Position numbers and translations under genes: made by a program
Notes under the pieces: generated by a model
Databases searched by the model: none
The model's input: the letters and a program-made list of their open reading frames with translations, nothing else
Told to the model about the DNA's origin: nothing
Source: Lobosporangium transversale
Taxonomy: Eukaryota
Length of the DNA stretch: 64,000 nt
Direction: 5' to 3'
Assembly (NCBI RefSeq): GCF_002105155.1
Contig: NW_019028996.1
Span: 682,001 to 746,000, forward strand
Part shown: positions 1 to 64,000 of the stretch, in pieces
Layout of the letters: the number at the start of each line of letters is the position of its first letter
Position numbering within the stretch: the first letter of the stretch is position 1

Positions 1-3000
1 CTGGCAACTGGTTCGCCTGAGAAGGTATGCATTTCTAATTTCTTCCATTTCCTTATGCCTACGCCTCTTTATTCTTACACAATGCTTTGTATCGGTGACT
101 GTATAGATCATTAGGGTCTGGGATCCAAGATCAGGACAGCGGATTACTAAGTTTGCTGGCCACACTGACAACATTCGTGCACTCCTAATTAGTGAGAGCG
201 GAGATACGGTAATAGCAAATAAAATTTATTTCGAACCCTTTTATTTTATTTTATTTATTTTTTTTTCAACAAGATTGTTTAGAAGGCTGGGGAAGAACTA
301 TTACTATGTTCTATATCGTTTAAACCATTTATTTTTGATGGTTTAGATATTATCTGCATCCTCCGATACTACTATCAAGCTATGGTCTTTGACAGCTCAG
401 AGATGCATTACCACATTCACCATGCACTCGGATTCTGTTTGGTCACTATACTCGGACCACCCTCAATTGGCTACTTTCTACGGCGGTGGAAAGGATGGCA
501 TAGTCACCAAGACGGAAATCAATCGCTACAATCCTCAGCATCACAGCGATTTTGAGGATGAAGATCCTGGACAGTGTGTTGTCATCTGCAAAGCCGAAAC
601 TGGTGTTGCTAGAGTAAGTTGTTCAGAGAAGTAAAAGGGCTCTTATGTAAAAAAAAAAAAAAAAAAAAAAAAATGTTACCCCGCCATAGCTTTAACCTTT
701 TCGTGTAATGGACATAGTTGGTGGCGCATGATAATGCACGGATCTGGACTGCAACCTCATCAAGCAGTGTTTTCCAGTGGCCTGACATTCCTACGCGTGC
801 TAACCGTGCGCCAGAAATGATTGCGTCTATTGTACCGGCCAATTTGCTTAAGATGAACCTCAATGAATCAACATTTACGGATCTAATTCCAGAGCACTAC
901 TATCCGACTTCAACCGTCTATTCTGCAGCATCATTAGGATCACTCTTTGTTAGTCATCGCGATAAGCAAAGCCAGCATAGCTCTGAGGATGATGAGGGCC
1001 TTATCGCACCCATATTTGAAGATCCAGAGAATGTGATTGAAGGAGAGCATGGATTAATCAAACACACGCTTTTGAACAACCGTCGTATGGTTGTAACTGA
1101 GGATAAATGTGGCGAAGTGGCGCTCTGGGATATCATCAAGGTTAAGAGAGAAAAAAAAAAGAAAAAACTTCATACGCCAAGTTTTGGCCACATGTGCCTA
1201 TATAACTTACTCATCATCCAGCAGCCTTTTTTTTCCTCTTCGAACTACATCAGTGCATTCAATTGGATACATTTCCTGGACGTAAATTGGATGATGTTGT
1301 GAATGAGCTCAACACGATCGAGTCTGTGCCAACATGGTGCACAATTGACACACGCATAGGAGCATTGACAGTTCATTTGGATGAAGGCCGCTGCTTTGAC
1401 GCAGAGGTATATGTCGATGAAATCGAAGAAATACCTGACCCCGAGCGACCAGAAGACCAGAGAAGTATGCTGCTATGCTGCGGCCTTCCCACAGCCAGGG
1501 TTGCTGCTATTCATATCGTGAACCTTATTTTTTACTAACTTGCTTTCGCTTTTTTTTATCTGTAGTTGTCATTGGTAAATGGGTACTGAAAAATCTGTTT
1601 GATAACTATGTGCCAGTGCATATTGAGGCATATGAAAAGGAGACTTATCGTATTCAGCATCCGAATGACTCAGCCACTCAGCTGTCCGTCTCTACAACAG
1701 CATTGAATGAGAAAGGCGTTGAAAGCGGTGGATATGACACAAAGAAGTCTGACCTGCCAGCGGTTGCAAGCGATGGAAGCCGGCCACCTGTCATCAACAC
1801 TACGCCCGAAGCATTGAAGGAACCCCTCGCATCTTCGGAGCTTCCAACCATCTCCAGTGATAACTCCAAAGCTAATAATTCATCACCTCATCAGGATTCT
1901 TTAGCAACTGTAGCAGGCAGCTCACCAAGCTCTTCTAGGGAAGGCTCAGTGTCCGTAGCGCCAACTACGGGTACTACTGCAGCAGCAGCAGCTACAGCTT
2001 CCACCAATGTTGCGCCCACTAGCTCTGGAGGGAAATTGAGCGCGCTAGGATCGCATACAGCCTCATCATCTGTTCCTTCGACCCCATTATCAATATCCTC
2101 GACAACGAGTACGGCCGCGAGCTCCAGTAATGGGTTCATGGGCCGTCTGAAGCACTCTGTTAAGAAGCTTACGAGGACGCCTAGTTCAGAGCAAAAGTTT
2201 GAAAATGGGCGGTCGATGTCATCTAAGAAGAGTGTGGGAACCATTGCTATCCCGATGAGCGGCGGTGTCTCCAAAGCCCCCAACAGTCCTTCTATTCCAG
2301 AACACCCATCGCCATTCCCGGCGATCACAACATCTGCTACTGCTTCCACATCGGCCAGCGGAGCAGGAGTTGGGACAGGAACTTCGACCTCTACAGCATC
2401 GTCACCAAGGACTACTGTCATAGACGGAACACCAACACCCGGAGGATCGGCTGGATTAGGTGGAACTAAAGTTAACGAAGATGATCAAGCAACCTCTGAC
2501 ACTACATCGTCACATTCAATCGAGTCTATCCCCAGTCCTGTACAGCAGCTCCCGAATCCCGCTATCAGTATGCGCCCCCCACATCCACCGTTCACTCCGC
2601 TTACGCATCTAGATTGCCCAACGGTCCCTATCCCTGCACATATCCCAGTAATTATTTCTGAGCAGTCGCGGGAAGCCTCTTCGTCTGTAGATTTGTATCG
2701 TGGTACTGTAGGCTCTTTGGGATATGACTATGTACCACTAGTGCAAGTTATACCTACATGGTTATTGGAAGTGCTTTTGAAGAACATGATACCGGTCAAA
2801 GAGACGCCAAAGGTTTCATTTGTGCTACGACCACATCATGAACAGGATATTACTCTATCGCTGCCAGGCTCTGGACGGTTGGGCGAGCTCCCAGGAGGCA
2901 ATCCAAGATTGACTGCACCGCGGATGCTGAGAGTACGCAAGGTTGTGGCACATGTAGTCGATAAGCTGGCATTGACGCCCCCTAAAAGAGCTTCGATATC

Positions 3001-3463
3001 AGTATCAATAAGCGACCCAGCAAGTAGAGCAGTAGTTGTTGATGCTGCATTCCAGCGTGGCCATACACAGACTAACCAGCCTCCACTTCCTCCGCGATCA
3101 ATCGAAGCGGCGGAAACCAGTGCGAGAGGACCAGCTATCGTTGGTAGTGCCGACCAGCCTCCACCACCAGGGAATAAATCGCAAAGTGTGGGTCCATCGG
3201 TTTCAATCGTTACAAAGACTGGAGAGCAAGAAGAAGAAGAAGAAGAGTTTTGGAGGCAAGAGGCACTGCGCCCAGAGAATTGGCTTGAAATCCTATGTAA
3301 CGACCAGGTCCTATCACCGACGATGACATTGGCGACTGTTCGCACACATTATTGGAAGACAGGGAGCGATGTAGTCCTGACTTACCGATATAAGCAACAG
3401 AACATGGCAATAGTATCAACTCTAACAACTACCCCATCGCTATTGCCGTCGTCAGCAACATAG
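1..3463 (+). CDS. WDR48: WD-repeat protein 48-like (UAF1/Duf1/Bun107), multi-exon, 5' end outside window
   Basis: WD40 text across exons ([58 protein letters not shown]). C-terminal motifs [13 protein letters not shown] and [38 protein letters not shown] introns (e.g. ~25-107, ~209-348); stop at 3463. Confidence 0.88.
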
Positions 3464-3641
3464 AGCCGCATAATAGTTGTTATATACATGTATATTTATA
3501 TATATTAAAAAAAAAATAAAAAAAAAAAAATATTACGATTATTGGACTATTTTTATTTGCATTATGGACATCAGGATAGTAAAAAAAAACATATCAAAGC
3601 GTTAATGCTTTTTAGGTGAATTGTCATGGTAGTCATAACTA

Positions 3642-5321
3642 TTAATGATGATGTGATGGCTGGTGACGGTAAGGCAGGATCTCATCATCATTATCATCAT
3701 CATCTTCGCCATTACCTGCCAACAAAGCCTCTGAGCTAGATCTATCATTCACTTGCGTACTCCCGGTACGATCCTGAGACCAAGGCCAGCCAGTTAAAAA
3801 ATAATCTCCCAGTTGTCCTAGTCCTCTCCCTCTTCCTTTTCCTCCTCCCCTTCCTTCCTCTACGGCAGACGCATGATACCGCCGTCGGGCTGCACCTTTC
3901 CAGTACTTTGAATAGATGATAGTCTGGATAATTATGACGCAATCGACACAAAGTTGGATGATGCCACAGCCAATAAACTGATATTTGGCTCCTGTGGTAA
4001 TATAGTAATATGTTTTAAATGAGTCTCCGACGACCCACATTAATAAAATCGCTGGCGAGAACCCAGCAGTTGATTTTGATTGATAGTTTTGAATTGCTTG
4101 AGGCATTGGTACGGTCGATTCGATCCCTAATGCCTAATTGTGGACATTAAGACGACAAAGGTTAATATGCGGACCAAATTATACAGTTATAAACAATGTA
4201 ATAATAAAAGGAAAGGATAAAGATAATGCTTACTGCAAGGCCCAAGAGGCCAACATAAAATTCAGTCTTCCCGATGATCAAGAGGGACAGCCCGACGAAC
4301 AAGGTGAAGAAGGCAAGAAAGATATAATATGGCCAGATAGTGGGCCAGTTCCAAAAATGAGTACCCCAGTAAATTGCATGTTTCTTGTACCATCCTTGAC
4401 TATGATACCTTGAAGCTCTGGTAGTGATGTGGTCAGATCCTTGACGACTCATTGTCGTTGGGATAGTATAACTGTTGTTGCTGTTGTTATGAGAATTGCG
4501 AGAGGAAGGACGAGAGGGAGGGCGAGAATGTGTGATAGGTGTAGGCAACTGTACTGTCCAGGGGTAGTACCGTACACAGAGTTCCAGGAGGAAAAGTTGC
4601 ACAACAGTCATCAATATGGACTGATACAACAGCGCTATGTCGAATCTTGTTATACCGGGTATTGAAAGAGGAAAGAAAGCATTGTCAGTTGGATTTGACT
4701 GTCAACTAATCTCATTGCATTTTATCATTCTGGACTCCTTGGACTTACGGGTCTCCGATCCTGTTATGAACCAAACAAGTGTTGAAGTTTTGTATTTGTT
4801 GGTCGCCAAGGATTTTAAAAAAATGGAATGGTATATGAACAATTCAGGTGTGCCAAGAATTAGTTAATAATCTCTGCATAAGCATATCTTCCGCTCAGCC
4901 AGCTATTTTTTGTCAAAACCATCCAACAAAAGAAAGAAAAGACACCAGCCATGCAACAAGAAAGGCGGTGGCTGTGATGGCTACGACGGCCATGCTGATC
5001 ACCAAATAAAGTAAATATTTACACATTCTTCACGCACACACACTTACCAGAAAAAGATACGGATGATGCTAAGAGGATATTCAAAAGAGAAAAATAAAAA
5101 CATCAGTCAAACAGACCTCTGACGTAAATATTCTTGATGATGGCTCTATAATACCTTGATATGATAAGTACACCACAAGTGACACTACTGAATCCTATGG
5201 ATGTCTTCATATTGTACATGGTGTAGTATTGATGAAAGTATCCACTGACAGGACCAATCACCATGGCTATGCGGATGAAATCCCAGGGCGCTGGCTCTGT
5301 TGGGTCTGCACTGACTGACAT
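3642..5321 (-). CDS. PQ-loop repeat membrane protein (PQLC1/Any1-like), multi-exon
   Basis: Exons read MSVSADPTEPAPWDFIRIAMVIGPVSGYFHQY..GFSSVTCGVLII, YQSILMTVVQLFLLELCVRY, FWNWPTIWPY and ESTVPMPQAIQNYQSKSTAGFS..LMWVVGDSFKTYYY. Confidence 0.85.
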
Positions 5322-5367
5322 GACAGGGCGAAGCAATTAAGCCAATCAAAGTAGAGCCGGATGTTAA

Positions 5368-5402
<35 letters not shown>

Positions 5403-5458
5403 AAAGTAAATGTCAAGACAAATGTATGAATGGAAGAATGGAGAGAACGAAAAATTGC

Positions 5459-5494
<36 letters not shown>

Positions 5495-5632
5495 TGAAAA
5501 AAGCCAAGAGAATGCTTTTTTTTTTTTTTTTTATTTAGTCGGCTCTTTATCCTATCCTCCTAGACAAACATGAACCGTGAAACAGTTATGGCGTCATGTC
5601 ATATTCCAAACAACGCGTTTTTTTTTTTTTTC

Positions 5633-6920
5633 TTAGTGAGTCTTAAGGCTAGATCGGATTGCCTGGATGCCAATGTCGTTCCCAAGAGCTACTCCTCCTA
5701 CTGTGGCCTCGGATGTCTGCGCCATCACTACATCTGCTTCAAACGACCGTCTTGCAAGCCCTTTGACTGCAATGCCCTCAACCGAAGTCACACCAATACT
5801 ATCACTCAACCGCGATAACCAGTTGCTCTTGACACCAAATTCCTTCCTACGCACACCCAATTCTGCCTTCGTTGGGATACTGTCCAGGACCATGCCCACA
5901 AATGTCCTCAGCCCCAGATATGTATGCTCAGAGATCAACAAACACAGCAGGAGCATGCCCAGACTCAAACGGACTCCATGGCCATCCGAGCCATGGAAAA
6001 GATAGAGGATCGATGCATTGGTCAAGGATGAGAACCAAGTGATATGCTGAAGGTTGTCAACCCAGGGTCCAATTGAATCTGCTCGCGAGGGGATTGGGCG
6101 ACGAGCATTATAGCTGATCTTGGCGGCATCAGATCTTAACTCGATCCAATTATTGACAAATGCACAAAGACCTGTCAACGGCCAGATCACACTGAACAGC
6201 GACACATATCCAAACTAAACATAAAAAGAATAAACAAATAAACAATATTAAAGTGGGAGTTCAAATGTGTCCCTCTCCAAAACAACTGCAAGCATGATTA
6301 GGACCTGGATTTTACCTGCAAAACCATCTCGGCATAATCTTCATTGACATCGTATGTAGGCAGGTCTGCTTGCTTCTGCACACGTTTCAAAAACTTTTTG
6401 GCTTCCTCAGAGTCCTGTTCATCGACCACTGAAAGAGCGCTGGAAGATCCTTTTTCTTTATTTAAACCCTGTTGGAGCTTAGCTGCCTTTGTCACAGCAC
6501 GCCTAGTCAACCATGGTACAATCGTCTCCGTGACGAACGAGATGGCTTGTGTAGTGATCATAAAGGCCTTGAGACGATTCTGCAACATGGCTGAGTCTAT
6601 GGTTGCCTTAGAAAACGAGATACCGTAGCTCTGGAAGGTGGAGATGACCTCAGGTCCGAATGGAATGTAAACATATGCCGTCAACAGGATCGACATGTAA
6701 CTCGTAAGAGCATTGAAAATGAAGACCTTCTGCATCAAATGGTATTCATAACTGGCATGTGTCTCGTAGTTCTCGTAATCGGTCAAGCGTCGGGAGATAG
6801 TTTTGCACAGCGCTGCTACGTTGGGAATAGCAAGTGAGTATAGAGCCATAGGCAGATAAATCTTTATGGTAAAAGAAGGAATAATCAGTATTTTCATTGT
6901 AAGTAGTAAATATTGATATG

Positions 6921-6953
<33 letters not shown>

Positions 6954-8373
6954 GACTGCCCTGGAATGCAATCATGCTTCTTTGCTTCTTTGAGAGAATA
7001 TCACTTTCTCTTGTAGCACTTACTAATATACTCTTCATATACCCATCGTAGTAGATTGTCAGAAAAACTTCTATGCTGAATACAGTGGTAATCACAGCAG
7101 CCAAAGCTAATGCACCCCCAATGACGATAGGGACTCCAGCCAGCTTTCGTGACCATCGCTTCCAGGGCGAGAAGAATGGTAGTATCTCCCCTGTCACTGG
7201 GTCACGTTTCTCAGTGTCACCCTTGAAAGCAGGCCGCCTCGTCTCAGTTTTGGATACATGGCGGACCCCCCACAAGAGCGAGAGTTCCTTCTGCCGACGT
7301 TTCCAACACTCTGTAAACAGGACAGACCACAAGATCACAAAAATTCCGTAAAAGATGGAGAAAGGCGATCCCAAGTAATAGACGACCACTCCAAGAATTG
7401 TGGGTGCTGTCAGCCATTGGAAATAAAACTGTAGGAACTCAAAGTAGAAGGCCACCTTCTCACCAAACTGACCTCTGACTTTTGAGAGGTCGTCCTCCTT
7501 CACAATCCATTTTGTTGACCAGGATTTGAGCCAGGCCTGATCATAATAGAAAATAAATTGATGTCAATTGTTAAAAAGTAAAAAATAGTGACGTACAAAA
7601 AACAATATCCCAAACTTAATAATTGTTGTACCTTGTTGAATGCTTTGTCATGAAGAGGCAGGATACTTTCAACGTACTCATCTTGACCAGGATAAATTCC
7701 TGCGCCTCCTTCTCCAGGCAATCCAGAGATGAGATCCGTAATAAGGCGGATACGGTCTGAATCACTGATACTATCCAAAGAATTATCGCGCGACTTTGCT
7801 GGTTTGAGTAGCTGCTCTGTTTCTTCTGTGTCAGCAACTTTGACACCTGCTAGCCAATCTTGGATACTTTTTTATAAAAAATAAAAAATAAAAAATAAAG
7901 AAATAGAAAAAGATTAGTGATGCTGTTTACGAATCACCTATGCAAACAAATTGTAATGTAATGGGTTTATCCAGCCATATGAACACGAACAAATACCTGC
8001 TGCGTGTTGCTTCACGTTTCAAGACGGTCCAAGGGCAGATAATGAAGATGAAGAGAGTATTATTGTTCCCCGGGCGAGTCTCGTGCTGGAGTCCGACACG
8101 GTCTAACTTTTGGAGCACTCTTTGGTATGCTTTGATAGTCTTTTGCTCATAGTCTGCCTTGGAGACGCCTTTTCCGGGTATGCTGTATCTAAACACAATA
8201 ACAAGATCTGCATAGTAATCAAGATTCTTGGGCCGGGCGCTATTGTCGTAGGCAGCTTCAGAGTCTTGGCCCGGGAGATATGCCTGGACAGCGGTGGAGT
8301 AGATCTTGTGAAAGCGGAAGTGCGACGGCTCGGTCGCCTGCAGGCCAGACGTTGGTGCTGCAGTAGTGGTCAT
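5633..8373 (-). CDS. IST2: Anoctamin/TMEM16 family (Ist2-like) scramblase/channel, multi-exon
   Basis: Motifs ILPLHDK, VRGQFGEKVAFYFEFLQFY, LTDYENYET, EDYAEMVLQ, NNWIELRSDAAK, RADSIGPW. Confidence 0.9.
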
Positions 8374-8671
8374 ATGAAGGGAGTTTTCGTTTAATATAGA
8401 GATAGGTTGGTGTTACGTCCTTTAGGCTTTTCAACAAAATGATTTGATCAGAATGAAATTTGGAATGAAAGAAAGGAAACGAAATTATGAAGCAAATCTT
8501 TTTTTTTTTTTTTTTTTTCAGTTTCATGGTCCTTTGGGGCTGGATTGATTATGAGCAATTGCCCAATGCGCCTGCAGCTGCAAGAATTTTATACAATTCT
8601 TATGACCACCATCCACCATCATCATGCCGTAAGCGCTATTTGGCTATTTGGACCGCCTTTTATTTATAAGA

Positions 8672-9979
8672 CTACAGTTCACGAGCAAGACCTATCTCAA
8701 TGACTGTATAGAGCTCAAGAGCTTCGGGAGGCTGAGGCATGGTTTTCAGAATCTCAGCTGCAGAGATGGCACGTCCATAAAATGCCGCATTCGCTTCCTT
8801 GCGCTCAAGAAGGATGGTACCATCCAAGGAAACACCTGCAAAGAGACCCTTGGATTTTGTGTATGAAAAGACAGATGACGCAGCTGCAACAACCTGTGAA
8901 CTAGTCGCAAGGCCGAGCTCACCCCCAACACCTACAGGTCCTGCGCTAACAGATAGACCACCACCAAGAGAGACGCCTCCACCTTGGACGAACATGGCTT
9001 CAACAGCCTCATCTGTCATCAACACTAGAACGACATCTGTGACATCTGCGCCCACCTGCGCTCCGAATCCGACACCTCCGGTTGCAATGAAACTGGGAGC
9101 AGACCATTGACCATCATCCTTCCTGATCACTGCTACTCCACTGCCTCCACGTGCACTCACAATAAATCCCTATGGTCCAAAAGATAAACAAAATCATAAT
9201 AAAGTAAGTACTATGAGCTATAGGATCTTTGGAAGGATGAATTGAGCAAACCCAAAGGGACTCACAGCTTTGACGACAGTGTAGATGGCTAGTCCTTTGG
9301 CCTTGCGTAAAATCCCAGGGGGAATGATGTTATCAAATCCGGTCTCATTCTCCTCTTTGTCGACAAAGCTACGGAGCAAATTGGCAGCCTTTTTGAGATC
9401 CTCAGTGACATTTTCGTCGGGTAGAGGTGAGGAAATGTTGGCATTCTTGGCAGTATCGGTCATTTGACGAGTTGTCACGGCGGCGGTCTCTTGGAAGCGC
9501 TTACCAGCCTCAGTAGCCATCTTGCCCATGTCTAATTTTATTTATAATGGACAGAACAATGCAAGACTATTAACAATGATCTTCCTCAAGGTATTAGACA
9601 TGCATGAAATCATGGGCTACTTTCGCCAAGCATATTCGATATGAAATGCGTGTATAACCATCCATGTGTAGAATGTCGATTGCTGTTGTTGTTCAACCCT
9701 TTCACTTTTTCTTCGTAGCGGCAAAATTCAAAATTGAAAAAATAGATTCAAAGGGAAATACAATCAACACGAATAATTCCATTCTCTAAAACAGGATCAT
9801 CCGTAAGACTGATTGACTGAACTGAACAGGAAACATAGCTTTCTTTTCATTCATCTGTTACAGAAAGACTCATATGGAAAGTAGAAATTCACAAGAACTG
9901 GATTCTTTATTGACTCCAAAGCATGAATATGATATCATATGGATAACATACCCTGGGCTACACTCTTGAATCTGTCCAT
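8672..9979 (-). CDS. SYLF (Ysc84 actin/lipid-binding) domain protein with no SH3 domain
   Basis: IIPPGILRKAKGLAIYTVVK, SARGGSGVAV..WSAPSFIATGGVGFGAQVGADVTDVVLVL, SKGLFAGVSLDG. A putative first exon MDRFKSVAQ (ATG 9979) splices in frame to D-MGKMATE. Confidence 0.85.
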
Positions 9980-10109
9980 GAATGACATTTTATTTTTTAT
10001 TTTTCGGGAATTTGATTGTGGGTAGTTGTGGTGGAAGAACAATGGAGAGAGATGAATCTTTGTTTGGGTTACAAAGAATTAACTTATCATACGACAAGCA
10101 CGCGGTTCG

Positions 10110-10141
<32 letters not shown>

Positions 10142-10199
10142 CCCAGCCATCGCTCAGATCCCTAGCAGCACGTTGTTCTAGGAGAAAGTATTCCTCTTT

Positions 10200-10960
10200 T
10201 TTGGAATAAAGTTGCAAACTGGGAGAATACCTTAAAAGGCGCAGTATGTGGACGCGAGAGATGTTGCAATGGTAAGGGTTCTGGAAGTTCTTTGACTATT
10301 TTACTACTATTTACATACAAGTACTGTGCTTCCTCATTATCCAGACAATTGGGTGTAGCCTCAATTGCTGTGGATGAACAAATCCATGTCCGTGATCGCT
10401 CGCACCGCATGCCTATTCAGAAAGGTGCTGATATTTAATGATGAAACAAGGCGCAGCTTCGCGGAACACACAAGGAAGCGATGGCCGCTATGGTGGCAAA
10501 TCCCGTGACAGCTGCACCAATACACTGTCCAAGTGTAATGCGTTGCTATGTTTCTTTGTGGATACTTAATAGCCCACTATAATCATTGCTTGGCTGCTAA
10601 CCCCAGTACGAGGCCAAATTCGGAAGATGATCCTTGAGTTTGCTCTCATGTATTGTTAGTCGTGTCTCCTTTACTTTTCTTGGGGAGATATCTTCAAGGA
10701 GCTTCGTCTGGACAAACACAGGGTAGAGCTGGTCATCAATCCGCAGAACAAACACTACACCTAGTCCCGAATGAGGCGACTCTGGGTAGTAAAAAAGCGG
10801 TGCCACAGAGCCACTCCTCCTTGCTTGTAGTGCGCCTCTAAAAAATCGCCCATGGTCAGAGTCTCCTTGTATCGAACTTCCGCTCATAGCCTTGCCATCC
10901 GACAATCGTTGCTTTATGCTTGAACAAATGCCTGGGAAAAGCAATAGGTTCAAATTCAGG
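10200..10960 (-). pseudogene. Degraded nuclease-fold (Crinkler C-terminal-like) fragment
   Basis: LFYYPESPHSGLGVVFVLRIDDQLYPVFVQTKL resembles a PD-(D/E)xK-like QxK core; broken frame and no start. Confidence 0.3.
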
Positions 10961-11465
10961 GATAGGGCTCTTGAGTTTTGCCGTGGGTTGGTGCTTAGCA
11001 GGCTTAGGAATCGAGAATAATTCTTGCTTGAGCTGTTTATTATGGAAAGCGTAAATCAGATCAAAGGGTGTGTGACGCTCAAAGGCTTTCCCGGTGTTTA
11101 TTAACTATTCTTTGGACCGTAGAACGGGCAAATTTGTTCGTTTAACTTTCATCAACTCATGAGTAGGCCAGATCCAGTTCCTAAGAGAAGAAAACAGCCG
11201 GCTTCTCGATTTACAAGGACCAATCAGCAAAATCAATCAGCAAAATCAACCAACCAGCAAAAATCAATCAGTAAAATCCATGTATCAAGCTACATCATTA
11301 CGATGCCACTACATTCATCTTTAAATAGCTTCCGCTCCTCCGCGCATTTCCCAACTTTCACTCTATCCTACCCAGACTTTATCCTCCCTCTTTCTGTCCT
11401 CACTGCTACAGTGGCTTCCAATATTGTCCAAGTGTTTCATTCTTCCAAAGGAAAACTATAAGTGT

Positions 11466-13760
11466 TCAACAGTGAGCAGCGCTTGTGCCCTTGGATCCTA
11501 GATGGGAGCAACCTGGAAGACATACTGCACGAATATTGGGCAGACTATTTGGATCCACTTCGTCCATTTCCTTCAAACATTCATCTCTCCACCACTTGTT
11601 ATTTTTCCCAAAGATATCTTCAATCCAAGGAAAAACTAGCAATTGCAGGGCATTCGATGGCCTGATAGAGTTTCGAAGGAGGAAGAATGACTTAGAATAG
11701 AACCCTGCCATCCCAAGAGCAAACCTCGAAGGCAAGCATGGCAAATAAAAGCTTTCCATGCGGCCTCGTTTTGCGGTCCACCGCCCGCCTGCTTTAATAT
11801 CATCCTGACTTATACCTAGCCTATGGGCTTCGATAGTGCCAGCATGACGGCCCCCATGAGTTTTCCTAGGACTGTTGACATTGTGCTGATCATAAAGGGC
11901 TTCCACAGTACGATAAGTTGATTGAGAGGCGAGACTTTTTGTCCTCTCTTTATTGCCCGGAATGACCTTGAGTTGGACGAAGTCAGAACTGTTAATTGAC
12001 TTTACGACGTCTTTAATTTGAAGGCTCTTGGATTTTTCGTGATCCGAGCCCTTGTGATGAAAGATGATATTAGGATAATAGAAAGTAGAACAAGAAAAGA
12101 ATGTTAATATAATCCATTCATCATTACTACAACACAATAAAGAAAAAAATGAAATTAGAAAAAAAAAAAAAAAAAAAAAAAAAAAGACAGCATGATAAAG
12201 TTGAAATTGAGAACTTACTTGCCAAAGTTGATACATGTAAAAGGCAAAAGCACTAAAGACGCATCTACGTACATCTTCATGTCGCAATGCACACGCATAC
12301 CAGTTTTCATTATTCTTGTTGGTCTTACCCTTGTTAATTTTGAAGGTGAGCCCAATTGGTTGTTGTCCTCCTTCAGTTCTTTGTGTAATGATGGTGCTGA
12401 AGCAATCCGCAAAGTTTAAGTTTCGAAGATCCTCATCCCGAAGCAGCATATTATGCCGTGCAGTTAGACAGAACATGTCCCGATAATTAGTATCATACTC
12501 ACGCGCTCGCATGTTTGGCGAATGTCTTTCCTTCGTCCAAAGTCCCATCAATATACTGTGGAACTGCACGGGGGTGTAAGAATCTCGAAGTGTACAGCCT
12601 GCTTCACGCCTGCCACCCGATCGAACGACATGAGTGTGAAGACTCTCTATATGCTGGATAAGGATGGTTTGGAGTAGCTTCATTTGAGATGGCGAAAGAT
12701 CCCAACTCACATCGTTTCGCTCGGCCTGTAGTGAATGGATTCGAATCAGGACCTTTTTAGCCATCTTTATAGTCTCAGTACCGAGTGATACCGATACGGT
12801 TTTTTTACCAGTTTTATCGACTGGAGCAGCTTCTATTACTATGTCAAAGGCCAACGGCGAGGAGAATATGGGGAGAGAGGAAGTTTCGATAAAAACGATA
12901 TAATACTAACAGAATGTCGACATTGCTATGTCGTCATATACGCGGCACCTTAAATAATACACAGTTGCTCGACATACTTTCGACTAGGCTAGCCCCGTGT
13001 ATAGCCGAAGAATCCTCCTCAGCGGCAAGGTGCGTACGGAAATCTGCTCCTGGTTTAGTGCGCTTGAGTATAGTCTTCTTGAGGATGACTTCTCGAAAAA
13101 AACAAACGACTTTATCCTGTGAGTCCACCAGATATAGGGCACGACCATCTTTATCTGCATACCGTTCGCGATATTTCTCACAAAATGCCTGTTTAGCACA
13201 TTAAGGGCCCATGTCAAGAATGATTTATTAGATGGAGTTGTTAATATTATAGACCCTCTGGCTAGTTGATAGCATTAGAGGAAAATACGAATACCTTATT
13301 AAATTTTATCCATTACATACCTTCCACAGACGATAGGTGGGCTGATATGAGGCAAGCGTTTTTGGTTTAATCCCTGAGCAGTCATTCATGTCATCAACGA
13401 ATCGTTCCTCAGCATCCGGGGGTCCTGACTCTGATACTCGGAAACATATTGCAAAGGTATCGACCTATCAAGCTATTGATCTAGCCTGACCGCGGGTTCG
13501 GCGGGCAAAGATTGATACGGACGCGAATGTAGCTGACTTCTTGACTTTATAAGTTGCTGTTGTGGTGCTTGCGATGCGTTCTTAGGACGTCCTCTGGAAC
13601 GCTTAAGTGATGGGGAAAGCGGTAGCGGTGATATTTCTACATCTAAGGACGGTGCAGCTGTGAGGACATTGGAAGACGCTATTGTAGACACCGTGGCTGA
13701 TCCTAGACTTGACCCTGGCAGCATCCGTTCCTCTGAAAAGAATCCAAATTCCTTTTCCAT
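11466..13760 (-). mobile_element. Crypton-type tyrosine recombinase (Ndc10 domain II-like) gene, spliced, C-terminus probably truncated
   Basis: Ordered catalytic motifs MLLRDEDLR, INKGKTN, THGGRHAG, GGRW, MESFY, then LVFPWIE. AT-hook-like RSRGRPK near the N-terminus. Intron at about 12052-12218 is read through in the ORF track. Confidence 0.75.
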
Positions 13761-14483
13761 TTTTGCTTTTTGAAAAAAATAAAAATAAAAAATCGACTTC
13801 TCTAAGATTAACTCTGCGAAATGACAAAAGTCAGAGAAATGAGAAGTCGATTGCTGAATGCTACGGCTAAAGCAGAATGGCTTTGGGATCTCGACGCAAC
13901 AAGAAGAGGAAAATGTAGGCCGATGAAAGGATGGACAGAATAAAGAGAATGCAATGGACTGCAGTGGCATATAAGAAAATAAAAATCATACTTCATCTAT
14001 AAGCATTGGTTGGACGCGCTTTTGACAAGCGAAAATAAAAAAACTGGTAAGTGCGTTTACCAACTTTCTGTTCCCTTTTATGGAAATTATAACAAAACCA
14101 AAGCATTTTCCTCCCCAAAAAGGCAGGAGTTTACAGAAACGCACTGTCCCCTGAAGAAACGAAAATAATTTCTGACACATAATTTTCAGGCACAATTGCC
14201 GTCTTTTTGCCATCTTCTGCCGTCCTCGATTTTCTTTGACTAGTTCTGTTGGTCCCCCCCATGTGACTTCTGTGAGGCTATCACCTTGGTATTTCCAGTG
14301 GGGCTGAGCCATTTATGAGGCCCAAGGAAGCCCTCACTGGGAGCTGTCTGGGGCCTTTTTATTTTATCATTATTTTTAAAAAAACAGAAAAAACAGAAAA
14401 AACAGGAAAAAAAAAAAAAATTAATTTTTCTTAGACACTTTCTTGAGTCGGACTTTGACCTCAATGACTATTCGAGTGATGCG

Positions 14484-16848
14484 TTGGATTCCGAGCCAGA
14501 AGCGGAGCATGAGCCACCTCCTAGTAGCATTCATCCTTTATCATATCCTGGTACCGCGGGAACGGATAGCTCAGAAAGTCCGGAGCCAAGCGAGGGGACC
14601 GATGCGAATGTCAATGAAATAACAACCAAACTTTTGTCTTCCCAGTTGCATGATTATCAATGGATCAAGTCAACTGTTGATGATACCACGATCAAGGAAA
14701 TTGTAAATGAAACTCGCACAAATCAGTACGACTATCTCCCTCGTGTGTTTTACGTGGACAAGGAGGACTTCAGCACTTGGCTCGAACGAGACGGTCGCGA
14801 TCATTTCTTTGTTTGGGTAATGCGCAAGCATTATGATAATAAGCCAGGTGGCAGAAGCAGGTTTTCTTATGTTGAAACCTATGAATGCCACCATGGACAT
14901 GAGACACGAACGGAAAATGGCCCCCAAAAGGTTTCTCAAGGCTCTCCTCAAATTATCTCTCAAGACCCTGGGCAGGAATCAAGGGAAAAGAAAAAGAGAC
15001 GCGTCTTGAAGCCTAGCCAGAAAGCTGGTTGTACAGCCAAACTCATTGTCCACAACATGAAAGACGACAGTGAGGATCCCGAATATGCAACCAAGGGTGG
15101 AAGAAAGCAGCTTCGGATCACATACTATTTTAGACACACAGGACATACCCTCGGCGATGTTAATGATTTTCAATACCTTACCATGACGGAATCAACGAAA
15201 GCACGGATTCGAAACTTGATTCGTCTTGGCTTATGTACTAGAGGAATAATTGCTAAAATTAATTTGACTGGGCCCCAGGCATATTCTCTTCACAAGCAAG
15301 GGCGTTTGCAGCGCGACCATGTCCTTACATATGAGGACGTTTATAAAATCCACCATAAATACATGTGTAAACTGACAAAACTATCAGACAACGACATGGA
15401 CTCGATGAGGCTCTGGATGTCAAAGCTGCAGCAAGAGAAGCAGTTTACCGTCTTCACAAAGAGTTGCCTCTAGAAAGGACAGGATGGGAAGGTCTTTCCC
15501 AAATTTGCCCATGGATTCATGTCTCCTTTTCAGCGATCTGTATACAGCTCAAATTTTAATGTATTGGGCTGGACTCGACACATGGAACGAACCGCTCCAA
15601 GTTTGAGCTTTTTACAATAATAATCCAGGATCCACTGCGAATGAGTGCCGTCCCTGTCGCTTTCATGATCACCAATGACCTAGCCACCACTCTCTGGCAA
15701 GTTGGCTCTCTCATATTAAGGATATGGTTGGTGCCCCAGAGTTCATTACTACTGATGACGCTCAAGTGGAATACAAGGCCATCCGTAAAGCATTTGGACG
15801 GGATGTAACTGTCCATTTGTGTCTATGGCATGTGATGAAAGCCTGGGCCCGCAAGCTCTCGACCTTAATTCGAGGTGCCGATAGGAACCAAAACAAGGAT
15901 CTTCGGCAATCCGCAATGAATGAACTCCGTTCGATTCTTTATGATCCATCCCCCCGAAGTGCCGGTGAGAAGATAGTTGAATTCGAAAAGAAATGGTCGG
16001 AGCACAATGGGGGGAAACTTTGGAAATACCTCAAAGGACGATACTTTATTGAAGGACGTAGGCAACGGTGGATGAAGTCATATCGTGTTGGCTAATTCTA
16101 TGCCGGCATGGACACCAATAATTATGTAGAATCTTGGCACAATCATCTCAAGCCTCATTTTCTACGAGGCCATACTAACTGCCGAGGTGATAGGCTGATC
16201 TACCTTTTAAGCCATGATGTAGATGACTTCTATCAAGCGCTGGCAATGCGTAGTGTAGTTCGTTATGACCGGCATTCCAAAGGCGGGAAGATAGATATCT
16301 TGCAAGAAAGATGTCTAGACAACAAAACAATTGAGGAGCTTCAAGGTCTGGTTATCTACGTTGAAGGGTATTATTGCGTTATCTCGCCAACAACTGGGCG
16401 TGGTATATATAGCATTAACGTCGATGAAAACAATACCATTAGAGGATGTAATTGCCAATACTTTATTAATCGGCGCCGTCCTTGTATGCATATGCTTGTG
16501 TTATTCAAAGTCAAACAGAATGACGAAAATCGTCCACTAAGTCTTTCCAGAAGGCTATGCCTTTGGTCATGGACAAACACATGGCTGTTGAGCATGGTGA
16601 ATATCAAATTGAGGAGGAGGGTGAGTTTAACCAAACTGAGATTCAACTAGTTGAAAATCAGCAAAGCGAAGAAACTGATGAGTTGCTTGAGCCTTGAGCT
16701 GATTAGAAAGTTTCTTCAGAGCTCTGATATTTTAGATAGGTCAAAGGAGAATGTAGGGAAGTTGAGAGGCGTTGTAAATACGCTAGATAGTATGTCAATA
16801 ATCCCGAATACTTCTGGAACCAAGAAGCGACAACGGCAGTGTTACTAG
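14484..16848 (+). pseudogene. Mutator-like (MULE) DDE transposase with SWIM finger, disrupted
   Basis: FAR1/WRKY-like YECH..KAGCTAKL..HTGH, LDSTHGTN (off frame), ITTDD, LCLWHV, TNNYVESWH, CNC..PCMH. Stops at 15471 and 16093 plus frameshifts. Confidence 0.85.
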
Positions 16849-18071
16849 ATTTTAATAAAAAAAAGTAAACACAGAAAAAAAAAAAATCAACCAAATTAAG
16901 GTTTCTCCTATGAATAACGCATTTAAATTTCACACGCAATCATTACTGACGTTATTAGAGTGATTATATCTACCCTTCTCGAAAAGACGGCGCCATGCCC
17001 ATGCAATGTATGATAGAAGGCATGAATATGCACCAAATAAAAAAAGAATGAAAAGGATCCGTTCAGTATTTATCGAGATAGCACCAAAAGTTGCGACAAA
17101 GTTGAGTAATATTAAGGATTATACAGACTTTAAGCGTGAATAGCTCCTGCTAGAGTGCTGAAAATCAGGCGCTCTTGGAACAGTCGAAAGAGGAGCTTAT
17201 TATCTTTGGCTTAAAGCAGCTCCTAAGTCAATCTGTTCAGGATTCATGGAGCAACAACCGTATAGAGTTTTTCAATTACAAAAAAAAGCGAAAATATACC
17301 ATTTTTGACATACTCAATGGGTTGTTGCGCCGGATTCTTGAGAGGCAGAGCCCAGCCAAAGCAGGGTATTACTCATCTAGGCTGTAGCTACGATATGAAT
17401 CCTGGTTTTCAGTATTCTATGCAGTGGTTCTTCAGTAAATGAGCATAGAATATCGAAAAGTCGCTATTTTCTTCGACCTAGCTGCTTTTCCTTAAGGAAA
17501 ACTTTTTTTTCTGGCTATGAAAACAGTAGCGATTTTACCGCCATTGGACTCGTAATTGAAAAGTACATATAACCTGAGGGTTCTGTGGGTTTTAAGTATA
17601 TCTGTGTTGCGCTTCATCGTTTTTACTAAGTTTTGCAAAACTAATTTTGAAATGGTTGTCTAGATTGGTCACGTATCATATCCTAAATCACTCATCGCAT
17701 TACCAAAGATATCGAATCCCCTCGAAAAGTGTAAAACCCACTTTGAAAAGTTGCGCTTCGGTGCTTGCTATCGGCTCCAAGTGGAGCGAGCCCATTTGGG
17801 CCTGAAATGAGCGACTTTACTTATAAGACTAAGGGTACCGACACGCCTTTTTGTCTTCACTTCACTTCACGAAATACGCTTTTATTGTCATGTGATGCAT
17901 ATCGGAAATAAGAAATTTTAAGTTCAGGACTGAATATTTATTTCCTCTCCTCTAAAATCTAAGGGGACTCGTTGCTTTGCTGTTTACTTGCATCTATTGC
18001 TTTACTTGCATCTCATTTACTTGGTCATCAAGGTCATATGGCAGGACTTTTATTGCGTTTCACAGTTGCTC

Positions 18072-18432
18072 CTAGCGTGTCTATGAGGGTGGGACGTGGA
18101 GATTTCTTGTCTACGCGTTCATACGGATGAGCTCTCTCAGCCATTGTCGCCATTCAGCCACTGTCCAGTAGTCCTCCGCAACTGGTTATGCTCAATGTCG
18201 TTCATCTGATGCCTCATTGATGCCGGCGAGGAGGGGAGCCTTTTGTCATGTTCACGATTACTGCTTCTAGCGTGTCTATGAGGGTGGGACGTGATTTCTT
18301 AACTGTGCGTTCATACGGATGAGCTCTTTCAGCCATTGTCGCCATTCAGCCACTGTCCAGTAGTCCTCCGCAACTGGTTATGCTCAATGTCGTTCATCTG
18401 ATGCCTCATAGATGCCGGCGGGGAGGGGGGCC
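18072..18432. repeat. Tandem duplication, two ~168-bp copies, period 195 bp
   Basis: ctagcgtgtctatgagggtgggacgtg...gatgccggcg starts at 18072 and 18267. Confidence 0.85.
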
Positions 18433-20838
18433 TTCATATTTCTTTATTCATTTTATTTTTCAAGTATTTGTCTGTATGCCAGCTGACTGACATTTATTAA
18501 TGTTCTATTTGAGACAAAACTCTTAGAATGAAATCGTTTAGGCTATTTGCCATCACTGACCGGCACGACCACTCCGACTTCGACAAGCTTTACGCATGCT
18601 TTGTAAGCTACGTCGGTCGGGAGCGCCTGCGTGGCGATCGGGCAGCATCTTTGTACCAACTCGATATGGAAAGCTGCCGAAAGGAATACGATGACATTTG
18701 TGTCTTGGGGACCTTAGACCGCTCAAACGCAGCAGTTTCGATGATACGAACGTCAATCCAACAACATACGGAAAGTAAGTGTACTTATCGCAATGACTTT
18801 TGTATTCTGTAGATCTGATAAAAAATTAACACGCGCCTTCTTCACCAATGTAGAGGTTTCACAAGGTATTTTTATTGATGATATTGTCCTCTGTCCAACC
18901 TGGCCTCGTTGAAATTGTTTCTAACACTACACATTGTTTCATCTGAGACATAGCGAGAGGAGGTAGGTGTTGTTCTTTGGACGTCTTGTTTCTTCGGCAA
19001 GGTCGACTTCATCAATGCTGACGTAAGGAAATCTCTTAGGCACGATAGATGAACCCGAGACGACAAAGGCTAGCACTCAAGAGTCAGGTACTACCCTAGC
19101 TGCAAGTGTGGGAATGATCTATACTTTTAATTGATATTAATAGAGGCCGTAATTACCCAACGCTCAAATAGTTCCTGAGGAGATTTCGAGTTCTTCGCCT
19201 GTAACGGAATCAGTCTCTGCCCAGAGTACACGGAAGAGAGCGAGAGAGGCCTGTATCACAGAAGAGCCCTGGCATTCATTGGTAGTATCGCTGACCAAAC
19301 TTGTAAGTTCGTTTGGTTTGGTCAGTATAAAGCGCTGACGGGAGAGATGAGAATGAAAAAAAGGAATGCAGAAAATGAGAGAGTATCAAAATAAAAGAGA
19401 GTGTACAGAGTGAGGACAAATAAAAAAAAAAGAATGAAAGGGTAATGATGTTTGCTGAAAGATGGGTAGTGGGGTGAAAAAAAAGAAAATAAAAGTGTAC
19501 AAAGTAAAAAGAATGTGAGTTTATAAAATAAATAAAAAGACAGTGACTTTAGAAAAAAAAAAAAAAAAAAAAAAAAAAAGATGCATAGTCGCGTAAAACG
19601 AATTAAGCTCTAACTGATTACCTTTAACTAAAGTATAATTGGTTCAAATGGGGCGCTTTTGGGAAGGAGAGTAACATGTACGCAAGAATCGTGTCAAATA
19701 TGATAGATGAATAGACTTCATTTCGCCTTCAAGCATTGATACATAACCCAAGATATTAGGAATCTGTGAGCGAAGGAAAAAATAATAATAATAAAATAAA
19801 TAGGGTCCATAGCATTCGTGCATTCGTTTTCGTCAAAAGTCATCAACGATACCCAAGCAAACAGAAAAAGCATAAACACCAGCAGCTGAAGGAAATGAGT
19901 TGAGGCGCAAACGATTCCCGCCATTCGGGCAGTCAGAACCTCGAGACTTGATACTATACCTTGATGCACCCGCCATTCGGGCAGTCAGTGCACCTGGTCG
20001 ACATCTCCTCCGCCATTCGGGCAGTCGAGGAGTACAGGGATAGGACTTTGACATCAATTAAATGTCAACAATGTCCATCACACTGCTAAGTCTGTAACAT
20101 GGGATAGAGATTCTCAAACCATTTCACTTCATTGCTGATGAATATGCTCAAGAATACCAATCACTTACCTCAGGAGGAGCAGAGTGAACGAGAGGATTAT
20201 TATAAACCAGGCTCCCAAGCAACGTAGTGGGGGCAATTACAAAGTAAGTGGTGAGATAACTAAAAAAAAATAAAATTAAAATGAAAATGAAATAAACAGA
20301 GTTATGATAAGTCCAAGAGAATGGATGCAAAGTGAGTGGTGAAAATAAAAAGCACGAAATGAATGAGAAAATAAATGAGGTAAAAAAAAAAAAAACCAGC
20401 TGTGCAGGGACAGTGTGCGAACAAAAAAAAGTTTGCTGGTGGTAAAAAAAGGAAGCGGAGTGGGAAGGCAATTAAACGCGAAATCAAGTCGTCATCCGCT
20501 AATTAATTAACCTCGGATTAAACGTAAAGGTTAGTGGAGGAGGAGAGTGAGAGAAAGGTGTAAACAAATATTGTGAAGAAAGTAATGTGTGGGATAATAA
20601 TGTTGGTATATAATTTTATGATGATGGATGATTAATTAATTTTTATGCTGCGGCAGGAATAAAAAACAAGGCAAGAAGCTTAAATTTTGCACCACACTGT
20701 GTACGTAATTTATTTTTAGTGAGCACACTCTTCATTTTTCTCTCACACATTCTCTCAATCATTTTCTCTCTTTTTTCTTAATCTTTAGTGTCCATTATTT
20801 TTTTTTTTTTTTTTTTTTTTGCGCGCAATTATACCAAA

Positions 20839-21230
20839 ATGACAACCCAAAAAATTAAACTCTTTTGTATTTCGATGGGGATCCCACTGCATTTCCTTTG
20901 AGCTTGGCTTTCGACGATACTATTGGCGATCTCAAGGACGCGATTAAAGAAAAACAATCACCTTTTGCTTGACGACATCCGCGCAAGTGACTTAGTTCTC
21001 CATCATGTTTCGATCTCTTCTGCGCCAAAAAGACTAATTACACTCAACAATCTAACTGCTGATGAGAGAAAGAAACTTGAGGAGCTGGAAGACCCAACTA
21101 GCGAGATCTCTGAGGTCTTTGGCACCACACCAGCAAAGAAAGCCATCCATGTCATTGTTCAGCGTCCATCTGCAGGTAAGCGCTGTTCTTATTTGTTCAA
21201 TTACACTGATGATTATGATGACGCGTCTAA

Positions 21231-21277
<47 letters not shown>

Positions 21278-23400
21278 CCAATTAGTCGCCCCAACAAGTA
21301 TAATCAACCAAGTATAATAGTACATTCGTCTTCTCCTCCAATCAGCCGAACGTCATCTCCATCTCGTAAGTGATGTCCATCGAATTACTCTTCATTCTTT
21401 CGCAGTATGCGCTATATTAAGAATTCAATTTAATTAATTAGAGGACTTGGAGGCATCAATGAGGAGAATCACCGATACTTTTTTGCTCAGGAATCACCAG
21501 CGACTATTTTCCTAGTGGAGTATCTTAAACTCATCTCTGGTGGTGCAACAAGGGAGGGAATACGCAAGTTGTCCAAAGGGTCAATCAATCAAGGTCCTTG
21601 ACAACGTATGTGAAAAACTCCATACTGGCGGAGTAGCAGATAGTCTCATTTACATTATTGTTGAAGTACCGAAGCGAGGTATGTCTTTAGTTCTTGTTCG
21701 TGGTCGACTGATGTTTTCGATTTAAGGCTTCAAAACTACCTTCTGAAACTATTCTATTTGTTTATATTTTAACAAACAGTTTCGAAAAGGGATCGAGATC
21801 AGCTAGAGAATGACGAGAGTGATAGGAGTTCCCTCAAAAAGGCCAAGCTAGAAAACATGAGCCTACTGGAGACGATTAGTGCAGCAGGACTTGCCCAAAA
21901 GGCTTTAATAAACGGTGTTCCACGCCTGCGGAGCCTTATGAGTAAAGAACTGGTTTCAATACTTAAAAATATTGGCGCCATGGTGGGAGAGGATAACCAC
22001 TACTATTCAATACCCCAAACTACCACTTCCCTCCAAAACGCATCATTTCAAGAAATCGACGTGATATCCAGCCCTTTGGGGACAAAGCTTTCTGTGATCA
22101 ACATGAATGATCTGTACGTAAGGTCAGCTTTCAAAAAACTCTACGACACGGTCGTCAAGGATTTTTTTATAAATGGAGATGATAGAGAGCCTGCAACCAA
22201 AATTGTTGTCACAGGGACAGCCGGTATAGGGAAATCATCCTTTCTCGTATACTTCGCCATCCGGCTGCTTGCCGTTAGCAATGAGGAAGACCCGCCTATT
22301 ACCATCATCCAGAAAAAGGAAAGTTCAAAGTGCTATGCTTTCGGTGGACGATATGTTGTTCGATATGGGGACATGGAGGATTTCATGCCCTTCCTGCAAC
22401 TACCCAACACTTGGTTCCCAGTCGACAGTGCACCATCACCAGAGCTCACGCAAGCCAGGACTATCTTCTCGGTATCACCAAGAACTTTACTTTCTAGCGC
22501 GAATGGGTACCAAGAAATCATGAAGAGGGTGATATGGAAGTACCACATGGCTCCATGGGAACCGAGAATAATGGGAAAATAGGCGATGCCGAGTCGGAAG
22601 CATTAGAACGCGTTGAGCTTGCTTTATCCAACCTCCGGGATGATGTATCAAATATAATAATACAGTATATGCAGGGCCGGGATTCATTGGAGTTTAGCAG
22701 CCAGATTTTTCACCGTTATCCAACAAACGATCATAAAGGATTCGAATTACGACAGGCTTCTAATGATGTAATGCAAAAGGTGTATACTTTATCGGACGAG
22801 AGTACCCGTGCCAAGGTGTTGAGAATGCTCGTCGATGGTAATCCACTAGGCAAAGGAGTAATGTTCCAAAACTATGTGCAGCGTATACTGCGGCTGGGCG
22901 GTCGTAGCTTTAAGGCCAAGAGCATTGATGATGGCACTGAGATAACTATTGAAGTCGGAGAAGGCCCGAAAACCAAATTCTTTCATACTTAGGATGAATA
23001 TGTGAAGGACGATATGGAAGGATCATTGTGGCTGCCAAAGAGTAAGACCTTTTCTTGTGTGGATATGTCAATAGCTCCGAAATATGTATCTACTCCAGAT
23101 TACGACGAACAAGAAACATGGCATCAAAAGTGAAAACTTCAAGAAGCTTCTGAAAACTCTGCAAGATAAAAAGTGGATTAGCTCCTCTGACGAGATTGCA
23201 TTTATTTTTGTAGTCCCGCAAGACATGGTCGAGGAGTTCAAGAAACAAACTTACAGAACTGGAGCAGATCGTGTGGATCCTACGCCGACAAGACAATCGA
23301 ATTAAAAAATATCAAGCAACATGTTTTGGCGGTTGATCTGCAAGATGAGCTCTGGAGATGCAGGAAGAAGGCAAGCCAGACGGACAACCCAAATGAAAGT
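20839..23400 (+). pseudogene. Crinkler (CRN)-type gene: ubiquitin-like N-terminus, P-loop NTPase, REase-like tail; frameshifted
   Basis: MTTQKIKLFCI.., LVLHHVSI, IHVIVQRPSA then a GTAAG donor; Walker A VTGTAGIGKS; tail LLQITTNKKHGIK..FIFVVP. Several frameshifts and stops. Confidence 0.75.
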
Positions 23401-23578
23401 AGAATTGTGAATCAATAAAGTCAATGTACTCTGATAGAGGAACTAAATCGTGATTGATTTCCTCCCGCATTTGTTTTCACATCTTTCTCATTTTCTCCTC
23501 CACCTCAACTGCACCTTTAACGTTCATTCGAGGTAATTATTCTTGATTCGCTTCTTTAATTGCTTGATTACTTTCAAC

Positions 23579-24150
23579 ATGCCTAAATCTCAGTTGAACT
23601 TTTCAAATGAACTACATTGGATCCGCAATGAAGACGAAGAACACTAACGTTGCTCCCGTTTACTGGATATAGGTGGCTTTACGGAGGAGGAGCTACGAAA
23701 GCTTCGCTGTACTTTCGAAACATGGAAGATTAATAAGGCTCAACTGCGTTAGTGAATGGTTCAGAACCATTTGCAAGTGGTTCCATTAATAATAATATTC
23801 ATTTGTTCGTTTGAAAATCATGTGTCCCAATCTTCTGTTGGTTTATAGAATGACATGCTAATATAACGTAACCTTTTAATTTTGTATTCATTTAGTCCTA
23901 ACGCTGAATCGAAGCTTCAGAAACGTCGGCGGATCAAAGCTGACCGTCCTGATGTCATCATTAAGCTTCGAGGATATGAGGCTTTTTTCGGTGAAGTAAC
24001 AGGTCCTTCACAGGCAAGCAACATCTCTAAACGCGCTTGGGATACTTTCAGATGGGCGCGTTCGCAAAGTCATTTCTGGAAAATGGCAACGATATTGCTC
24101 CCATCACCCAAGTGATCTACACCTCTGGATCATACATTCGCCTGAACGTT
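23579..24150 (+). pseudogene. Deleted relic of a nuclease-fold orphan gene (N-terminus paralogous to the 27170 gene)
   Basis: atgcctaaatctcagttgaacttttc..ctacattggatccgcaatgaagac matches 27170 onward; downstream RPDVIIKLRGYEAFFGEVTG is a PD..E motif. Confidence 0.55.
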
Positions 24151-24329
24151 AATTAAATAGGCAAATATGTCACACAAGTATCTCTCAATGACATTCTTCT
24201 CCAAATGTTATCGGATCAGGTTATTTTAAATCGAAAGAAGAATGGACTGCTGATCTGCAACCAGAGGAAATAAACATCCGCCTTTGAACTTAAAATCACT
24301 TAATTCCTATATATAATTCACATGATAAT

Positions 24330-24910
24330 AAATATTTTTTGAGGGTTCCTATTCGTGTGCGAAAAGACATGTAGATATCCATGGTTTCACGTTTTCTGAC
24401 GAAGGTCAGTTTCCGTAGTAAAGTAATAAGTGCACCAAGACAGAGTATATGACTAATCTAGGCAACCATTTCATAATTAGTTTTGCAATACTTGGTAAAA
24501 ACGAGAGCACGACACAGAGACACTCAAAACTCACAAAACCCTCAGGTTATTTGTATTTTTCAATTACGAATCCAACGGCCATAGAATCGCTACCAGTTAC
24601 ATTTTCAGAAAAAAAAAATTTTTTTAAAGGAAAAGCGGGCAGGTGGTGGAAAATAGTGAATTTTCGATACTCTACGGCCATTTACTCAAGAACTGCCTCT
24701 CACGGTTCGGGTGCTATAATCTATTGGGTGTGTCAAAAATGGCATAATTTTGGTTTTTTTATACTTCCAATACTTTGTACAAGTGCTACTCCATGAATCC
24801 TGAACGGACCTCCTTAGGACCTATTTTAAACGAAAGACAATAAGCTCTTCTACCGACCATCCCAAAGACATCTGCTTTCCAGCGCTCTATCAGGAATATC
24901 GTTATTGATT
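24330..24910 (-). repeat. Diverged copy of the MULE 3' non-coding region
   Basis: aattagttttgcaatacttggtaaaaacg and tgtgtcaaaaatggcata match 43240-43590 directly and 17290-17650 in reverse complement. Confidence 0.65.
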
Positions 24911-25530
24911 TATATCTGAGAGTTGAGCAAGAACAAACGATTTGTGTTATTTTTTTTTTGACGAACACGTGAAGACGGAAAAAAAAAAAAAAAAAAAAAG
25001 AATGACGTATAAGAATCACTTTCATTATTCCCCTTAAAGTCGCACATTTAAAAGAATTCTTCGTTTCCTCAAAGTGTCTAATCATCCTTTCTTTCGTCCC
25101 ATTTTCCCCTCTTTTACTTGATTAACCCTCGCAATCTTTGTTTACACATTTTTCTCCTGCAACACAACTGCACCTTTATTTGAGGTAATTAATCTTAATT
25201 CGCTTCTTTAATTGATTGATTATTGGCTGAAGACTTGATTTCGCGTTAAATTTCTTCCATTGCCACTCCGCTTCTCTTTTACGCTCTCTCAGCACACCAC
25301 TCTCTCACTTTTTTTTTTTTTTTTTTTACCTCACTCTGTACACGTTTATCTTTCTCCCTCATTACGTGCCTTTTACATTCACTGCTCTCTTTGCATTCCT
25401 TCTTTTTTCACCCTCACAATTCTTCTCGTTTTCTTTGCGCACTAATTTATTTTTTTCCTTTTCCTCTACGTCTATTTATTTTTTCTCACCCTTCGCACAC
25501 CATTTCTCAATCACACACCCATCTGGGTAT

Positions 25531-25627
25531 CAGTGCTCCTATTTCAACTGAAATTTTGTCAATTATGATGTTTCAGATTAAAAAAATAAATATCAATTGA
25601 CAAATTTCAGTTCGAATAGAAGCACTG
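25531..25627. mobile_element. 97-bp hAT MITE
   Basis: Ends CAGTGCTCCTATT...AATAGAAGCACTG with an exact 8-bp TSD CTGGGTAT. Confidence 0.9.
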
Positions 25628-25907
25628 CTGGGTATTTACTCTCTCGCGCGCCTTGTTCGTTCTACTTTACTGCCACCTCCTCGCTCAACATCCTTATCAT
25701 CTTTGCACTTTCAAATGAAATTACTTGACGTTATAACGCCTTGGAAATAACTCACTTTATTCTATAACCAAATTGTTAGACCCGTTTCAGCACTCTCATC
25801 ACCTTCTACGCTTAATCGTCACACTATCGTACAAGTACACGGTTGTTTTTTTTTATTTTTTTTTTATTTGTTATTTTACTTATTATTTTGTTTTCATTCT
25901 TGCAAGG

Positions 25908-26350
25908 CAGCACCTCGTGCCACTTCGATGTTTTATCGTTGAGGCATCTGTCGAAACCACTCCAGCTATTTGATACATTTCCTCCTTAGCCTACTCAATT
26001 AGTGTAATTGAGGTAGCTGCTCAAAGTTGAAGCTAATCGCTTGGCTGTTGTGCGCTCGCTGTCTTGTTTAGTGATAACACCTCGTGCCTTCTTGATGTTT
26101 TATCATTAGGGCATCATGTCTAAACCACCTTGGCCTTTTGACGCGTTTCCACCTTGGTCTACTCAATTAGTGTAACTGAGGAAGTTCTGAAGTAGAAATC
26201 AAACTCTTGGCTCCTGTGCCCTCGTTATCACTAAAGCACCTCGTCTCATCTTGATGTTTATCATGGTGGGATCATGTCAAAACCACTCCAGCCATTAGTG
26301 TATTTGAGGAAGCTGCTCAAAGCACTTGGCTCTTGTGTGCTCGCTGGTCT
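25908..26350. repeat. Three degenerate ~160-bp tandem repeats
   Basis: cacctcgt..ttgatgttttatc..catcatgtc.aaaccac recurs at about 25911, 26078 and 26237. Confidence 0.7.
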
Positions 26351-26856
26351 TATTGCTTTTAAATTCTTTTGTTGTGGAAACAATCCAATCCGTTTGATTA
26401 CTGTTCTTATTGATTAATGTACAACACTAGGATACCTGTCAGAGAGAGATAATCTCTGAGTGCACGTTTTGTAGATTTTCCACTGATTTAATATGTGTAA
26501 ATCGTGTAAACAATGGTCACTCACATGGACAAGGGAGGTTGGGATTAAGATGACGTCATTACGGCAAGAACTAATGATAATCTTGATGCGATCTAATAGC
26601 TAATGCAAGCAAACAGATGCTGCGCAATCCGCAGCAAGACCAGATGACTCATCCGCATGACTCCAAATTGACCAATGATATTCCGGAAGACAAACAAGAG
26701 GAGAGTACCCGATCCGATGCCAAGACTACGACTAGTAATCAATCATCAAACGAGGAAGACTCTGCCACCTCAACCAAGACATATAATAGTCTAGAAGTAC
26801 CATCTCATATCAAGTAGCAATAAACACCTTATCTTTACTATACTTGCTTCCCTCAC

Positions 26857-26965
26857 CTTTGCCCACATATTTCCCTTGATCCTTTGCCCACATATTTCCC
26901 TTGATCCTTTGCCCACATACTTCTCTTAATCCCTTGCCCACTTACTTCTCTTGATCCCTTGCACA
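26857..26965. repeat. 25-bp minisatellite, about 4 copies
   Basis: cctttgcccacatatttcccttgat repeated with decay. Confidence 0.8.
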
Positions 26966-27169
26966 CTACCTGGTTAGTTACCTAGTCTTCCTCTAGTCTG
27001 GCTTTATTGCACATCATATCTTTACTATAATTTGCTTCCTCCATCCTTGACCACACTTCTCTTGTTCCTTGAACCCAACTGGTTAGTTACCTTTCTTGTA
27101 AGCTGACTTTATTACAATATCTCTGCAATCACTATCAATTTTTTGCAAAAATTATTAGGTACTTTCAAT

Positions 27170-29739
27170 ATGCCTAAAGCCCACATGAACTTTTCTAAAG
27201 AGGAACTACATTGGATCCGCAATGAAGACAAGATATCTCCCGAAATATACTTCAAAAAATTCAGATCAGGCGCTCTTAAATCTCACGAAGAACACCAGCG
27301 TTACTCCCGTTTACTGGGTATAGGTGGTTTTACGGAGGAGGAACTAGGAAAGCTTCGTAATGCTTTCGAATCATGGAAAATTAACAAGGCTGCTCAATTC
27401 TGGATGGATCGCAGTTCAAGAGATTCACAAATCAGAACAGCAGCTGTGTTAGTAAAGGGTTCGGAGGCATTCGCAAGCGGTTCCATTAATAGAAACAAAT
27501 GGGATGAACTGGATGCGCAAGACGAGGAGCAAGGTATGCTTTTGGAACTGTGCCTATTTTTTCATATGATTTTTTTCTTCTTTTTTTTAACTCCTTATGA
27601 CAATAGTTAGCCGCAAGCGTCCACAGGAAATCTTTAGAAACAGCAACAAACTGTCAAAGTCACAACGGAGCTATGGTGAGTGCCTTTATGGATTGGCTGA
27701 AGTATTACTGTTTGTATTAATATTGTTATTATTAATTATTGTCATTATTAATTATTATAACTGACGGTTTTGCCCATATTCTGTAATAGCAGCAGAGACT
27801 GGATTGAAGGAAAATAAATACGTGGGACATTCCGATACGTACACTGAGGTAGATGGTTCAAGTCCGCAGATCGATGAGCAAATTCCTTCTTCAGGTAAAA
27901 TGATGCGAAATATATTTATATGCAAATAAGTATAGTATGGTCTTTAATTATAGTATTTGCCAATTAGATACGGCAGCGACAACCACGACCGCTCCTACCA
28001 AGCTCGACAAGGTAATGATTGCGTCGACAGCTGCTCCGAGGACTAAGGTAAATGCGCATTGAATATGTTAATACATTTTTCGACCTGAAGTGTAATACCA
28101 TGTTTTATCATATAAGTCAACCGGTTGACTGTTTATTTTATGAACCAACTGTGCTTATGAAGTCTGCGAAGCCATATAATGGACACAAACTAACTGCTTC
28201 TTAACAATCTTGCTAGAATGCCAAAAAGCAATCTGAGGATGAGATAGAAGCAGAATTAAGCAAGCGGCGCAGGGTTAGCTTCGGTTCTACAGTCTCCACC
28301 ACAACAACAACCTCTGGCTCACTCTACTCATACCATGGATCGGAGACGTCCTCAGAGTCGGATAGGTATGTCTACCACTTTCTTGGAGGGAGTGGCCGAG
28401 AGGACTCCATACTCGAAACATCATGGATGTACAATGGTGTCGACATCAGCAAGGACCTAATGACATTCCGAGATCGCATAGTTCGAGAGAACTATGGGAT
28501 CTCGCGGCCCCATGAGATGCTGTACGTTTTATTTTATTATTTCATTCTTTGCCTTGCAGCGCCTTTCCTCTTCTATCTTGTACTAAAGACTACTGACCGC
28601 GTTGTCTGATAGCGTTATCAACTTTATCTTCCTTCTGGAGTCGGAGAACCAGATTTGGGGCTTGCAGGGGGAGGTCCAAGACCATGTTTGGGAGTCCATG
28701 TGGGACTCTGTGGGCAAGAAAAAGATCAATAACTTCAAGTCTACCATGATCATTGAGTGCCACAAATGGGCAGCGCTGGCAGCAAGTAACAACTTCGACG
28801 AGTACTCAAAGCTTTTGAGAAGCAACCCTCCCTGTTTTCCTCTTCTCCACCAGGCCCTGCTGCAGCTGATCTCGTCGCAACAGCTATGGACATTTCCTAG
28901 CCTTGAGAATGAGGCAACTTTTATTCGATACCTCATCGACCCCTGCTTGAATGTGACATTTGGGTCGATCAAGCATACGAGCAGCAAGTGGTATGTAATG
29001 TTCTAAGCCTTGTGTTGTGAATATCTTTTGTTCAAGAAGTCGCTAATGCTCTCTTCCTTATATTTTAAAAGGACAACTGTGCTGGATGAAACAAGAGGGC
29101 AAGATTCGCGCCTCCTCTTCCCAGACTTTTCTCTTGTGACCCAACTTCGCGACCATTCATGTTCCTTGGTTCATATGGAGGGCAAGACCGCTGCTAATAA
29201 GGGCTTGTCACAGATATGGGACGACCTTACCAAGCTGGGACAGGAACTGAAGCACTCTCTTGATGCTATGATCGTTCTGGAGCCCAGTGGTCCTGTGTCA
29301 GTCATAGGGATTCTTCTTAAAGGTAGGATGGTGCCTCATGTACCTTTATGTTGATTTCATTGCTAATATCGGCTCTTCTGTCTGTAGGATACAACTTGGA
29401 GTTCTATGAGATGACCATACAGGCTGAGGGAGTATATATTTTTAAAAAGTATGCAGATTGCTACTTGTTCAACAAAGCTGAGAACATGTTCCCACTTTGT
29501 AGGCTCCTTGAAATCCTTGAGACAACAAAGGTACATGGTTTAAATAAATTGTGATAGCGAATGAAGGCCGTATTAAATCAAAACTTGATAGTATTAACTC
29601 CACTCTGTAGATCATGGTAGAGAGAACTCTTATGAATCTGCGAGCCGTCAAGATTGCACCATCAGATTCACCACTGGTACCTTTTAGTTGGCTTAGACCG
29701 TCTTTCGTCAAGCCAAGAAGGATATTGTTGCCAGATTAG
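27170..29739 (+). CDS. Multi-exon orphan protein with a C-terminal PD-(D/E)xK-like nuclease fold
   Basis: Many GT-AG introns; exons MPKAHMNFSKEELHWIR.., NEATFIRYLIDPCLNVTF, LFPDFSLV..LVHMEGKT..WDDLTKLGQELKHSLD, ending SWLRPSFVKPRRILLPD*. Confidence 0.6.
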
Positions 29740-30245
29740 AGTGTTCCTGTCAATAAAGTTCCATGGAAACTAACAACATCAGTCAATGATATACAAGCTA
29801 AGCTGCCGTTGTACTGTCGTCACCTAAAGCCAATCAATAATTTCAAAATATTGACATTGTCATTCCTTTCTCCAATTTGATCTTCCTTGTTGACAATGTA
29901 TAGTGCGTGCCAAAACTGATGCATTTTTCAACATTTATTTCTCATTCTCCTTCTTCTTCTTTATGATCTTCCCTGCCACCACCATTTCTCATTCCCATTT
30001 GTCTCACCTCCATGTATTCTCATCGTCATCGCCATCAGTGGCCTAATTAGCATTTAAATGCAATTTGCTTTCAGCCACTCATTGCATCTATAACGGCAAT
30101 TAGCAACTTCCTGTTTTTATTTATTCCTGTTACTTCTCCTTTACCCTAACGATGTTCCCTCTTTTAGCCTTATATAGCTCCCTCATCCTCTTCGGCATAC
30201 CGCAGTATAGTTTGTGTAATAATTCAGGAGGGATATGTGTCCATA

Positions 30246-30440
30246 TGCAAGCAAAATCACTATAATAATTTTGTGCAACATAGTATTTCGCCCATATTTC
30301 TAGAGCATTCCTTGCAACAGGACATTAACTAGTATAAATAGGTCTACTTTTCTATTTAGTTCTGTAGCATAGTTCCCCCTGAATAAAGATACCTTTATTG
30401 CACCCTTAGATCCCCCTAGAACACTACCTTGACTTTTGCA
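30246..30440 (+). mobile_element. Solo LTR of the Gypsy family in this window (LTR-A, 195 bp)
   Basis: TGCAAGC...TTTTGCA with 5-bp TSD CCATA. Confidence 0.95.
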
Positions 30441-30550
30441 CCATACGTCTTAGACTCTCTCCCAGAGGTCCCCCATATTCTTTGGCTTGTCTGGATAATA
30501 ATCCAACTGCACCTTCATGTATGCCCATATATTTTCTATTGGTTGATGAC

Positions 30551-30648
30551 CAGTGCTCCTATTCGGTTTAAAATTTTGTCAATTGATATTTATTTTTTTA
30601 ATCTGAAACATCATAATTGACAAAATTTTAAACCGAATAGGAGCGCTG
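30551..30648. mobile_element. 98-bp hAT MITE, same family as 25531, opposite orientation
   Basis: CAGTGCTCCTATTCGGTTTAAAATTTTGTCAATT...AATTGACAAAATTTTAAACCGAATAGGAGCGCTG; no TSD. Confidence 0.85.
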
Positions 30649-30697
30649 TCATACATCTCTACTTACAATTAACATTCCACATCGTTTAGTATTTATT

Positions 30698-30887
30698 ATG
30701 AGGAGACTTTCTATGGAAAAGGTACAAAATGCTCGGCCTTACTTCGACAAGGGAAGTCTACAAGCGAAGTGGCAAGGAAACTTGGTATCTCTATTCCATC
30801 GGCAATAAGGATCAGGAGTGACGTCAAGGACAATATTCCTAAATCCAGAATGGGCAGACCCTCATTGGTTTCTCCTGCTACCAAGAG
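30698..30887 (+). pseudogene. 5' fragment of a Tc1 transposase cut off by the Gypsy LTR
   Basis: MRRLSMEKVQNAR..QGKSTSEVARKLGISIPSAIRI..MGRPSLV aligns with the HTH/GRP start of the 54773 transposase. Confidence 0.65.
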
Positions 30888-31106
30888 TGCAAAAGTCAAG
30901 GTAGTGTTCTAGGGGGATCTAAGGGTGCAATAAAGGTATCTTTATTCAGGGGGAACTATGCTACAGAACTAGATAGAAAAGTAGACCTATTTATACTAGT
31001 TAATATCCTGTTGCAAGGAATGCTCTACAAATATGGGCGAAATACTATGTTGCACAAAATTATTATAGTGATTTCGCTTGCATCCTTCCCGTCATGAAGA
31101 AACCTA

Positions 31107-33866
31107 TTATCTTGTTTTTCTTGAAGCCTCAAAGACGGCAAGCGCCTCTTTAGCGTTTGCGAGCGAAGATTTTGTTTCCCAAGTGGCTTCATCTAATGGA
31201 TAGCCTTTCCAAAGAACGAGCCACTTAGGAGTTTTGCCAAACATTTTGAAGTCAATGATTTTGTCGACTTCATACTCCTCTTCTCCATCTACAAGCTCGG
31301 GGGCAGGGCGTGGTGGTAAGCGGTCGCCGAATTCACGAGGTGACTCAATATAGGGGCGAAGCAGATCGGCATTAAAGACTGGATGTTGATGCATGTCAGG
31401 CGGTAGTTCCAGCTTGTAGGCATTTTCATTGACCTTCGAAATGATCTTGTAAGGGCCTATGTACTCAGGTTCCAGTTTCTGCGACGGCCTATTTTTATGT
31501 CCCGCGACAGAGATGTTTTCCGAGCTTAAGAGCACCATGTCACCCACAGCAAACGTAGCAGGCCTGCGAGTTTTGTCCGCTTGGGCCTTTTGCCTATTCT
31601 GCGCTTCGATGATGGCATCCTGAGCTAGCGCCAAATTCATCGACTGGGTTCGAACAAAATCACTGACAGCCGGAACATTGGTATCAGGTGGCTTTAAAAG
31701 AGATCCAGGGACTAGTGGATGGTGACCATAGTTCAGAAAGAATGGGGAGAAGCCTGTCGTAGGATTGACAGAGTTGTTGTATGCGAACTCCATCATAGGC
31801 AGTAAAAGATCCCAGTCGTTTTGCTTGTACGATATGTAAGAGCGGAGCATTTCTTCTAATGTTCTGTTGGCGCGCTCTGTTTGTCCGTCTGATTGTGGAA
31901 GGAAGGCAGTAGACATGTTAAGTTTGGTGCCCATGAGCTTCATCAACGTTGTCCAGAACTTGCCGGTGAAACGTGAATCTCTATCTGACACAATTGTCCG
32001 AGGCATGCCGTGCAGTCTAAAAACATTGTCGAAAAAGAGTCGTGCAACATCAGAGGCAGTGTCGGTAGTTCGGCTAGCGCAGAAATGAACTTGCTTGGAC
32101 AGTTTGTCCACAAAGACCGTAATCGCGTCAAAACCTCTGGCTGTCTTCGGAAGCTTGACAATGAAGTCCATTGTTACAGTATCCCATCGTTGGCTTGGAA
32201 TTGCCAAAGGTTGGAAAAGCCCTGCAGGAGGCTTTAGTGAAGGCTTGTTACGCTGGCATTGCTCACAGGAAGCAATGTATTTTTTTATATCCCTCGCCAT
32301 GCGTGGCCAAAAATATGTTCGTCGCATGCTACTGTACGTTTTATCGAGTCCCAAGTGGCCTGATATAGGAGCGTCGTGAGCGTCATGCAAGAGTTGTGAA
32401 CGGAGTCCGTCGTCCTTGGGTATGCAGAGGCGAGGGCCTTGTCCAGCGTTGATCCAGAGTAGACCATCTACCACGAAGTAACGATCCGGGGTAGAGGCAT
32501 CCTTATACTGATGCACGAGGGGACCTAGAATTGGATCGTGTAGGTAGCAACTGGCTAGTTGTTTTCGAATGCCAGGGTCTAGATTGATAACCAAGGAGTT
32601 CAAAGTAGTAGGTGTAGCCTCCAAGTCCTTGAGGTCCGGTCTTCGTGAAAGAGCATCAGGGACGACGTTATCTTTACCAGGTTTATACTTGAATACGAAA
32701 TCATACTCTTGAAGCAACTCCATCCATCTTGCTTGTCTGCGAGTCAAGTTCGGCTGGCTAGGAAAATGTTGTAGAGTGGCATGGTCGGTATAAACGACAA
32801 AGTGAGAACCATCAAGGTAGTATCGCCATGTCTTCAGAGCATGCACCACAGCCAGCAGTTCTTGTTCGTGTGTAGGATAGTTGCGTTCCGCTGGGTTGAG
32901 CTTGCGTGAAGTAAAAGCTACTGGTCGTGATTCACCATTTTGGTCCGTCTGGAACAAGACAGCACCAATTGCAAAGCCTGAAGCGTCTGTTTCGACTGCT
33001 GTAGAGAGGGCAGGATCGAATATCCTAAGAACTGGTGCTGAGCTCACTGCTCTTTTCAAAGTCTCAAAGGCGTCTTGTTGAGATTTTCCCCAGTGGAATT
33101 CCTTATTGCAGCCTAACAATTGTGTGAGGGGAAGAGCAATATCAGCGTAATGAGAAATGTACTGATGGTAAAAATTAGTCAAACCAAGGAATTGCATCAC
33201 ATGTCGTTGGGTTGTTGGTACTGGCCATTCCCTTATTGCCTTGACAAGTCCGCCATTCGTCTTGAGTCCATCCTTGGATATGACATGGCCTAGGAACTCA
33301 GTCTCTTCCTGCATGAAGGAATACTTGGATAATTTACAATAAAGCCCAGCTTGACGCAAGAGGGAGAGTACTTTTCGGATGTGCTCTAAGTGATCTTTCT
33401 CGTTATCGGAGTAAATTAAAATATCATCGAGATACACAACAACACATTTATCAAGAAGTGGATCAAGTACGTTACGCATCATAGTCGAGAACGCTGCAGG
33501 TGCATTTGTAAGACCGAAAGGTACGACGTTAAACTCGTAGTGGCCATAGCGAGTTCGGAACGCGGTCTTGTGTTTATCATCAGGATGGACACGCATTTGA
33601 TGATAGCCCGAGAGTAGATCCAGCTTGGTAAAACATTTAGCTGTTCTGAATCTGTCGATCAATTCATCGATCCGTGGTAAGGGGTACCTGTTTTTCTTTG
33701 TGATCTTGTTCAGGCCCCGATAATCAACACACATTCGAAGCGAGCCATCCTTTTTCTTCACAAAGAGGACTGGAGCACCGTATGGTGAGGTGCTCGGTGA
33801 GATTAATCCTTTTTGTAAAAGATCAGTTAGTGCAAGCGAAATCACTCTAATAATTATGTGCAACAT
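31107..33866 (-). CDS. pol: Gypsy pol, RT-RNase H-integrase-chromodomain part
   Basis: [34 protein letters not shown] finger, [28 protein letters not shown]. Confidence 0.95.
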
Positions 33867-33999
33867 AGTATTTCGCCCATATTTCTAGAGCATTCCTTGC
33901 AACAGGATATTAACTAGTATAAATAGGTCTACTTTCTATCTAGTTCTGTAGCATAGTTCCCCCTGAATAAAGATACCTTTATTGCACCCTTAGATCCCC

Positions 34000-35175
34000 C
34001 TAGAACACTACCTTGACTTTTGCAGTTAGCTGCTTCTTCAGTTCATCAAGCTCAGCGATCGACAATCTGATGACAGGTCGGACAGGTGGGTCAGCATAAG
34101 GGTCAGTCTCTATACGCATGCTATCACCTCTGTCAGGGGGAAGGCCATCAGGAAGCGTTGTAGGAAAGACATCAGGGAATTCGACTTGAACGATTTGCTT
34201 GATAGAGTCCGGTAGTTCAGAACTACTGCTAGAGACAGGTACTGGAACTCGAACTTGGGCGAGGAATACAGAGGCATCAGGTTCCGAGGCAACGGTAAGG
34301 AAGTTAAGAGCAGATATGACGGAAGATCGCTGTCTAGGCTTCCTGTCGATGCCAGTGCAAGGCCACAAGACCGGGGTACCTTGGTATTCAAAATGCAGAT
34401 CATTTGTTCGCCAATTGATGCGAGGGTTGATATCCGTCAGCCATGGTTTACCCAAAATTAGGTCGTATTTGGATAGAGGATAAACAATGGCGTTGATTTT
34501 ATCCTGATACGCGTTGCGGGCGAGGGTGAACGTGGCTGTGTGCTGAGCAATTGTCTCGGTACCGTTGGGAAGAATGACAGGAATGGGTCTACCCTCAATT
34601 AGCGGAACATGTGTGTTCTCGCAGAAAGAGGAACTTATGACATTGCCTTCGGCCCCTCCATCTACAAGAATGCGCGCAGGTCGACCATTCACTGCTCCAA
34701 TGAAAGTAAGGAGTCGGCGAGAGTTTTTATGTTTGGCATAGGTAAGGCTGAAGGATTGAAGGCGAATTTCGTTACGACAATGGGAGTGGCGATTGGATGA
34801 ACTAGGGGTAGATGAATGAGTGGAAGTGAGTGAAGTGGAAACAGTGAAAGGATCAGTGGAGGGGAAAATAGGGTCGGAGAGGGGATTGTTTTTTAGCAAT
34901 GAGGAATGAGTAGGGGAATGGGGATCAGGATGAGGTGAATACTTAGAGAGTAGATGTAAGGAAGTAGATGCAGTGGGAGCAATAGAGTGATCAGAAAGGG
35001 GCATGGATGTTATATTTGTGCACAAAGGCTCTATGACCTCGGTTCCGGCATCTGAAACAACGCCCCTCACGAACGCAACGTTCTCGTTCAGCTGCTGTGA
35101 GCTTGGGTAGCGAGCTTGGCTTGGAGTGGTTTCTGTTTGGTCGTTGCTGATGGAGAGAGGTGTACAGGTTGGCAA
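34000..35175 (-). CDS. Gypsy pol, aspartic protease part (ends inside the inserted LTR)
   Basis: ILVDGGAEGNVIS and YDLILGKPWL. Confidence 0.85.
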   Translation of the reverse strand: MPTCTPLSISNDQTETTPSQARYPSSQQLNENVAFVRGVVSDAGTEVIEPLCTNITSMPLSDHSIAPTASTSLHLLSKYSPHPDPHSPTHSSLLKNNPLSDPIFPSTDPFTVSTSLTSTHSSTPSSSNRHSHCRNEIRLQSFSLTYAKHKNSRRLLTFIGAVNGRPARILVDGGAEGNVISSSFCENTHVPLIEGRPIPVILPNGTETIAQHTATFTLARNAYQDKINAIVYPLSKYDLILGKPWLTDINPRINWRTNDLHFEYQGTPVLWPCTGIDRKPRQRSSVISALNFLTVASEPDASVFLAQVRVPVPVSSSSSELPDSIKQIVQVEFPDVFPTTLPDGLPPDRGDSMRIETDPYADPPVRPVIRLSIAELDELKKQLTAKVKVVF

Positions 35176-35911
35176 CCAACATTCTCATGTTATCGAGATC
35201 CATTGGTGTAGGGCCAGAATTATTCTCATGATGGGGTGATAAGGCGTTCGGGGTAGCGGATACAGGGGTGGCATCGATGGGATGTAGAATACTGTGGACA
35301 ATGGTCGCCTGCTCAATGGCATCGTCCAACGTCTCTGGCTGTCTAAGTCTTACCTGCTTGCTTGTTTCGGGCTCAAGGCCTAGCATGTATTTTTGCAAAG
35401 CAGAGTCTTTGTCGAGATTTGTAGCCAGACGTAGGTGGCTTCTAAACTTGCTCGTATATTCTGCCACACTCATCCTTCCCTGACGAAGTTTATCCAACGC
35501 TCGGCGAGCTGCATTCGCAGAATCTGGAGGGGTGAACTGACGGAGGAATGCTTTACGGAAGTCAGCCCAAGGTGTATCGAGATTCAACCCGGAATCTCTC
35601 CACCATGCCTTGGCTTCGCCATTGAGACTGAGGACAGCGTATCGAACCCATTTGGATGGCGTGAGTGTGACAATAGTGTAATACTCCTCCAGGCTGTCGA
35701 CAAAGTTTAAGGCTGCAACAGCGTTAATAGCTCCTTCGTAAGGCGTAGGCTTCTGTGGCTTTAGGACCGTGGCGAGGGTTCTGGCTAGGTCATTCTCAGC
35801 GGCTTCGTTGACTTTAGCAGTAGAGAGGGCCTGATTAAAAGCAGTAGCTATGGCTTCGCGAATGTTCAGAGGAAGATCGATGGACGAAAGGGCGTTATTC
35901 AAGTGTTCCAT
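34991..35911 (-). CDS. gag: Gypsy gag
   Basis: LNGEAKAWW, LRQGRMSVAEY, GPTPMDLD, zinc knuckle CFRCRNRGH. Confidence 0.92.
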   Translation of the reverse strand: MEHLNNALSSIDLPLNIREAIATAFNQALSTAKVNEAAENDLARTLATVLKPQKPTPYEGAINAVAALNFVDSLEEYYTIVTLTPSKWVRYAVLSLNGEAKAWWRDSGLNLDTPWADFRKAFLRQFTPPDSANAARRALDKLRQGRMSVAEYTSKFRSHLRLATNLDKDSALQKYMLGLEPETSKQVRLRQPETLDDAIEQATIVHSILHPIDATPVSATPNALSPHHENNSGPTPMDLDNMRMLVANLYTSLHQQRPNRNHSKPSSLPKLTAAERERCVREGRCFRCRNRGHRAFVHKYNIHAPF

Positions 35912-36555
35912 GGCGAGGGGTGAAATTCAATGGTAATTGTAGTTCTCTGGGGGTGGTCGTGGTTTCCTTTGCTACCAATGCAAAAGTCAAGGTAGTGTTC
36001 TAGGGGGATCTAAGGGTGCAATAAAGGTATCTTTATTCAGGGGGAACCATGCTACAGAACTAGATAGAAAAGTAGACCTATTTATACTAGTTAATATCCT
36101 GTTGCAAGGAATGCTCTAGAAATATGGGCGAAATACAATGTTGCACAAAATTATTATAGTGATTTCGCTTGCAACGCGACTTGGCTTGACAGGCAAACTA
36201 TGCATGGAGGAATGAGTGAAGGAAATGAGCGGAACAAATTAATCAAGCACACGTGATCTTTTTCAGATTCGAATCAGACAAAAGTCATTCATCAATTCAT
36301 GAGCTAGACATTGCTTGCTGTTCGTGACAAAATATCTAATTAACTTTGAAAGTGCATTTATTTTCATTACACATCTATCACAAAAGGCTGTAATAAAGCT
36401 GACCATTTCAAGCTACATTTAAATGTAATGTACTAAGTGCTCAAAGTCCCCAATATACAAAGTAACAGCTATTCAAACAGATCTGCAAAATTATAAAGCC
36501 TATGTCAACAAAATGGGACGTCCGTACAATGTTGGTAAAAAAAATAGAATTGCTG

Positions 36556-39149
36556 TTAGACAGTCAACAGCTCATTGTCAATTCTTTGACTATTGCCACT
36601 CTTGTCCTTCCAGTGAGCACTCATCTTCACTGTATCAAAACTCCTATCGTGCCAGAAATGCACCAAATTCACCCCTTGGTCCAGTTCCGCGTCGGTTTGC
36701 CAGTATGGGTGCTCAAGATAGTCGTCTGCTCGAGTAAAGTGAACAACCCAAGCTTCTTCTGCTGAGAGTAAGCGTTTATAAGTTGGCGACTTGCTGATAA
36801 AGTCCTTAATAGAAGTTTGACTTCCTGTAGCCAAAAGCTCGATAGCAACCGTCGGCTCTCCTGCTTTCTTGATGACAATATCACTATATTTGTGGTCCTC
36901 AAGCTCATGGTGGTGCCACTGGCTAATGATCCCATATCCTTCTATTTTGTTTAGCCAGTTGGTGAGAATCCTCATCAATTCCGTGTCATAGACGCTCTGT
37001 CGAGGGACATCAATGTTGTAGTCGCCCATAACCTTAACTGTTCTCCCCGATCTTTTGTATGATCGGTATTCCGACTGTATAATCAAGTTTTTATCGAAAA
37101 ATCGAAGAGCAATCTTCATAGTCTCCAGAATATCCAATAATCCTCCTTGACTTTCCTTTGGGGGTGACTCCGAAGGAGCGTGGGGATATTTTGCTGGGAT
37201 AATATATCTCCTCACAAACGAGTCAATGAATGCTGAGGCCATACGGTAGTTACTGCCATCAAGTCTTATCAGCACCCCTTCTGCAGTTAGGAAGTCTGCC
37301 AATCTCTGTTGTTCCATGTCTGTGATAGATATATCGCCGAGATACCCAATAAAATCTGTTCGGAGAAGATTAACAGCATCTGTAGCTGATTCACTCAAAA
37401 GTGAATCGACCATCCTTCTGAAGGTATGATGTGAAAGCATCATCTCACTCTGATTGTCTGTGGAGAAGTCCAGCCATGTATCGTAATCGAGACAATTCGT
37501 CGAGTCGTTGACTTTGGAGCGAAGATTCTCATGAATGGAACGTCCACAAAGACAAATCATTCCTGGATGACTATTGACATTGAGCACAATTCATTGTATT
37601 AGAATGGCACATCAACTCGTGGAGAGTTAACTAAGCTTAAAAAACATACCCATTTGACTTCCAGTGTATGTCTCGAATAATCTCATCATCTATTTTAATC
37701 ATCTCATCATTCGCATAGTCATTAAAGAGCTGCCGCGTTTGATCAAGAGTGAAATACGGGTTCCTGATAGTATTGTTGACATTGAACGGGGCTATGTGTT
37801 GACCTGTTGTGCTAAGGTGCTGAAGACTAAAGGTTCCACATAAGACAATACTGTCAATGGCGTATAAATGGTTATTCTGTCGGATTGCTCGAAACGCCTG
37901 TAAGCATTGGTTGCGGATCTCGTCGCTTGCGTTAAACAGTAAATCAAACTCGTCAACCAAGATGACAATCTTCTCGTCCTTGAATTTAGTTCGACCGAAA
38001 GCATCGAGAAAATCTCGTTTGGTTGTAATATCATCGACTTTATAGTTGCGGCGAAGAGCATTTCCAAAAGCTTTCCAGAAATCAGGCTCATTATTGCCAA
38101 CGGCAACTCCCTCAAATGATAGTCTAAATAAAAAATAGAGGGTCAGTACTGGTATATTAGCGCATACATTGCATCCACTTTATCCATTTTCACAGAAGTT
38201 GGCTTACGGGAGGCAGCGATATCCAAAGTCAGCTAATTGGGTGATAAGTCGATACAACCGTGTTGTTTTTCCAGAGGCACGTGCGCCTATGAGCATCACT
38301 ATCTCGCGGTCAAAAACGCTCTGTAGTATTTCCTCATTGTTGTCATGGTCCGCAGGATCCACATAGTAGACTGATTAACTTCGTCGAATCTGATCGGTTC
38401 ATTGACGGTCCACCTCTTTTTTTTCAAAAGTCGCGGTACTGAAAAAAATTAGAAAAAAAAACAGCAAGACCTGTCAGAAGAGAAAATAAGGAATCGGTTC
38501 CAATCCTTAAGGGAGAATTAGCTTACATAAGTCTTCGGCCCTCCTCTTTTTTTCCGAGTCTGTTGGTAAAGGAAGCAATGATAGAAATTTGCAAGAAAAA
38601 AAGAAAAAAGCATCAGAGGAAGTCGTCAAGCACATGTGCGATGATTAACCTTATGAAAAAAAGAGAGAGCCAATTAAACAAATGAGTCTTACTCGAAGTG
38701 GAAGTAGACGGATCTATACCGCAATAATGCGAAGGATCATTAGACATAATCAATGATTACAACAAGCGTCACCACATGGCATGCCGCAGTAACAGGCACA
38801 ATTAGAATTTAACAGGCTTCTTACCTGCCGACGGCCTCTGGACAACGACGTGTATGGTTTTCTTTTCTGGTGTAGTGCCGAAAATCTCAGAGATCTTGCT
38901 TGTTGCACAAAGCTTTTTTGCATTTGGGTGTTCTGAAAGTGTAATGGTTTTTTCGTCCTCATCGTCTCCGATTACGATGGAGACATGCCAGAGATTCAAT
39001 TTGTCGGCAACAATCTCTCGGAAGTCGTTTTCTTTTTCCTTCTTGATTGCTTTTTTGAGAGCAGCAATTGAGTCATCAGCATCCAATTGGACTTTAAATG
39101 CGGAAGAGTCGCCATCGAGAATGCAAAAGAGCATAATTTTTTGAGTCAT
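36556..39149 (-). CDS. Crinkler (CRN)-type protein: ubiquitin-like N-terminus, AAA-like NTPase, PD-(D/E)xK nuclease; multi-exon, apparently intact
   Basis: MTQKIMLFCILDGD..LKKAIK..LNLWHVSI..IHVVVQRPSA|GTAAG; Walker A GARASGKT (~38265-38290); Walker B VILVDEFD; YSDIVI..VAIELLA. Confidence 0.85.
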
Positions 39150-39879
39150 CTTGGTTTAATTGCGCACTGAAAAAAAAAAAAAAAAAAAAAAAAAAGTAAT
39201 TGGCAGTAAACCAGCAGAGAGCTAGTTTGATTAAAGTGAACTGAGCAAGAATGTTGGCGTTAATGTGAAGATTGAAAGAGAAATGCTTAGAGGAAGAGGG
39301 ATGAAAGAAAAAAAAGATGGATGCGTGAGAAAAAAAAAAAAAGAGTGGCAATAGGATGTGCTCACTAAAAATAAAATTACGTACACACGTATGGGGGCAA
39401 ACTTAAGCCACTCCGTTTGTTTTTATTCCTCATCCATCATACGAATTCCCTTAAATACTCAAGTTGCGTAGTGGTATTTTTTTGTAGAATTTATAATGAG
39501 GTGACGTAGTAGGCTATTTGCTAAATCCACCCTTTTCTGCCAGTTGCTTCTTCCGAATCACAATCGCCATCTAATCCTATTCCATCGCTCATTACTATTT
39601 TATTTATGTCAGGATCGCTCTCCTGCAGACTCCATTCAGGCCTTTTTCGTGTTTCTGTAGTCCATCTCCTGTCCCAGGTAACCTTTTTATTTTTTTTAAA
39701 AAAAAGAAAAAAAAAAAAAACGCGTAAATTCAAATTAGCCTACTTCATTTCTAACTCTCTGTCTTCCTCCTCTCTGAGATAGATAATATTAGCCGTCCAC
39801 AATGGTATTTATAAATATCACGAACATGCTAGCTATTTCGATTAGCTTATAATTAATTATTTTTCTTGATGCAAATTAT

Positions 39880-40229
39880 AGGTCCTCACCACTGATACCT
39901 TAATTTCGAGTAACGGTGAGGATGCAGCTGAAGACCTTGAGCTAGGCTCCGAATTCTACAATCATGATGAAGCTAGCGACGTTGATACGGATCCTGAAGA
40001 GCACGACTGTGATGATGGTGGAGACTATTCTTCGGATGTGTCAGATTCCGAGCCAGAAATAGTGTGGGGGCCAGTTGAACCATCCGGTGAAGACAGCACC
40101 TCTGGGAATGCTCTCGCGCCATCTGAAAATAACGTAGAAGAAGTAGAGGATATATCGAGATTGAGTCAAGATAAGGAGGCTCGTGCAATCAGTCTGGCTT
40201 CTACAATTGTGTCTGCGCAGCTACAAGAA
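39880..40229 (+). pseudogene. 5' fragment of a MULE transposase related to 14484
   Basis: gactattcttcggatgtgtcagattccgagccagaa parallels 14466-14501; IVSAQLQE parallels LLSSQLHD. Confidence 0.5.
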
Positions 40230-40412
40230 TGCAATGTTTTAGCCTAATTGATATAGCTTACTATGTATATGGAACCAAAGTTCAATAGGACAAAGAGAGG
40301 GGTCTTTATTTCTGGAGAGACGACATCTTATATGCTATAAGATATCGTCTGCCCCACGTGAGTGGTAAATTAAATCATCGTATACGCTATATGGGTCTAC
40401 ATATATGGTGCA
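40230..40412 (-). mobile_element. Possible solo LTR (~183 bp) joining the MULE and hAT fragments
   Basis: TGCA...TGCA ends; TATAAG and AATAAAG on the minus strand; flanks AAGAA/AAGAT match only 4 of 5. Confidence 0.4.
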
Positions 40413-42464
40413 AAGATTATAGAGTAATACTGACCTGATCTTAACAATGCCTTTTCTGAGTTTCTGTAATGTACTCAGCGTTACAAGCGTTAACCCAACC
40501 GCATCCTCACACTCATTGTTGTTCACGTAGAGACTGTCATTTTCAGGAGCCAAGTCATTCAAACCACTTGGGCACAAAATCGCCTGAACTGCCAGATTAA
40601 TGATGTGTCCAAGGCATGGCCCATGGTATAAGCCATCCTTGAGCGGCCTAATGTTTTTTATTTTTATTTATTTTTATTTTTTTTAAGAGAAGCGTTAGAG
40701 GTAACTCATTACTAGATGCGCTAGCATTATTGAAAGTGACTGAGAATTACCATTCTACTGCCTTGGGATGCTTTTCAAGCTCTCGGATCATTTTGGACAT
40801 ATTTGACGCATTGTCGGTGGTGATACTTAGAAGCTTGTCACCAATTTTAAATCGATCGATGACCTTAGCCAGAGATTCCGCTAAGTTCTCACCTGTATGC
40901 GCTCCATACAATGGCTCAAATCCAATGACCAGCTCTTGTTGGTGCCAGTCATGATAAATCCAGTGAGCTGTTACCCCCAGGAAGTTGTCTTGGAAAGGGC
41001 TTGTCCAGCCATCAACGGTCAGTGATACCTTGTTAATATCCTCAAATAAGCTTATGACTTGATGCTCCATGTATTGGTATTTTAGCTTAGCCTATTTTTA
41101 ATCCATCTTTTTGTCAGTGTTTGGTTGATGTTTGTTATAAAAAAAAAAATAATAATTGAAGAGTAATAATAATCATAATCATAATCATAATCATAGTAAT
41201 AATAGTTTTACCTTGGTTGCCAAGGTGTCATCAGACGGTAGCTTTACTTGAGATGCTGTAGCCATTGTAGCATGGACTAGAAGCTCCTGGAGAGCAGTGC
41301 TTTTGACAATCGTAAATGGCTGCTTTGTTGTGATAACGAATCGGACAAGCAATTCGTCAAATCTCGTAGGGTCAAATACTTTTGGCTGAGAAAATGAATT
41401 AAGCATCTTGTCCATCGGGCCTTGCTTGGAGAGACTGCCATCATTGGCATTGCTATCTTTAGTGATGCGATGTACTCGCCACAGATGCTGGATGACCCCT
41501 GAAGTTGACATATTCGATGAACAAAGGTTTTCCCGCAGCTAGGGTAACAGCAGCGCATACCAGAGCCACTCTTAGTTTTAACACGCTCGGCCCACTTGTT
41601 CTTCAGTGACCACGCCCAGCTTCGGTTGATCGCCGTGCTGCTTGCCACGCTGGAGCTTCCCACGCTCCTCGTCACTAAGCTCTCATTCATCACGCTGCCG
41701 CTCATCACGCTCTCCATATCCATATCGTTGTCAGGTGCGTCAAAGCTGGCAGACATAGAAGTGTTACCAACGTCATAAACCTTAAGTTCATGTATGATAA
41801 AATTGCAAGGAGGTATTAATTTAAACATTAAGGTTAAGTTTTTTCCTTCTTTTCTTAATACAAAGTAATATGGCAAATGTAATCAATATATACTTCTGCT
41901 TCCTCCTCGATAATTCGACGACGTCGTTTACTCATTTTAAGAGATGTTTTGGGCTGAATTGAGATAATGCATGAAAAGGAAAAGAGAGAAAAAAAAAAAA
42001 AAAAAAGGAAAAGGAAAGGAAAGGAGGCGAAATGAAGCGAATGCAAACACATTTGTTGTCCTGATGCCGCAGTTGAGTATTTAGGTATAACGCACCAGAT
42101 ATCTCGCACTCGTTGTTAGGCTTTATTTTCTATAAACATGTGTTTTAACCTTATCTTCATGGTAATATTTTTCTTAATCCACGATTTAAATCCACATTTT
42201 GATTAAGAGTGCCGTGAGAAAAAATTTATAAAAATTTTAATCGGTATATCAATGTACCGAATGATTCGGTATATCAAATGAATTGAATCGGTACAATCGA
42301 GGCACCGAATGATTCGGTTTACCGAATGCATCGAATATTCGATACATTCGATTCGGTTTCGACAATTATATTCATTCGGTTTCGATTCGATATGAACCTT
42401 ACCTTGGTCAATTCGATTTCGGTTCGAAGGTGTATTGAACCGAATGTACCGATTAGGAGCACTG
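40413..42464 (-). mobile_element. hAT transposon, 5' half (TIR, subterminal repeats, BED finger, first catalytic Asp)
   Basis: TIR CAGTGCTCCTAATCG ending 42464; ATTCGGT subterminal repeats; ATG 41935; LTVDGWTS, HTGENLA, ITTDNASNM, CLGH. Clear paralog of the 51757 transposase. Confidence 0.88.
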
Positions 42465-43061
42465 CCTCATCGTTATAGAGTCTGGTAGCATGGACAGCTG
42501 ATGAGACTACACCACGGTGAAGCAACAATCGAATATAATATGCATTCCGGTAATCGAACTTCCGTGGCCGACCAGCTCTACTTTTACTCCTGGCAGGCCC
42601 TAATGTCTTGGAGATATTATGGACTGAGGACTTGGATATGCCTACTCCTGTGGCAACCTGACGGATGGACTTGTGCTGCTCGAGTAAATGGAGAGCATCC
42701 TCAACAACGGAAGCTTTGATTGGCTTCATCTTTGGAGTCTTTAGAAAGAGTAACGTAGGCTCCTAGAAGAGTGTAGGTGAAGAGTATCTACTCAAGTGTG
42801 TGGGAGATAATTTGAAAAAAATTCAGCAAAGGTGCGTAAAATAAGTGATGGTTATATAATTGTCCAAATGAGATTAAATACTTTTGTCAATGAAAAACCA
42901 TGGTGAATGAGACTAGAGATATTTTAAACTGAACCAGTCCACGTATCATTGGCATACTTGTTTACTCTGATAAAAATAAAAGTGCAAGCAACCATCGCTA
43001 TTATTCTAATCAAGACGGAAAACATGAGCGTGGAACATTTGGACAAATTTGGAAGCCACTG
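42465..43061 (-). mobile_element. Tc1-like element, 5' fragment interrupted by hAT
   Basis: TA-CAGTGGCTTCCAA end at 43061; ORF from 42729 KSIRQVATGVGISKSSV..AGRPRK. Confidence 0.8.
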
Positions 43062-44525
43062 TATAAGTAAAGTCGCTCATTTCAGACCCAGTTGGGTTAT
43101 CTCGGCCTGGAGCCGGTAGGTGACTCCGAAGCGCAACTTTTGAGAGATGGTTTTACGTTTTCGGATGAAAGTTAATATCCGTAGTTATGTGATGAGTGCA
43201 ACAGAACAGAGTATGTGACCAATCTAGACAACCATTTAAAAATTAGTTTTGCAAAACTTGGTAAAAACGATGGGAGCGCAATACAGTTATGCCCAAAGCA
43301 TATGGAACCCCCAGGATCAATGTAGTTTTCAATTTGGAATCAAACAGTGTTAAAATCGCTCGCGGTTACATAGTGAGAAAAAAAGTTATATTAAAGAAAA
43401 AGCGCAAGGTCGCGGAAAATAGCGATTTTTCGATATTCTATGCTCATTTACTCAAGAGCCACTGCATGGAATATTGAAAAATAGGGTTTGTATCGTAGCT
43501 ATAGTCGAAAGGATTGCATCCCTGGTTTGGCTTGGCTCTATCTCTCAGGATCCTGGCGAAATAGTCCATTGAGTGTGTCAAAAATGGCATAGTTTTGGTT
43601 TTTTCTGTGCTTGAACTACTTTACACAGGTGCTACTCCATGGATACTGGGTAGATTTTCTTAAGAGTAATATTAAACCAAAGGTAATCAGCTCCCCTACT
43701 GGTCGTTCCAGTGGCGCTTGTCTCCTAGCACTCTAGCAGGAGTTACTCATGCTTAAAGTCTGACCAGTCATTAAAACCACCCAAATTTATCACAGTTTTG
43801 AGTACTATCTCGATAAATACTGAACAAATCCTTTTCATTCTTTTTTTATTTTGCGCGTATTGGTGCCTTCTATTGTATATTTTATGGGCATGCTTCCATC
43901 TTTCCTAGAAGGATAGTTATAAGCATTCTAGTACTTCATTGATGATTGCGTGTGAAATTTGATTGTGTGATTTTATGGGAGAAACTTTAATTTGGCCTGA
44001 TTTTTTTTTGTGTATACTTTTTTATTAAATAAAATTAAATTTAATAACACTGCCGTTGTCGCTTCTTAGTTCCGGATGCGTTGGGGATTAACGGCAAAGT
44101 ATCCAGCGTATCTTTTACTGACCTTAAGGTTCTTACGCTTTCATTCAACATTTTTAAATCATCAAAATTGTGAATAAACTTTCGAAGCAACTCATATAAC
44201 TCGTTATGTTCCTCACCTAGCTGATTATCCTCTAGTTGAATCTCAGTCTGATTAAGCTCACTCTCCTCAGTTTGATATTCACCATGCTCAACAGCTATAT
44301 GTTTGTCCATGACCAAAGGCATAGCTTTCTGGGGGAGACTCAGTGGACGTTCTTCGTCATTCTGCTTGACTTTGAATAACACCAGCATATGCATACGAAG
44401 GCGGCGCCGACTAGTAAAGTATTGGCAATTACAACCTGTATAGTGTCATTTTCATCGATGTAGAGGTTATATATACCACGCCCAGTTGTTGGCGAGATAA
44501 CACAATAATACCCTTCAACATGGAT
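43062..44525 (-). mobile_element. 3' part of a second MULE copy (SWIM region plus ~1 kb non-coding end)
   Basis: Reverse complement resembles 16352-17826; both encode VEGYYCVISPTTGRGIY and end SGTKKRQRQCY*. Confidence 0.85.
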
Positions 44526-45253
44526 GACTACAGTGGTCATCAAAAGTCATTCAATGAATTAGGAATTTCGACATTCTCATTCCTTTCCCAATTTGATCTT
44601 GCTTGTCGCTAATGAAACTTACGTAGCGAGTTCGACCATCGACAATGTCACTCCTACTACAATGTCAATGAGCTCCTGTAGCTAATTGAAAATTTAGATG
44701 AATGCCAATTATTGGCATCTCATTGAATGCCATTTGAAGAAAATCGGGAGCTTTGCTTTATTTGTTTTTTTTTCTGTTCTTCAGTAATGTGTACGACCTC
44801 CTTTCTTGCGATGTAGCTTCTCTACCCTTCGTGGCTGTCACGAACAGCAAGCAATGTCTAGCTCATGAATTGATGAATGACTTTTGTCTGATTCGAATCT
44901 GAAAAAGATCACGTGTGCTTGATTAATTTGTTCCGCTCATTTCCTTCACTCATTCCTCCATGCATAGTTTGCCTGTCAAGCCAAGTCGCGTTGCAAGCGA
45001 AATCACTATAATAATTTTGTGCAACATTGTATTTCGCCCATATTTCTAGAGCATTCCTTGCAACAGGATATTAACTAGTATAAATAGGTCTACTTTTCTA
45101 TCTAGTTCTGTAGCATGGTTCCCCCTGAATAAAGATACCTTTATTGCACCCTTAGATCCCCCTAGAACACTACCTTGACTTTTGCATTGGTAGCAAAGGA
45201 AACCACGACCACCCCCAGAGAACTACAATTACCATTGAATTTCACCCCTCGCC

Positions 45254-46174
45254 ATGGAACACTTGAATAACGCCCTTTCGTCCATCGATCTTCCTCTGAA
45301 CATTCGCGAAGCCATAGCTACTGCTTTTAATCAGGCCCTCTCTACTGCTAAAGTCAACGAAGCCGCTGAGAATGACCTAGCCAGAACCCTCGCCACGGTC
45401 CTAAAGCCACAGAAGCCTACGCCTTACGAAGGAGCTATTAACGCTGTTGCAGCCTTAAACTTTGTCGACAGCCTGGAGGAGTATTACACTATTGTCACAC
45501 TCACGCCATCCAAATGGGTTCGATACGCTGTCCTCAGTCTCAATGGCGAAGCCAAGGCATGGTGGAGAGATTCCGGGTTGAATCTCGATACACCTTGGGC
45601 TGACTTCCGTAAAGCATTCCTCCGTCAGTTCACCCCTCCAGATTCTGCGAATGCAGCTCGCCGAGCGTTGGATAAACTTCGTCAGGGAAGGATGAGTGTG
45701 GCAGAATATACGAGCAAGTTTAGAAGCCACCTACGTCTGGCTACAAATCTCGACAAAGACTCTGCTTTGCAAAAATACATGCTAGGCCTTGAGCCCGAAA
45801 CAAGCAAGCAGGTAAGACTTAGACAGCCAGAGACGTTGGACGATGCCATTGAGCAGGCGACCATTGTCCACAGTATTCTACATCCCATCGATGCCACCCC
45901 TGTATCCGCTACCCCGAACGCCTTATCACCCCATCATGAGAATAATTCTGGCCCTACACCAATGGATCTCGATAACATGAGAATGTTGGTTGCCAACCTG
46001 TACACCTCTCTCCATCAGCAACGACCAAACAGAAACCACTCCAAGCCAAGCTCGCTACCCAAGCTCACAGCAGCTGAACGAGAACGTTGCGTTCGTGAGG
46101 GGCGTTGTTTCAGATGCCGGAACCGAGGTCATAGAGCCTTTGTGCACAAATATAACATCCATGCCCCTTTCTGA
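45254..46174 (+). CDS. gag: Gypsy gag
   Basis: Protein identical to 34991-35911. Confidence 0.92.
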   Translation: MEHLNNALSSIDLPLNIREAIATAFNQALSTAKVNEAAENDLARTLATVLKPQKPTPYEGAINAVAALNFVDSLEEYYTIVTLTPSKWVRYAVLSLNGEAKAWWRDSGLNLDTPWADFRKAFLRQFTPPDSANAARRALDKLRQGRMSVAEYTSKFRSHLRLATNLDKDSALQKYMLGLEPETSKQVRLRQPETLDDAIEQATIVHSILHPIDATPVSATPNALSPHHENNSGPTPMDLDNMRMLVANLYTSLHQQRPNRNHSKPSSLPKLTAAERERCVREGRCFRCRNRGHRAFVHKYNIHAPF

Positions 46175-47165
46175 TCACTCTATTGCTCCCACTGCATCTA
46201 CTTCCTTACATCTACTCTCTAAGTATTCACCTCATCCTGATCCCCATTCCCCTACTCATTCCTCATTGCTAAAAAACAATCCCCTCTCCGACCCTATTTT
46301 CCCCTCCACTGATCCTTTCACTGTTTCCACTTCACTCACTTCCACTCATTCATCTACCCCTAGTTCATCCAATCGCCACTCCCATTGTCGTAACGAAATT
46401 CGCCTTCAATCCTTCAGCCTTACCTATGACAAACATAAAAACTCTCGCCGACTCCTTACTTTCATTGGAGCAGTGAATGGTCGACCTGCGCGCATTCTTG
46501 TAGATGGAGGGGCCGAAGGCAATGTCATAAGTTCCTCTTTCTGCGAGAACACACATGTTCCGCTAATTGAGGGTAGACCCATTCCTGTCATTCTTCCCAA
46601 CGGTACCGAGACAATTGCTCAGCACACAGCCACGTTCACCCTCGCCCGCAACGCGTATCAGGATAAAATCAACGCCATTGTTTATCCTCTATCCAAATAC
46701 GACCTAATTTTGGGTAAACCATGGCTGACGGATATCAACCCTCGCATCAATTGGCGAACAAATGATCTGCATTTTGAATACCAAGGTACCCCGGTCTTGT
46801 GGCCTTGCACTGGCATCGACAGGAAGCCTAGACAGCGATCTTCCGTCATATCTGCTCTTAACTTCCTTACCGTTGCCTCGGAACCTGATGCCTCTGTATT
46901 CCTCGCCCAAGTTCGAGTTCCAGTACCTGTCTCTAGCAGTAGTTCTGAACTACCGGACTCTATCAAGCAAATCGTTCAAGTCGAATTCCCTGATGTCTTT
47001 CCTACAACGCTTCCTGATGGCCTTCCCCCTGACAGAGGTGATAGCATGCGTATAGAGACTGACCCTTATGCTGACCCACCTGTCCGACCTGTCATCAGAT
47101 TGTCGATCGCTGAGCTTGATGAACTGAAGAAGCAGCTAACTGCAAAAGTCAAGGTAGTGTTCTAG
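45990..47165 (+). CDS. Gypsy pol, protease part
   Basis: ILVDGGAEG; one substitution versus copy 1 (YDKH vs YAKH). Confidence 0.85.
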   Translation: MPTCTPLSISNDQTETTPSQARYPSSQQLNENVAFVRGVVSDAGTEVIEPLCTNITSMPLSDHSIAPTASTSLHLLSKYSPHPDPHSPTHSSLLKNNPLSDPIFPSTDPFTVSTSLTSTHSSTPSSSNRHSHCRNEIRLQSFSLTYDKHKNSRRLLTFIGAVNGRPARILVDGGAEGNVISSSFCENTHVPLIEGRPIPVILPNGTETIAQHTATFTLARNAYQDKINAIVYPLSKYDLILGKPWLTDINPRINWRTNDLHFEYQGTPVLWPCTGIDRKPRQRSSVISALNFLTVASEPDASVFLAQVRVPVPVSSSSSELPDSIKQIVQVEFPDVFPTTLPDGLPPDRGDSMRIETDPYADPPVRPVIRLSIAELDELKKQLTAKVKVVF

Positions 47166-47334
47166 GGGGATCTAAGGGTGCAATAAAGGTATCTTTATTC
47201 AGGGGGAACTATGCTACAGAACTAGATAGAAAGTAGACCTATTTATACTAGTTAATATCCTGTTGCAAGGAATGCTCTAGAAATATGGGCGAAATACTAT
47301 GTTGCACATAATTATTAGAGTGATTTCGCTTGCA
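47141..47334 (-). mobile_element. Antisense solo LTR-A inside pol
   Basis: TGCA...TGCA with TSD CTAAC; removal restores KKQLTDLLQK in frame. Confidence 0.95.
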
Positions 47335-50058
47335 CTAACTGATCTTTTACAAAAAGGATTAATCTCACCGAGCACCTCACCATACGGTGCTCCAGTCCTC
47401 TTTGTGAAGAAAAAGGATGGCTCGCTTCGAATGTGTGTTGATTATCGGGGCCTGAACAAGATCACAAAGAAAAACAGGTACCCCTTACCACGGATCGATG
47501 AATTGATCGACAGATTCAGAACAGCTAAATGTTTTACCAAGCTGGATCTACTCTCGGGCTATCATCAAATGCGTGTCCATCCTGATGATAAACACAAGAC
47601 CGCGTTCCGAACTCGCTATGGCCACTACGAGTTTAACGTCGTACCTTTCGGTCTTACAAATGCACCTGCAGCGTTCTCGACTATGATGCGTAACGTACTT
47701 GATCCACTTCTTGATAAATGTGTTGTTGTGTATCTCGATGATATTTTAATTTACTCCGATAACGAGAAAGATCACTTAGAGCACATCCGAAAAGTACTCT
47801 CCCTCTTGCGTCAAGCTGGGCTTTATTGTAAATTATCCAAGTATTCCTTCATGCAGGAAGAGACTGAGTTCCTAGGCCATGTCATATCCAAGGATGGACT
47901 CAAGACGAATGGCGGACTTGTCAAGGCAATAAGGGAATGGCCAGTACCAACAACCCAACGACATGTGATGCAATTCCTTGGTTTGACTAATTTTTACCAT
48001 CAGTACATTTCTCATTACGCTGATATTGCTCTTCCCCTCACACAATTGTTAGGCTGCAATAAGGAATTCCACTGGGGAAAATCTCAACAAGACGCCTTTG
48101 AGACTTTGAAAAGAGCAGTGAGCTCAGCACCAGTTCTTAGGATATTCGATCCTGCCCTCTCTACAGCAGTCGAAACAGACGCTTCAGGCTTTGCAATTGG
48201 TGCTGTCTTGTTCCAGACGGACCAAAATGGTGAATCACGACCAGTAGCTTTTACTTCACGCAAGCTCAACCCAGCGGAACGCAACTATCCTACACACGAA
48301 CAAGAACTGCTGGCTGTGGTGCATGCTCTGAAGACATGGCGATACTACCTTGATGGTTCTCACTTTGTCGTTTATACCGACCATGCCACTCTACAACATT
48401 TTCCTAGCCAGCCGAACTTGACTCGCAGACAAGCAAGATGGATGGAGTTGCTTCAAGAGTATGATTTCGTATTCAAGTATAAACCTGGTAAAGATAACGT
48501 CGTCCCTGATGCTCTTTCACGAAGACCGGACCTCAAGGACTTGGAGGCTACACCTACTACTTTGAACTCCTTGGTTATCAATCTAGACCCTGGCATTCGA
48601 AAACAACTAGCCAGTTGCTACCTACACGATCCAATTCTAGGTCCCCTCGTGCATCAGTATAAGGATGCCTCTACCCCGGATCGTTACTTCGTGGTAGATG
48701 GTCTACTCTGGATCAACGCTGGACAAGGCCCTCGCCTCTGCATACCCAAGGACGACGGACTCCGTTCACAACTCTTGCATGACGCTCACGACGCTCCTAT
48801 ATCAGGCCACTTGGGACTCGATAAAACGTACAGTAGCATGCGACGAACATATTTTTGGCCACGCATGGCGAGGGATATAAAAAAATACATTGCTTCCTGT
48901 GAGCAATGCCAGCGTAACAAGCCTTCACTAAAGCCTCCTGCAGGGCTTTTCCAACCTTTGGCAATTCCAAGCCAACGATGGGATACTGTAACAATGGACT
49001 TCATTGTCAAGCTTCCGAAGACAGCCAGAGGTTTTGACGCGATTACGGTCTTTGTGGACAAACTGTCCAAGCAAGTTCATTTCTGCGCTAGCCGAACTAC
49101 CGACACTGCCTCTGATGTTGCACGACTCTTTTTCGACAATGTTTTTAGACTGCACGGCATGCCTCGGACAATTGTGTCAGATAGAGATTCACGTTTCACC
49201 GGCAAGTTCTGGACAACGTTGATGAAGCTCATGGGCACCAAACTTAACATGTCTACTGCCTTCCTTCCACAATCAGACGGACAAACAGAGCGCGCCAACA
49301 GAACATTAGAAGAAATGCTCCGCTCTTACATATCGTACAAGCAAAACGACTGGGATCTTTTACTGCCTATGATGGAGTTCGCATACAACAACTCTGTCAA
49401 TCCTACGACAGGCTTCTCCCCATTCTTTCTGAACTATGGTCACCATCCACTAGTCCCTGGATCTCTTTTAAAGCCACCTGATACCAATGTTCCGGCTGTC
49501 AGTGATTTTGTTCGAACCCAGTCGATGAATTTGGCGCTAGCTCAGGATGCCATCATCGAAGCGCAGAATAGGCAAAAGGCCCAAGCGGACAAAACTCGCA
49601 GGCCTGCTACGTTTGCTGTGGGTGACATGGTGCTCTTAAGCTCGGAAAACATCTCTGTCGCGGGACATAAAAATAGGCCGTCGCAGAAACTGGAACCTGA
49701 GTACATAGGCCCTTACAAGATCATTTCGAAGGTCAATGAAAATGCCTACAAGCTGGAACTACCGCCTGACATGCATCAACATCCAGTCTTTAATGCCGAT
49801 CTGCTTCGCCCCTATATTGAGTCACCTCGTGAATTCGGCGACCGCTTACCACCACGCCCTGCCCCCGAGCTTGTAGATGGAGAAGAGGAGTATGAAGTCG
49901 ACAAAATCATTGACTTCAAAATGTTTGGCAAAACTCCTAAGTGGCTCGTTCTTTGGAAAGGCTATCCATTAGATGAAGCCACTTGGGAAACAAAATCTTC
50001 GCTCGCAAACGCTAAAGAGGCGCTTGCCGTCTTTGAGGCTTCAAGAAAAACAAGATAA
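47299..50058 (+). CDS. pol: Gypsy pol, RT-RNase H-integrase-chromodomain part
   Basis: Same 919-aa ORF as copy 1; the first ~12 codons come from the inserted LTR. Confidence 0.95.
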
Positions 50059-51295
50059 TAGGTTTCTTCATGACGGGAAGGATGCAAGCGAAATCACTAT
50101 AATAATTTTGTGCAACATAGTATTTCGCCCATATTTGTAGAGCATTCCTTGCAACAGGATATTAACTAGTATAAATAGGTCTACTTTTCTATCTAGTTCT
50201 GTAGCATGGTTCCCCCTGAATAAAGACACCTTTATTACACCCTTAGATCCCCCTAGAACACTACCTTGATTTTTGCACGCGTCTCCTAGTTTTCTAGCTC
50301 CGTGAATAGCTCCAAGGATTCTAGAAGAGCTATAAACCAATAACCAAGACTTATAGTGCCAAGGAACCTTGCAATAAGATTGCACCAGATATCTTCCTCG
50401 GATCCTGTGTATTAAGTTAACTCAACACTTGAAGTTCCGCATATGGTAAAAGTCCTTAGGAAATATTTGAGTAAGCTTTATTTAGAGTTCTTGAAGCGCG
50501 TCTCCGCTTCAGTCAAACAAGTATAAATATGATAGATTTGTAACATAGTAAACCTCAGTCTGCAATAAAACTATTCTTGAATCTCCTAAGCTCATTTTTG
50601 TTCCTAAATCACTTACCTTCTCTTGCAATTGTCCTGTCAGTCCTTGACGGTAATTGCACGCGAGGTTGATACGGGTATATTTAGATCCATTCTGGCAGTT
50701 CAAGAATACATCAGATCGAGCAGTGCTCCTATTCGAACCATTCGAATCGAATTCGAATAGATATCAGGATTCGAATGCTATTCGAACCGCTCGAATGATT
50801 CGAGCCATTCGAACCGTTCGAATGATTCGAACCATTCGAACCATTCGACATTCGAACCATTCGACATTCGAACCGTTCGAATGATTCGAACCATTCGAAC
50901 CATTCGACATTCGAACCGTTCGAATGATTCGAACCATTCGACCCTCGAATCATTCGAACCATTCGAACCATTCGACACTCGAACCATTCGAACCATTCGA
51001 TACACGATAGGAAATGGTAATTCTAAACTTGTGTTTGTAGTTTTCATTATGTTTCATCTCCTGCCTTATTTCTCTTTCCTTCTTTTTCCTCTTTTGCCTT
51101 TCTTCCTGTGGTTCCCCGAAATTTAATCAAATAAAAGACTACCCCTTTTAACTTATTCATGCATGATTTGGTTTGAACTTGTTGCTCTTTTTTTTTTTTT
51201 TTTCCTAATTTCCTAATTCCCACGCCAATTAGTAGTGTTATCTTAATCTTTTTCTTTCCGTTTTTTTTTTTTTCTTTCATTTACTGATTATTTTC

Positions 51296-51375
51296 TTCCA
51301 TTTACTCATTCTTCTCTTCCATTTACTCATTCTTCTCTTCCATTTACTCATTCTTCTCTTCCATTTACTCATTCT
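51296..51375. repeat. 21-bp minisatellite in the hAT 5' region
   Basis: ttccatttactcattcttctc about 4 times. Confidence 0.8.
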
Positions 51376-51756
51376 TTTCTTTCATTTAATCCTTATTTTT
51401 ATTCATCTACTCCTTATTTTCTTTTATTTACTCATTATATTCTTACATTTACTCATATTTTTACTCTTCATCTCATTCTATTTATTCTTATTCTGTTCTC
51501 TCTTCACTTTTCTTATTCTTATTATTTTCTTTTTCTCATTCTTGTCTTTTTATTTTCTCACTCTTTTCTTGTCTTTTCTTTTTCTCACTCTTTCTTGTCT
51601 TTTCTTTTTCCTTTTCATTTCATTTCTTTTATTATTTTATTTATTTTGTTTCTCTCTCGTCTTTCTTGTCTTTCGTTACAGTTCCATCCCTCTCATCTGC
51701 TTTGTTTTTCGTGTCTTTTATTTTTCCTATTTCCCTTGCAATTACTGTTTGAGAAA

Positions 51757-54431
51757 ATGACAAAGAGCAGCCGACGCCGTATTGCAACTTCTGAAAGCGA
51801 GGAGGAAGAGCATGAAGAAGAGGTAAATATTAACTACTTTGACAACATACTGTGACTGTTAAGAAAGATAGTTAACCTTAAAAACTTTTTAACGGTTCTA
51901 TGACACTTTGATGGATTTAAGGTTAATGATGTGAGTAATATGTCTATGTCGACCACTTTCGACATCACTGACGGTAGCATGGGTACGGAAAGCATGGGAA
52001 GTGTCAGTATCAGTAGCAAGAAAGGCACCCGAGTTTGGGGGTGGGCCATTAAAAACAAATGGGCTGAACGCGTTGAAACAAAAAAAGGCGCAGTCATACG
52101 CTGTCGTTTCCCTGGCTGCAAGATGGAATATACGTCAAGTACGATGACAACCAGTGGAATCAATTCACATTTGGCTAATAAGCACCATATTAGAAAAGAT
52201 AGCCACGTGAATGATGGTAGCCTCTCCCGGCAAGGCCCATTGGATGTAATGTTTTCTTCTTCTCCAAGGGTATTTGACCCTACAAGATTCGATGATTTGC
52301 TTGTGCGTTTTGTCGTTACGACGAAGGAGCCATTCGCTGTTGTAAAGAGTGCAGCTTTTCAAGAGCTTCTAAATCATGCAACAATGGCCGCAATGGCTCA
52401 AGTCAAGCTCCCCTCAGATGATACCATGGCAAACAAGGTAGCTCTCCTTTTTCTTCTACTCCACTTTTTTTGGCTTTATTTTTTTATTATTTATCTATTA
52501 TTATCATCTTTATTTATTTCTACGTTATTACTTTCCCTCCACTGGAGCCTAACAAAGTTTACTAATTTGAAATAGACGAGACGAAAATATGATGATATGG
52601 AACAAGAAGCGATTGCCTTATTTGAAGGCATCAATAAGATTTCATTGACTGCTGATAGCTGGACAAGTCCTTTTCAGGACGACTTCTTAGGAGTCACGGC
52701 TCATTGGATCGACAAGGATTGGCGCCAAAAAGAGCTAGTGATAGGGTTTGAGCCTCTACTCGGAATGCACACAGGCGAGATGCAAACGTGTTATACAATA
52801 CTGACTCAAACCTTTGAGGAGGGCTCAACTATCACGCGCACCCCAGGCGCCAAGACGCCAAGCCCAAGTGCCAAGACACCAAGCCCCAACCCTATCAATT
52901 ATCAGTATAAATAGTCCACTACGTTATAGCCAAATAAAGTATCCTTTGACCTTCGATTCCACCTAAGATCACCTTTGATTGTTACTATTTACACGAGAAC
53001 CTCGCCGAAGCTCTCGTCAGTGTTATTAAGCGCTTTAAAATTGGCGATAAGCTCCAAAGCATCACTACCGATAACGCATCAAACATGACCAAAATGGTGC
53101 GAGAAGTTGTGAATCATCCCGAAGCAGTTGAATGGTAAACAATTGTACTACTGAACTAACTTTGGCTTCTATAATAGTTACATGTCTCTAACTTTGGTAT
53201 TTAAAAAACTACGATTAGGCCACTCATAGATAACCTGTACCATATACCATGCCTTGGTCATATTATAAACCTGGCTGTACAAGCAATGCTAGGTCCTAAC
53301 GGCTTAAATGATCCAGCCCTTGAGAATGACAACGGCTACTCTGACGATAGTGGGGACGAAGACACAATTGGGTCGATGGAAGTAACGCTAAGCACATTGC
53401 AGAAGCTGAGGAAAGGCATCATGAAGATCAGGCAAGTATTTCGATATGATTATGATAGCAAATAACATGGGTGACAGGAAACTCAGCTAACCATCGGTTA
53501 CATTTACCACTTGCTGTGTAGATCATCACCGCAAAGGATGTATCAGTTTGGCCGTGTTTGTGATATTGTGAAGAGCCCAAAGCTTGAGTTGATAAGGGAC
53601 AACAGAACACGATGGAACTCTACTTCCACAATGGTTGAAAGAGCAATAACTCTAAAAGATGCTTACCAGTCTATGTGTAAGAACGAAGCTATCCTAGCGC
53701 CATACATTCTGAAGGATGAGGAATGGCTATATCTTCAAAAGCTCCAGTTGTTGCTTAGTCGATTCGTCGCTATCACTAACATCGTGTCTTCCAGCGTGGG
53801 TTATCCGACGATTAACCGAGCAATGTCCGTATACAACTTAATGATCGATCATTTAGAAGAGTTTATTGAAGAAGAAAAAGACCCCTCACTTAACCAGGCG
53901 GCAAGTCAGGGATTACAAAAGCTTCTGAACTATTATTCTAAAACAGATACCACCTCGGTTTATGCAGTAGCCACTGCCATGGATCCAAGAATGCGATTTA
54001 ACTGGTGGGAGGTAAATGACTGGGGTGTATACATCGAAAGCAGCAAAAATATGGTGAAAGAGGTATGGGAAAAAGAATACAAAGGAAAAGAAGGCCCCGC
54101 CCAAGTGCCTGCTGACCAAGAGTATGAAATGAAGCTCTATGGAATCAGTACGCAAGCTGGAGAGCTTGAAGAGTATGTCCGTGAAGGAAGTTCGCTAGTT
54201 GCCAGCAAGCAGGAGCCTCCAGAGTTGGTGCACTGGCGCTCGCAGAATGAACGCTGGCCCAATTTAGCAAATATGGCACGAGACTACCTCGCTATACCTG
54301 TGACATCGACCCCAGCTGAACGTTGTTTCTCCCAGGCTAAGTTCATTATGTCCGCTGAGAGAAATAGTCTTCTCCCTACAACGATCCAACGATTAGTAGT
54401 TTTGGATTCTTGGTTGAAAGAGATGTCTTGA
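51757..54431 (+). pseudogene. hAT transposase (spliced), interrupted by a solo LTR
   Basis: BED finger VWGW..CRFPGC..HLANKH, LTADSWTS, ITTDNASNM, CLGH, TRWNST, ARDYLAIPVTSTPAERCFS. Confidence 0.9.
52781..52993 (+). mobile_element. 213-bp solo LTR of a third family
   Basis: TGCAAA...TTTACA, TATAAATA, AATAAA, TSD CGAGA; removal restores HTGENLAE. Confidence 0.9.
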
Positions 54432-54441
54432 TTGAGACATA

Positions 54442-56069
54442 CACTATCATGCAAAACTGATTCAATAATTCATTCCCATGTGCATTTCTTTTTTTCATTC
54501 CTAGAAACCGTATATGCATACACCACTCATACTTTGGTTTAATAAAGCTCCCGTCTTCTTCTACGTCCTAGTGATGCGTTGTGACATTAGCTTGTCTCAT
54601 TTGAATAGCTAATGACTTTTTTGTTCATGCAGGTCATTGAATCAGTTTCACATGTGGTCTAAAATGTTGCCCATGGCAACTTTTGGACGTCATTTAATGC
54701 CAGTAAAAAAAGGACTTTTCTCTCTTTCCTTTATGAACACTTGCTTAACTCTTAACTATACCTTCACAGAATATGAGACCCACTCCACAAAGGAAAGTCA
54801 ACGAAGCCAGGAGGTTAATGATGGGAGGCATGTCTACTAGAGAAACTGCTGCTAGTGTTGGTATATCAATAGCGACGGCCACCAGGATCTATGCACATAA
54901 TAAGGAGTACATGCCAGTCAATAAAGGCGGTCGACCAAGGAAAGTACCTAGAGGTATCATGCAGTATCTTAAGGTGAACATGAAACGAGGTACACTCAAG
55001 TCTGCAGTTGAGGCCACCGCCAGAGCCAACCAGCTCATACCAGCGGCTGTTTCTGAGACCACCGTTAGACGACGGCTCAAGGAGTTAGGATTGACAGCAA
55101 AGAGGCGTGTACATAAGCCAGCTTTACGTCGACGACATATTAAAGCTCGTTTGCATTTTATCAAAAAGTATAAGGAATGGACTCTGGAAGATTGGAAAAA
55201 GGTTATTTGGTCAGATGAATCGAAAATAAACCGAATCTGCTCTGATGGCGTGCAGTGGATCTGGGGCGACAATCCGGGACGCCTCACTCGCAGGTCGGTG
55301 CAAGGCACTGTCAAGTTTGGGGGTGGTAATGTTAAAGTGTGGTCATGCTTCTCATGGCACGGACCTGGATACATTGCAAAGATTGACAATAATATGGACG
55401 CACAACTTTACATCAAACTACTGCAGGAGGATCTACAGATGTCGCTTGGTGACTGGGGCCTAACTAAAAGCGATATCGTCTTTCAGCACGACAATGACTC
55501 GAAGCACACGGCGAAGATTGTTAGGAAGTATTTGGAGTCAGTACATCTGACAGAAGAGGAAGGTACACTTCTAGAGTGGCCAGCACAATCCCCTGACCTC
55601 AACCCTATTGAACACATGTGGGCAGAATTGGATAGGCGGCTCTCTAGGTATCCGGAGCGAGCTAAGAGCTGTGATGAACTATGGGAGCGAATATCGGTTG
55701 AATGGTACAGGATCCCAGTGGACTTCTGCCGCAAACTCATCATAGATATCCATAAGAGACTCCAAGCTGTCAGTGATGCCCATGGTTGGAATACTATCTA
55801 TTGATGTAAGGTTATGGCTCACAAAAGAATAAAGATCTTTGGCCACCGAATGGGCACATGTGAAACTGATTCAATGACCTGAATGAACAAAAAAGCCATT
55901 AGCTATTCAAATGAGACAAGCTAATGTCACAACGCATCACTATGACGTAGAAGAAGACGGGAGCTTTATTAAACCAAAGTATGAGTGGTGTATGCATATA
56001 CGGTTTCTAGGAATGAAAAAAAGAAATGCACATGGGAATGAATTATTGAATCAGTTTTGCATGATAGTG
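54442..56069 (+). mobile_element. Intact Tc1-like transposon with 215-bp TIRs
   Basis: TA TSD; TIRs 54442-54656 and 55855-56069. Confidence 0.95.
54773..55804 (+). CDS. Tc1 DDE transposase, 343 aa, uninterrupted
   Basis: GRPRK, WSDESK, FQHDNDSKH, WPAQSPDLNPIEHMW. Confidence 0.95.
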   Translation: MRPTPQRKVNEARRLMMGGMSTRETAASVGISIATATRIYAHNKEYMPVNKGGRPRKVPRGIMQYLKVNMKRGTLKSAVEATARANQLIPAAVSETTVRRRLKELGLTAKRRVHKPALRRRHIKARLHFIKKYKEWTLEDWKKVIWSDESKINRICSDGVQWIWGDNPGRLTRRSVQGTVKFGGGNVKVWSCFSWHGPGYIAKIDNNMDAQLYIKLLQEDLQMSLGDWGLTKSDIVFQHDNDSKHTAKIVRKYLESVHLTEEEGTLLEWPAQSPDLNPIEHMWAELDRRLSRYPERAKSCDELWERISVEWYRIPVDFCRKLIIDIHKRLQAVSDAHGWNTIY

Positions 56070-56073
56070 TATA

Positions 56074-56420
56074 CAGTGCTCCTATTCGAACCTTTCGAAT
56101 CGAATTTCACTGATATCGAATTCGATTCGAATGAGGTAAGCTCAAATTCGATTCGAATTCGATTAGATAACAAAATTCGAATGCTATTCGAATGGTTCGA
56201 ATGATTCGAGCGAACTATTGGCACAATAGTAAATGATAATTTTAAACTTTTTTTTTTATTTTTTTTTGATTGGGTGTAAAGTACAAGGACCATACTTTCG
56301 CTACGCGTAACCAGAGGCCCTATTCGAACCATTCGAACCATTCGAATCGAACCAGGATATGGCTTATTTGAATCGATTCGAATTTATCACGATTCGAATT
56401 CGAATCGAATAGGAGCACTG
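56074..56420. mobile_element. 347-bp non-autonomous hAT (MITE) nested in the parent hAT
   Basis: Same TIRs as the parent; TSD GACATATA, left copy split by the Tc1 insertion. Confidence 0.9.
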
Positions 56421-56721
56421 GACATATATAGTTTTCTAAATAAGAGTAAAAGTATCTCTCAAAACTAGCAAATCAAATAAAACTTTTTACAATACAACTC
56501 TGAACCAGGGTTATGAACTATATCACCCCTACCACTTCACAATTCAAACCACCACGCTCCTATTCGAATCATTCGAACCATTCGACACTCGAACCATTCG
56601 AACCATTCGAACCATTCGACACTCGAACTATTCGAACCATTCGAACCATTGGAATCGAACCAGGATATGGCTTATTCGAAGCTATTCGAATTCGAACCGT
56701 TCGATTCGAATAGGAGCACTG

Positions 56722-58608
56722 AGTAGGTGTAGCCTCCGAGTCCTTGAGGTCCGGTCTTCGTGAAAGAGCATCAGGGACGACGTTATCTTTACCAGGTTTA
56801 TACTTGAATACGAAATCATACTCTTGAAGCAACTCCATCCATCTTGCTTGTCTGCGAGTCAAGTTCGGCTGGCTAGGAAAATGTTGTAGAGTGGCATGGT
56901 CGGTATAAACGACAAAGTGAGAACCATCAAGGTAGTATCGCCATGTCTTCAGAGCATGCACCACAGCCAGCAGTTCTTGTTCGTGTGTAGGATAGTTGCG
57001 TTCCGCTGGGTTGAGCTTGCGTGAAGTAAAAGCTACTGGTCGTGATTCACCATTTTGGTCCGTCTGGAACAAGACAGCACCAATTGCAAAGCCTGAAGCG
57101 TCTGTTTCGACTGCTGTAGAGAGGGCAGGATCGAATATCCTAAGAACTGGTGCTGAGCTCACTGCTCTTTTCAAAGTCTCAAAGGCGTCTTGTTGAGATT
57201 TTCCCCAGTGGAATTCCTTATTGCAGCCTAACAATTGTGTGAGGGGAAGAGCAATATCAGCGTAATGAGAAATGTACTGATGGTAAAAATTAGTCAAACC
57301 AAGGAATTGCATCACATGTCGTTGGGTTGTTGGTACTGGCCATTCCCTTATTGCCTTGACAAGTCCGCCATTCGTCTTGAGTCCATCCTTGGATATGACA
57401 TGGCCTAGGAACTCAGTCTCTTCCTGCATGAAGGAATACTTGGATAATTTACAATAAAGCCCAGCTTGACGCAAGAGGGAGAGTACTTTTCGGATGTGCT
57501 CTAAGTGATCTTTCTCGTTATCGGAGTAAATTAAAATATCATCGAGATACACAACAACACATTTATCAAGAAGTGGATCAAGTACGTTACGCATCATAGT
57601 CGAGAACGCTGCAGGTGCATTTGTAAGACCGAAAGGTACGACGTTAAACTCGTAGTGGCCATAGCGAGTTCGGAACGCGGTCTTGTGTTTATCATCAGGA
57701 TGGACACGCATTTGATGATAGCCCGAGAGTAGATCCAGCTTGGTAAAACATTTAGCTGTTCTGAATCTGTCGATCAATTCATCGATCCGTGGTAAGGGGT
57801 ACCTGTTTTTCTTTGTGATCTTGTTCAGGCCCCGATAATCAACACACATTCGAAGCGAGCCATCCTTTTTCTTCACAAAGAGGACTGGAGCACCGTATGG
57901 TGAGGTGCTCGGTGAGATTAATCCTTTTTGTAAAAGATCAGTTAGTGCAAGCGAAATCACTCTAATAATTATGTGCAACATAGTATTTCGCCCATATTTC
58001 TAGAGCATTCCTTGCAACAGGATATTAACTAGTATAAATAGGTCTACTTTCTATCTAGTTCTGTAGCATAGTTCCCCTGAATAAAGATACCTTTATTGCA
58101 CCCTTAGATCCCCCTAGAACACTACCTTGACTTTTGCAGTTAGCTGCTTCTTCAGTTCATCAAGCTCAGCGATCGACAATCTGATGACAGGTCGGACAGG
58201 TGGGTCAGCATAAGGGTCAGTCTCTATACGCATGCTATCACCTCTGTCAGGGGGAAGGCCATCAGGAAGCGTTGTAGGAAAGACATCAGGGAATTCGACT
58301 TGAACGATTTGCTTGATAGAGTCCGGTAGTTCAGAACTACTGCTAGAGACAGGTACTGGAACTCGAACTTGGGCGAGGAATACAGAGGCATCAGGTTCCG
58401 AGGCAACGGTAAGGAAGTTAAGAGCAGATATGACGGAAGATCGCTGTCTAGGCTTCCTGTCGATGCCAGTGCAAGGCCACAAGACCGGGGTACCTTGGTA
58501 TTCAAAATGCAGATCATTTGTTCGCCAATTGATGCGAGGGTTGATATCCGTCAGCCATGGTTTACCCAAAATTAGGTCGTATTTGGATAGAGGATAAACA
58601 ATGGCGTT
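56722..58608 (-). mobile_element. Gypsy copy 3, internal fragment (end of protease, solo LTR 57946-58138, RT-RNase H)
   Basis: Near-identical to 32609-34494; bounded by a hAT TIR on the left and a PLE pseudo-LTR on the right. Confidence 0.93.
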
Positions 58609-58663
58609 TGATAAGTAGGATGGGTTTTTTTGTGAAAAAGTGGAAAAAGTGACTGAGAGTGAG

Positions 58664-58722
58664 AAAGAAGACTGCGGGACAAGTGCTTGTTTCGATCTTT
58701 TCTCTTCAGCCTTGTCTTCTTT
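58664..58722 (-). ncRNA. Type I hammerhead ribozyme, copy 1
   Basis: aaagaagac-aa-gg CUGAAGA ga-aaaga-uc GAAA caag-ca-cuug UC cc-gca-gucuucuuu. Confidence 0.88.
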
Positions 58723-59060
58723 TTATACTTTTTTCACGCCTCTCGGACTCTCGGGAGAGAGGGTGAACGGTAACCCAAAAAGGAATCATTATCCAAATCG
58801 GGTCTCATCCGGAAACTCCTAGATTGTTTCAGATTGAGTCAGTTATGACGTAAGATCTAAAATTAATCTAAGTATAGATTACAAATAATTTATCCGAACG
58901 GTTAGACTAAAAAAGGAAGGTCTAAGTCCGAAAAAATCCTAGGATATATGTATCATTTCCGTGGTACGCGTCGACCTAGCAAACAGGTTTATTTGGAGCC
59001 AGCAAACCAGTTATTTGTGGCTTTCTACTCCTTAACTAGGGTCACGTGACAAAATTTATT

Positions 59061-59197
59061 TTTAGGTATCTATTTTTAGGGTCTATTTTTAGGGTTTTTT
59101 AGGGTTTTTTAGGGTTTTTTAGGGTTTTTAGGGTTTTTTAGGGTTTTTTAGGGTTTTTAGGGTTTTTTAGGGTTTTTTAGGGTTTTTTAGGGTTTTT
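59061..59197 (+). repeat. Telomere-like tract ending in about 10 regular T5-6AGGG units
   Basis: Mostly TTTTTTAGGG from 59095. Confidence 0.93.
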
Positions 59198-59251
59198 GAT
59201 AAGTAGGATGGGTTTTTTTGTGAAAAAGTGGAAAAAGTGACTGAGAGTGAG

Positions 59252-59310
59252 AAAGAAGACTGCGGGACAAGTGCTTGTTTCGATCTTTTCTCTTCAGCCT
59301 TGTCTTCTTT
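59252..59310 (-). ncRNA. Type I hammerhead ribozyme, copy 2
   Basis: Identical to copy 1. Confidence 0.88.
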
Positions 59311-59648
59311 TTATACTTTTTTCACGCCTCTCGGACTCTCGGGAGAGAGGGTGAACGGTAACCCAAAAAGGAATCATTATCCAAATCGGGTCTCATCCGG
59401 AAACTCCTAGATTGTTTCAGATTGAGTCAGTTATGACGTAAGATCTAAAATTAATCTAAGTATAGATTACAAATAATTTATCCGAACGGTTAGACTAAAA
59501 AAGGAAGGTCTAAGTCCGAAAAAATCCTAGGATATATGTATCATTTCCGTGGTACGCGTCGACCTAGCAAACAGGTTTATTTGGAGCCAGCAAACCAGTT
59601 ATTTGTGGCTTTCTACTCCTTAACTAGGGTCACGTGACAAAATTTATT

Positions 59649-59749
59649 TTTAGGTATCTATTTTTAGGGTCTATTTTTAGGGTTCTATTTTAGGGTTTTT
59701 TTAGGGTTATTTTTAGGGTTTTCTTTTAGGGTTATTTTTAGGGTTAGGG
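59649..59749 (+). repeat. Element-encoded degenerate telomere-like tract
   Basis: Irregular TnAGGG units ending TTAGGG; same sequence at 63821-63921. Confidence 0.9.
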
Positions 59750-59905
59750 TCAAGGAGGGTCAGCTCTGGCCTATACCATGAACCTGAGAAAACTCCTAAA
59801 AAATCTAAAGAAAACTTACTAAGTCTAAAAAACCGGACCTATTTTGTCGGGGATGAGGGCTAGTTATAATATAAGATACAGAAGAGATCTCATTGAACTA
59901 GTCAT

Positions 59906-61411
59906 CTACAATCGACTCCTTATTGGGGCGGATTGGAGAATCTTTTTATTATAGGTGTTCAACTGGTTGCGCAGGTTGGAGCCTTTATAAATTATCCATG
60001 TGGTTTGTGTATTCTCATAACGGGCAGGTTTGAGGGTATGGATATCTCGTAGAATCATACGTCCAAACTGTTCAAGTTTGTCACGTCCAGGGATGTTATG
60101 GAGGAACATTTTTTTGATAATAGTATCATTTTTCTGAGACGAGGGTGCCGGGTACAAAAGAGTATTCCGTTCATCGTATGAGTGTAATCTGAGTTGATTG
60201 TTGATTACATGTGAGGGGTAGTTTCTATTAAGAAGATGTTGGGCAAATTGTGCTGTGGCATGGGTGTGGAAAGAAGACTGACTAGAGTTTCTAATTAGTC
60301 TTTGGTTTTCACCATTAATCCAGTTAAAAACATATTTCCTAGGGTAGTATGTATCTGGATCAGTGTATAGGTGTTTATTAACGGGTTTGTCGAAAGGAGC
60401 AATAGTAAATCGGGTTGGACTAGTATTGTTATCGACAGAAATAAGAAGGTCGAGCATAACTACTTGTTGACCATTGTTACCATGGTCGATAGTGATATTA
60501 AGACTTTGACAAGAGGCATAAATCTGATGAAGTTTAATGTCAATGTATGGTTTCAAAAGATTGAATGTCTCTTTAGACCAGGGAAGGTTATCATGTTTGG
60601 TAGTTCTGATTATGGCAAAGCCATCATCTATATACCGGAACAGGGTGATGTCAAAGAAATCGAGTTTATAGAAAAACATTGGGGAATTAGTGTCAACTGG
60701 AAGGTTGTCAGGAAAAACTCCATGGAATTGTTGTTGTTTCTCTACGCAGCATGCAAAGAGGCGGGCTATGGTGGGTGCCATGGGAGTTCCCATAGCTAAG
60801 CCTTTGACTTGTCTGTAATTATTTGTAAGGTCAGAGACAAGGCAGTTCTTATTAACCCATTCTGCGAGTTTCAGACATATTTGGATTTCATAATTGTAAG
60901 AATGATTGCAGAAGTAGTGTAGTATGGTTTTTCTGGCTTCTTCAAAGTCGATGTTACCATACATGTTGATGACGTCGAAAGCTGCTAATGAGTAATGGCA
61001 GTAAGGATCAAAGTCAAAATTTTCTAGATAACGTATTAGTGTGGGGGTGTCGGGAAGATCTCTAGGGAACTCATTAAGTAGAGGGCGCAGGTTTCTATCG
61101 ACAAACTGACTAATAGTGTGTGTTATCCAAGGGAAAGAGGGGACTATAGGTCTAGCACCGGGTGGTGACTTATGTATTTTAGGTAAAAGATACATAACTG
61201 GGACAGTATAGAAGTTAGGATTGGTTCTAACATTATCTCTTATTAGTTTAGCTTCTGAGAGTAATTTATTTTTAATTCTAAGAGGACTAAGATTGACTAT
61301 AGAAAAGAGTGAGTTTATCATATTGTCAATGGAGAACGAAGGGCACGGGACATAACAGGAAGTATCTGTTAGAAGTTTCGTAGTCTGGGATGTATACCAG
61401 TCTAGGTCCAT
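59906..61411 (-). CDS. Penelope-like reverse transcriptase with no GIY-YIG endonuclease; true N-terminus lies further upstream
   Basis: YLLPKIHK..RPIV, FDVINMYGNI, QVKGLAMGTPMAP, FRYIDDGF, MLDLLI, KPVNKHLY; ORF ends after the thumb with no GIY..YIG. Confidence 0.93.
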   Translation of the reverse strand: MDLDWYTSQTTKLLTDTSCYVPCPSFSIDNMINSLFSIVNLSPLRIKNKLLSEAKLIRDNVRTNPNFYTVPVMYLLPKIHKSPPGARPIVPSFPWITHTISQFVDRNLRPLLNEFPRDLPDTPTLIRYLENFDFDPYCHYSLAAFDVINMYGNIDFEEARKTILHYFCNHSYNYEIQICLKLAEWVNKNCLVSDLTNNYRQVKGLAMGTPMAPTIARLFACCVEKQQQFHGVFPDNLPVDTNSPMFFYKLDFFDITLFRYIDDGFAIIRTTKHDNLPWSKETFNLLKPYIDIKLHQIYASCQSLNITIDHGNNGQQVVMLDLLISVDNNTSPTRFTIAPFDKPVNKHLYTDPDTYYPRKYVFNWINGENQRLIRNSSQSSFHTHATAQFAQHLLNRNYPSHVINNQLRLHSYDERNTLLYPAPSSQKNDTIIKKMFLHNIPGRDKLEQFGRMILRDIHTLKPARYENTQTTWIIYKGSNLRNQLNTYNKKILQSAPIRSRL

Positions 61412-61498
61412 AATAGTGAGTCCTAAGTTTTTTATCAGCAGGGAATGATAATTTATTCGAGGTCATTAGATTTCTGTAGGATTTTTTTTTTTTTTTTA

Positions 61499-62752
61499 TT
61501 AATTATGGTTTGTAGCATCGAACAGAACATTAGCTAGATTAATATCTAGTTTATTAATATTCCTACAAAGTTGGTTACGCAATTTCTTTAGTTCTGAGCT
61601 CAGAACAACATAGTTGGGAGGTTTATGTATATTGAAATTGACTCCTTTATTTAAGACTTGAAGAATATCATGGGGGATGGATTGTACGGAAGACATATTG
61701 TTGACTCCGACAAAATCATGTAAATCTACTTTTTTTGTTTCTGAGGGGATGGGGCTTTTTTCACGGGGCCTTTTCCTTTCTTTACATGGGTGGTTTTCTT
61801 GGAGGACGTTGGGGGACCACCTTTCTTCTTGTCTTTCTTCGCCATCGATGGGCCTTTTGGTCCTTTGTATTTGTTGGTGTCGTTCTGTCGACGTGATGGC
61901 TTGGGTTTGCTTGGCTTCTTCTTCGAGGCGTCCTTCTTGGTATTCTAGAGGGAAAGTAGAGTTGATCTTAGAATAGATTATATTTAATCGTGGAGCAAAC
62001 CAAAGGGAAACAATTATCTTGAATACCTTTAATCCAAGATTTAATTGCTGGAATTCTGCAGTGGCTCGTAATACTTGCACTTGAGCAGAAAACTCAATAG
62101 CAGTGGCACGAATCAGCTTGTAGGTGAAGTCTTTACCCAGATTATTCAGATGAGAATTGTTTTCAACGGCCACAAGGGCAGATGAAAGGGTGTCCGCTAG
62201 CTGTCTGGGGAGGGTGTCATTGAGTTCACTTTGGCATTGTTGGATGATATTTGCTTTGTCAGCTTTAATGGCCGATACTAACAAATTGTCAAACGAAGTG
62301 CTAAGTGTAGCAAGGACGTCCTTTGACAGGGTAACACGGTTATTGTTGACAGTAAGATGTCCCCAATAGCCTAGTTGTGTCTTAGCGTTGACTTCACGCA
62401 GAATCTTCTGAGCCATTCGGATTTTATCCAAAAGAATGGCCGCCTTATTGACAAATTTGCTTAAGATGTCTGCGGCAACCCTGTCAGTCATCGTTCCCTT
62501 TTTGAAAGAGGGAAGATAGGAACCAGGGTTCAGAGAGGTGTCACTATTCCCAATATGATTATTGAGACGAGCGACGAGCTGCTCGAGGGTGGGAAGGTCT
62601 GCCGGTGCAGTCCCTCCTCCCATCTCGGCATCGGCATCGATCATAGCCTGACCTGGAACTTGTTGACCTGGGGTGACTTGGAAGACATCCTGGTTTCCAC
62701 GGGCAGAGCTTGACGATGAGGAGGGGCCGGGGGCAGCGTGAGTATTGACCAT
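61499..62752 (-). CDS. PLE ORF1 (helical protein; probable intron 61945-62026 gives a basic tail with stop at 61726-61728); the unspliced frame runs into the RT N-terminal region
   Basis: ATG 62752 just after the pseudo-LTR; unspliced C-terminus VNNMSS..LQVLNKGVNF resembles the pre-RT motif of PLEs. Confidence 0.7.
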   Translation of the reverse strand: MVNTHAAPGPSSSSSSARGNQDVFQVTPGQQVPGQAMIDADAEMGGGTAPADLPTLEQLVARLNNHIGNSDTSLNPGSYLPSFKKGTMTDRVAADILSKFVNKAAILLDKIRMAQKILREVNAKTQLGYWGHLTVNNNRVTLSKDVLATLSTSFDNLLVSAIKADKANIIQQCQSELNDTLPRQLADTLSSALVAVENNSHLNNLGKDFTYKLIRATAIEFSAQVQVLRATAEFQQLNLGLKVFKIIVSLWFAPRLNIIYSKINSTFPLEYQEGRLEEEAKQTQAITSTERHQQIQRTKRPIDGEERQEERWSPNVLQENHPCKERKRPREKSPIPSETKKVDLHDFVGVNNMSSVQSIPHDILQVLNKGVNFNIHKPPNYVVLSSELKKLRNQLCRNINKLDINLANVLFDATNHN

Positions 62753-62830
62753 CTTGAGAGGAACTTGAGGGTTTTTGATAAGTAGGATGGGTTTTTTTGT
62801 GAAAAAGTGGAAAAAGTGACTGAGAGTGAG

Positions 62831-62889
62831 AAAGAAGACTGCGGGACAAGTGCTTGTTTCGATCTTTTCTCTTCAGCCTTGTCTTCTTT
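62831..62889 (-). ncRNA. Type I hammerhead ribozyme, copy 3 (5' pseudo-LTR of the full element)
   Basis: Identical to copy 1; predicted cleavage after GUC, between 62845 and 62844. Confidence 0.88.
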
Positions 62890-63227
62890 TTATACTTTTT
62901 TCACGCCTCTCGGACTCTCGGGAGAGAGGGTGAACGGTAACCCAAAAAGGAATCATTATCCAAATCGGGTCTCATCCGGAAACTCCTAGATTGTTTCAGA
63001 TTGAGTCAGTTATGACGTAAGATCTAAAATTAATCTAAGTATAGATTACAAATAATTTATCCGAACGGTTAGACTAAAAAAGGAAGGTCTAAGTCCGAAA
63101 AAATCCTAGGATATATGTATCATTTCCGTGGTACGCGTCGACCTAGCAAACAGGTTTATTTGGAGCCAGCAAACCAGTTATTTGTGGCTTTCTACTCCTT
63201 AACTAGGGTCACGTGACAAAATTTATT

Positions 63228-63368
63228 TTTAGGTATCTATTTTTAGGGTCTATTTTTAGGGTTCTATTTTAGGGTTTTTTTTAGGGTTATTTTTTAGGGT
63301 TTTTTTTAGGGTTATTTTTAGGGTATAGGGTTTTTTTATTTTTAGGGTTATTTTTAGGGTTATTTTAG
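63228..63368 (+). repeat. Degenerate telomere-like tract between pseudo-LTRs 3 and 4
   Basis: Starts like the encoded tract, then diverges into irregular TTATTTTTAGGG-type units. Confidence 0.9.
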
Positions 63369-63423
63369 GATAAGTAGGATGGGTTTTTTTTGTGAAAAAG
63401 TGGAAAAAGTGACTGAGAGTGAG

Positions 63424-63482
63424 AAAGAAGACTGCGGGACAAGTGCTTGTTTCGATCTTTTCTCTTCAGCCTTGTCTTCTTT
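63424..63482 (-). ncRNA. Type I hammerhead ribozyme, copy 4
   Basis: Identical to copy 1. Confidence 0.88.
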
Positions 63483-63820
63483 TTATACTTTTTTCACGCC
63501 TCTCGGACTCTCGGGAGAGAGGGTGAACGGTAACCCAAAAAGGAATCATTATCCAAATCGGGTCTCATCCGGAAACTCCTAGATTGTTTCAGATTGAGTC
63601 AGTTATGACGTAAGATCTAAAATTAATCTAAGTATAGATTACAAATAATTTATCCGAACGGTTAGACTAAAAAAGGAAGGTCTAAGTCCGAAAAAATCCT
63701 AGGATATATGTATCATTTCCGTGGTACGCGTCGACCTAGCAAACAGGTTTATTTGGAGCCAGCAAACCAGTTATTTGTGGCTTTCTACTCCTTAACTAGG
63801 GTCACGTGACAAAATTTATT

Positions 63821-63921
63821 TTTAGGTATCTATTTTTAGGGTCTATTTTTAGGGTTCTATTTTAGGGTTTTTTTAGGGTTATTTTTAGGGTTTTCTTTTA
63901 GGGTTATTTTTAGGGTTAGGG
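63821..63921 (+). repeat. Element-encoded degenerate telomere-like tract of the next copy
   Basis: Same as 59649-59749 and followed by the same tcaaggagggtcagctctgg 3' UTR. Confidence 0.9.
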
Positions 63922-64000
63922 TCAAGGAGGGTCAGCTCTGGCCTATACCATGAACCTGAGAAAACTCCTAAAAAATCTAAAGAAAACTTACTAAGTCTAA

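Follow-up and report, generated by a model that had tools for sequence, protein, structure and literature searches.

The window analyzed here is a stretch of 64,000 nt, and its right-hand end (58610-64000) carries a head-to-tail array of an endonuclease (EN)-less Penelope-like element (PLE) in the genome of a Mortierellaceae fungus (Table 1). Each unit of about 3.63 kb consists of a pseudo-LTR (pLTR), a 5′ UTR, an ORF1-RT frame of about 964 codons, a 3′ UTR, a C-rich block of telomere-type repeats and another pLTR; it is not a giant unit with accessory ORFs as in Terminons, and in one relative, L001, it measures 3887 nt. The pseudo-LTRs, a PLE feature, are formed by partial tandems. As the sequence-only reading had claimed, four near-identical pLTRs are present (448-449 nt, with 0-1 differences in all six pairs), all units lie in one orientation, and a further copy begins at the window edge. 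The ORFs point away from the 3′ end of the G-rich strand. The same reading had proposed recent activity, which fits the near-identical pLTRs and some 14-18 near-uniform full-length copies (a rough estimate).

Table 1. Features of the PLE array and of the sequence that it joins
Feature	Position	Strand	Remarks
Broken Ty3/gypsy pol fragment	56722-58608	-	Join target of the array, outside the element; reverse complement of the gypsy copy at 46671-48558
pLTR 1	58610-59057	-	3′ end of a short, truncated copy
Hammerhead, pLTR 1	58664-58722	-	Predicted cut after 58678; descriptor search
Tract 1	59058-59197	+	39 nt of the element's own tract, then ~10 uniform T5-6AGGG repeats
pLTR 2	59198-59645	-	3′ pLTR of the full copy; attached at AGGGTTTTT
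Hammerhead, pLTR 2	59252-59310		Descriptor search
Degenerate telomere-complementary C-rich repeat block	59644-59752	-	Element-encoded; identical in copy 4
3′ UTR	59753-59905	-	Between RT stop and tract
PLE reverse transcriptase part	59906-61696	-	LNKGVNF motif at 61654, DKN motif, RT core with YIDD, thumb; no endonuclease
Locally damaged stretch	61433-61514	.	Poly-T run, spurious stops; 130 letters in short-read contigs
Dual-coding exon 2	61726-61944	-	Spliced: 72-aa K/R-rich ORF1 tail; unspliced: ORF1-RT fusion linker
Intron, 82 nt, GT..AG	61945-62026	-	Stop-free in the fusion frame; skipped in one X7 contig
ORF1 exon 1, 242 aa	62027-62752	-	Disordered N-terminus and three long predicted helices
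Telomere-complementary nonamer AAAAACCCT	62768-62776	-	68 nt past the hammerhead cut, 24 nt ahead of the start codon
pLTR 3	62777-63224	-	5′ pLTR, seamless with the 5′ UTR
Hammerhead, pLTR 3	62831-62889		Predicted cut after 62845; descriptor search
Tract 3	63223-63368	+	Element tract: identical 57 nt, then similar; last few repeats likely added later
pLTR 4	63369-63817	-	
Hammerhead, pLTR 4	63424-63482		Descriptor search
Element tract and start of next copy's 3′ UTR	63816-64000	-	Cut by the window edge

The reverse transcriptase (RT) with PLE motifs that had been noticed earlier lies in the minus-strand frame 59906-61462. The N-terminal motifs of PLEs (GxxF-type and DKG/DKN), the core and the thumb are all present, with atlas clusters at 0.96. 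No GIY-YIG motif occurs in the six frames of 58600-64000, in agreement with the earlier observation, nor in the six frames of L001 or of a further relative, L002; a motif search of the same kind flagged 34 of 143 relatives, and the 29 RT relatives of the first round include PLE-type proteins with GIY-YIG tails. Pfam likewise detected no GIY-YIG domain in any of the seven clade proteins, with the control P0141 scoring, and it returned nothing for the RT or ORF1 of the window. With the single RT as query, no PDB sequence was matched, and the profile-to-PDB matches to telomerase RT (TERT) were weak, with E about 0.25. The AlphaFold model of the RT reached a pLDDT of 91.6, and when it was compared with 48,161 chains by VIA, the top two matches were telomerases (Z 15.4, rmsd 4.5, 330 aligned; Z 15.0, rmsd 3.6, 250 aligned), with R2 (13.6), Ty3 (11.6) and LINE-1 (11.3) scoring below them; Foldseek placed Prp8 level with TERT. 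A LINE or LTR identity for the RT was rejected. In a quick tree built without named Athena, Coprina or TERT rows, the window RT fell in an EN-less DKN clade of eight rows (SH-aLRT 99). Searches for related loci found none in metagenomes (single RT query) and none in viral contigs (alignment query). Taken together, the motifs, the fold, the hammerhead motif with its nonamer (see below) and the host give good support to the view that this early-diverging fungus carries an EN-deficient PLE oriented with telomere polarity. Telomere-attaching EN-less PLEs are a class already known.

ORF1 and RT had been read as two separate ORFs, but both lie in one frame. Both pairs of stops between them fall in 61433-61514, which represents local sequence damage: in a short-read contig at the majority depth of the family, this stretch is replaced by 130 letters (+48), and the replacement restores a spacing of 39 codons, as in both DNA relatives. 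In-frame read-through from ORF1 to RT is seen in the window and six relatives, and the two parts are neither separate ORFs nor joined by a frameshift, unlike those of Athena. The fusion frame is open in five of the seven closest proteins (992-1016 aa), which were found as long ORFs (P0098, from L001, and four others), and in L002, which was found by its RT motifs alone. We rejected two independent ORFs. Two more distant relatives are plain fusions without an intron-like segment. The protein atlas held no usable match for ORF1 exon 1, and the predicted ORF1 model had a pTM of 0.34. In a low-depth variant copy, 20 of 29 differences are at third positions, with 16 synonymous and 8 non-synonymous codons.

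Within this frame lies an 82-nt intron that was spliced in one contig of one run, X7, which we took as RNA by guess (‘RNA?’), and not in X2, X4 or X6. Splicing shifts the frame, so that ORF1 ends in a basic tail at 314 aa. L001 and L002 have introns of 100 and 94 nt with the same AAG|GT donor. In these three DNA sequences, which share ancestry, every intron is 1 mod 3 in length and each gives a homologous basic tail (42-61% identical). None of the 61 at-risk codons makes a stop in the read-through frame, whereas 27 of 87 codons at safe sites end in T (Fisher p=8e-8). When the codons of L002 were shuffled among themselves, the frame stayed open in about 2 in 10,000 cases; for the window alone, the open fusion frame is weakly beyond chance (~4%, p=0.049). 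Because this pattern points to selection against read-through stops, the unspliced RNA would be translated as an ORF1-RT fusion, apparently the one way in which the relatives could produce a complete RT; in all six full-length relatives, the internal Met at 61696 is Ile. As a side observation, ORF1 is well covered by the X7 contigs, RT is covered in places, and the greater part of the pLTR is absent from them; one contig terminates at 61642, next to an AATAAA (61651-61646). Since contigs reveal neither ends nor levels, we did not count this pattern as evidence.

Neither the putative hammerhead ribozyme nor the intron switch had been noticed in the sequence-only reading. A descriptor search of both strands of the window gave four matches to a type I hammerhead motif, all in pLTRs and one in each, and the same descriptor gave none in 3000 shuffled sequences. 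With a cutoff of E<=10, Rfam did not detect the hammerhead. L001 and L002 preserve the core and all 17 base pairs, and substitutions are confined to unpaired positions; since the pairs never vary, they lend no covariation support to the fold. The motif is a predicted ribozyme. The telomere-complementary nonamer AAAAACCCT is invariant in the window, L001 and L002 (3/3), 68-77 nt 3′ of the hammerhead cut, and is likely to be the priming site. At 62766, both X4 and X6 show a loose end that duplicates letters of another loose end; we judged it to be a misplacement.

T5-8AG3 tracts occur on the + strand only. The repeat TTTTAGGG was counted 35 times on the + strand of 58601-64000; in 1-58600 it was found 0 times on the + strand and once on the - strand. 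G-rich + strand tracts had been reported after each pLTR, and their presence and strand were borne out, but two of the four are element-encoded instead: the tracts after pLTR 2 and pLTR 4 are identical over 135 nt and occupy the same place in L001 and L002, a sequence comparison by which they belong to the element. What looks like a later addition is confined to the outer parts of tracts 1 and 3. The uniform T5-6AGGG run in tract 1, unlike the degenerate block of the element, was likely added after truncation, and both truncated copies end inside the repeat block. An origin of all four tracts from telomerase was accordingly rejected, two of them being element-encoded. We infer the host telomere motif from the array tracts alone; the telomere-motif literature searched gave nothing on Mortierellaceae. 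A 3′ UTR hairpin masking the repeat block appeared in all three minimum-energy folds, was not significant (z -1.38, -1.99 and -0.05) and is a weak lead.

We infer that the array builds a chromosome end; the window stops inside the array. At the other side, the innermost pLTR joins the broken gypsy; the joint has a few T/TGAT letters in common with the pLTR end and lacks telomere repeats. The intact gypsy copy has RT, RNaseH, integrase and chromo domains by Pfam. This joint was not seen in the X2 or X4 short-read contigs (no bridging contig at depth), although contigs drop rare joints. Given a joint without telomere repeats and without a bridging contig, the left edge of the array could be misassembled. 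Rough depth ratios indicate that each full copy is accompanied by about 2.2-2.5 pLTRs, a proportion like that of the window, and the family comprises roughly 20 RT-bearing copies, a number that chromosome ends could hold. In run X8, which has the same species label, only a mutated pLTR end was found, yet T5-6AGGG-type repeats were present at high depth; the X8 share was 0.00, a value that is not proof of absence. One X7 contig runs from the pLTR end into C-rich repeats.

Based on these results, we consider it probable that this head-to-tail array of an EN-less PLE, whose terminal repeats each carry a hammerhead motif and a nonamer, is one that likely extends chromosome ends by priming on the G-rich strand, with RT predicted to come only from intron-retaining RNA and a short ORF1 protein from spliced RNA. 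The spliced RNA would give the 314-aa ORF1 and the unspliced RNA the fusion, whose RT may act on its own RNA in cis, so that new copies would keep the intron. Following the published model, which the joints match, the nonamer would pair with a chromosome end that is rich in G or, where the end is a broken one, through a few bases; in that model, cDNA would be written outward without DNA cutting. The end may later be trimmed back, or synthesis may stall, inside the repeat block of the element. Host telomerase would presumably add repeats there, on which the next copy could prime.

We also considered other origins for these structures. The template may have been a ribozyme-cut unit-length RNA that was circularized or jumped across, with the RT priming at the internal nonamer for more than one round, and we hold this as a tentative but serious alternative. 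Since pLTR 3 runs into the 5′ UTR without a seam and does not differ from pLTR 2, the full copy exceeds one unit and crosses the hammerhead cut site, while the nonamer, 68 nt 3′ of the cut, would be missing from the 3′ end of a cut linear RNA. The ends of L001 overlap by 123 nt, which fits a tandem or a circle, and circles have been reported for retrozymes. However, uncut read-through RNA accounts for the same joints, PLE hammerheads are reported to cleave weakly in vitro (PMC4209133), and the X7 contig that passes from the pLTR end into C-rich repeats counts against such a template. It is unlikely, in our judgment, that the array is non-terminal, whether because it heals a break inside a chromosome, because it marks a former end that is now buried, or because the assembly attached a terminal array to gypsy: strict G-strand polarity, the run of uniform repeats that separates copies, the presence of the nonamer at the joints, and the number of RT-bearing copies (~20) stand against the gypsy joint that lacks telomere repeats and is unseen in X2 and X4, and against the window errors nearby.

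The intron might simply be spliced, with RT coming from an internal start or a separate RNA and the open frame an accident of A-rich coding. A Met at 61696 does lie directly ahead of the RT motifs in the window, and exon 2 is T-poor overall; but that Met is missing in the six full-length relatives, T is avoided specifically at the stop-making sites, and the plain fusions of the two distant relatives also speak against this, so that we find it quite improbable. It seems highly improbable that the element has replaced telomerase, its RT also writing the uniform repeats, templated by the element's repeat block or by read-through RNA, and thereby supplying chromosome ends. Every unit does contain telomere-type repeats, and the X7 contig joins the pLTR end to such repeats. 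However, the uniform run is unlike the degenerate block, X8 combines abundant repeats with only a mutated pLTR end, and telomerase plus a PLE is a published arrangement (PMC13159263).

We give even chances to a broader proposal: that an undescribed clade of telomere-attaching PLEs balances ORF1 against ORF1-RT through retention of an intron that adjoins a dual-coding exon, an arrangement that would bring the ‘one-ORF’ Coprina-like and ‘two-ORF’ Athena-like forms together and give intron retention a simple cause. If only unspliced RNA makes RT, then only unspliced RNA would be copied, and PLE copies would retain their introns; the significance of this retention has been called unknown (PMC8557442). 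In the literature searched, we found neither the family nor the intron switch, and the 2007 and 2017 primary papers on Athena and Terminons might describe such an intron; nor did we find such an element in Mortierellaceae, and the supplements to PMC8557442 and PMC13159263 may list related families. The present array extends the EN-less PLE group to Mortierellaceae and offers, as predicted features of one family, a defined intron switch, a ribozyme and a priming nonamer. RT expression and intron retention in EN-less PLEs become testable in this compact, young, multi-copy family, and ORF number is called into question as a criterion separating Athena from Coprina.

Among living models of the retroelement that gave rise to telomerase, EN-less PLEs come closest. 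HeT-A, TART and TAHRE of Drosophila, which lacks telomerase, are telomeric elements with a non-LTR RT, and in copia, with its LTR-class RT, splicing sets the ratio of structural protein to polymerase fusion. The present element would resemble HeT-A/TART in polarity and in its proposed tandem end-capping, and copia in its predicted splicing-set ratio; the RT classes are unrelated. Among PLEs, fungal telomere-associated hammerheads are also reported as type I in both pLTRs, with a helix III long enough to fold as a monomer (PMC4209133), but here helix II has only 2 bp and helix I has 2+9 bp with an internal loop. According to the available descriptions of Athena and the Terminons of bdelloid rotifers (PMC8557442, PMC6431247), these resemble our element in that a short reverse complement of the telomere repeat lies after the hammerhead, units stand head to tail in arrays cut short by telomere repeats, and ORF1 is of the coiled-coil kind; conserved introns are also reported. 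In them a frameshift with a pseudoknot can separate ORF1 from RT, whereas here the switch would be intron retention, and the unit of 3.6 kb has no cargo genes. Coprina elements are described from fungi, a diatom and a clubmoss, and typically have one ORF, with two in Coprina-1_Alen of Ascochyta lentis (PMC13159263). As in our array, they are reported to have no endonuclease, a DKN motif, RT and thumb, a partly disordered ORF1 with a coil, terminal repeats in direct orientation, joints with telomere repeats and a single orientation of the units, and to occur in one isolate and not another, which may be compared with X8 (PMC13159263). Set against the single long ORF of Coprina, the present element has one frame of about 964 codons when unspliced and a second product when spliced. 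By comparison with that account of Coprina (PMC13159263), the present element differs in adding a second product through a 1 mod 3 intron and a dual-coding exon, and in its Mortierellaceae host, its internal repeat block and its innermost joint without telomere repeats.

The Penelope-like element (PLE) is encoded on the minus strand and forms a head-to-tail array at the right end of the window. An earlier sequence-only reading had described four near-identical pseudo-LTRs (pLTRs), G-rich tracts on the plus strand and a further copy beginning at the window edge, and our analysis bears out each of these points. All six pLTR pairs differ by 0-1 letters, and the G-rich repeats give 35 plus-strand matches in the last 5.4 kb, compared with 0 on the plus strand and 1 on the minus strand in the rest of the window. 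From left to right, a broken gypsy pol is followed by pLTR 1, 39 nt of the repeat block (degenerate, telomere-complementary C-rich repeats), approximately 10 uniform T5-6AGGG repeats and pLTR 2; then by the full repeat block, 3' UTR, RT, ORF1 and pLTR 3, which is seamless with the 5' UTR; and finally by a partial repeat block with a few extra repeats, pLTR 4, a repeat block and the 3' UTR of the next copy. The block that follows pLTR 2 matches the one following pLTR 4 letter for letter over 135 nt; both are therefore part of the element, and each of the two truncated copies ends within the block. From the array tracts alone, we infer a putative host telomere motif; the searched parts of the literature (papers and one supplement) gave no telomere motif for Mortierellaceae.

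Features of the window and of two related metagenomic elements (L001 and L002)
Feature	Sequence	Position	Strand
Anoctamin gene	window	7024-7545	
P-loop-like and nuclease-like ORFs	window	21773-22992; 36556-38179	
Ty3/gypsy copies	window	~31000-36200; 44992-50277; 56722-58608	-; +; -
Insert in pol of third gypsy copy	window	57939-58136	
hAT transposase relics	window	~40750-42030; 51900-54431	opposite
MITE-like repeats	window	50721-51000; 56074-56721	
Tc1/mariner-type transposon	window	54439-56072	
pLTR 1-4, starts	window	58610; 59198; 62777; 63369	
pLTR end found in run X8	window	58607-58724	
3' UTR/repeat block pairing	window	59753-59905	
3' UTR/repeat block pairing	L001	3640-3885	
3' UTR/repeat block pairing	L002	3195-3454	
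Overlapping contig ends	L001	1-123; 3888-4010	
Second PLE variant	window	61130-61443	
Site with one T fewer	window	61428	
Damaged stretch	window	61433-61514	
Intron	window	61945-62026	-

pLTR 2 is attached exactly at the complement of the nonamer AAAAACCCT. Matching letters are few at the joints of pLTR 4 and pLTR 1, and the latter abuts the broken gypsy directly, no repeats intervening. The depth of this gypsy joint in the short-read DNA runs X2 and X4 is fully accounted for by two repeat contigs, leaving none for a contig across the joint, although bridging contigs are often dropped; the left edge of the array is a possible misassembly.

Transposons of the gypsy, hAT and Tc1 types abound in the 33 kb before the array. 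The chromodomain Ty3/gypsy copies are near-identical, with pol broken at the same point in each; the insert is shown in two copies to be an inverted piece (~198 nt) of their own LTR, and the majority short-read contig jumps over it, 7 end letters being shared. The ends of the Tc1/mariner-type transposon are inverted repeats of 218 nt (99%) and its DDE transposase frame is open, and the MITE-like palindromic family is TTCGAA-rich with inverted ends. The P-loop-like and nuclease-like ORFs may resemble Crinkler-type genes. The host had been taken for an early-diverging fungus, which holds because the anoctamin gene shows 98% identity to a Lobosporangium transversale protein, with other Mortierellaceae as the next relatives.

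A type I hammerhead descriptor gave exactly 4 matches when both window strands were searched, one per pLTR, and 0 in 3000 shuffles; an Rfam search missed it. The core and all 17 pairs are kept in L001 and L002, which are 2 of 463 candidate stretches from metagenome contigs. Because the changes are confined to unpaired positions, there is no covariation either way. The nonamer lies 68-77 nt past the predicted hammerhead cut, directly before the start codon, in all three elements. A hammerhead followed by a telomere-complementary stretch is the published layout of telomere-attaching PLEs (portions of PMC8557442, PMC6431247 and PMC4209133). The predicted folds of all three elements allow pairing between the C-rich repeat block and a U-rich part of the 3' UTR, with weak z-scores. 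The L001 contig ends overlap by 123 nt, giving a 3887-nt unit, tandem or circular.

Pfam and PDB sequence searches gave no match for the RT. Among its 29 first-round relatives are PLE-type RTs, some of which carry a GIY-YIG tail, and in an atlas it grouped with clusters of eukaryotic RTs at 0.96. The proposed PLE motifs were confirmed by an N-terminal LNKGVNF motif, a DKN motif, a core with YIDD and a thumb. The claimed lack of a GIY-YIG domain also stood, in that a motif search found none in six frames of the array region, L001 or L002, and a similar search flagged 34 of 143 relatives. A structure model built with 100 sequences (pLDDT 91.6) matched telomerases best in a VIA structure search (Z 15.4 and 15.0), followed by a viral polymerase (13.7), TERT and R2 (13.6), Ty3 (11.6) and LINE-1 (11.3); Foldseek ranked Prp8 and TERT together. 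A quick tree was built from the window RT, a gypsy RT and 99 of the 143 relatives (101 rows, none with a family name). In it, the window RT falls within an 8-row endonuclease-less clade (SH-aLRT 99), and most endonuclease-bearing rows belong to a separate, large DKG clade.

ORF1 and RT, both reported earlier, are indeed present and share one frame; the stops around a poly-T run that part them in the window are not genuine. At the family's majority depth, the X2 contig reads 130 letters for the 82 of the damaged stretch, and X4 and X6 (also short-read DNA) have one T fewer nearby. The correction is net +48 and gives a 39-codon spacing as in L001 and L002 (20 codons seen in loose ends of contigs, 19 unseen); it keeps the frame, and the ORF1-RT frame is therefore approximately 964 codons. 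A contig from X7, an RNA-like run whose type was guessed, skips 82 nt bounded by GT..AG on the coding strand, and this skip is absent from all three DNA runs (X2, X4 and X6). Splicing shifts the frame to give a 314-aa ORF1, with 27 K or R in its last 72 residues. The model of ORF1 exon 1 has a disordered start and then three long helices (overall pTM 0.34).

Shuffles of the window's own codons leave the fusion frame open in ~4% of cases. Read-through of the intron is thus weakly argued from the window alone, but the case becomes strong once relatives are included. Of the 7 closest proteins, two are shorter and five are fusions of 992-1016 aa that carry K-V where the donor lies. The L002 fusion frame is likewise open, L002 having been found by RT motifs only. 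Introns at the same donor measure 100 nt in L001 and 94 nt in L002, both 1 mod 3 like the window's 82, and splicing gives a homologous basic tail in each. Among codons where a T ending would make a stop, 0 of 61 end in T, compared with 27 of 87 elsewhere (p=8e-8; window, L001 and L002); these DNAs have common ancestry, but roughly every second third-codon position is different between L001 and L002. The window's internal Met ahead of the RT motifs is Ile in 6/6 full-length relatives. Further out, two relatives have a plain fusion that lacks the intron-like segment. We infer that unspliced RNA would yield ORF1-RT and spliced RNA ORF1. An RT with a preference for the RNA that encodes it would leave the intron in new copies.

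With reference joints at ~125 (X2) and 8.5 (X4), contig depths correspond to roughly 14-18 ORF1 parts, 21-22 RT parts and 35-39 pLTRs, these being rough estimates, as depth is not copy number; the ~2 pLTRs per full copy agree with the window. Outside the damaged stretch, alternative letters are absent from the main contigs. A second, diverged variant in X4 and X6, at about single-copy depth, has changes at 29 sites, of which 20 are third positions, and these are mostly synonymous. In X8, a run from a different sample labelled as the same species, the only part of the element seen is a pLTR end carrying 14 differences over 118 nt. The six differences listed are all C>T, several within the hammerhead, a pattern suggestive of mutation by the host in a silenced family.

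The element bears a likeness to HeT-A and copia. It represents a real PLE family of known type that is likely attached to telomeres, the terminus itself lying outside the window. Its class and polarity are already known, as are the ribozyme and the pairing with telomeres; its putative expression switch is conserved and possibly undescribed. Neither a telomeric PLE of Mortierellaceae nor an intron-retention switch was found in the portions of the literature searched, a limited negative with two primary papers outside its scope. According to the sections consulted, Coprina typically has one ORF and Athena two (PMC13159263), and the Athena-type ORF1 has a frameshift option (PMC8557442 / PMC6431247). 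In the consulted part of PMC13159263, Coprina-1_Alen is a close analogue of the window element in layout.

What the first reader, a model, noticed from the sequence alone, without database searches (positions are those of the whole stretch)
58590..58625. Broken Gypsy element capped directly by the PLE with no telomere seed
Seen: Gypsy protease sequence (..aacaatggcgtt) switches to pseudo-LTR (tttgataagtagg) with only about 2 nt of overlap and no TnAGGG repeat between them. Inferred: a chromosome break in Gypsy copy 3 was healed by the retroelement RT priming on a non-telomeric end.
Basis: partly seen in the sequence, partly recalled or inferred. Interest (0 to 1): 0.7.

Follow-up and report, generated by a model that had tools for sequence, protein, structure and literature searches.

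The report
Retroelement caps a broken fungal chromosome
Near a fungal chromosome end, a fragment of one transposon is joined directly, with a two-base overlap and no telomere repeats, to the likely priming site of a telomere-seeking retroelement, which likely copied itself onto a broken end and then gave telomerase a place to start.

Summary
The junction is as described. Gypsy copy 3 ends inside its protease at 58608, the pseudo-LTR of an endonuclease-less Penelope-like element (PLE) starts at 58607, the exact overlap is TT, and no T(n)AGGG unit lies between them or to the left. The join falls inside a single 9-nt telomere-complement seed, 68 nt after a hammerhead cleavage site, that is conserved in 2 of 2 close relatives, although the Gypsy end had longer matches elsewhere in the element. 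Contigs from 3 of 4 runs of the same species show a second, different non-telomeric flank joined at the same seed. The first PLE copy stops after about 490 nt in its own telomere-like tract and is followed by ten T5-6AG3 repeats. Best reading (0.62): the PLE reverse transcriptase primed on a non-telomeric broken end, and its cDNA then seeded telomerase. Against: Gypsy and PLE also share TTGAT with one T offset, as a later deletion would leave; no read of the source strain was available; the region has DNA-level duplications. Copy 3 is a 1.9-kb fragment fused on its left to a hAT end, not a whole element. Known kind of element, apparently unreported target use.

The parts
58607..58608 (.). The junction: TT shared by the Gypsy end and the PLE start
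56722..58608 (-). Gypsy (Ty3, chromodomain type) copy 3: internal fragment, protease C-terminal part to RNase H; 2 differences from copies 1 and 2 in 1888 columns
57946..58138 (-). Solo LTR nested inside the Gypsy pol with a 5-bp target duplication; present in all three window copies, skipped (198 nt) in contigs of 4 of 4 laid runs
50721..56721 (+). hAT transposon; its right inverted repeat abuts Gypsy copy 3; 8-bp flanks of the two ends differ (no target duplication)
54439..56072 (+). Tc1/mariner element nested in the hAT
56074..56420 (.). hAT-type MITE nested in the hAT; its 8-bp target duplication is split by the Tc1
44992..50278 (+). Gypsy copy 2, full length with a 5-bp target duplication; likely donor (46671-48558) of copy 3, inverted
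30887..36329 (-). Gypsy copy 1 plus 156 bp of copy 2's flank: a DNA-level inverted duplicate
58607..59096 (-). First PLE copy: pLTR only, 5'-truncated inside the element's own telomere-like tract
58665..58721 (-). Predicted type I hammerhead ribozyme in the first pLTR (core at 58709, predicted cleavage base at 58678); repeated in all four pLTRs
59095..59192 (+). Ten uniform T5-6AGGG repeats (8 T6, 2 T5), likely added by telomerase
59193..62765 (-). Full PLE unit: 3' pLTR, variant telomere tract, 3' UTR, RT (ORF2) and ORF1
59906..61462 (-). PLE reverse transcriptase frame (518 aa stop to stop), no GIY-YIG domain; its N-terminal part is out of frame at two A-runs in this assembly
61726..62752 (-). 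ORF1, 314 aa after a predicted 82-nt GT-AG intron (62026-61945) whose position is shared with L001 and L002
62768..62776 (-). Conserved single telomere-complement seed (A5CCCT on the sense strand), 68 nt after the hammerhead cut and 15 nt before the ORF1 ATG
62772..63368 (-). 5' pLTR and an expanded tract of element-type variant repeats
63369..64000 (-). Next PLE copy, joined to the variant tract with a 1-nt overlap; runs off the window

Best explanation
A 1.9-kb Gypsy fragment is joined, with a 2-nt overlap and no telomere repeat, to the conserved seed of an endonuclease-less Penelope-like element, likely because the element's reverse transcriptase used a broken, non-telomeric chromosome end as primer. 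Steps: (1) shown: the right end of a hAT transposon is fused to an inverted internal copy of the nearby Gypsy with no target duplication; inferred: a one-ended or sister-chromatid hAT transposition made an inverted duplication that broke 1.9 kb further on. (2) Shown: the new end reads ..GTT and meets the PLE inside its A5CCCU seed; inferred: the PLE RNP paired the last two T's with the seed's A-run and started cDNA there, internally in a read-through RNA. (3) Shown: the first copy stops after about 490 nt inside the element's own telomere-like tract and ten uniform T5-6AG3 repeats follow; inferred: telomerase extended that tract. (4) Shown: more PLE copies follow head to tail, 5' ends outward; inferred: later rounds of ordinary telomere priming.
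For: Join position: inside a 9-nt seed that is invariant in window, L001 and L002 while the spacer around it diverges; 9 of 3579 nt of the unit. The Gypsy end offers longer exact matches elsewhere in the unit (7 nt at 62391; GTTGAT at four other places) that were not used. Recurrence: contigs of 57-58 nt in X1, X3 and X4 (3 of 4 runs laid, three studies; not among the 3 records laid for X2) join a different, AT-rich non-telomeric flank to the same seed with one mismatch, at 0.17-0.22 of the pLTR contig's depth; that flank is not in the window; 58 nt is the unitig length that the window's own 2-nt-overlap junction gives at k=31. Short footholds occur at telomeric joins too: 1 nt at 63369. In the laid runs the pLTR-to-3'UTR contig (1087-1093 nt in X1-X3) and the ORF1 contig (1178-1765 nt in X1-X3) are unbranched, so joins are not scattered over those parts. 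Polarity is that of cDNA added to a 3' end facing the telomere. A PLE RT starts internally on its RNA without homology to the primer in vitro (PMC11167929, parts 1-2 of 4 read; an EN-plus element).
Against: No read or contig spans 58608: in 4 of 4 runs laid the Gypsy contig runs on as intact Gypsy, and all four differ from the window at five listed sites, so none is the source strain (114 pieces not shown). The intact Gypsy continues GAT after TT, matching the PLE (8 of 414 TT sites do so), which a deletion between two TTGAT copies explains and priming does not; 2 of 7 TTGAT sites in the unit examined are seeds. The region shows DNA-level duplication (copy 1 carries 156 bp of copy 2's flank), so DNA template switching is active here. 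The second junction is one event, possibly from one strain; its mismatch letter and its 2-nt overlap are inferred from contig ends, not read. The chromosome tip is outside the window and no whole genome is held. In Ascochyta lentis 12 of 13 Coprina copies have telomeric repeats on the proximal side (PMC13159263, section 17).
Confidence: 0.62

Rival explanations
1. The break was first healed by telomerase a little further along the Gypsy, the PLE attached to that telomere in the usual way, and a later deletion between the TTGAT in the Gypsy and the TTGAT at the pLTR start removed the whole tract.
For: Explains the GAT match (8 of 414 by chance). Interstitial telomere tracts break and rearrange often in MoTeR arrays (PMC7367193, passages). 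Proximal telomere repeats are the rule for Coprina (12 of 13).
Against: A clean deletion would leave T2, the assembly has T3; indels were seen in 0 of 282 two-base runs and 0 of 54 three-base runs between copies 3 and 1. It needs a second such precise deletion for the flank seen in X1, X3, X4.
Confidence: 0.15
2. The broken Gypsy end invaded or was end-joined to an existing PLE array of another chromosome end through DNA microhomology (microhomology-mediated break-induced replication or end joining); no RNA step.
For: DNA-level duplications flank the site. BIR acts on MoTeR arrays. The second junction has 7 of 8 in-register matches to the element across the seed (inferred), enough for DNA annealing.
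Against: Longer matches elsewhere in the unit were ignored; two joins in the same 9 nt of 3579 are unlikely if any position could serve.
Confidence: 0.13
3. The Gypsy fragment is itself cDNA: the PLE RT extended the cut hAT end on Gypsy RNA for 1.9 kb and then jumped to its own RNA at the seed.
For: Gypsy piece and PLE have the same polarity (both sense on the minus strand); one private substitution 16 nt from the hAT end. PLEs can carry host RNAs in trans (PMC8557442, passage).
Against: Zero overlap at the hAT-Gypsy join fits transposase strand transfer; polarity agrees by chance half the time; the transcript would have to read through the nested LTR (inference).
Confidence: 0.05
4. Assembly artefact: a chimeric long read or a mis-join of two repeat families.
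For: No spanning evidence was obtainable. The pLTR start is a natural branch point of assembly graphs. The PLE frame has two A-run frameshifts that may be consensus errors.
Against: Both ends of copy 3 fall on biologically defined points (hAT end, conserved seed); the Gypsy side is no graph branch point in 4 of 4 runs; a like junction exists in independent data.
Confidence: 0.05

Closest known systems
Coprina and Athena/Terminon endonuclease-less Penelope-like elements (PMC8557442 and PMC6431247, passages; PMC13159263, section 17)
   Same: RT without endonuclease, pLTRs in partial tandems, hammerhead followed by reverse-complement telomere sequence, 5' ends toward the telomere, telomere repeats between copies.
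   Different: Described as pairing with G-rich telomeric overhangs; here the innermost copy sits on non-telomeric DNA with a 2-nt overlap, the seed is one 9-nt unit, and a longer variant tract lies inside the pLTR about 450 nt in. The RT groups with unnamed relatives apart from the named Dikarya hits.
Drosophila HeT-A/TART healing of broken chromosome ends (PMC4700185, passage citing Biessmann 1990)
   Same: A telomere-specific retroelement attaches to a broken non-telomeric end.
   Different: Non-LTR elements in a host without telomerase; here a PLE in a host that appears to keep telomerase-type repeats.
Poseidon PAc of Anolis (PMC11167929, parts 1-2 of 4)
   Same: Fixed internal start of reverse transcription downstream of the hammerhead, without homology to the primer.
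   Different: PAc has a GIY-YIG endonuclease and makes its own nick; its start lies inside the ORF, here 15-24 nt before the ORF1 ATG.
MoTeR elements and de novo telomeres of Magnaporthe (PMC7367193, PMC8381367, passages)
   Same: Retroelement arrays with interstitial repeats at fungal ends; new telomeres built on 1-4 nt seeds.
   Different: The short seeds reported there are for telomere addition, and MoTeRs are described as inserting into telomere repeats.
Endonuclease-independent LINE-1 insertion at DNA breaks and deprotected telomeres (titles in the reference list of PMC4700185; passage in PMC5537684)
   Same: An RT uses a pre-existing DNA end as primer.
   Different: Non-LTR element in repair-deficient mammalian cells.

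Membership tests
Penelope-like element | PLE-type RT (DKN motif, core motifs, thumb) | tested here: met
   240 homologs at E<=0.001 of 3420 candidates, many with PF00078, one listed with GIY-YIG; catalytic DD and AMGT motifs align. The DKN motif is split by an A-run frameshift in this assembly. Pfam itself gave 0 hits for P0001 at E<=1.
Penelope-like element | Pseudo-LTRs from partial tandem copies | tested here: met
   Four pLTR cores of 448-449 nt, 0-1 differences.
Penelope-like element | Hammerhead ribozyme in the pLTR | tested here: inconclusive
   Core and 16 of 16 stem pairs present in 3 of 3 sequences but invariant, so no covariation; the minimum-energy fold is a different structure; Rfam gave no hammerhead hit among 11 matches at E<=5; cleavage not testable.
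Penelope-like element | Retained spliceosomal intron | tested here: inconclusive
   GT-AG interval of 82, 94 and 100 nt at the same ORF1 position in window, L001, L002; no RNA evidence.
EN-minus telomeric PLE (Athena/Coprina grade) | No GIY-YIG endonuclease | tested here: met
   ORF ends soon after the thumb; no GIY-YIG hit, whereas P0111 has one.
EN-minus telomeric PLE (Athena/Coprina grade) | Reverse-complement telomere sequence just downstream of the hammerhead | tested here: met
   A5-6CCCT 68, 68 and 76 nt after the cut in 3 of 3; an AACCCT unit at a like place in 4 more distant loci, none within 170 nt in 7 other core-like hits.
EN-minus telomeric PLE (Athena/Coprina grade) | Terminal location, 5' end outward, telomere repeats between copies | tested here: inconclusive
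   Polarity and interspersed repeats met; the chromosome tip is outside the window and no genome is held.
EN-minus telomeric PLE (Athena/Coprina grade) | Proximal attachment to a telomeric G-rich tract | tested here: not met
   Not met at 58608 nor for the flank in X1, X3, X4; met at 59193, 63369 and for two loose ends in X2 and X4.
Coprina clade proper | RT falls inside the Coprina clade | tested here: inconclusive
   FastTree of 52 of the 121 proteins: the window RT lies in a starred group of unnamed proteins apart from the Armillaria, Pyricularia, Pochonia, Podosphaera and Mucor hits; no labelled Coprina or Athena reference was available.
hAT one-ended / alternative transposition | Exact element end joined to a nearby target, no matching 8-bp duplication at the partner end | tested here: met
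   Right end at 56721 abuts Gypsy with 0 overlap; neither left end (50721, 56074) has the same 8-bp flank. Ectopic exchange between two hAT copies gives the same pattern and was not testable.

The most novel reading that the evidence does not exclude
This PLE family is a general break-healing system in Mortierellaceae: its RT captures any free 3' end with one or two paired bases at a fixed seed, and its pLTR is built so that even a 0.5-kb truncated cDNA delivers a telomere tract for telomerase; at the boldest, the RT also copied the Gypsy piece from RNA before jumping to its own template.
Probability: 0.3. Interest if true: 0.75.

Novelty: new variant of a known kind. Interest (0 to 1): 0.5.

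Why it matters
EN-minus PLEs are the closest living relatives of telomerase RT and are described as needing a G-rich telomeric overhang to prime. If this family primes on ordinary broken ends with 1-2 paired bases and then supplies telomerase with a seed, the pairing is a preference, not a need, and PLEs can fix terminal deletions and rearrangements in a telomerase-positive host, as HeT-A does in flies. The defined seed, the spectrum of joins and a culturable soil-fungus host make primer choice of a telomerase-like RT directly testable in vitro.

Tried and rejected
Gypsy insertion into the PLE or its tract (the explanation offered for the one exception in A. lentis): rejected, the join is inside the protease, not at an LTR end. 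Independent retrotransposition of copy 3: rejected, it lacks both terminal LTRs. Whole-genome check of other ends: no genome held. Run search: 8 rows, 7 holders, 4 studies, all contigs; no RNA holder listed. X7 gave no cover on the pLTR at 95% likeness; a hole proves nothing. Exact pLTR-start pattern in metagenome contigs: 0 hits. 44 related metagenome loci: those compared (14 of 44, plus L001 and L002) look like collapsed tandem units and gave no flank junctions. Rfam: no hammerhead hit. PDB: 0 hits. Full 121-protein tree did not finish. Earlier findings of the scan: nothing in 3 look-ups. Papers: Gladyshev and Arkhipova 2007 and Arkhipova et al. 2017 are not held, so I saw neither and they may describe such joins. 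Searches that showed no report of a seedless EN-minus PLE join in their listings; Mortierell+telomer+Penelope gave 1 paper, on Gigaspora (listing only); a search for the T6AG3 repeat gave 7 unrelated papers, so T6AG3 as the host telomere is my inference. No supplements were opened.

Full report
Setting. The window is eukaryotic. A host gene at 1439-3463 has 34 best hits in or among Mortierellaceae entries at about 44-57% identity (one short 80% segment aside), out of 38 hits at E<=1e-30, so the host is likely a Mortierellaceae fungus. The right third is a transposon-rich subtelomere-like region: two full Ty3/Gypsy copies, a hAT with nested Tc1 and MITE, a third Gypsy piece, then an array of a Penelope-like element with T(n)AGGG tracts on the plus strand. 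No whole genome is held and the array runs off the window, so the tip itself is not seen.

The observation. Copy 3 equals the intact copies through 58608; the PLE's own sequence is matched from 58607. The exact overlap is TT. The break is inside the protease domain. No T>=4AGGG unit lies to the left in the window. One refinement: after its TT the intact Gypsy continues GAT, as the PLE does after T5, so there is a TTGAT match offset by one T. GAT follows 8 of 414 TT sites in the Gypsy. The extra T is unlikely to be a consensus error judged by short runs (0 of 282 two-base and 0 of 54 three-base runs differ between copies 3 and 1; 1 of 7 five-base runs does), but longer runs in the PLE do show likely errors or decay (two A-run frameshifts).

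The element. ORF2 is a PLE-type RT with 240 homologs and no GIY-YIG domain. ORF1 has a predicted intron at the same place in the two closest relatives, L001 and L002. Each pLTR holds a predicted type I hammerhead whose core and 16 stem pairs are invariant in 3 of 3 sequences; invariance gives no covariation support, and Rfam and the minimum-energy fold do not recover it. Downstream of the predicted cut (68, 68, 76 nt) and 15-16 nt before the ORF1 ATG, all three keep one A5-6CCCT unit while the spacer diverges. This is the hammerhead-plus-reverse-complement-repeat arrangement described for EN-minus PLEs (PMC8557442 and PMC6431247, passages). A quick tree of 52 of 121 proteins leaves the clade name open.

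Where copies start. All three pLTR joins in the window that are not the element's own continuation lie in or at the edge of that seed: 58607 on Gypsy (2-nt overlap), 59193 on uniform repeats (9 nt match to the element's own sequence, 11 counting two more after a mismatch), 63369 on variant repeats (1 nt). The seed is 9 of 3579 nt of the unit. The Gypsy end has longer exact matches elsewhere in the unit, 7 nt at 62391 and GTTGAT at four places, which were not used; against this, 2 of the 7 TTGAT sites in the stretch examined are seeds.

Other strains. Seven runs in four studies hold the stretch, all as contigs. In X1, X2, X3 and X7 the Gypsy differs from the window at five shared listed sites, lacks the nested LTR, and runs through 58608 as intact Gypsy; no listed piece bridges the junction (114 pieces not shown). 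These are therefore not the source strain, and the junction is unverified by reads. Laying X1-X4 on the element's own pLTR-ORF1 boundary (3, 3, 3 and 9 records laid, 17 of 18 shown) gave five loose ends. Two are telomeric or variant-telomeric (X2, X4). Three (X1, X3, X4) are one and the same 22-nt AT-rich, non-telomeric flank on a 57-58-nt contig that matches 62766-62801 with one other letter, at 0.20, 0.22 and 0.17 of the pLTR contig's depth. None is Gypsy. The flank is not in the window. From the contig ends I infer that the mismatch is at 62771 and that an intact copy of the flank shares the sequence through 62773, i.e. a 2-nt exact overlap and 7 of 8 matches in register; the window's own junction gives a 58-nt unitig by the same geometry. 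This is one further event, perhaps from one strain, but independent of the window's.

What follows the join. The first copy is identical to the element from 58611 to 59096, inside the element's own variant telomere tract, and is followed by ten uniform repeats (8 T6AG3, 2 T5AG3) before the next copy. I read these as telomerase products on a seed supplied by the cDNA; T6AG3 as the host repeat is inferred from this tract and the X2 loose end, and was not found in print.

Where the break came from. Copy 3 is an internal piece, 2 differences in 1888 columns from copies 1 and 2, inverted relative to copy 2 and fused at 56722 to the exact right end of the hAT with no overlap and no matching 8-bp flank at either left end. 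Copy 2 has its own target duplication; copy 1 carries 156 bp of copy 2's flank, so it is a DNA-level duplicate. From general knowledge of Ac/Ds-type elements (recalled, no call), joining one element end to a nearby site on the sister chromatid yields an inverted duplication that breaks; this fits but is inferred, and exchange between two hAT copies would look alike.

Weighing. Priming at the seed explains the position, the recurrence and the short overlaps, and has an in vitro parallel in a PLE RT that starts internally without primer homology (PMC11167929, parts 1-2 of 4). It leaves the GAT match to chance. A later TTGAT deletion explains GAT but not the third T or the second junction. DNA-level template switching fits the unstable region but not the choice of site. 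Artefact is least likely because both ends of copy 3 fall on defined biological points. I give 0.62, 0.15, 0.13, 0.05 (RT copying of Gypsy RNA) and 0.05.

Compared with what is known. The element works like Coprina and Athena, which are described as attaching to G-rich telomeric overhangs; in A. lentis 12 of 13 copies have proximal telomere repeats (PMC13159263, passages and section 17). Healing of broken ends by a telomeric retroelement is known for HeT-A (PMC4700185, passage), and 1-4 nt seeds are known for new telomeres in Magnaporthe (PMC7367193, passages; PMC8381367, passages). Fungal PLE hammerheads are described in PMC4209133 (passages). My searches listed no seedless EN-minus PLE join, but the two primary papers could not be read. 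Verdict: a real-looking, probably RT-made junction; a new variant of a known kind; interest 0.5.

Noticed in passing
window 33831-34024, 47141-47334, 57946-58138: A solo LTR of the same family sits inside pol of all three Gypsy copies with a 5-bp target duplication; contigs of 4 of 4 laid runs skip these 198 nt. A self-insertion that was then duplicated at the DNA level.
   Followed up: partly
window 30887-36329 vs 44836-50278: 5.4-kb inverted duplication, 5 differences, 4 of them in the outer part of the 3' LTR, and 156 bp of shared flank: looks like ectopic copying that ended in a pre-existing LTR.
   Followed up: partly
window 63226-63368: The tract before the last PLE copy repeats element-type variant units more often than the element does, unlike the uniform tract at 59095; slippage, or repeat addition by the PLE RT itself.
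   Followed up: no
window 61440-61500: Two A-run frameshifts split the RT's N-terminal part and DKN motif; L001 and L002 read through here. Consensus error or a decayed copy.
   Followed up: partly
window 54430-56420: Nesting order is readable: MITE into hAT, then Tc1 into the MITE's left target duplication.
   Followed up: yes
window 11466-12905: Frame with an NDC10_II (PF16787) match, possibly a Crypton-type element (the family link is recalled).
   Followed up: no
L003, L006, L012, L013: More distant relatives keep an AACCCT unit about 90 nt after the hammerhead core and shortly before an ATG, the same layout with a TTAGGG-type seed.
   Followed up: partly
run X2, laid on window 62768-62807: A low-depth contig (97.7 against 3846.8) joins uniform T6AG3 repeats to the pLTR with one other letter, suggesting a start a base further in.
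   Followed up: no

Follow-up and report, generated by a model that had tools for sequence, protein, structure and literature searches.

A run of a candidate host telomere repeat between tandem copies of a Penelope-like retroelement in a Mortierellaceae fungus

Which of the telomere-like tracts in a retroelement array were copied from the element itself, and which were added to its cDNA by another enzyme? This question is raised by the last 5.4 kb of the window (the whole stretch of 64,000 nucleotides analysed here), which form a head-to-tail array of a Penelope-like retroelement without endonuclease (Table 1). The window is fungal: the 22 best homologues of the host protein encoded at 1475-3463 are 44-80% identical to it, and the named ones are all from Mortierellaceae. 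Four units of the array share their start sequence (starts at 58610, 59198, 62777, and 63369), and their first 445 bases are identical in all four except for one extra T in unit 4. The element lies on the minus strand, so that the plus strand corresponds to its cDNA. All units are directed, like the G-rich tracts, to the right end of the window, which stops inside unit 4. A first-pass annotation of this DNA had distinguished tracts encoded by the element from tracts added after truncation, and had read them as a record of alternating extension by telomerase and retroelement. To follow this up, the array was compared with the short-read contigs of five out of eight sequencing runs (X1, X2, X3, X7, and X8). 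The depth of these contigs is not equal to copy number, and the contigs cannot show chromosome ends and drop rare variants.

Table 1. Features of the retroelement array and of the sequence that it adjoins (window coordinates).
Feature	Position	Strand	Basis
Ty3/gypsy LTR-retrotransposon fragment, cut where the array begins	56722..58608	-	99.8% identity to two full copies; RT/RNase H matches
Unit 1: first copy of the 445-bp terminal repeat (pseudo-LTR)	58610..59054	-	identity across four units
First 42 bases of the encoded irregular tract, cut short	59055..59096	+	exact prefix of 59643-59749
Ten regular units (8 T6AGGG, 2 T5AGGG); likely host telomere repeat	59095..59192	+	not element-encoded; perfect tandem contigs in X1, X2, X7, X8
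Short tag AGGG-T5 ahead of unit start; likely RNA priming site	59189..59197, also 62768-62776	+	same 9 bases
Unit 2: full-length Penelope-like element, ~3.63 kb counting assembly loss	59198..62776	-	
Type I hammerhead ribozyme motif, predicted cut after 59266	59250..59310	-	descriptor scan
Element-encoded irregular telomere-like tract, 9 units, no T6AGGG	59643..59749	+	unbranched contig; equivalent in L001
3' UTR, from RT stop to encoded tract	59750..59905	-	tract-adjacent motif conserved in L001
Single long ORF with ORF1 domain followed by RT and thumb; endonuclease absent	59906..62752	-	contigs; full-length relatives
GT..AG intron of 82 bases	61945..62026	-	skipped in an X7 contig, not in X1-X3
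Unit 3: 5' pseudo-LTR (terminal repeat preceding the ORF)	62777..63221	-	joint at 62776 in 4/4 runs
Whole encoded tract with four one-base indels, plus 37 bases of encoded-type units	63222..63368	+	sequence comparison; not telomerase-type
Unit 4: 3' end of the next copy, encoded tract intact (63815-63921), runs off the window	63369..64000	-	

The irregular tract that adjoins the 3' UTR is element-encoded, because it lies inside one unbranched contig (59199-60285; depth 3847, 239, and 253 in X1, X2, and X3) and because a relative has its own version at the same place. This relative, L001, is the one confirmed locus out of 237 pattern matches in a metagenome scan and the sole relative compared at the DNA level. 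Its unit measures 3887 bases, with a terminal repeat of 123 bases, and its protein is 50-51% identical to that of the window element. Its layout is the same as in the window, with a hammerhead, an irregular telomere-like tract directly past the 3' UTR, and a short telomere-like tag before the start codon. That the tracts at 59649-59749 and 63821-63921 belong to the element was thus correctly recognized in the first-pass annotation: they are letter-identical, and each continues into 3' UTR sequence that is identical up to the window end. The full encoded tract is slightly longer (59643-59749 and 63815-63921); X7 reaches it at 59691-59745 only. The hammerhead is about 390 bases away from this tract, and the point at which copies begin about 450; at this distance the tract probably does not serve for priming but provides finished copies with a built-in, telomere-like seed at their far end. 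On the RNA strand, the encoded tract of L001 (3809-3880) contains AATAAA twice and that of the window once, at its end. A role in polyadenylation is possible, though copies do not start there.

The tract that precedes unit 2 (59055-59197) begins as the encoded tract does. Its first 42 bases (59055-59096) match, the copy stops at 59096 in ...TTTTTAGGGTT, in register with T6AGGG, and from there the sequence switches in register to regular units. The regular run, described earlier as about ten T5-6AGGG units, indeed comprises ten (8 T6AGGG and 2 T5AGGG) and a final T5; none of them occurs among the nine encoded units. Over the 101 added bases, 2 edits separate the run from pure (T6AGGG)n, against 29 for the encoded tract. 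Slippage of the RT, which had been offered as an alternative source, is disfavoured by these 29 edits, and polymerase slippage on the encoded tract is an unlikely origin of the run. Two adjacent T6AGGG units occur five times in the window, always within this tract, and never in 100 shuffles. No X2 or X7 contig spans the T5 unit at 59125, and both T5 units may thus be consensus errors. None of the contigs listed bridges the switch at 59096 or the joint with the Ty3 element, and the depth bins leave no room for a bridging contig in X2, or at the Ty3 joint in X1. Since rare joints between high-copy repeats drop out of such contigs, this absence is neither support nor disproof.

The regular unit, TTTTTTAGGG, had been named as a candidate host repeat, and it is likely the telomere repeat of the host, because perfect tandem (T6AGGG)n is abundant in all four runs compared over 58480-59240 (X1, X2, X7, and X8). 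Among the contigs listed, those of pure repeat without any difference have depths of 906 (X2), 348 (X7), and 2540 (X8). In X1 the summed depth at 59104 is ~21,000, and in X1 and X2 the pure repeat reaches 3.4-5.5 times the depth of the element itself. In X2 a T7 unit between T6 neighbours is present at about 13%, as a stuttering template would give. L001 contributes one perfect T6AGGG unit and a 13-base tag in the same register. A T6AGGG unit preceded by GGG is absent from the element, which cannot template the pure repeat; what is found is an abundant and near-perfect tandem that is not element-encoded, as expected of a telomerase repeat. If telomerase makes it, the RNA template is expected to hold ~1.5 copies of CCCUAAAAAA. 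In the parts of the literature examined, the only host named for a T6AGGG telomere repeat is Cestrum elegans, whose (TTTTTTAGGG)n has the same 10-base unit (PMC7857110; PMC10767889; PMC10100673). As this is a flowering plant any match is convergent, and the terminal position, which we infer for the fungus, was shown there. The fungal neighbour Umbelopsis nana has AAACCCT (PMC13042297). No telomere motif of Mortierellaceae was found in the literature searched, although supplements and TeloBase itself could list one; the array yields a candidate repeat for a member of this family.

Two of the runs deserve comment. X8 was considered as an element-free strain that had retained the repeat, and this was rejected because the run behaves like a bisulfite-type library: its contig over 58607-58724 differs at 14 letters where the window has 14 C, CG sites included, and the six differences listed are all C>T. 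X8 is thus no independent control. The 14 differences at C hint that the terminal repeat is unmethylated. X7, which shows a GT..AG skip, is probably RNA; none of the runs listed is recorded as such.

The tract that precedes unit 4 (63222-63368) had been grouped with the one just described, as starting alike and then diverging. This applies to the first tract, which departs after 42 bases, but not to the second, which follows the entire encoded tract with four single-base indels and then continues with 37 encoded-type bases (63332-63368; TTATTTTTAGGG). The grouping of units 1 and 3 therefore fails, and the division into encoded and added tracts holds for 59055-59197 and not for 63222-63368, where no T6AGGG unit occurs. 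Edit distance does not discriminate for the 37 added bases (7 edits to the pure repeat, 6 to the encoded tract); with the element they share an exact stretch of up to 23 bases, with the pure repeat one of up to 11. The tract is not of telomerase type, and it may stem from slippage, re-priming, or a poor consensus, which cannot be told apart here. The chances of a poor consensus are roughly even; a 48-base assembly loss, described below, sits 1.7 kb away.

The junctions between units differ in kind. Unit 1 sits directly on the cut Ty3 element, with two shared T, one extra T, and no telomere repeat. Both full Ty3 copies in the window continue differently past 58608, and the joint marks an old break that the element probably healed. 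The same AGGG-T5 tag stands ahead of units 2 and 3 (before 59198 and 62777) and is also found in an X7 contig; L001 has a longer tag at the equivalent place. The joint from 62776 to a unit start is present in X1, X2, X3, and X7 (4/4 runs) and lies 24 bases from the start codon; in X1-X3 its depth amounts to 44-58% of that at the unit start. Given its presence in these four runs and this position, it is the fixed internal joint of the element and not a fresh event. In a deep X7 contig (depth 367) the encoded tract breaks off at 59743, after which come T5 and a unit start, without regular repeats; a loose end in X8 is compatible with this joint. The short tag marks the beginning of copies and the long tract the end of short units, as in units 1 and 3 and at the X7 joint; we infer that priming is the role of the tag and seeding that of the long tract. 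A telomerase-type tract precedes one of the four unit starts, the others following the broken Ty3 element, the fixed internal joint, and encoded-type units. Alternating extension by telomerase and retroelement was thus an overstatement.

On sequence features, the element is an endonuclease-deficient Penelope-like element of the Coprina/Athena type. For the ORF at 59906-61411, 57 homologues carrying Penelope-type RT motifs were obtained, among them the GIY-YIG-bearing P0027, which the L001 protein matches with E=3e-21. The aligned motifs comprise the DKN, the core motifs, and the thumb of Penelope-type RTs; in the window the assembly loss disrupts the DKN, which is present in P0001 and P0084-P0087. 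Pfam RVT_1 has no match to the window protein itself, and a PDB profile search returned one weak RT match (E=0.008) and no TERT. No Pfam match to GIY-YIG was obtained at E values up to 1 in either window ORF, whereas P0027 scores 4e-8, and the window protein and five close relatives terminate together ~90 aa past the thumb motif. None of the homologues returned is labelled Coprina or Athena. The four unit starts of the window form head-to-tail partial tandems with pseudo-LTRs, and L001 is comparable. A hammerhead descriptor scan of both strands found four motifs in the window, exactly one per unit (predicted cuts after 58678, 59266, 62845, and 63438), and the hammerhead of L001 is 90% identical over 82 bases. 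The motif is not the minimum-energy fold, and in Rfam the region 56000-64000 has no ribozyme or telomerase RNA but 11 weak matches, all far under the gathering scores. Reverse-complement telomere-like repeats are carried by the element, as tract and tag, in both the window and L001. A truncated 5' end followed by likely host telomere repeats is seen once, from 59096, and not at 63222-63368. From the 3' to the 5' end of the element, contig depth drops from 3847 to 2232 in X1, from 239 to 118 in X2, and from 253 to 110 in X3, which is what 5' truncation predicts.

The ORF of unit 2 is split in the window by the assembly loss, which surrounds a poly-T run. The 82 letters of the window at 61433-61514 correspond to 130 in contigs of X1, and the longer version restores exactly 50 codons, as in L001 at this place. 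The window consensus is thus faulty inside the array. X2 and X3 contigs additionally lack one base at 61428. Two separate ORFs were considered and rejected, as the break is explained by this loss; all four full-length relatives are single proteins of 992-1016 aa. A -1 frameshift at the end of a spliced ORF1 was likewise rejected, because the relatives have a single ORF that runs through the intron. The skip of the intron at 61945-62026 is seen in an X7 contig and absent from X1-X3. No other splice joint was found across the element, and thus none in the encoded tract, of which X7 covers 59691-59745. Intron lengths are 82 bases in the window and 100 in L001 (1405-1504), both 3n+1. Intron-encoded residues are partly conserved, with Lys-Val at the donor position in all four full-length single-ORF relatives. 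The unspliced frame would lead to the RT, and the predicted spliced product would be an ORF1 protein of ~314 aa (L001 ~328 aa) with a lysine-rich tail. If RT were made only from unspliced RNA, this would explain why such retroelements keep introns. At 60256-60286 a high-depth foreign contig joins the element from the left (depth ~2830 in X1 and 200 in X2, also present in X3), representing a recombinant 3' end, captured sequence, or an insertion. Further foreign joins occur at 59284, 59490, and 61465, and X2 and X3 contain a diverged copy of 61130-61443 with 29 differences in 313 bases (depth 9 and 13).

The T6AGGG run is probably host repeat that telomerase added to a cDNA stopped in the irregular tract, before the next copy was primed, and we hold this reading with moderate confidence. 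The Ty3 element ends abruptly at 58608, where unit 1 starts. The broken end would have been used as a primer by the element RT, the RNA being copied from its 3' end, leftmost, so as to build the plus strand. The copy halts at 59096, in a register matching T6AGGG, and telomerase would then have lengthened the seed by ~100 bases. The next RNA would anneal through its short AAAAACCCU tag, and this would account for the final T5, in place of T6A, ahead of the unit start. The full-length copy that comes next runs through the fixed joint into a second terminal repeat, which ends again at the irregular tract.

An alternative that deserves attention, though we regard it as unlikely, is that telomerase made the run at a donor locus, from where it was carried as the 3' tail of a read-through RNA and copied by the RT. 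A transcript of unit 2 would read directly into such repeats, a potential template RNA exists in X7, which has the spliced joint and the pure-repeat contig at depth 348, and the regular run ends in the same AGGG-T5 tag as other joints. However, the joints at 62776, after 59743 in X7, and at the Ty3 element carry only the tag or less, so that RNA 3' ends often bring no repeats, and the predicted ribozyme cut at 59266 would remove a read-through tail from the coding RNA. An assembly artefact, by which different chromosome ends were merged and the run is a real telomere not followed by unit 2, seems decidedly improbable. The proven loss at 61433-61514, the homopolymer-type differences, the many near-identical genomic copies, and the missing bridge in the contigs listed would fit it, but a 58-base X1 contig (depth 98, one difference) links the pure repeat to the unit start, demonstrating that such joints exist, and a run 2 edits from perfect over 101 bases is cleaner than a mixed consensus. 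Least credible is that the RT made the repeats, by slippage or by re-priming on its own tags, or that, in a host that lost telomerase, all T6AGGG comes from the element: although the 37 bases at 63332-63368 resemble encoded units, and the fixed internal joint at ~44-58% of unit-start depth implies that chains can grow without telomerase-type tracts, the element has no GGG-preceded T6AGGG unit to copy, and its tag would give T5, whereas the abundant pure repeat is T6 with some T7.

We tentatively, and with considerable reservation, propose a broader picture of this element. It would possess two conserved tags, of which the short one primes and the long, imperfect one seeds finished copies; its chains would be mostly self-primed, with occasional help from telomerase, on a host whose repeat is T6AGGG, and RT would be made from unspliced RNA only.

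Both classes of tract and their alternation are already predicted by the Athena/Coprina model, of which the array is a clear example and not a discovery. An abstract by Gladyshev and Arkhipova from 2007 is said to have already set capping repeats apart from element-borne ones. The array adds that the regular host repeat and the irregular encoded tract make junction bases assignable to RT or telomerase, which would be impossible where both are TTAGGG. Further modest additions are a candidate T6AGGG telomere repeat in a fungus, two separate telomere-like tags, and an intron read through to make RT. In published work, deprotected telomeres or double-strand breaks serve as priming sites for endonuclease-deficient elements, whose truncated 5' end then gains telomeric repeats (PMC3846280); reverse-complement repeats and hammerheads of such elements have also been described (PMC8557442; for related literature see PMC5537684 and bioRxiv 10.64898/2026.07.22.740005). 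With Coprina and Athena, as presented there, the element shares a Penelope-type RT without GIY-YIG, pseudo-LTR tandems, a type I hammerhead, a retained intron, internal reverse-complement telomere-like repeats, priming on telomeres or double-strand breaks, and telomere repeats at 5'-truncated ends (PMC3846280; PMC8557442; PMC13159263; PMC5537684). It differs in its Mortierellaceae host, a lineage unnamed in the literature portions examined, in the position of the long tract ~450 bases from the copy start, in the separate 9-base start tag, and in the T6AGGG repeat.

Fungal Coprina copies are flanked on both sides by repeats, for which telomerase addition is cited (PMC13159263). Coprina-1_Alen of Ascochyta lentis has in common with our element a fungal host, a location at chromosome ends (putative for our element), telomeric repeats on both sides, a coil-type ORF1, RT-thumb, and direct repeats at both ends (PMC13159263). 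It is reported with two ORFs, whereas relatives of the window element have one 1000-aa ORF through an in-frame intron, and the arrays here are multi-unit (PMC13159263). Hammerheads in fungi and the idea of a circular template are treated in another study (PMC4209133). The circular-RNA model for Penelope-like tandems outlined there shares with the array a hammerhead per terminal repeat and more-than-unit head-to-tail copies with one fixed joint, but in the window the start of the copies lies 68 bases past the predicted cut, and the encoded tract, rather than the cut, is where they end (PMC4209133).

The remainder of the window contains other repeats. Two Ty3/gypsy copies of 5443 bases (30887-36329 and 44836-50278) are 99.9% identical and inverted relative to each other, and each holds a third LTR-like repeat of 195 bases between protease and RT (33831-34024 and 47141-47334). 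A 9-base ATTCGAACC-type repeat forms arrays and palindromes (50780-51000 and 56100-56660) at both ends of a hAT element, which itself contains a Tc1/mariner element with 218-base inverted repeats.

Follow-up and report, generated by a model that had tools for sequence, protein, structure and literature searches.

A probable splice switch between ORF1 and an ORF1-RT fusion in a Penelope-like retroelement of Lobosporangium transversale

Telomerase has its closest relatives among the Penelope-like elements. The accessible parts of PMC8557442 describe terminal repeats, a hammerhead motif and telomeric repeats for Athena and Coprina elements, as found here, list conserved introns and, as an option, a frameshift with a pseudoknot for Penelope-like elements, and call the significance of their intron retention unknown. 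Coprina is presented as a single-ORF group, with two ORFs in Coprina-1_Alen, and the available portion of that description mentions neither an internal intron nor a spliced second product (PMC13159263). In the barley element BARE1, removal of a 104-nt intron shifts the frame, and the spliced RNA yields Gag only (excerpt of PMC3735527); in Arabidopsis copia elements, such splicing is coupled to early termination (excerpt of PMC5580714).

The window, which is the whole stretch of 64,000 nucleotides analysed from L. transversale, contains on its minus strand an endonuclease-less Penelope-like retroelement, probably of Coprina type. Its ORF1 starts with the ATG at 62752. The features are listed below in the direction of the element.

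63353-63922, minus strand: additional copy of the terminal repeat (pLTR)
62765..63331, minus strand: pLTR upstream of ORF1, with a hammerhead-like core at 62876 and telomere-like repeats
62027..62752, minus strand: ORF1 exon 1, 242 codons, common to both products, with long helices predicted at residues 90-247
61945..62026, minus strand: spliceosomal intron of 82 nt (3n+1, phase 0), without stop in the RT frame and skipped by a contig of sequencing run X7
61726..61944, minus strand: dual-coded segment, which in the spliced frame encodes the Lys-rich ORF1 tail (72 aa) up to the TAG and in the RT frame a Gln/Glu-rich linker
61729..61735, minus strand: A-AAA-AAG heptamer, in phase, directly 5' of the stop, not conserved
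61515..61728, minus strand: N-terminal part of the RT (GVNN..LNKGVNFN), conserved, in the frame of ORF1 exon 1
61433..61514, minus strand: four stops and an A16 run, in a segment matched by no long contig
59906..61432, minus strand: RT body from the DKN motif to the thumb, no endonuclease domain detected, model nearest to telomerase RT
58607..59828, minus strand: 3' end with two further pLTR copies, hammerhead-like cores at 59297 and 58709

The structure model of the RT (75 sequences, pLDDT 90.8) appears to resemble telomerase RT most: the best three Foldseek matches are TERT (E = 3e-8 to 1e-7, TM 0.40-0.45), and Prp8 and group II intron RT rank close behind. Pfam gave no match in two ORFs of the window and no GIY-YIG match in four full-length relatives, although it misses the RT as well, and a PDB sequence search returned no match. 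The four pLTR copies share 97-99% identity with one another, and each has a hammerhead-like core (CTGA.GA..GAAAC) adjoining TTTTTAGGG-type repeats. The same core is present in two metagenomic relatives, L001 and L002 (see below). Its base pairs are all retained (17 of 17), with no covariation among three aligned copies, and Rfam reported neither a hammerhead match at E<=5 nor any other relevant match. The copies in the window read CTGAAGA in place of CTGATGA, and the motif at L002:14-60 has GTA, not GTC, at the predicted cleavage triplet.

The 3' end (58607..59828) includes a (TTTTTAGGGT)n array at 59086-59197 and is 97% identical to 62774-64000. The window ends within terminal repeats, and the orientation of the G-rich strand is compatible with a location at a chromosome end with the ORF pointing inward. 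The last terminal repeat borders on a Ty3/gypsy copy that is truncated at its 5' end, the two overlapping by a few letters at 58607-58610, and the element looks as if it had been added to a break inside this LTR element. Other mobile elements are found in the window. In all three Ty3/gypsy copies, the 195-nt terminal repeat of the copy recurs in inverted orientation between protease and RT (33831-34025, 47140-47334 and 57946-58140); these inverted repeats are flanked by a CTAAC duplication, and several GT..AG cuts could restore the frame. Two Ty3/gypsy copies in inverted orientation (30887-36329 and 44836-50278) are 100% identical over 5.4 kb, which points to very recent activity. A Tc1/mariner-type transposon at 54439-56072, which has an open DDE_3 ORF and inverted repeats of 218 nt, sits in the end of a hAT-like ORF, and arrays of 9/16-nt units rich in TTCGAA (50778-51043 and 56320-56692) both lie beside mobile elements.

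The initial annotation had pointed out an 82-nt GT..AG segment at 62026-61945, and this segment is indeed present. It reads AAG/GTATTC...CCCTCTAG, is 67% AT and has a branch-like CTAAG 27 nt upstream of its end; the donor GTATTC and the branch CTAAG are moderate matches only. Its removal gives, as had been predicted, a product of 314 aa with a very basic tail, ending in PQKQKK before a TAG at 61728-61726. The 72-aa tail contains 27 Lys and Arg and only 3 Asp and Glu. An NCBI model labelled Lobosporangium transversale and named "hypothetical protein" has exactly the sequence of this spliced product; under the splice switch proposed below, such gene models would be ORF1 isoforms of a transposon. 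The tail is disordered in a structure model of ORF1 (pLDDT 66.5), for which a fold search gave no match at E<=0.001. Retention of the intron leaves 417 codons open in the frame of the RT ORF; the translation of this frame across the intron includes the VFKIIVSLWFAPR region. That this is also the -1 frame, which reads KVDLHDFVGVNN, was confirmed from the sequence. An AATAAA at 61651-61646, within the LNKG codons and 77 nt past the ORF1 stop, is identical in the window, L001 and L002 (3/3), and is possibly a weak candidate for an early poly(A) signal.

We compared six sequencing runs, of which X7 is RNA by the guess of the tool and five are of DNA type (two of these share one sample). The intron is spliced out in the probable RNA data set. 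One X7 contig (depth 84.9) skips exactly the 82 letters from 61945 to 62026, with ends CT..AC on the plus strand, and so contains the very joint between 62027 and 61944 that had been proposed for inspection. A second X7 contig represents a sibling family, about 85% alike, and is cut at the corresponding position. Neither skip is seen in any of the five DNA-type runs, in which the intron is covered unbroken. This evidence comes from assembled contigs of one study; it shows that the junction exists and says nothing on its level. Contigs lose rare forms and variants, and RNA ends cannot be seen in them. In X7, the intron interior is covered by no contig and depth is absent in 10 of 30 bins, mostly in the RT, and the spliced contig stops at 61642 within adapter letters, so that it is of no use for levels or ends. 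The sibling family itself, which occurs in L. transversale at lower depth and shares the splice site, was seen in X4, X6, X2 and X7 (61624-62364).

A metagenome scan of 463 candidate stretches yielded two relatives, L001 and L002, and a scan of 128 stretches of viral contigs yielded none. Both relatives share about 50% identity with the element in the window and have a 3n+1 intron at the same codon (AAG/GTAAT..CTAAT..YAG, 100 nt in L001 and 94 nt in L002). Their spliced tails, of 80 and 85 aa respectively, are Lys-rich and both end in KKK-stop, and their unspliced sequences are open throughout in a single frame (1000 codons in L001, 1028 in L002). Of six further NCBI proteins, all labelled as other Mortierellaceae, five are complete models that share the tail of the spliced product, and the intron-frame residues W-[FL]-x-P-R are kept in four close relatives, the window included. 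Among distant relatives, Leu-Thr or Leu-Ile lies 38-62 residues ahead of the RT anchor in 45 of 51 cases, compared with 57 of 306 control windows, a pattern that was devised after viewing, concerns proteins only and may reflect protein conservation only. These dipeptides are compatible with CTAAC/CTAAT and precede a Gln/Glu-rich linker; the long relatives had been preselected for a length of at least 908 aa. The pattern in these distant proteins suggests that other fungi have the same layout.

With a ribosomal slip at the end of the tail as the sole way to the RT, nothing would keep stops out of the RT frame in the intron and the tail. In all three DNA loci, this frame has no stop across the intron and the tail. 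The introns taken singly are weak evidence, being open in 11-27% of shuffles. Among tail codons that are able to end in T and stand before AA, AG or GA, none of 62 ends in T when the three loci are pooled, compared with 27 of 88 at the remaining tail positions (P = 1×10−7) and 54 of 138 in exon 1 (P = 4×10−11); these pooled P values are optimistic because the three loci are related. In the window alone, 0 of 16 such codons end in T, compared with 19 of 50 in exon 1 (P = 0.003) and 6 of 27 in the rest of the tail (P = 0.07, not significant). Codon-randomised tails have 7.5-12.3 stops in the RT frame, versus the observed 0 in each of the three loci. The codon-usage sample of L001 overran the RT stop, and the counts of T-ending codons are unaffected. 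Tail identity among the three loci is 41-63% in the spliced frame and 37-54% in the RT frame. At invariant tail positions, 12 of 15 codons are identical in all three elements, versus a background of 0.27-0.32, and the 100 nt past the ORF1 stop are at background level (6 of 20 codons). These patterns support codon-level selection on the RT frame of the tail, with synonymous sites constrained. As the tail avoids T-ending codons where they would create RT-frame stops, the unspliced RNA likely encodes ORF1-RT.

We consider that the 82-nt intron probably acts as a switch, in which spliced RNA gives the 314-aa ORF1 with its Lys-rich tail and unspliced RNA would give an ORF1-RT fusion of about 960 aa. 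Translation of spliced RNA would produce the ORF1 protein ending in the Lys-rich tail, translation of the unspliced RNA would produce the fusion, and the efficiency of splicing would set the excess of ORF1 over RT. The basic tail may bind the element's own RNA, and the unspliced RNA could double as the template copied onto chromosome ends. This role as template would account for the persistent presence of the intron, which is never lost. A broader proposal, on which we regard the evidence as evenly poised, is that what is called the "single ORF" of fungal Coprina generally encodes two proteins, that a conserved 3n+1 intron together with a dual-coded basic tail takes the place of the Athena frameshift, and that only intron-containing RNA is copied, because RT would be made from unspliced RNA alone, which alone may reach the 3' ribozyme. 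If this is true, intron retention in this branch of Penelope-like elements is explained without an antisense template.

The initial annotation had proposed two routes to the fusion, with splicing and frameshifting together governing the ratio of ORF1 to RT. The splicing half of this proposal is supported by the junction contig, by conservation and by the codon-level selection, whereas the frameshifting half is not, as the heptamer is not conserved and no structure follows it. The second route would be a functional -1 shift at A-AAA-AAG on spliced RNA, giving an ORF1-tail-RT fusion in addition to that from retention. In its favour, the heptamer at 61735-61729 is in phase and abuts the stop, and a shift there would enter the RT frame. 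Words of the form XXXYYYZ seldom occur in phase, at 20 of 4463 codon positions across 10 ORFs of the window, and for some Penelope-like elements the available part of PMC8557442 draws an optional frameshift, with a pseudoknot, behind ORF1. The word had been called canonical, but motifs of the type X_XXA_AAG are reported to be the least efficient class in eukaryotes, and substantial -1 shifting needs A, C or U as the last base (PMC4066793), which here is G. None of the three other elements for which DNA was read keeps it: immediately ahead of the stop, L001 has GAAGAAA, L002 has GAAGAAG and the sibling family has GAAAAAG (hand-read at a loose end, 61738). The letters of X8 at the heptamer were ignored since this run differs from the window by C>T and G>A changes only. 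L001 has one different in-phase slip word 42 nt upstream, and L002 has none. Slip-compatible residues near the junction occur in one of the eight nearest RT-frame proteins having the anchor (9 examined) and in none of 51 distant proteins with a different anchor (120 examined). Eukaryotic -1 sites are expected to have a stable stem-loop or pseudoknot 5-9 nt downstream; the RNA 3' of this heptamer shows no structure (z = +0.48, -0.79 and -1.28 for 100, 75 and 55 nt), its best pseudoknot candidate is equalled by 58 of 100 shuffles, and synonymous sites there are at background (the 6 of 20 codons given above). Half of the Lys codons in the tail are AAA (13 of 25), so that AAAAAAG arises easily, and the heptamer is probably an incidental by-product of a tail ending in Lys-Lys-stop. 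Low-level slippage may occur at it; a functional -1 route is unlikely, and we regard the combination of two routes as very improbable. This negative result removes an attractive but unsupported claim.

It could also be that the unspliced RNA serves as template only, and that RT is made either by internal initiation or from an RNA spliced at an alternative 3' site that keeps the frame. An alternative acceptor near the main one would likewise need a tail open in the RT frame, and no unspliced RNA is seen among the contigs. Yet no second splice junction is found in X7, the RT frame runs through the intron without a stop in each of the three DNA loci, the intron-encoded W-[FL]-x-P-R residues are kept in the close relatives, and internal initiation has no need for an open tail; we find this explanation improbable. 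A different objection concerns the window copy. In the window as given, the intron-retained frame meets its first stop at 61501 and has four stops between 61514 and 61433, so that neither route reaches the RT there and the fusion claimed in the initial annotation, which made no mention of these stops, fails for the sequence as it stands. This copy might be truly dead at 61433-61514 and supply ORF1 only, with the switch working in other copies or nowhere; the stops are present in the window sequence, and contigs do lose rare variants. Against this, the contigs of X1, X2, X4, X6 and X8 all depart from the window at about 61515, and one X2 contig bridges the gap with 130 letters in place of 82, which keeps the frame and adds 16 codons, giving the spacing seen in relatives. 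This replacement is known from its length and from two 30-letter ends, which, hand-translated, are in frame and resemble the YKP and LIIGPADKN motifs of the relatives. As the contigs do not support the segment, the break is probably an assembly error. The terminal repeats, moreover, are 97-99% identical, and a dead copy would touch the status of a single copy and not the mechanism; this reading seems to us extremely improbable. The intron switch thus remains our preferred explanation. If RT comes only from unspliced RNA, it offers a direct and testable reason for intron retention.

We have found no description of a splice switch in Penelope-like elements in the literature searched, as far as the accessible texts go (including PMC8557442, PMC3846280, PMC6431247, PMC5408684 and 10.64898/2026.07.22.740005); the primary Athena papers and supplements lie outside this set, and a prior description is possible. 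Like Coprina in the available parts of PMC8557442 and PMC13159263, the element has one long ORF, a TERT-like RT with DKN motif and thumb, no GIY-YIG match, tandem terminal repeats, a hammerhead-like core and telomere-like repeats. Unlike Coprina as described in those parts, it has an internal intron and a second, spliced product. As with Athena-type elements, both ORF1 and ORF1-RT are needed from one element at the same junction region, but the pseudoknot and conserved slip site of the Athena-type frameshift, known here through the description in the accessible text of PMC8557442, are lacking.

The closest parallel in expression is with BARE1 and EVD/Ty1-copia, in which, according to the excerpts of PMC3735527 and PMC5580714, a short intron likewise lies in a single ORF past the structural domain, and splicing shifts the frame into a stop and leaves the structural protein only. 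There the unspliced RNA encodes the enzyme fusion, a role that the unspliced RNA would also have here. BARE1 and EVD are LTR elements with Gag and virus-like particles, unlike the Penelope-like element, and in the BARE1 excerpt the stop comes three residues past Gag, whereas here the spliced frame adds a conserved basic tail of 72-85 aa, so that about 220-250 nt would be under selection in two frames. The switch would thus represent convergence with Ty1/copia expression in an unrelated class: by analogy, it appears to work like copia-type splicing without being a member of that class.

What the first reader, a model, noticed from the sequence alone, without database searches (positions are those of the whole stretch)
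62831..62889. Complete type I hammerhead ribozyme in every pseudo-LTR
Seen on the sense (minus) strand: core CUGAAGA, short stem II (GA/UC, loop AAAGA), GAAA, stem III ACAAG/CUUGU, GUC cleavage triplet, and stem I GG/CC extended through an AA/GCA internal loop into a 9-bp helix AAAGAAGAC/GUCUUCUUU. Identical at 58664, 59252, 62831 and 63424. Known: PLE pseudo-LTRs often carry minimal hammerheads. Inferred: tandem copies would cut read-through RNA into ~590-nt and ~3.6-kb units that could circularise, as retrozymes do.
Basis: partly seen in the sequence, partly recalled or inferred. Interest (0 to 1): 0.85.

Follow-up and report, generated by a model that had tools for sequence, protein, structure and literature searches.

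The report
Hammerhead ribozyme in fungal telomeric retroelement
A short RNA motif predicted to cut itself sits in four identical copies in a fungal jumping gene that likely attaches to chromosome ends, a known pairing, and because the gene's inserted ends lie about 70 bases past the predicted cut, the gene is likely copied from RNA that is uncut or re-joined.

Summary
The motif is real: four identical minus-strand copies with a full type I hammerhead core. It lies in the pseudo-LTRs of a tandem, endonuclease-less Penelope-like retroelement of a Mortierellaceae fungus, interleaved with (T5-6AGGG)n repeats. Two metagenomic relatives with about 50% RT identity keep all 17 pairs and the core, while the upstream flank is near chance identity. 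No pair varies, so there is no covariation. Rfam misses it, and the active monomer fold is predicted 4-6 kcal/mol above a rival fold. All 3 insertion ends in the window lie 68-77 nt past the cut site, at a telomere-complementary repeat, so the copied RNA had that site intact. Cleavage and circles are untested. The two ~590-nt units differ in their spacers, which argues against a copied 590-nt circle. Hammerheads in telomeric fungal PLEs are published; this one has an unusual shape and a divergent RT clade. Side finding: a conserved 3n+1 intron likely switches ORF1 versus RT output. This scan noted both the inside-the-end cut site and an intron switch before, on other genomes.

The parts
62831..62889 (-). 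Type I hammerhead motif (the finding); predicted cut 62845/62844, 92 nt upstream of the ORF start
   Evidence: conserved in L001 and L002
63424..63482 (-). Identical hammerhead copy; predicted cut 63438/63437
59252..59310 (-). Identical hammerhead copy; predicted cut 59266/59265
58664..58722 (-). Identical hammerhead copy; predicted cut 58678/58677
62768..62776 (-). Single telomere-complementary repeat AAAAACCCT at +69..+77 from the cut; inferred priming site of reverse transcription
   Evidence: +77..+86 in L001, +69..+77 in L002; insertion ends map here
58607..59090 (-). Copy A: 5'-truncated copy (pseudo-LTR only); its 3' end (+71) is joined to a broken Ty3/gypsy element with an ATCAA microhomology
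   Evidence: the joint is not bridged by any contig laid
59091..59188 (+). Ten perfect T5-6AGGG repeats (8 x T6, 2 x T5), G-rich strand pointing to the window's right end; likely added by telomerase
   Evidence: host telomere motif not verified
59189..63281 (-). Copy B: more-than-unit-length copy (3579-nt unit plus about 510 nt), 3' end at +77
59661..59746 (-). Element-encoded array of variant telomere-like repeats in the 3' region, preceded by a motif TGAYCCTCYTTGACCC kept in L001 and L002
59906..62752 (-). ORF1-RT reading frame of a Penelope-like element without GIY-YIG endonuclease; interrupted in this copy
   Evidence: single 992 and 1018 aa ORFs in L001 and L002
61945..62026 (-). 82-nt GT..AG intron, open in the RT frame; splicing shifts the frame to a 72-aa basic tail ending at 61726
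   Evidence: spliced contig in run X7; same site, 3n+1 length in L001 and L002
61428..61514 (-). Damaged or mis-assembled stretch of this copy with in-frame stops
   Evidence: X1 contig holds 130 letters in place of 82; X2 and X3 lack one base at 61428
63282..63368 (-). Spacer of jumbled variant repeats between copies B and C
63369..64000 (-). Copy C: 3' part of a further copy, 3' end at +68, running off the window
56722..58606 (-). Broken Ty3/gypsy element on which the array starts

Best explanation
The motif is a type I hammerhead sequence, kept under selection in the pseudo-LTR of an endonuclease-less Penelope-like retroelement that likely adds itself to chromosome ends of a Mortierellaceae fungus; it is predicted to cut only slowly or as a dimer, and the RNA that gets reverse-transcribed is likely the uncut read-through transcript. 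Steps. (1) Shown: motif, copies, conservation, no endonuclease, insertion ends at +68 to +79. (2) Inferred: a G-rich chromosome 3' end (telomere, broken DNA or an earlier truncated copy) pairs with the AAAAACCCU repeat about 70 nt downstream of the cut site and primes the RT there. (3) Follows from (1): the RT then copies back across the cut site, so the site was intact in the template. (4) Inferred: copies stop in the internal repeat array, telomerase extends them, and the next copy is added. (5) Predicted: a second ACAAG in stem I competes for the CUUGUC strand and keeps most monomers off; cutting, when it happens, separates unit RNAs from read-through transcripts and leaves a 92-nt leader before ORF1. 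Odds: hammerhead of an EN-less PLE about 0.95; telomere attachment about 0.85; uncut precursor as the main template about 0.55.
For: Core and 17 of 17 pairs invariant in window, L001 and L002, with changes only at N7, loop II, loop III, H17 (C or A) and the stem I internal loop; hammerhead identity 53-57 of 59-62 nt, against 170 of 300 upstream (shuffle 160) and 577 of 900 in the RT coding region. 3 of 3 insertion ends in the window at +68, +71, +77 and a further joint at +79 in contigs of X2 and X3; none at the cut. The order cut site, telomere unit about 65-85 nt on, ATG is kept in L001, L002 and in L006, L007, L015, L019, which carry a different hammerhead. Active monomer fold 3.8-6.1 kcal/mol above the rival fold in all contexts tried; the window's dimer fold (-25.3) is below two monomer minima (-22.6). 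PMC6431247 describes a hammerhead followed by a short reverse-complement telomeric stretch as the attachment end of EN-less PLEs. PMC11167929 reports, for an EN+ PLE in vitro, internal RT initiation, no effect of hammerhead mutants on insertion, and protein-dependent cleavage.
Against: No cleavage was measured. No pair covaries in the three sequences, so the helices rest on complementarity and core spacing alone. No Rfam hammerhead model hits the motif in the window or in L001/L002. Nearest-neighbour energies ignore tertiary contacts and Mg, so the 'off' bias may be overstated; the tested fungal PLE hammerhead (Serpula) is active as a monomer (PMC4209133). The dimer fold I drew for L001 is poor (-14.8), and in all three the dimer minimum is lower than the drawn active dimer. 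A re-joined circle explains the same junctions and the more-than-unit copy equally well. The chromosome end is not seen: the window stops inside the array and no genome is held. The gypsy joint is not bridged by contigs. Four sister-clade loci with at least 180 nt assembled upstream of the telomere unit (L003, L012, L017, L020) show no CUGANGA there, so the ribozyme may be dispensable in this clade.
Confidence: 0.55

Rival explanations
1. Circle model: two hammerheads in a read-through transcript cut out one unit (3579 nt here, about 3627 nt in intact copies), the ends are re-joined, and the RT primes at +69..+77 on the circle and copies more than one round.
For: Copy B is longer than one unit and crosses two intact cut sites. 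A linear cut-to-cut RNA would carry the priming repeat near its 5' end and could template only about 70 nt. The model was proposed for PLEs in PMC4209133. A rival 'off' fold would stabilise a circle.
Against: No circle evidence; a circle's joint equals the genomic tandem sequence, so contigs cannot show it. Unprocessed RNA was the dominant substrate for an EN+ PLE in vitro (PMC11167929). Read-through from an upstream pseudo-LTR or a template switch also gives more-than-unit copies.
Confidence: 0.25
2. Structural role only: the fold is kept as a binding or presentation site for the RT or ORF1 protein next to the priming repeat and seldom or never cuts.
For: Stems are conserved in sequence, not only in pairing, as for a protein-binding site; stems I and II next to the core are only 2 bp; the active fold is rare in the predicted ensemble.
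Against: Variation falls exactly at the positions a hammerhead core tolerates (N7, H17 as C or A) and nowhere else in the core; unrelated hammerhead shapes occupy the same place in distant relatives.
Confidence: 0.12
3. The ~590-nt pseudo-LTR units are non-autonomous retrozyme-like circles that spread by themselves.
For: Two tandem pseudo-LTR pairs, 588 and 593 nt cut to cut, each unit with a hammerhead and the priming repeat. One 79-nt contig of run X7 joins the pseudo-LTR end to the start of the internal array, with only 30 letters on the short side.
Against: The two units have different spacers; no run of three or more identical short units is in the window; each short unit is explained as a 5'-truncated copy.
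Confidence: 0.07
4. Chance look-alike of a hammerhead.
For: No Rfam hit; z-score of the 59-mer only -0.65.
Against: Shuffle controls and conservation at about 50% RT identity.
Confidence: 0.01

Closest known systems
Hammerheads of telomere-associated, endonuclease-deficient PLEs of fungi and protists (Cervera and De la Pena 2014, PMC4209133)
   Same: Type I hammerhead in the pseudo-LTR of an EN-less fungal PLE, with helices I and II of unusual size.
   Different: Those are described with a large helix III and monomer activity; this one has a 4-bp near-palindromic helix III, a 2-bp helix II and a split helix I, and is predicted to favour a dimer. I could not see the paper's figures, so an identical shape there is not excluded.
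Terminon/Athena 3' end of bdelloid rotifers (as reviewed in PMC6431247; also PMC8557442)
   Same: Hammerhead followed by a short reverse-complement telomeric stretch; head-to-tail arrays of 5'-truncated copies separated by telomeric repeats.
   Different: 3.6-kb unit, single ORF in intact relatives, fungal host, T5-6AGGG repeat.
Coprina elements (fungal EN-less PLEs; e.g. Coprina-1_Alen, PMC13159263)
   Same: No endonuclease, DKN motif, RT and thumb, direct repeats, telomeric repeats at the borders.
   Different: The RT falls in a 19-row group (support 100) apart from the rows named from Dikarya and Mucor in a FastTree run without reference Coprina sequences; the intron switch is not mentioned in the passages read.
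Metazoan minimal hammerheads and non-LTR retrozymes (PMC4209133; bioRxiv 10.64898/2026.07.22.740005)
   Same: Type I hammerhead in tandem repeats with a palindrome-like helix III suited to dimers.
   Different: Here the repeats are truncated copies of an autonomous element with unlike spacers; helix II is short, not long; circles are not shown.

Membership tests
Type I hammerhead ribozyme | Core CUGANGA, GAA, A15.1-U16.1, C15.2-G16.2, H17 | tested here: met
   all present; only N7 and H17 vary among 3 sequences
Type I hammerhead ribozyme | Three helices round the core, ends open in helix I | tested here: met
   17 pairs complementary in 3 of 3 sequences; helices I-inner and II only 2 bp
Type I hammerhead ribozyme | Covariation in the helices | tested here: inconclusive
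   0 of 17 pairs vary
Type I hammerhead ribozyme | Match to an Rfam hammerhead model (a marker, not the definition) | tested here: not met
   no hit at E up to 5 in the window; of 12 loci only L036 gave a weak hammerhead hit, although 11 of them carry the motif by descriptor
Type I hammerhead ribozyme | Mg-dependent self-cleavage after H17 | not testable with these tools
   no raw RNA reads listed; contigs cannot show ends
Endonuclease-deficient telomeric PLE (Athena/Coprina type) | PLE-type RT with GxKF-like and DKG-like motifs and YIDD | tested here: met
Endonuclease-deficient telomeric PLE (Athena/Coprina type) | No GIY-YIG endonuclease | tested here: met
   no Pfam GIY-YIG hit while control P0109 hits; ORF ends about 100 aa after the thumb in window and L001. 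Pfam also missed the RT itself in the window protein.
Endonuclease-deficient telomeric PLE (Athena/Coprina type) | Partial tandem with pseudo-LTRs, hammerhead followed by a reverse-complement telomeric stretch | tested here: met
Endonuclease-deficient telomeric PLE (Athena/Coprina type) | Position at a chromosome end, repeat equal to the host telomere | not testable with these tools
   no genome held; no Mortierellaceae telomere motif found in searches
Coprina clade | RT groups with reference Coprina elements | tested here: inconclusive
   separate group from named fungal rows; no reference Coprina or Athena sequence was in the tree; long branches
Non-LTR retrozyme | Homogeneous non-coding tandem units, each with a type I hammerhead | tested here: not met
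   units have unlike spacers and belong to a coding element
Non-LTR retrozyme | Abundant small circular RNA | not testable with these tools
   no raw reads

The most novel reading that the evidence does not exclude
The ribozyme carries a built-in off switch (a duplicated ACAAG that captures the cleavage strand), so it fires only as a double hammerhead between two pseudo-LTRs, releasing a unit-length RNA that closes into a circle; the RT primes on the telomere 70 nt past the seam and rolls more than once round, and only intron-retaining RNA encodes that RT. One small fungal element would then explain the ribozyme, the partial tandems and the retained introns of Penelope-like elements together.
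Probability: 0.15. Interest if true: 0.72.

Novelty: new variant of a known kind. Interest (0 to 1): 0.36.

Why it matters
What hammerheads do in Penelope-like elements is still open (PMC8557442 calls it unclear). This element is compact, recent (four identical copies) and from a fungal family that can be cultured, and its junctions already rule out one idea: that the cut makes the 3' end that attaches to the chromosome. It gives a direct test of uncut precursor versus circle. It also adds a hammerhead shape that Rfam does not detect, and a conserved intron that gives a plausible reason why these retroelements keep introns. The system as a whole is of a published kind.

Tried and rejected
No whole genome is held, so chromosome ends and copy number could not be checked. 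Rfam scans found no hammerhead for this motif. Single-protein locus searches in viral and metagenome contigs and an alignment search in viral contigs found no relative; a closer alignment found 52 loci. A DNA pattern gave 0 hits in prokaryotic genomes and 5 in viral contigs, none with stem III or stem I partners, rejected as chance. No RNA holder is on record; X7 is only guessed to be RNA, though it holds a spliced contig. X7 has no contig over the pseudo-LTR body or the hammerhead: a hole in contigs proves nothing. X7's joint 59739/62768 has 30 letters on its short side, under the tool's bar for a bridge. X8's contig over 58607-58724 has 14 differences; the 6 listed are all C>T and the stretch has exactly 14 C, so I read it as a bisulfite-type library and not as a mutated ribozyme. 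A ribosomal frameshift between ORF1 and RT was considered and dropped, because the unspliced frame is one ORF in L001 and L002. Descriptor hits in L048 and L052 were set aside as doubtful (poor pairing, or opposite strand). The 123-nt terminal repeats of L001, L003 and L015 are what any partial tandem gives in an assembly graph and were not counted as circles. The L001 'HHR fold' energy is off by one base and was redone. The ESM Atlas gave no usable hit for ORF1. The maximum-likelihood tree did not finish; FastTree was used. [quoted passage not shown] 2017, Lunse et al. 2016.

Full report
1. Observation. The 59-nt motif is on the minus strand at 62889-62831 and is identical at 63482-63424, 59310-59252 and 58722-58664. 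It reads as 9-bp outer helix I, AA, GG, core CUGAAGA, GA-AAAGA-UC, GAA, ACAA-GCAC-UUGU, C17, CC, GCA, outer helix. Predicted cuts fall after 63438, 62845, 59266 and 58678, which gives units of 593, 3579 and 588 nt. A loose descriptor hit only these 4 places; 100 block shuffles of the window gave 13 loose hits and none with an outer helix of 8 bp or more, and 1 of 20,000 pLTR shuffles did. Rfam gave no hammerhead at E up to 5. The 59-mer has a folding z-score of -0.65 and its minimum fold is not the hammerhead.

2. Host and element. A host gene at 1439-3463 has its best hits (32 of 38, 44-57% identity where coverage is substantial) in Mortierellaceae or unnamed entries among them. The motif lies in a repeat of about 480 nt that flanks a frame at 62752-59906. 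The frame has PLE motifs (LNKGVNF, an [A]DKNLG-type motif, YIDD) and 240 homologues, mostly with RT domains. No GIY-YIG domain follows the thumb. From left to right on the + strand the array is: broken Ty3/gypsy; copy A (58607-59090, pseudo-LTR only); 10 perfect T5-6AGGG repeats; copy B (59189-63281, longer than one unit); a spacer of variant repeats; copy C, running off the window. The G-rich strand points right, as it would towards a chromosome end. That end is not seen and no genome is held. The Mortierellaceae telomere motif was not found in print in searches; Umbelopsis has AAACCCT (PMC13042297, passages).

3. Conservation. An alignment search of metagenome contigs gave 52 loci. A descriptor scan scored 13 or more in 14 of 52; shuffles of the loci up to 5 kb gave 0 in 880,850 nt. 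L001 (52% RT identity) and L002 (49%) carry this same hammerhead. All 17 pairs and the core are invariant, and changes fall at N7, loop II, loop III, H17 (C or A) and the internal loop. Identity is 53-57 of 59-62 nt, against 170 of 300 upstream (shuffled 160) and 577 of 900 in RT coding DNA. This is selection on the motif, but with no varying pair it is not covariation. Ten more distant loci carry other shapes: long helix III (L006, L007, L015, L019), minimal palindromic helix III (L005, L008, L009, L022, L036) and L033; L010 and L021 have minimal motifs below the threshold; L048 and L052 were set aside. In a FastTree of 93 RTs the window, L001, L002, P0001 and P0002 form a group (99) inside a 19-row group (100) apart from rows named from Dikarya and Mucor; no reference Coprina was included. 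Four sister loci lack a core upstream of their telomere unit.

4. Where the element's ends are. All 3 insertion ends in the window lie downstream of the cut: +71 (gypsy joint, ATCAA microhomology), +77 (onto perfect repeats) and +68 (onto variant repeats). Contigs of X2 and X3 show another joint at +79, onto an internal part of the element. These surround a single AAAAACCCT at +69..+77, which is kept in L001 (+77..+86) and L002 (+69..+77), with the ATG at +93, +103 and +93. Relatives with the long-helix hammerhead have AACCCT at +63 to +65 and the ATG at +85 to +87. The repeat is predicted mostly unpaired (0.75-0.98). Reverse transcription that starts there and copies the pseudo-LTR must cross the cut site, so the template had the site intact. 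A cut-to-cut linear RNA cannot be the template. The gypsy joint itself was not bridged by contigs of X1, X2, X7 or X8.

5. Predicted activity. The active monomer fold is 3.8-6.1 kcal/mol above a rival in which GACAAG of helix I pairs with CUUGUC, in all contexts tried for the three sequences; in longer contexts a rod-like fold is lower still. For the window the drawn double hammerhead (-25.3) is below two monomer minima (-22.6) but above the dimer minimum (-30.2); for L002 the dimer minimum has the trans helix III; for L001 the drawn dimer is poor. These are secondary-structure energies only. The invariant AA could instead be a tertiary contact.

6. Mechanism. Shown: motif, conservation, no endonuclease, end positions. 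Inferred: priming by a G-rich DNA end on the repeat past the ribozyme, truncation in the internal array, telomerase extension, repeated addition. I favour an uncut read-through template (0.55) over a re-joined circle (0.25), because the monomer is predicted to be mostly off and because, for the anole PLE, hammerhead mutants did not change insertion and unprocessed RNA was the main substrate (PMC11167929, part 1 of 4 and passages). The more-than-unit copy B fits both. The 590-nt retrozyme idea is weak here: the two short units have unlike spacers.

7. Intron. One X7 contig lacks 62026-61945, a GT..AG intron. The intron is 3n+1 and open in the RT frame in window, L001 and L002; unspliced RNA gives one long ORF in the two relatives, spliced RNA a short ORF1 with a basic tail. 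The window's copy is broken at 61428-61514, where the X1 contig has 130 letters for 82.

8. What is known. PMC4209133 (parts 1-2 of 4 read; 2 of 3 supplementary files searched without hits for fungal genus names, file 1 not searchable, figures not seen) reports type I hammerheads in EN-deficient PLEs of fungi, with large helix III and monomer activity, and proposes circles. PMC6431247 and PMC8557442 (passages) describe the hammerhead plus reverse-complement telomeric stretch, call hammerhead function unclear and intron retention unexplained. PMC13159263, PMC6765202, PMC7857110, PMC10767889 and bioRxiv 10.64898/2026.07.22.740005 were read in passages. The 2007, 2016 and 2017 primary papers were not held, and they or unseen figures and supplements may already show this shape or the intron. 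A search for hammerhead with Mortierella listed 2 unrelated papers; searches listed no paper on this intron by title or abstract start. Hammerhead numbering and core rules are from my own knowledge and the text of PMC4209133. This scan's earlier notes on other genomes report a cut site inside the inserted end (e1-9836887) and an intron switch (e1-9793163); I had reached both readings before seeing them, and they are unchecked notes, not support.

9. Verdict. A real, conserved hammerhead of unusual shape in a telomere-type Penelope-like element from a divergent clade. The system is of a published kind; cleavage and circles are untested. New variant of a known kind, interest 0.36.

Noticed in passing
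window 61945-62026 (-); L001 1405-1504; L002 897-990; candidates L003 1338-1404, L012 861-933, L014 914-995: Intron of 3n+1 length (82, 100, 94 nt) that is open in the RT frame. Unspliced RNA reads as one ORF1-RT protein (992 and 1018 aa in L001, L002); spliced RNA gives a 314-338 aa ORF1 protein with a tail of 27-30 K+R and 1-3 D+E. Spliced form seen in one X7 contig. Candidates in 3 of 4 further loci came from a filter that asked for a basic tail, so they are weaker; none in L006.
   Followed up: partly
window 61428-61514: This copy's ORF is broken here; the X1 contig has 130 letters for 82, the length expected from L002, so most copies are likely intact. Assembly error or real damage is not decided.
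   Followed up: partly
L003 478-740, L020 1300-1564, L012 1-225, L017 2590-2830: Sister-clade elements keep the telomere unit before the ATG but show no hammerhead core within up to 200 nt upstream; L003 and L020 share a structured segment there with no Rfam match. L021 of the same clade has a minimal-type hammerhead at 2694-2756.
   Followed up: partly
window 61130-61443, contigs of X2 and X3: A second, diverged family of the element (29 differences in 313 nt) at low depth in the same runs.
   Followed up: no
window 59195-62800, runs X1-X3: Contig depth falls in steps from the 3' half to ORF1 (about 240 to 118 in X2), as frequent 5' truncation would give; depth is a poor measure of copy number.
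   Followed up: no
window 30887-36329 and 44836-50278; 30246-30440; 57946-58140: Two chromodomain Ty3/gypsy copies 100% alike over 5443 nt in inverted orientation, a solo LTR, and LTR-like inserts inside the pol region of some copies: recent activity.
   Followed up: no
window 53475-56072; 50740-51043 and 56083-56692; 11466-12905: hAT and Tc1/mariner transposase frames (218-nt inverted arms at 54439-54656 and 55855-56072), ATTCGAACC-type repeat arrays on both sides, and an NDC10_II-domain frame.
   Followed up: no
window 58607-58724, run X8: If X8 is a bisulfite library, both CpG sites in the hammerhead (58675, 58693) read as converted, i.e. unmethylated in the main contig.
   Followed up: no
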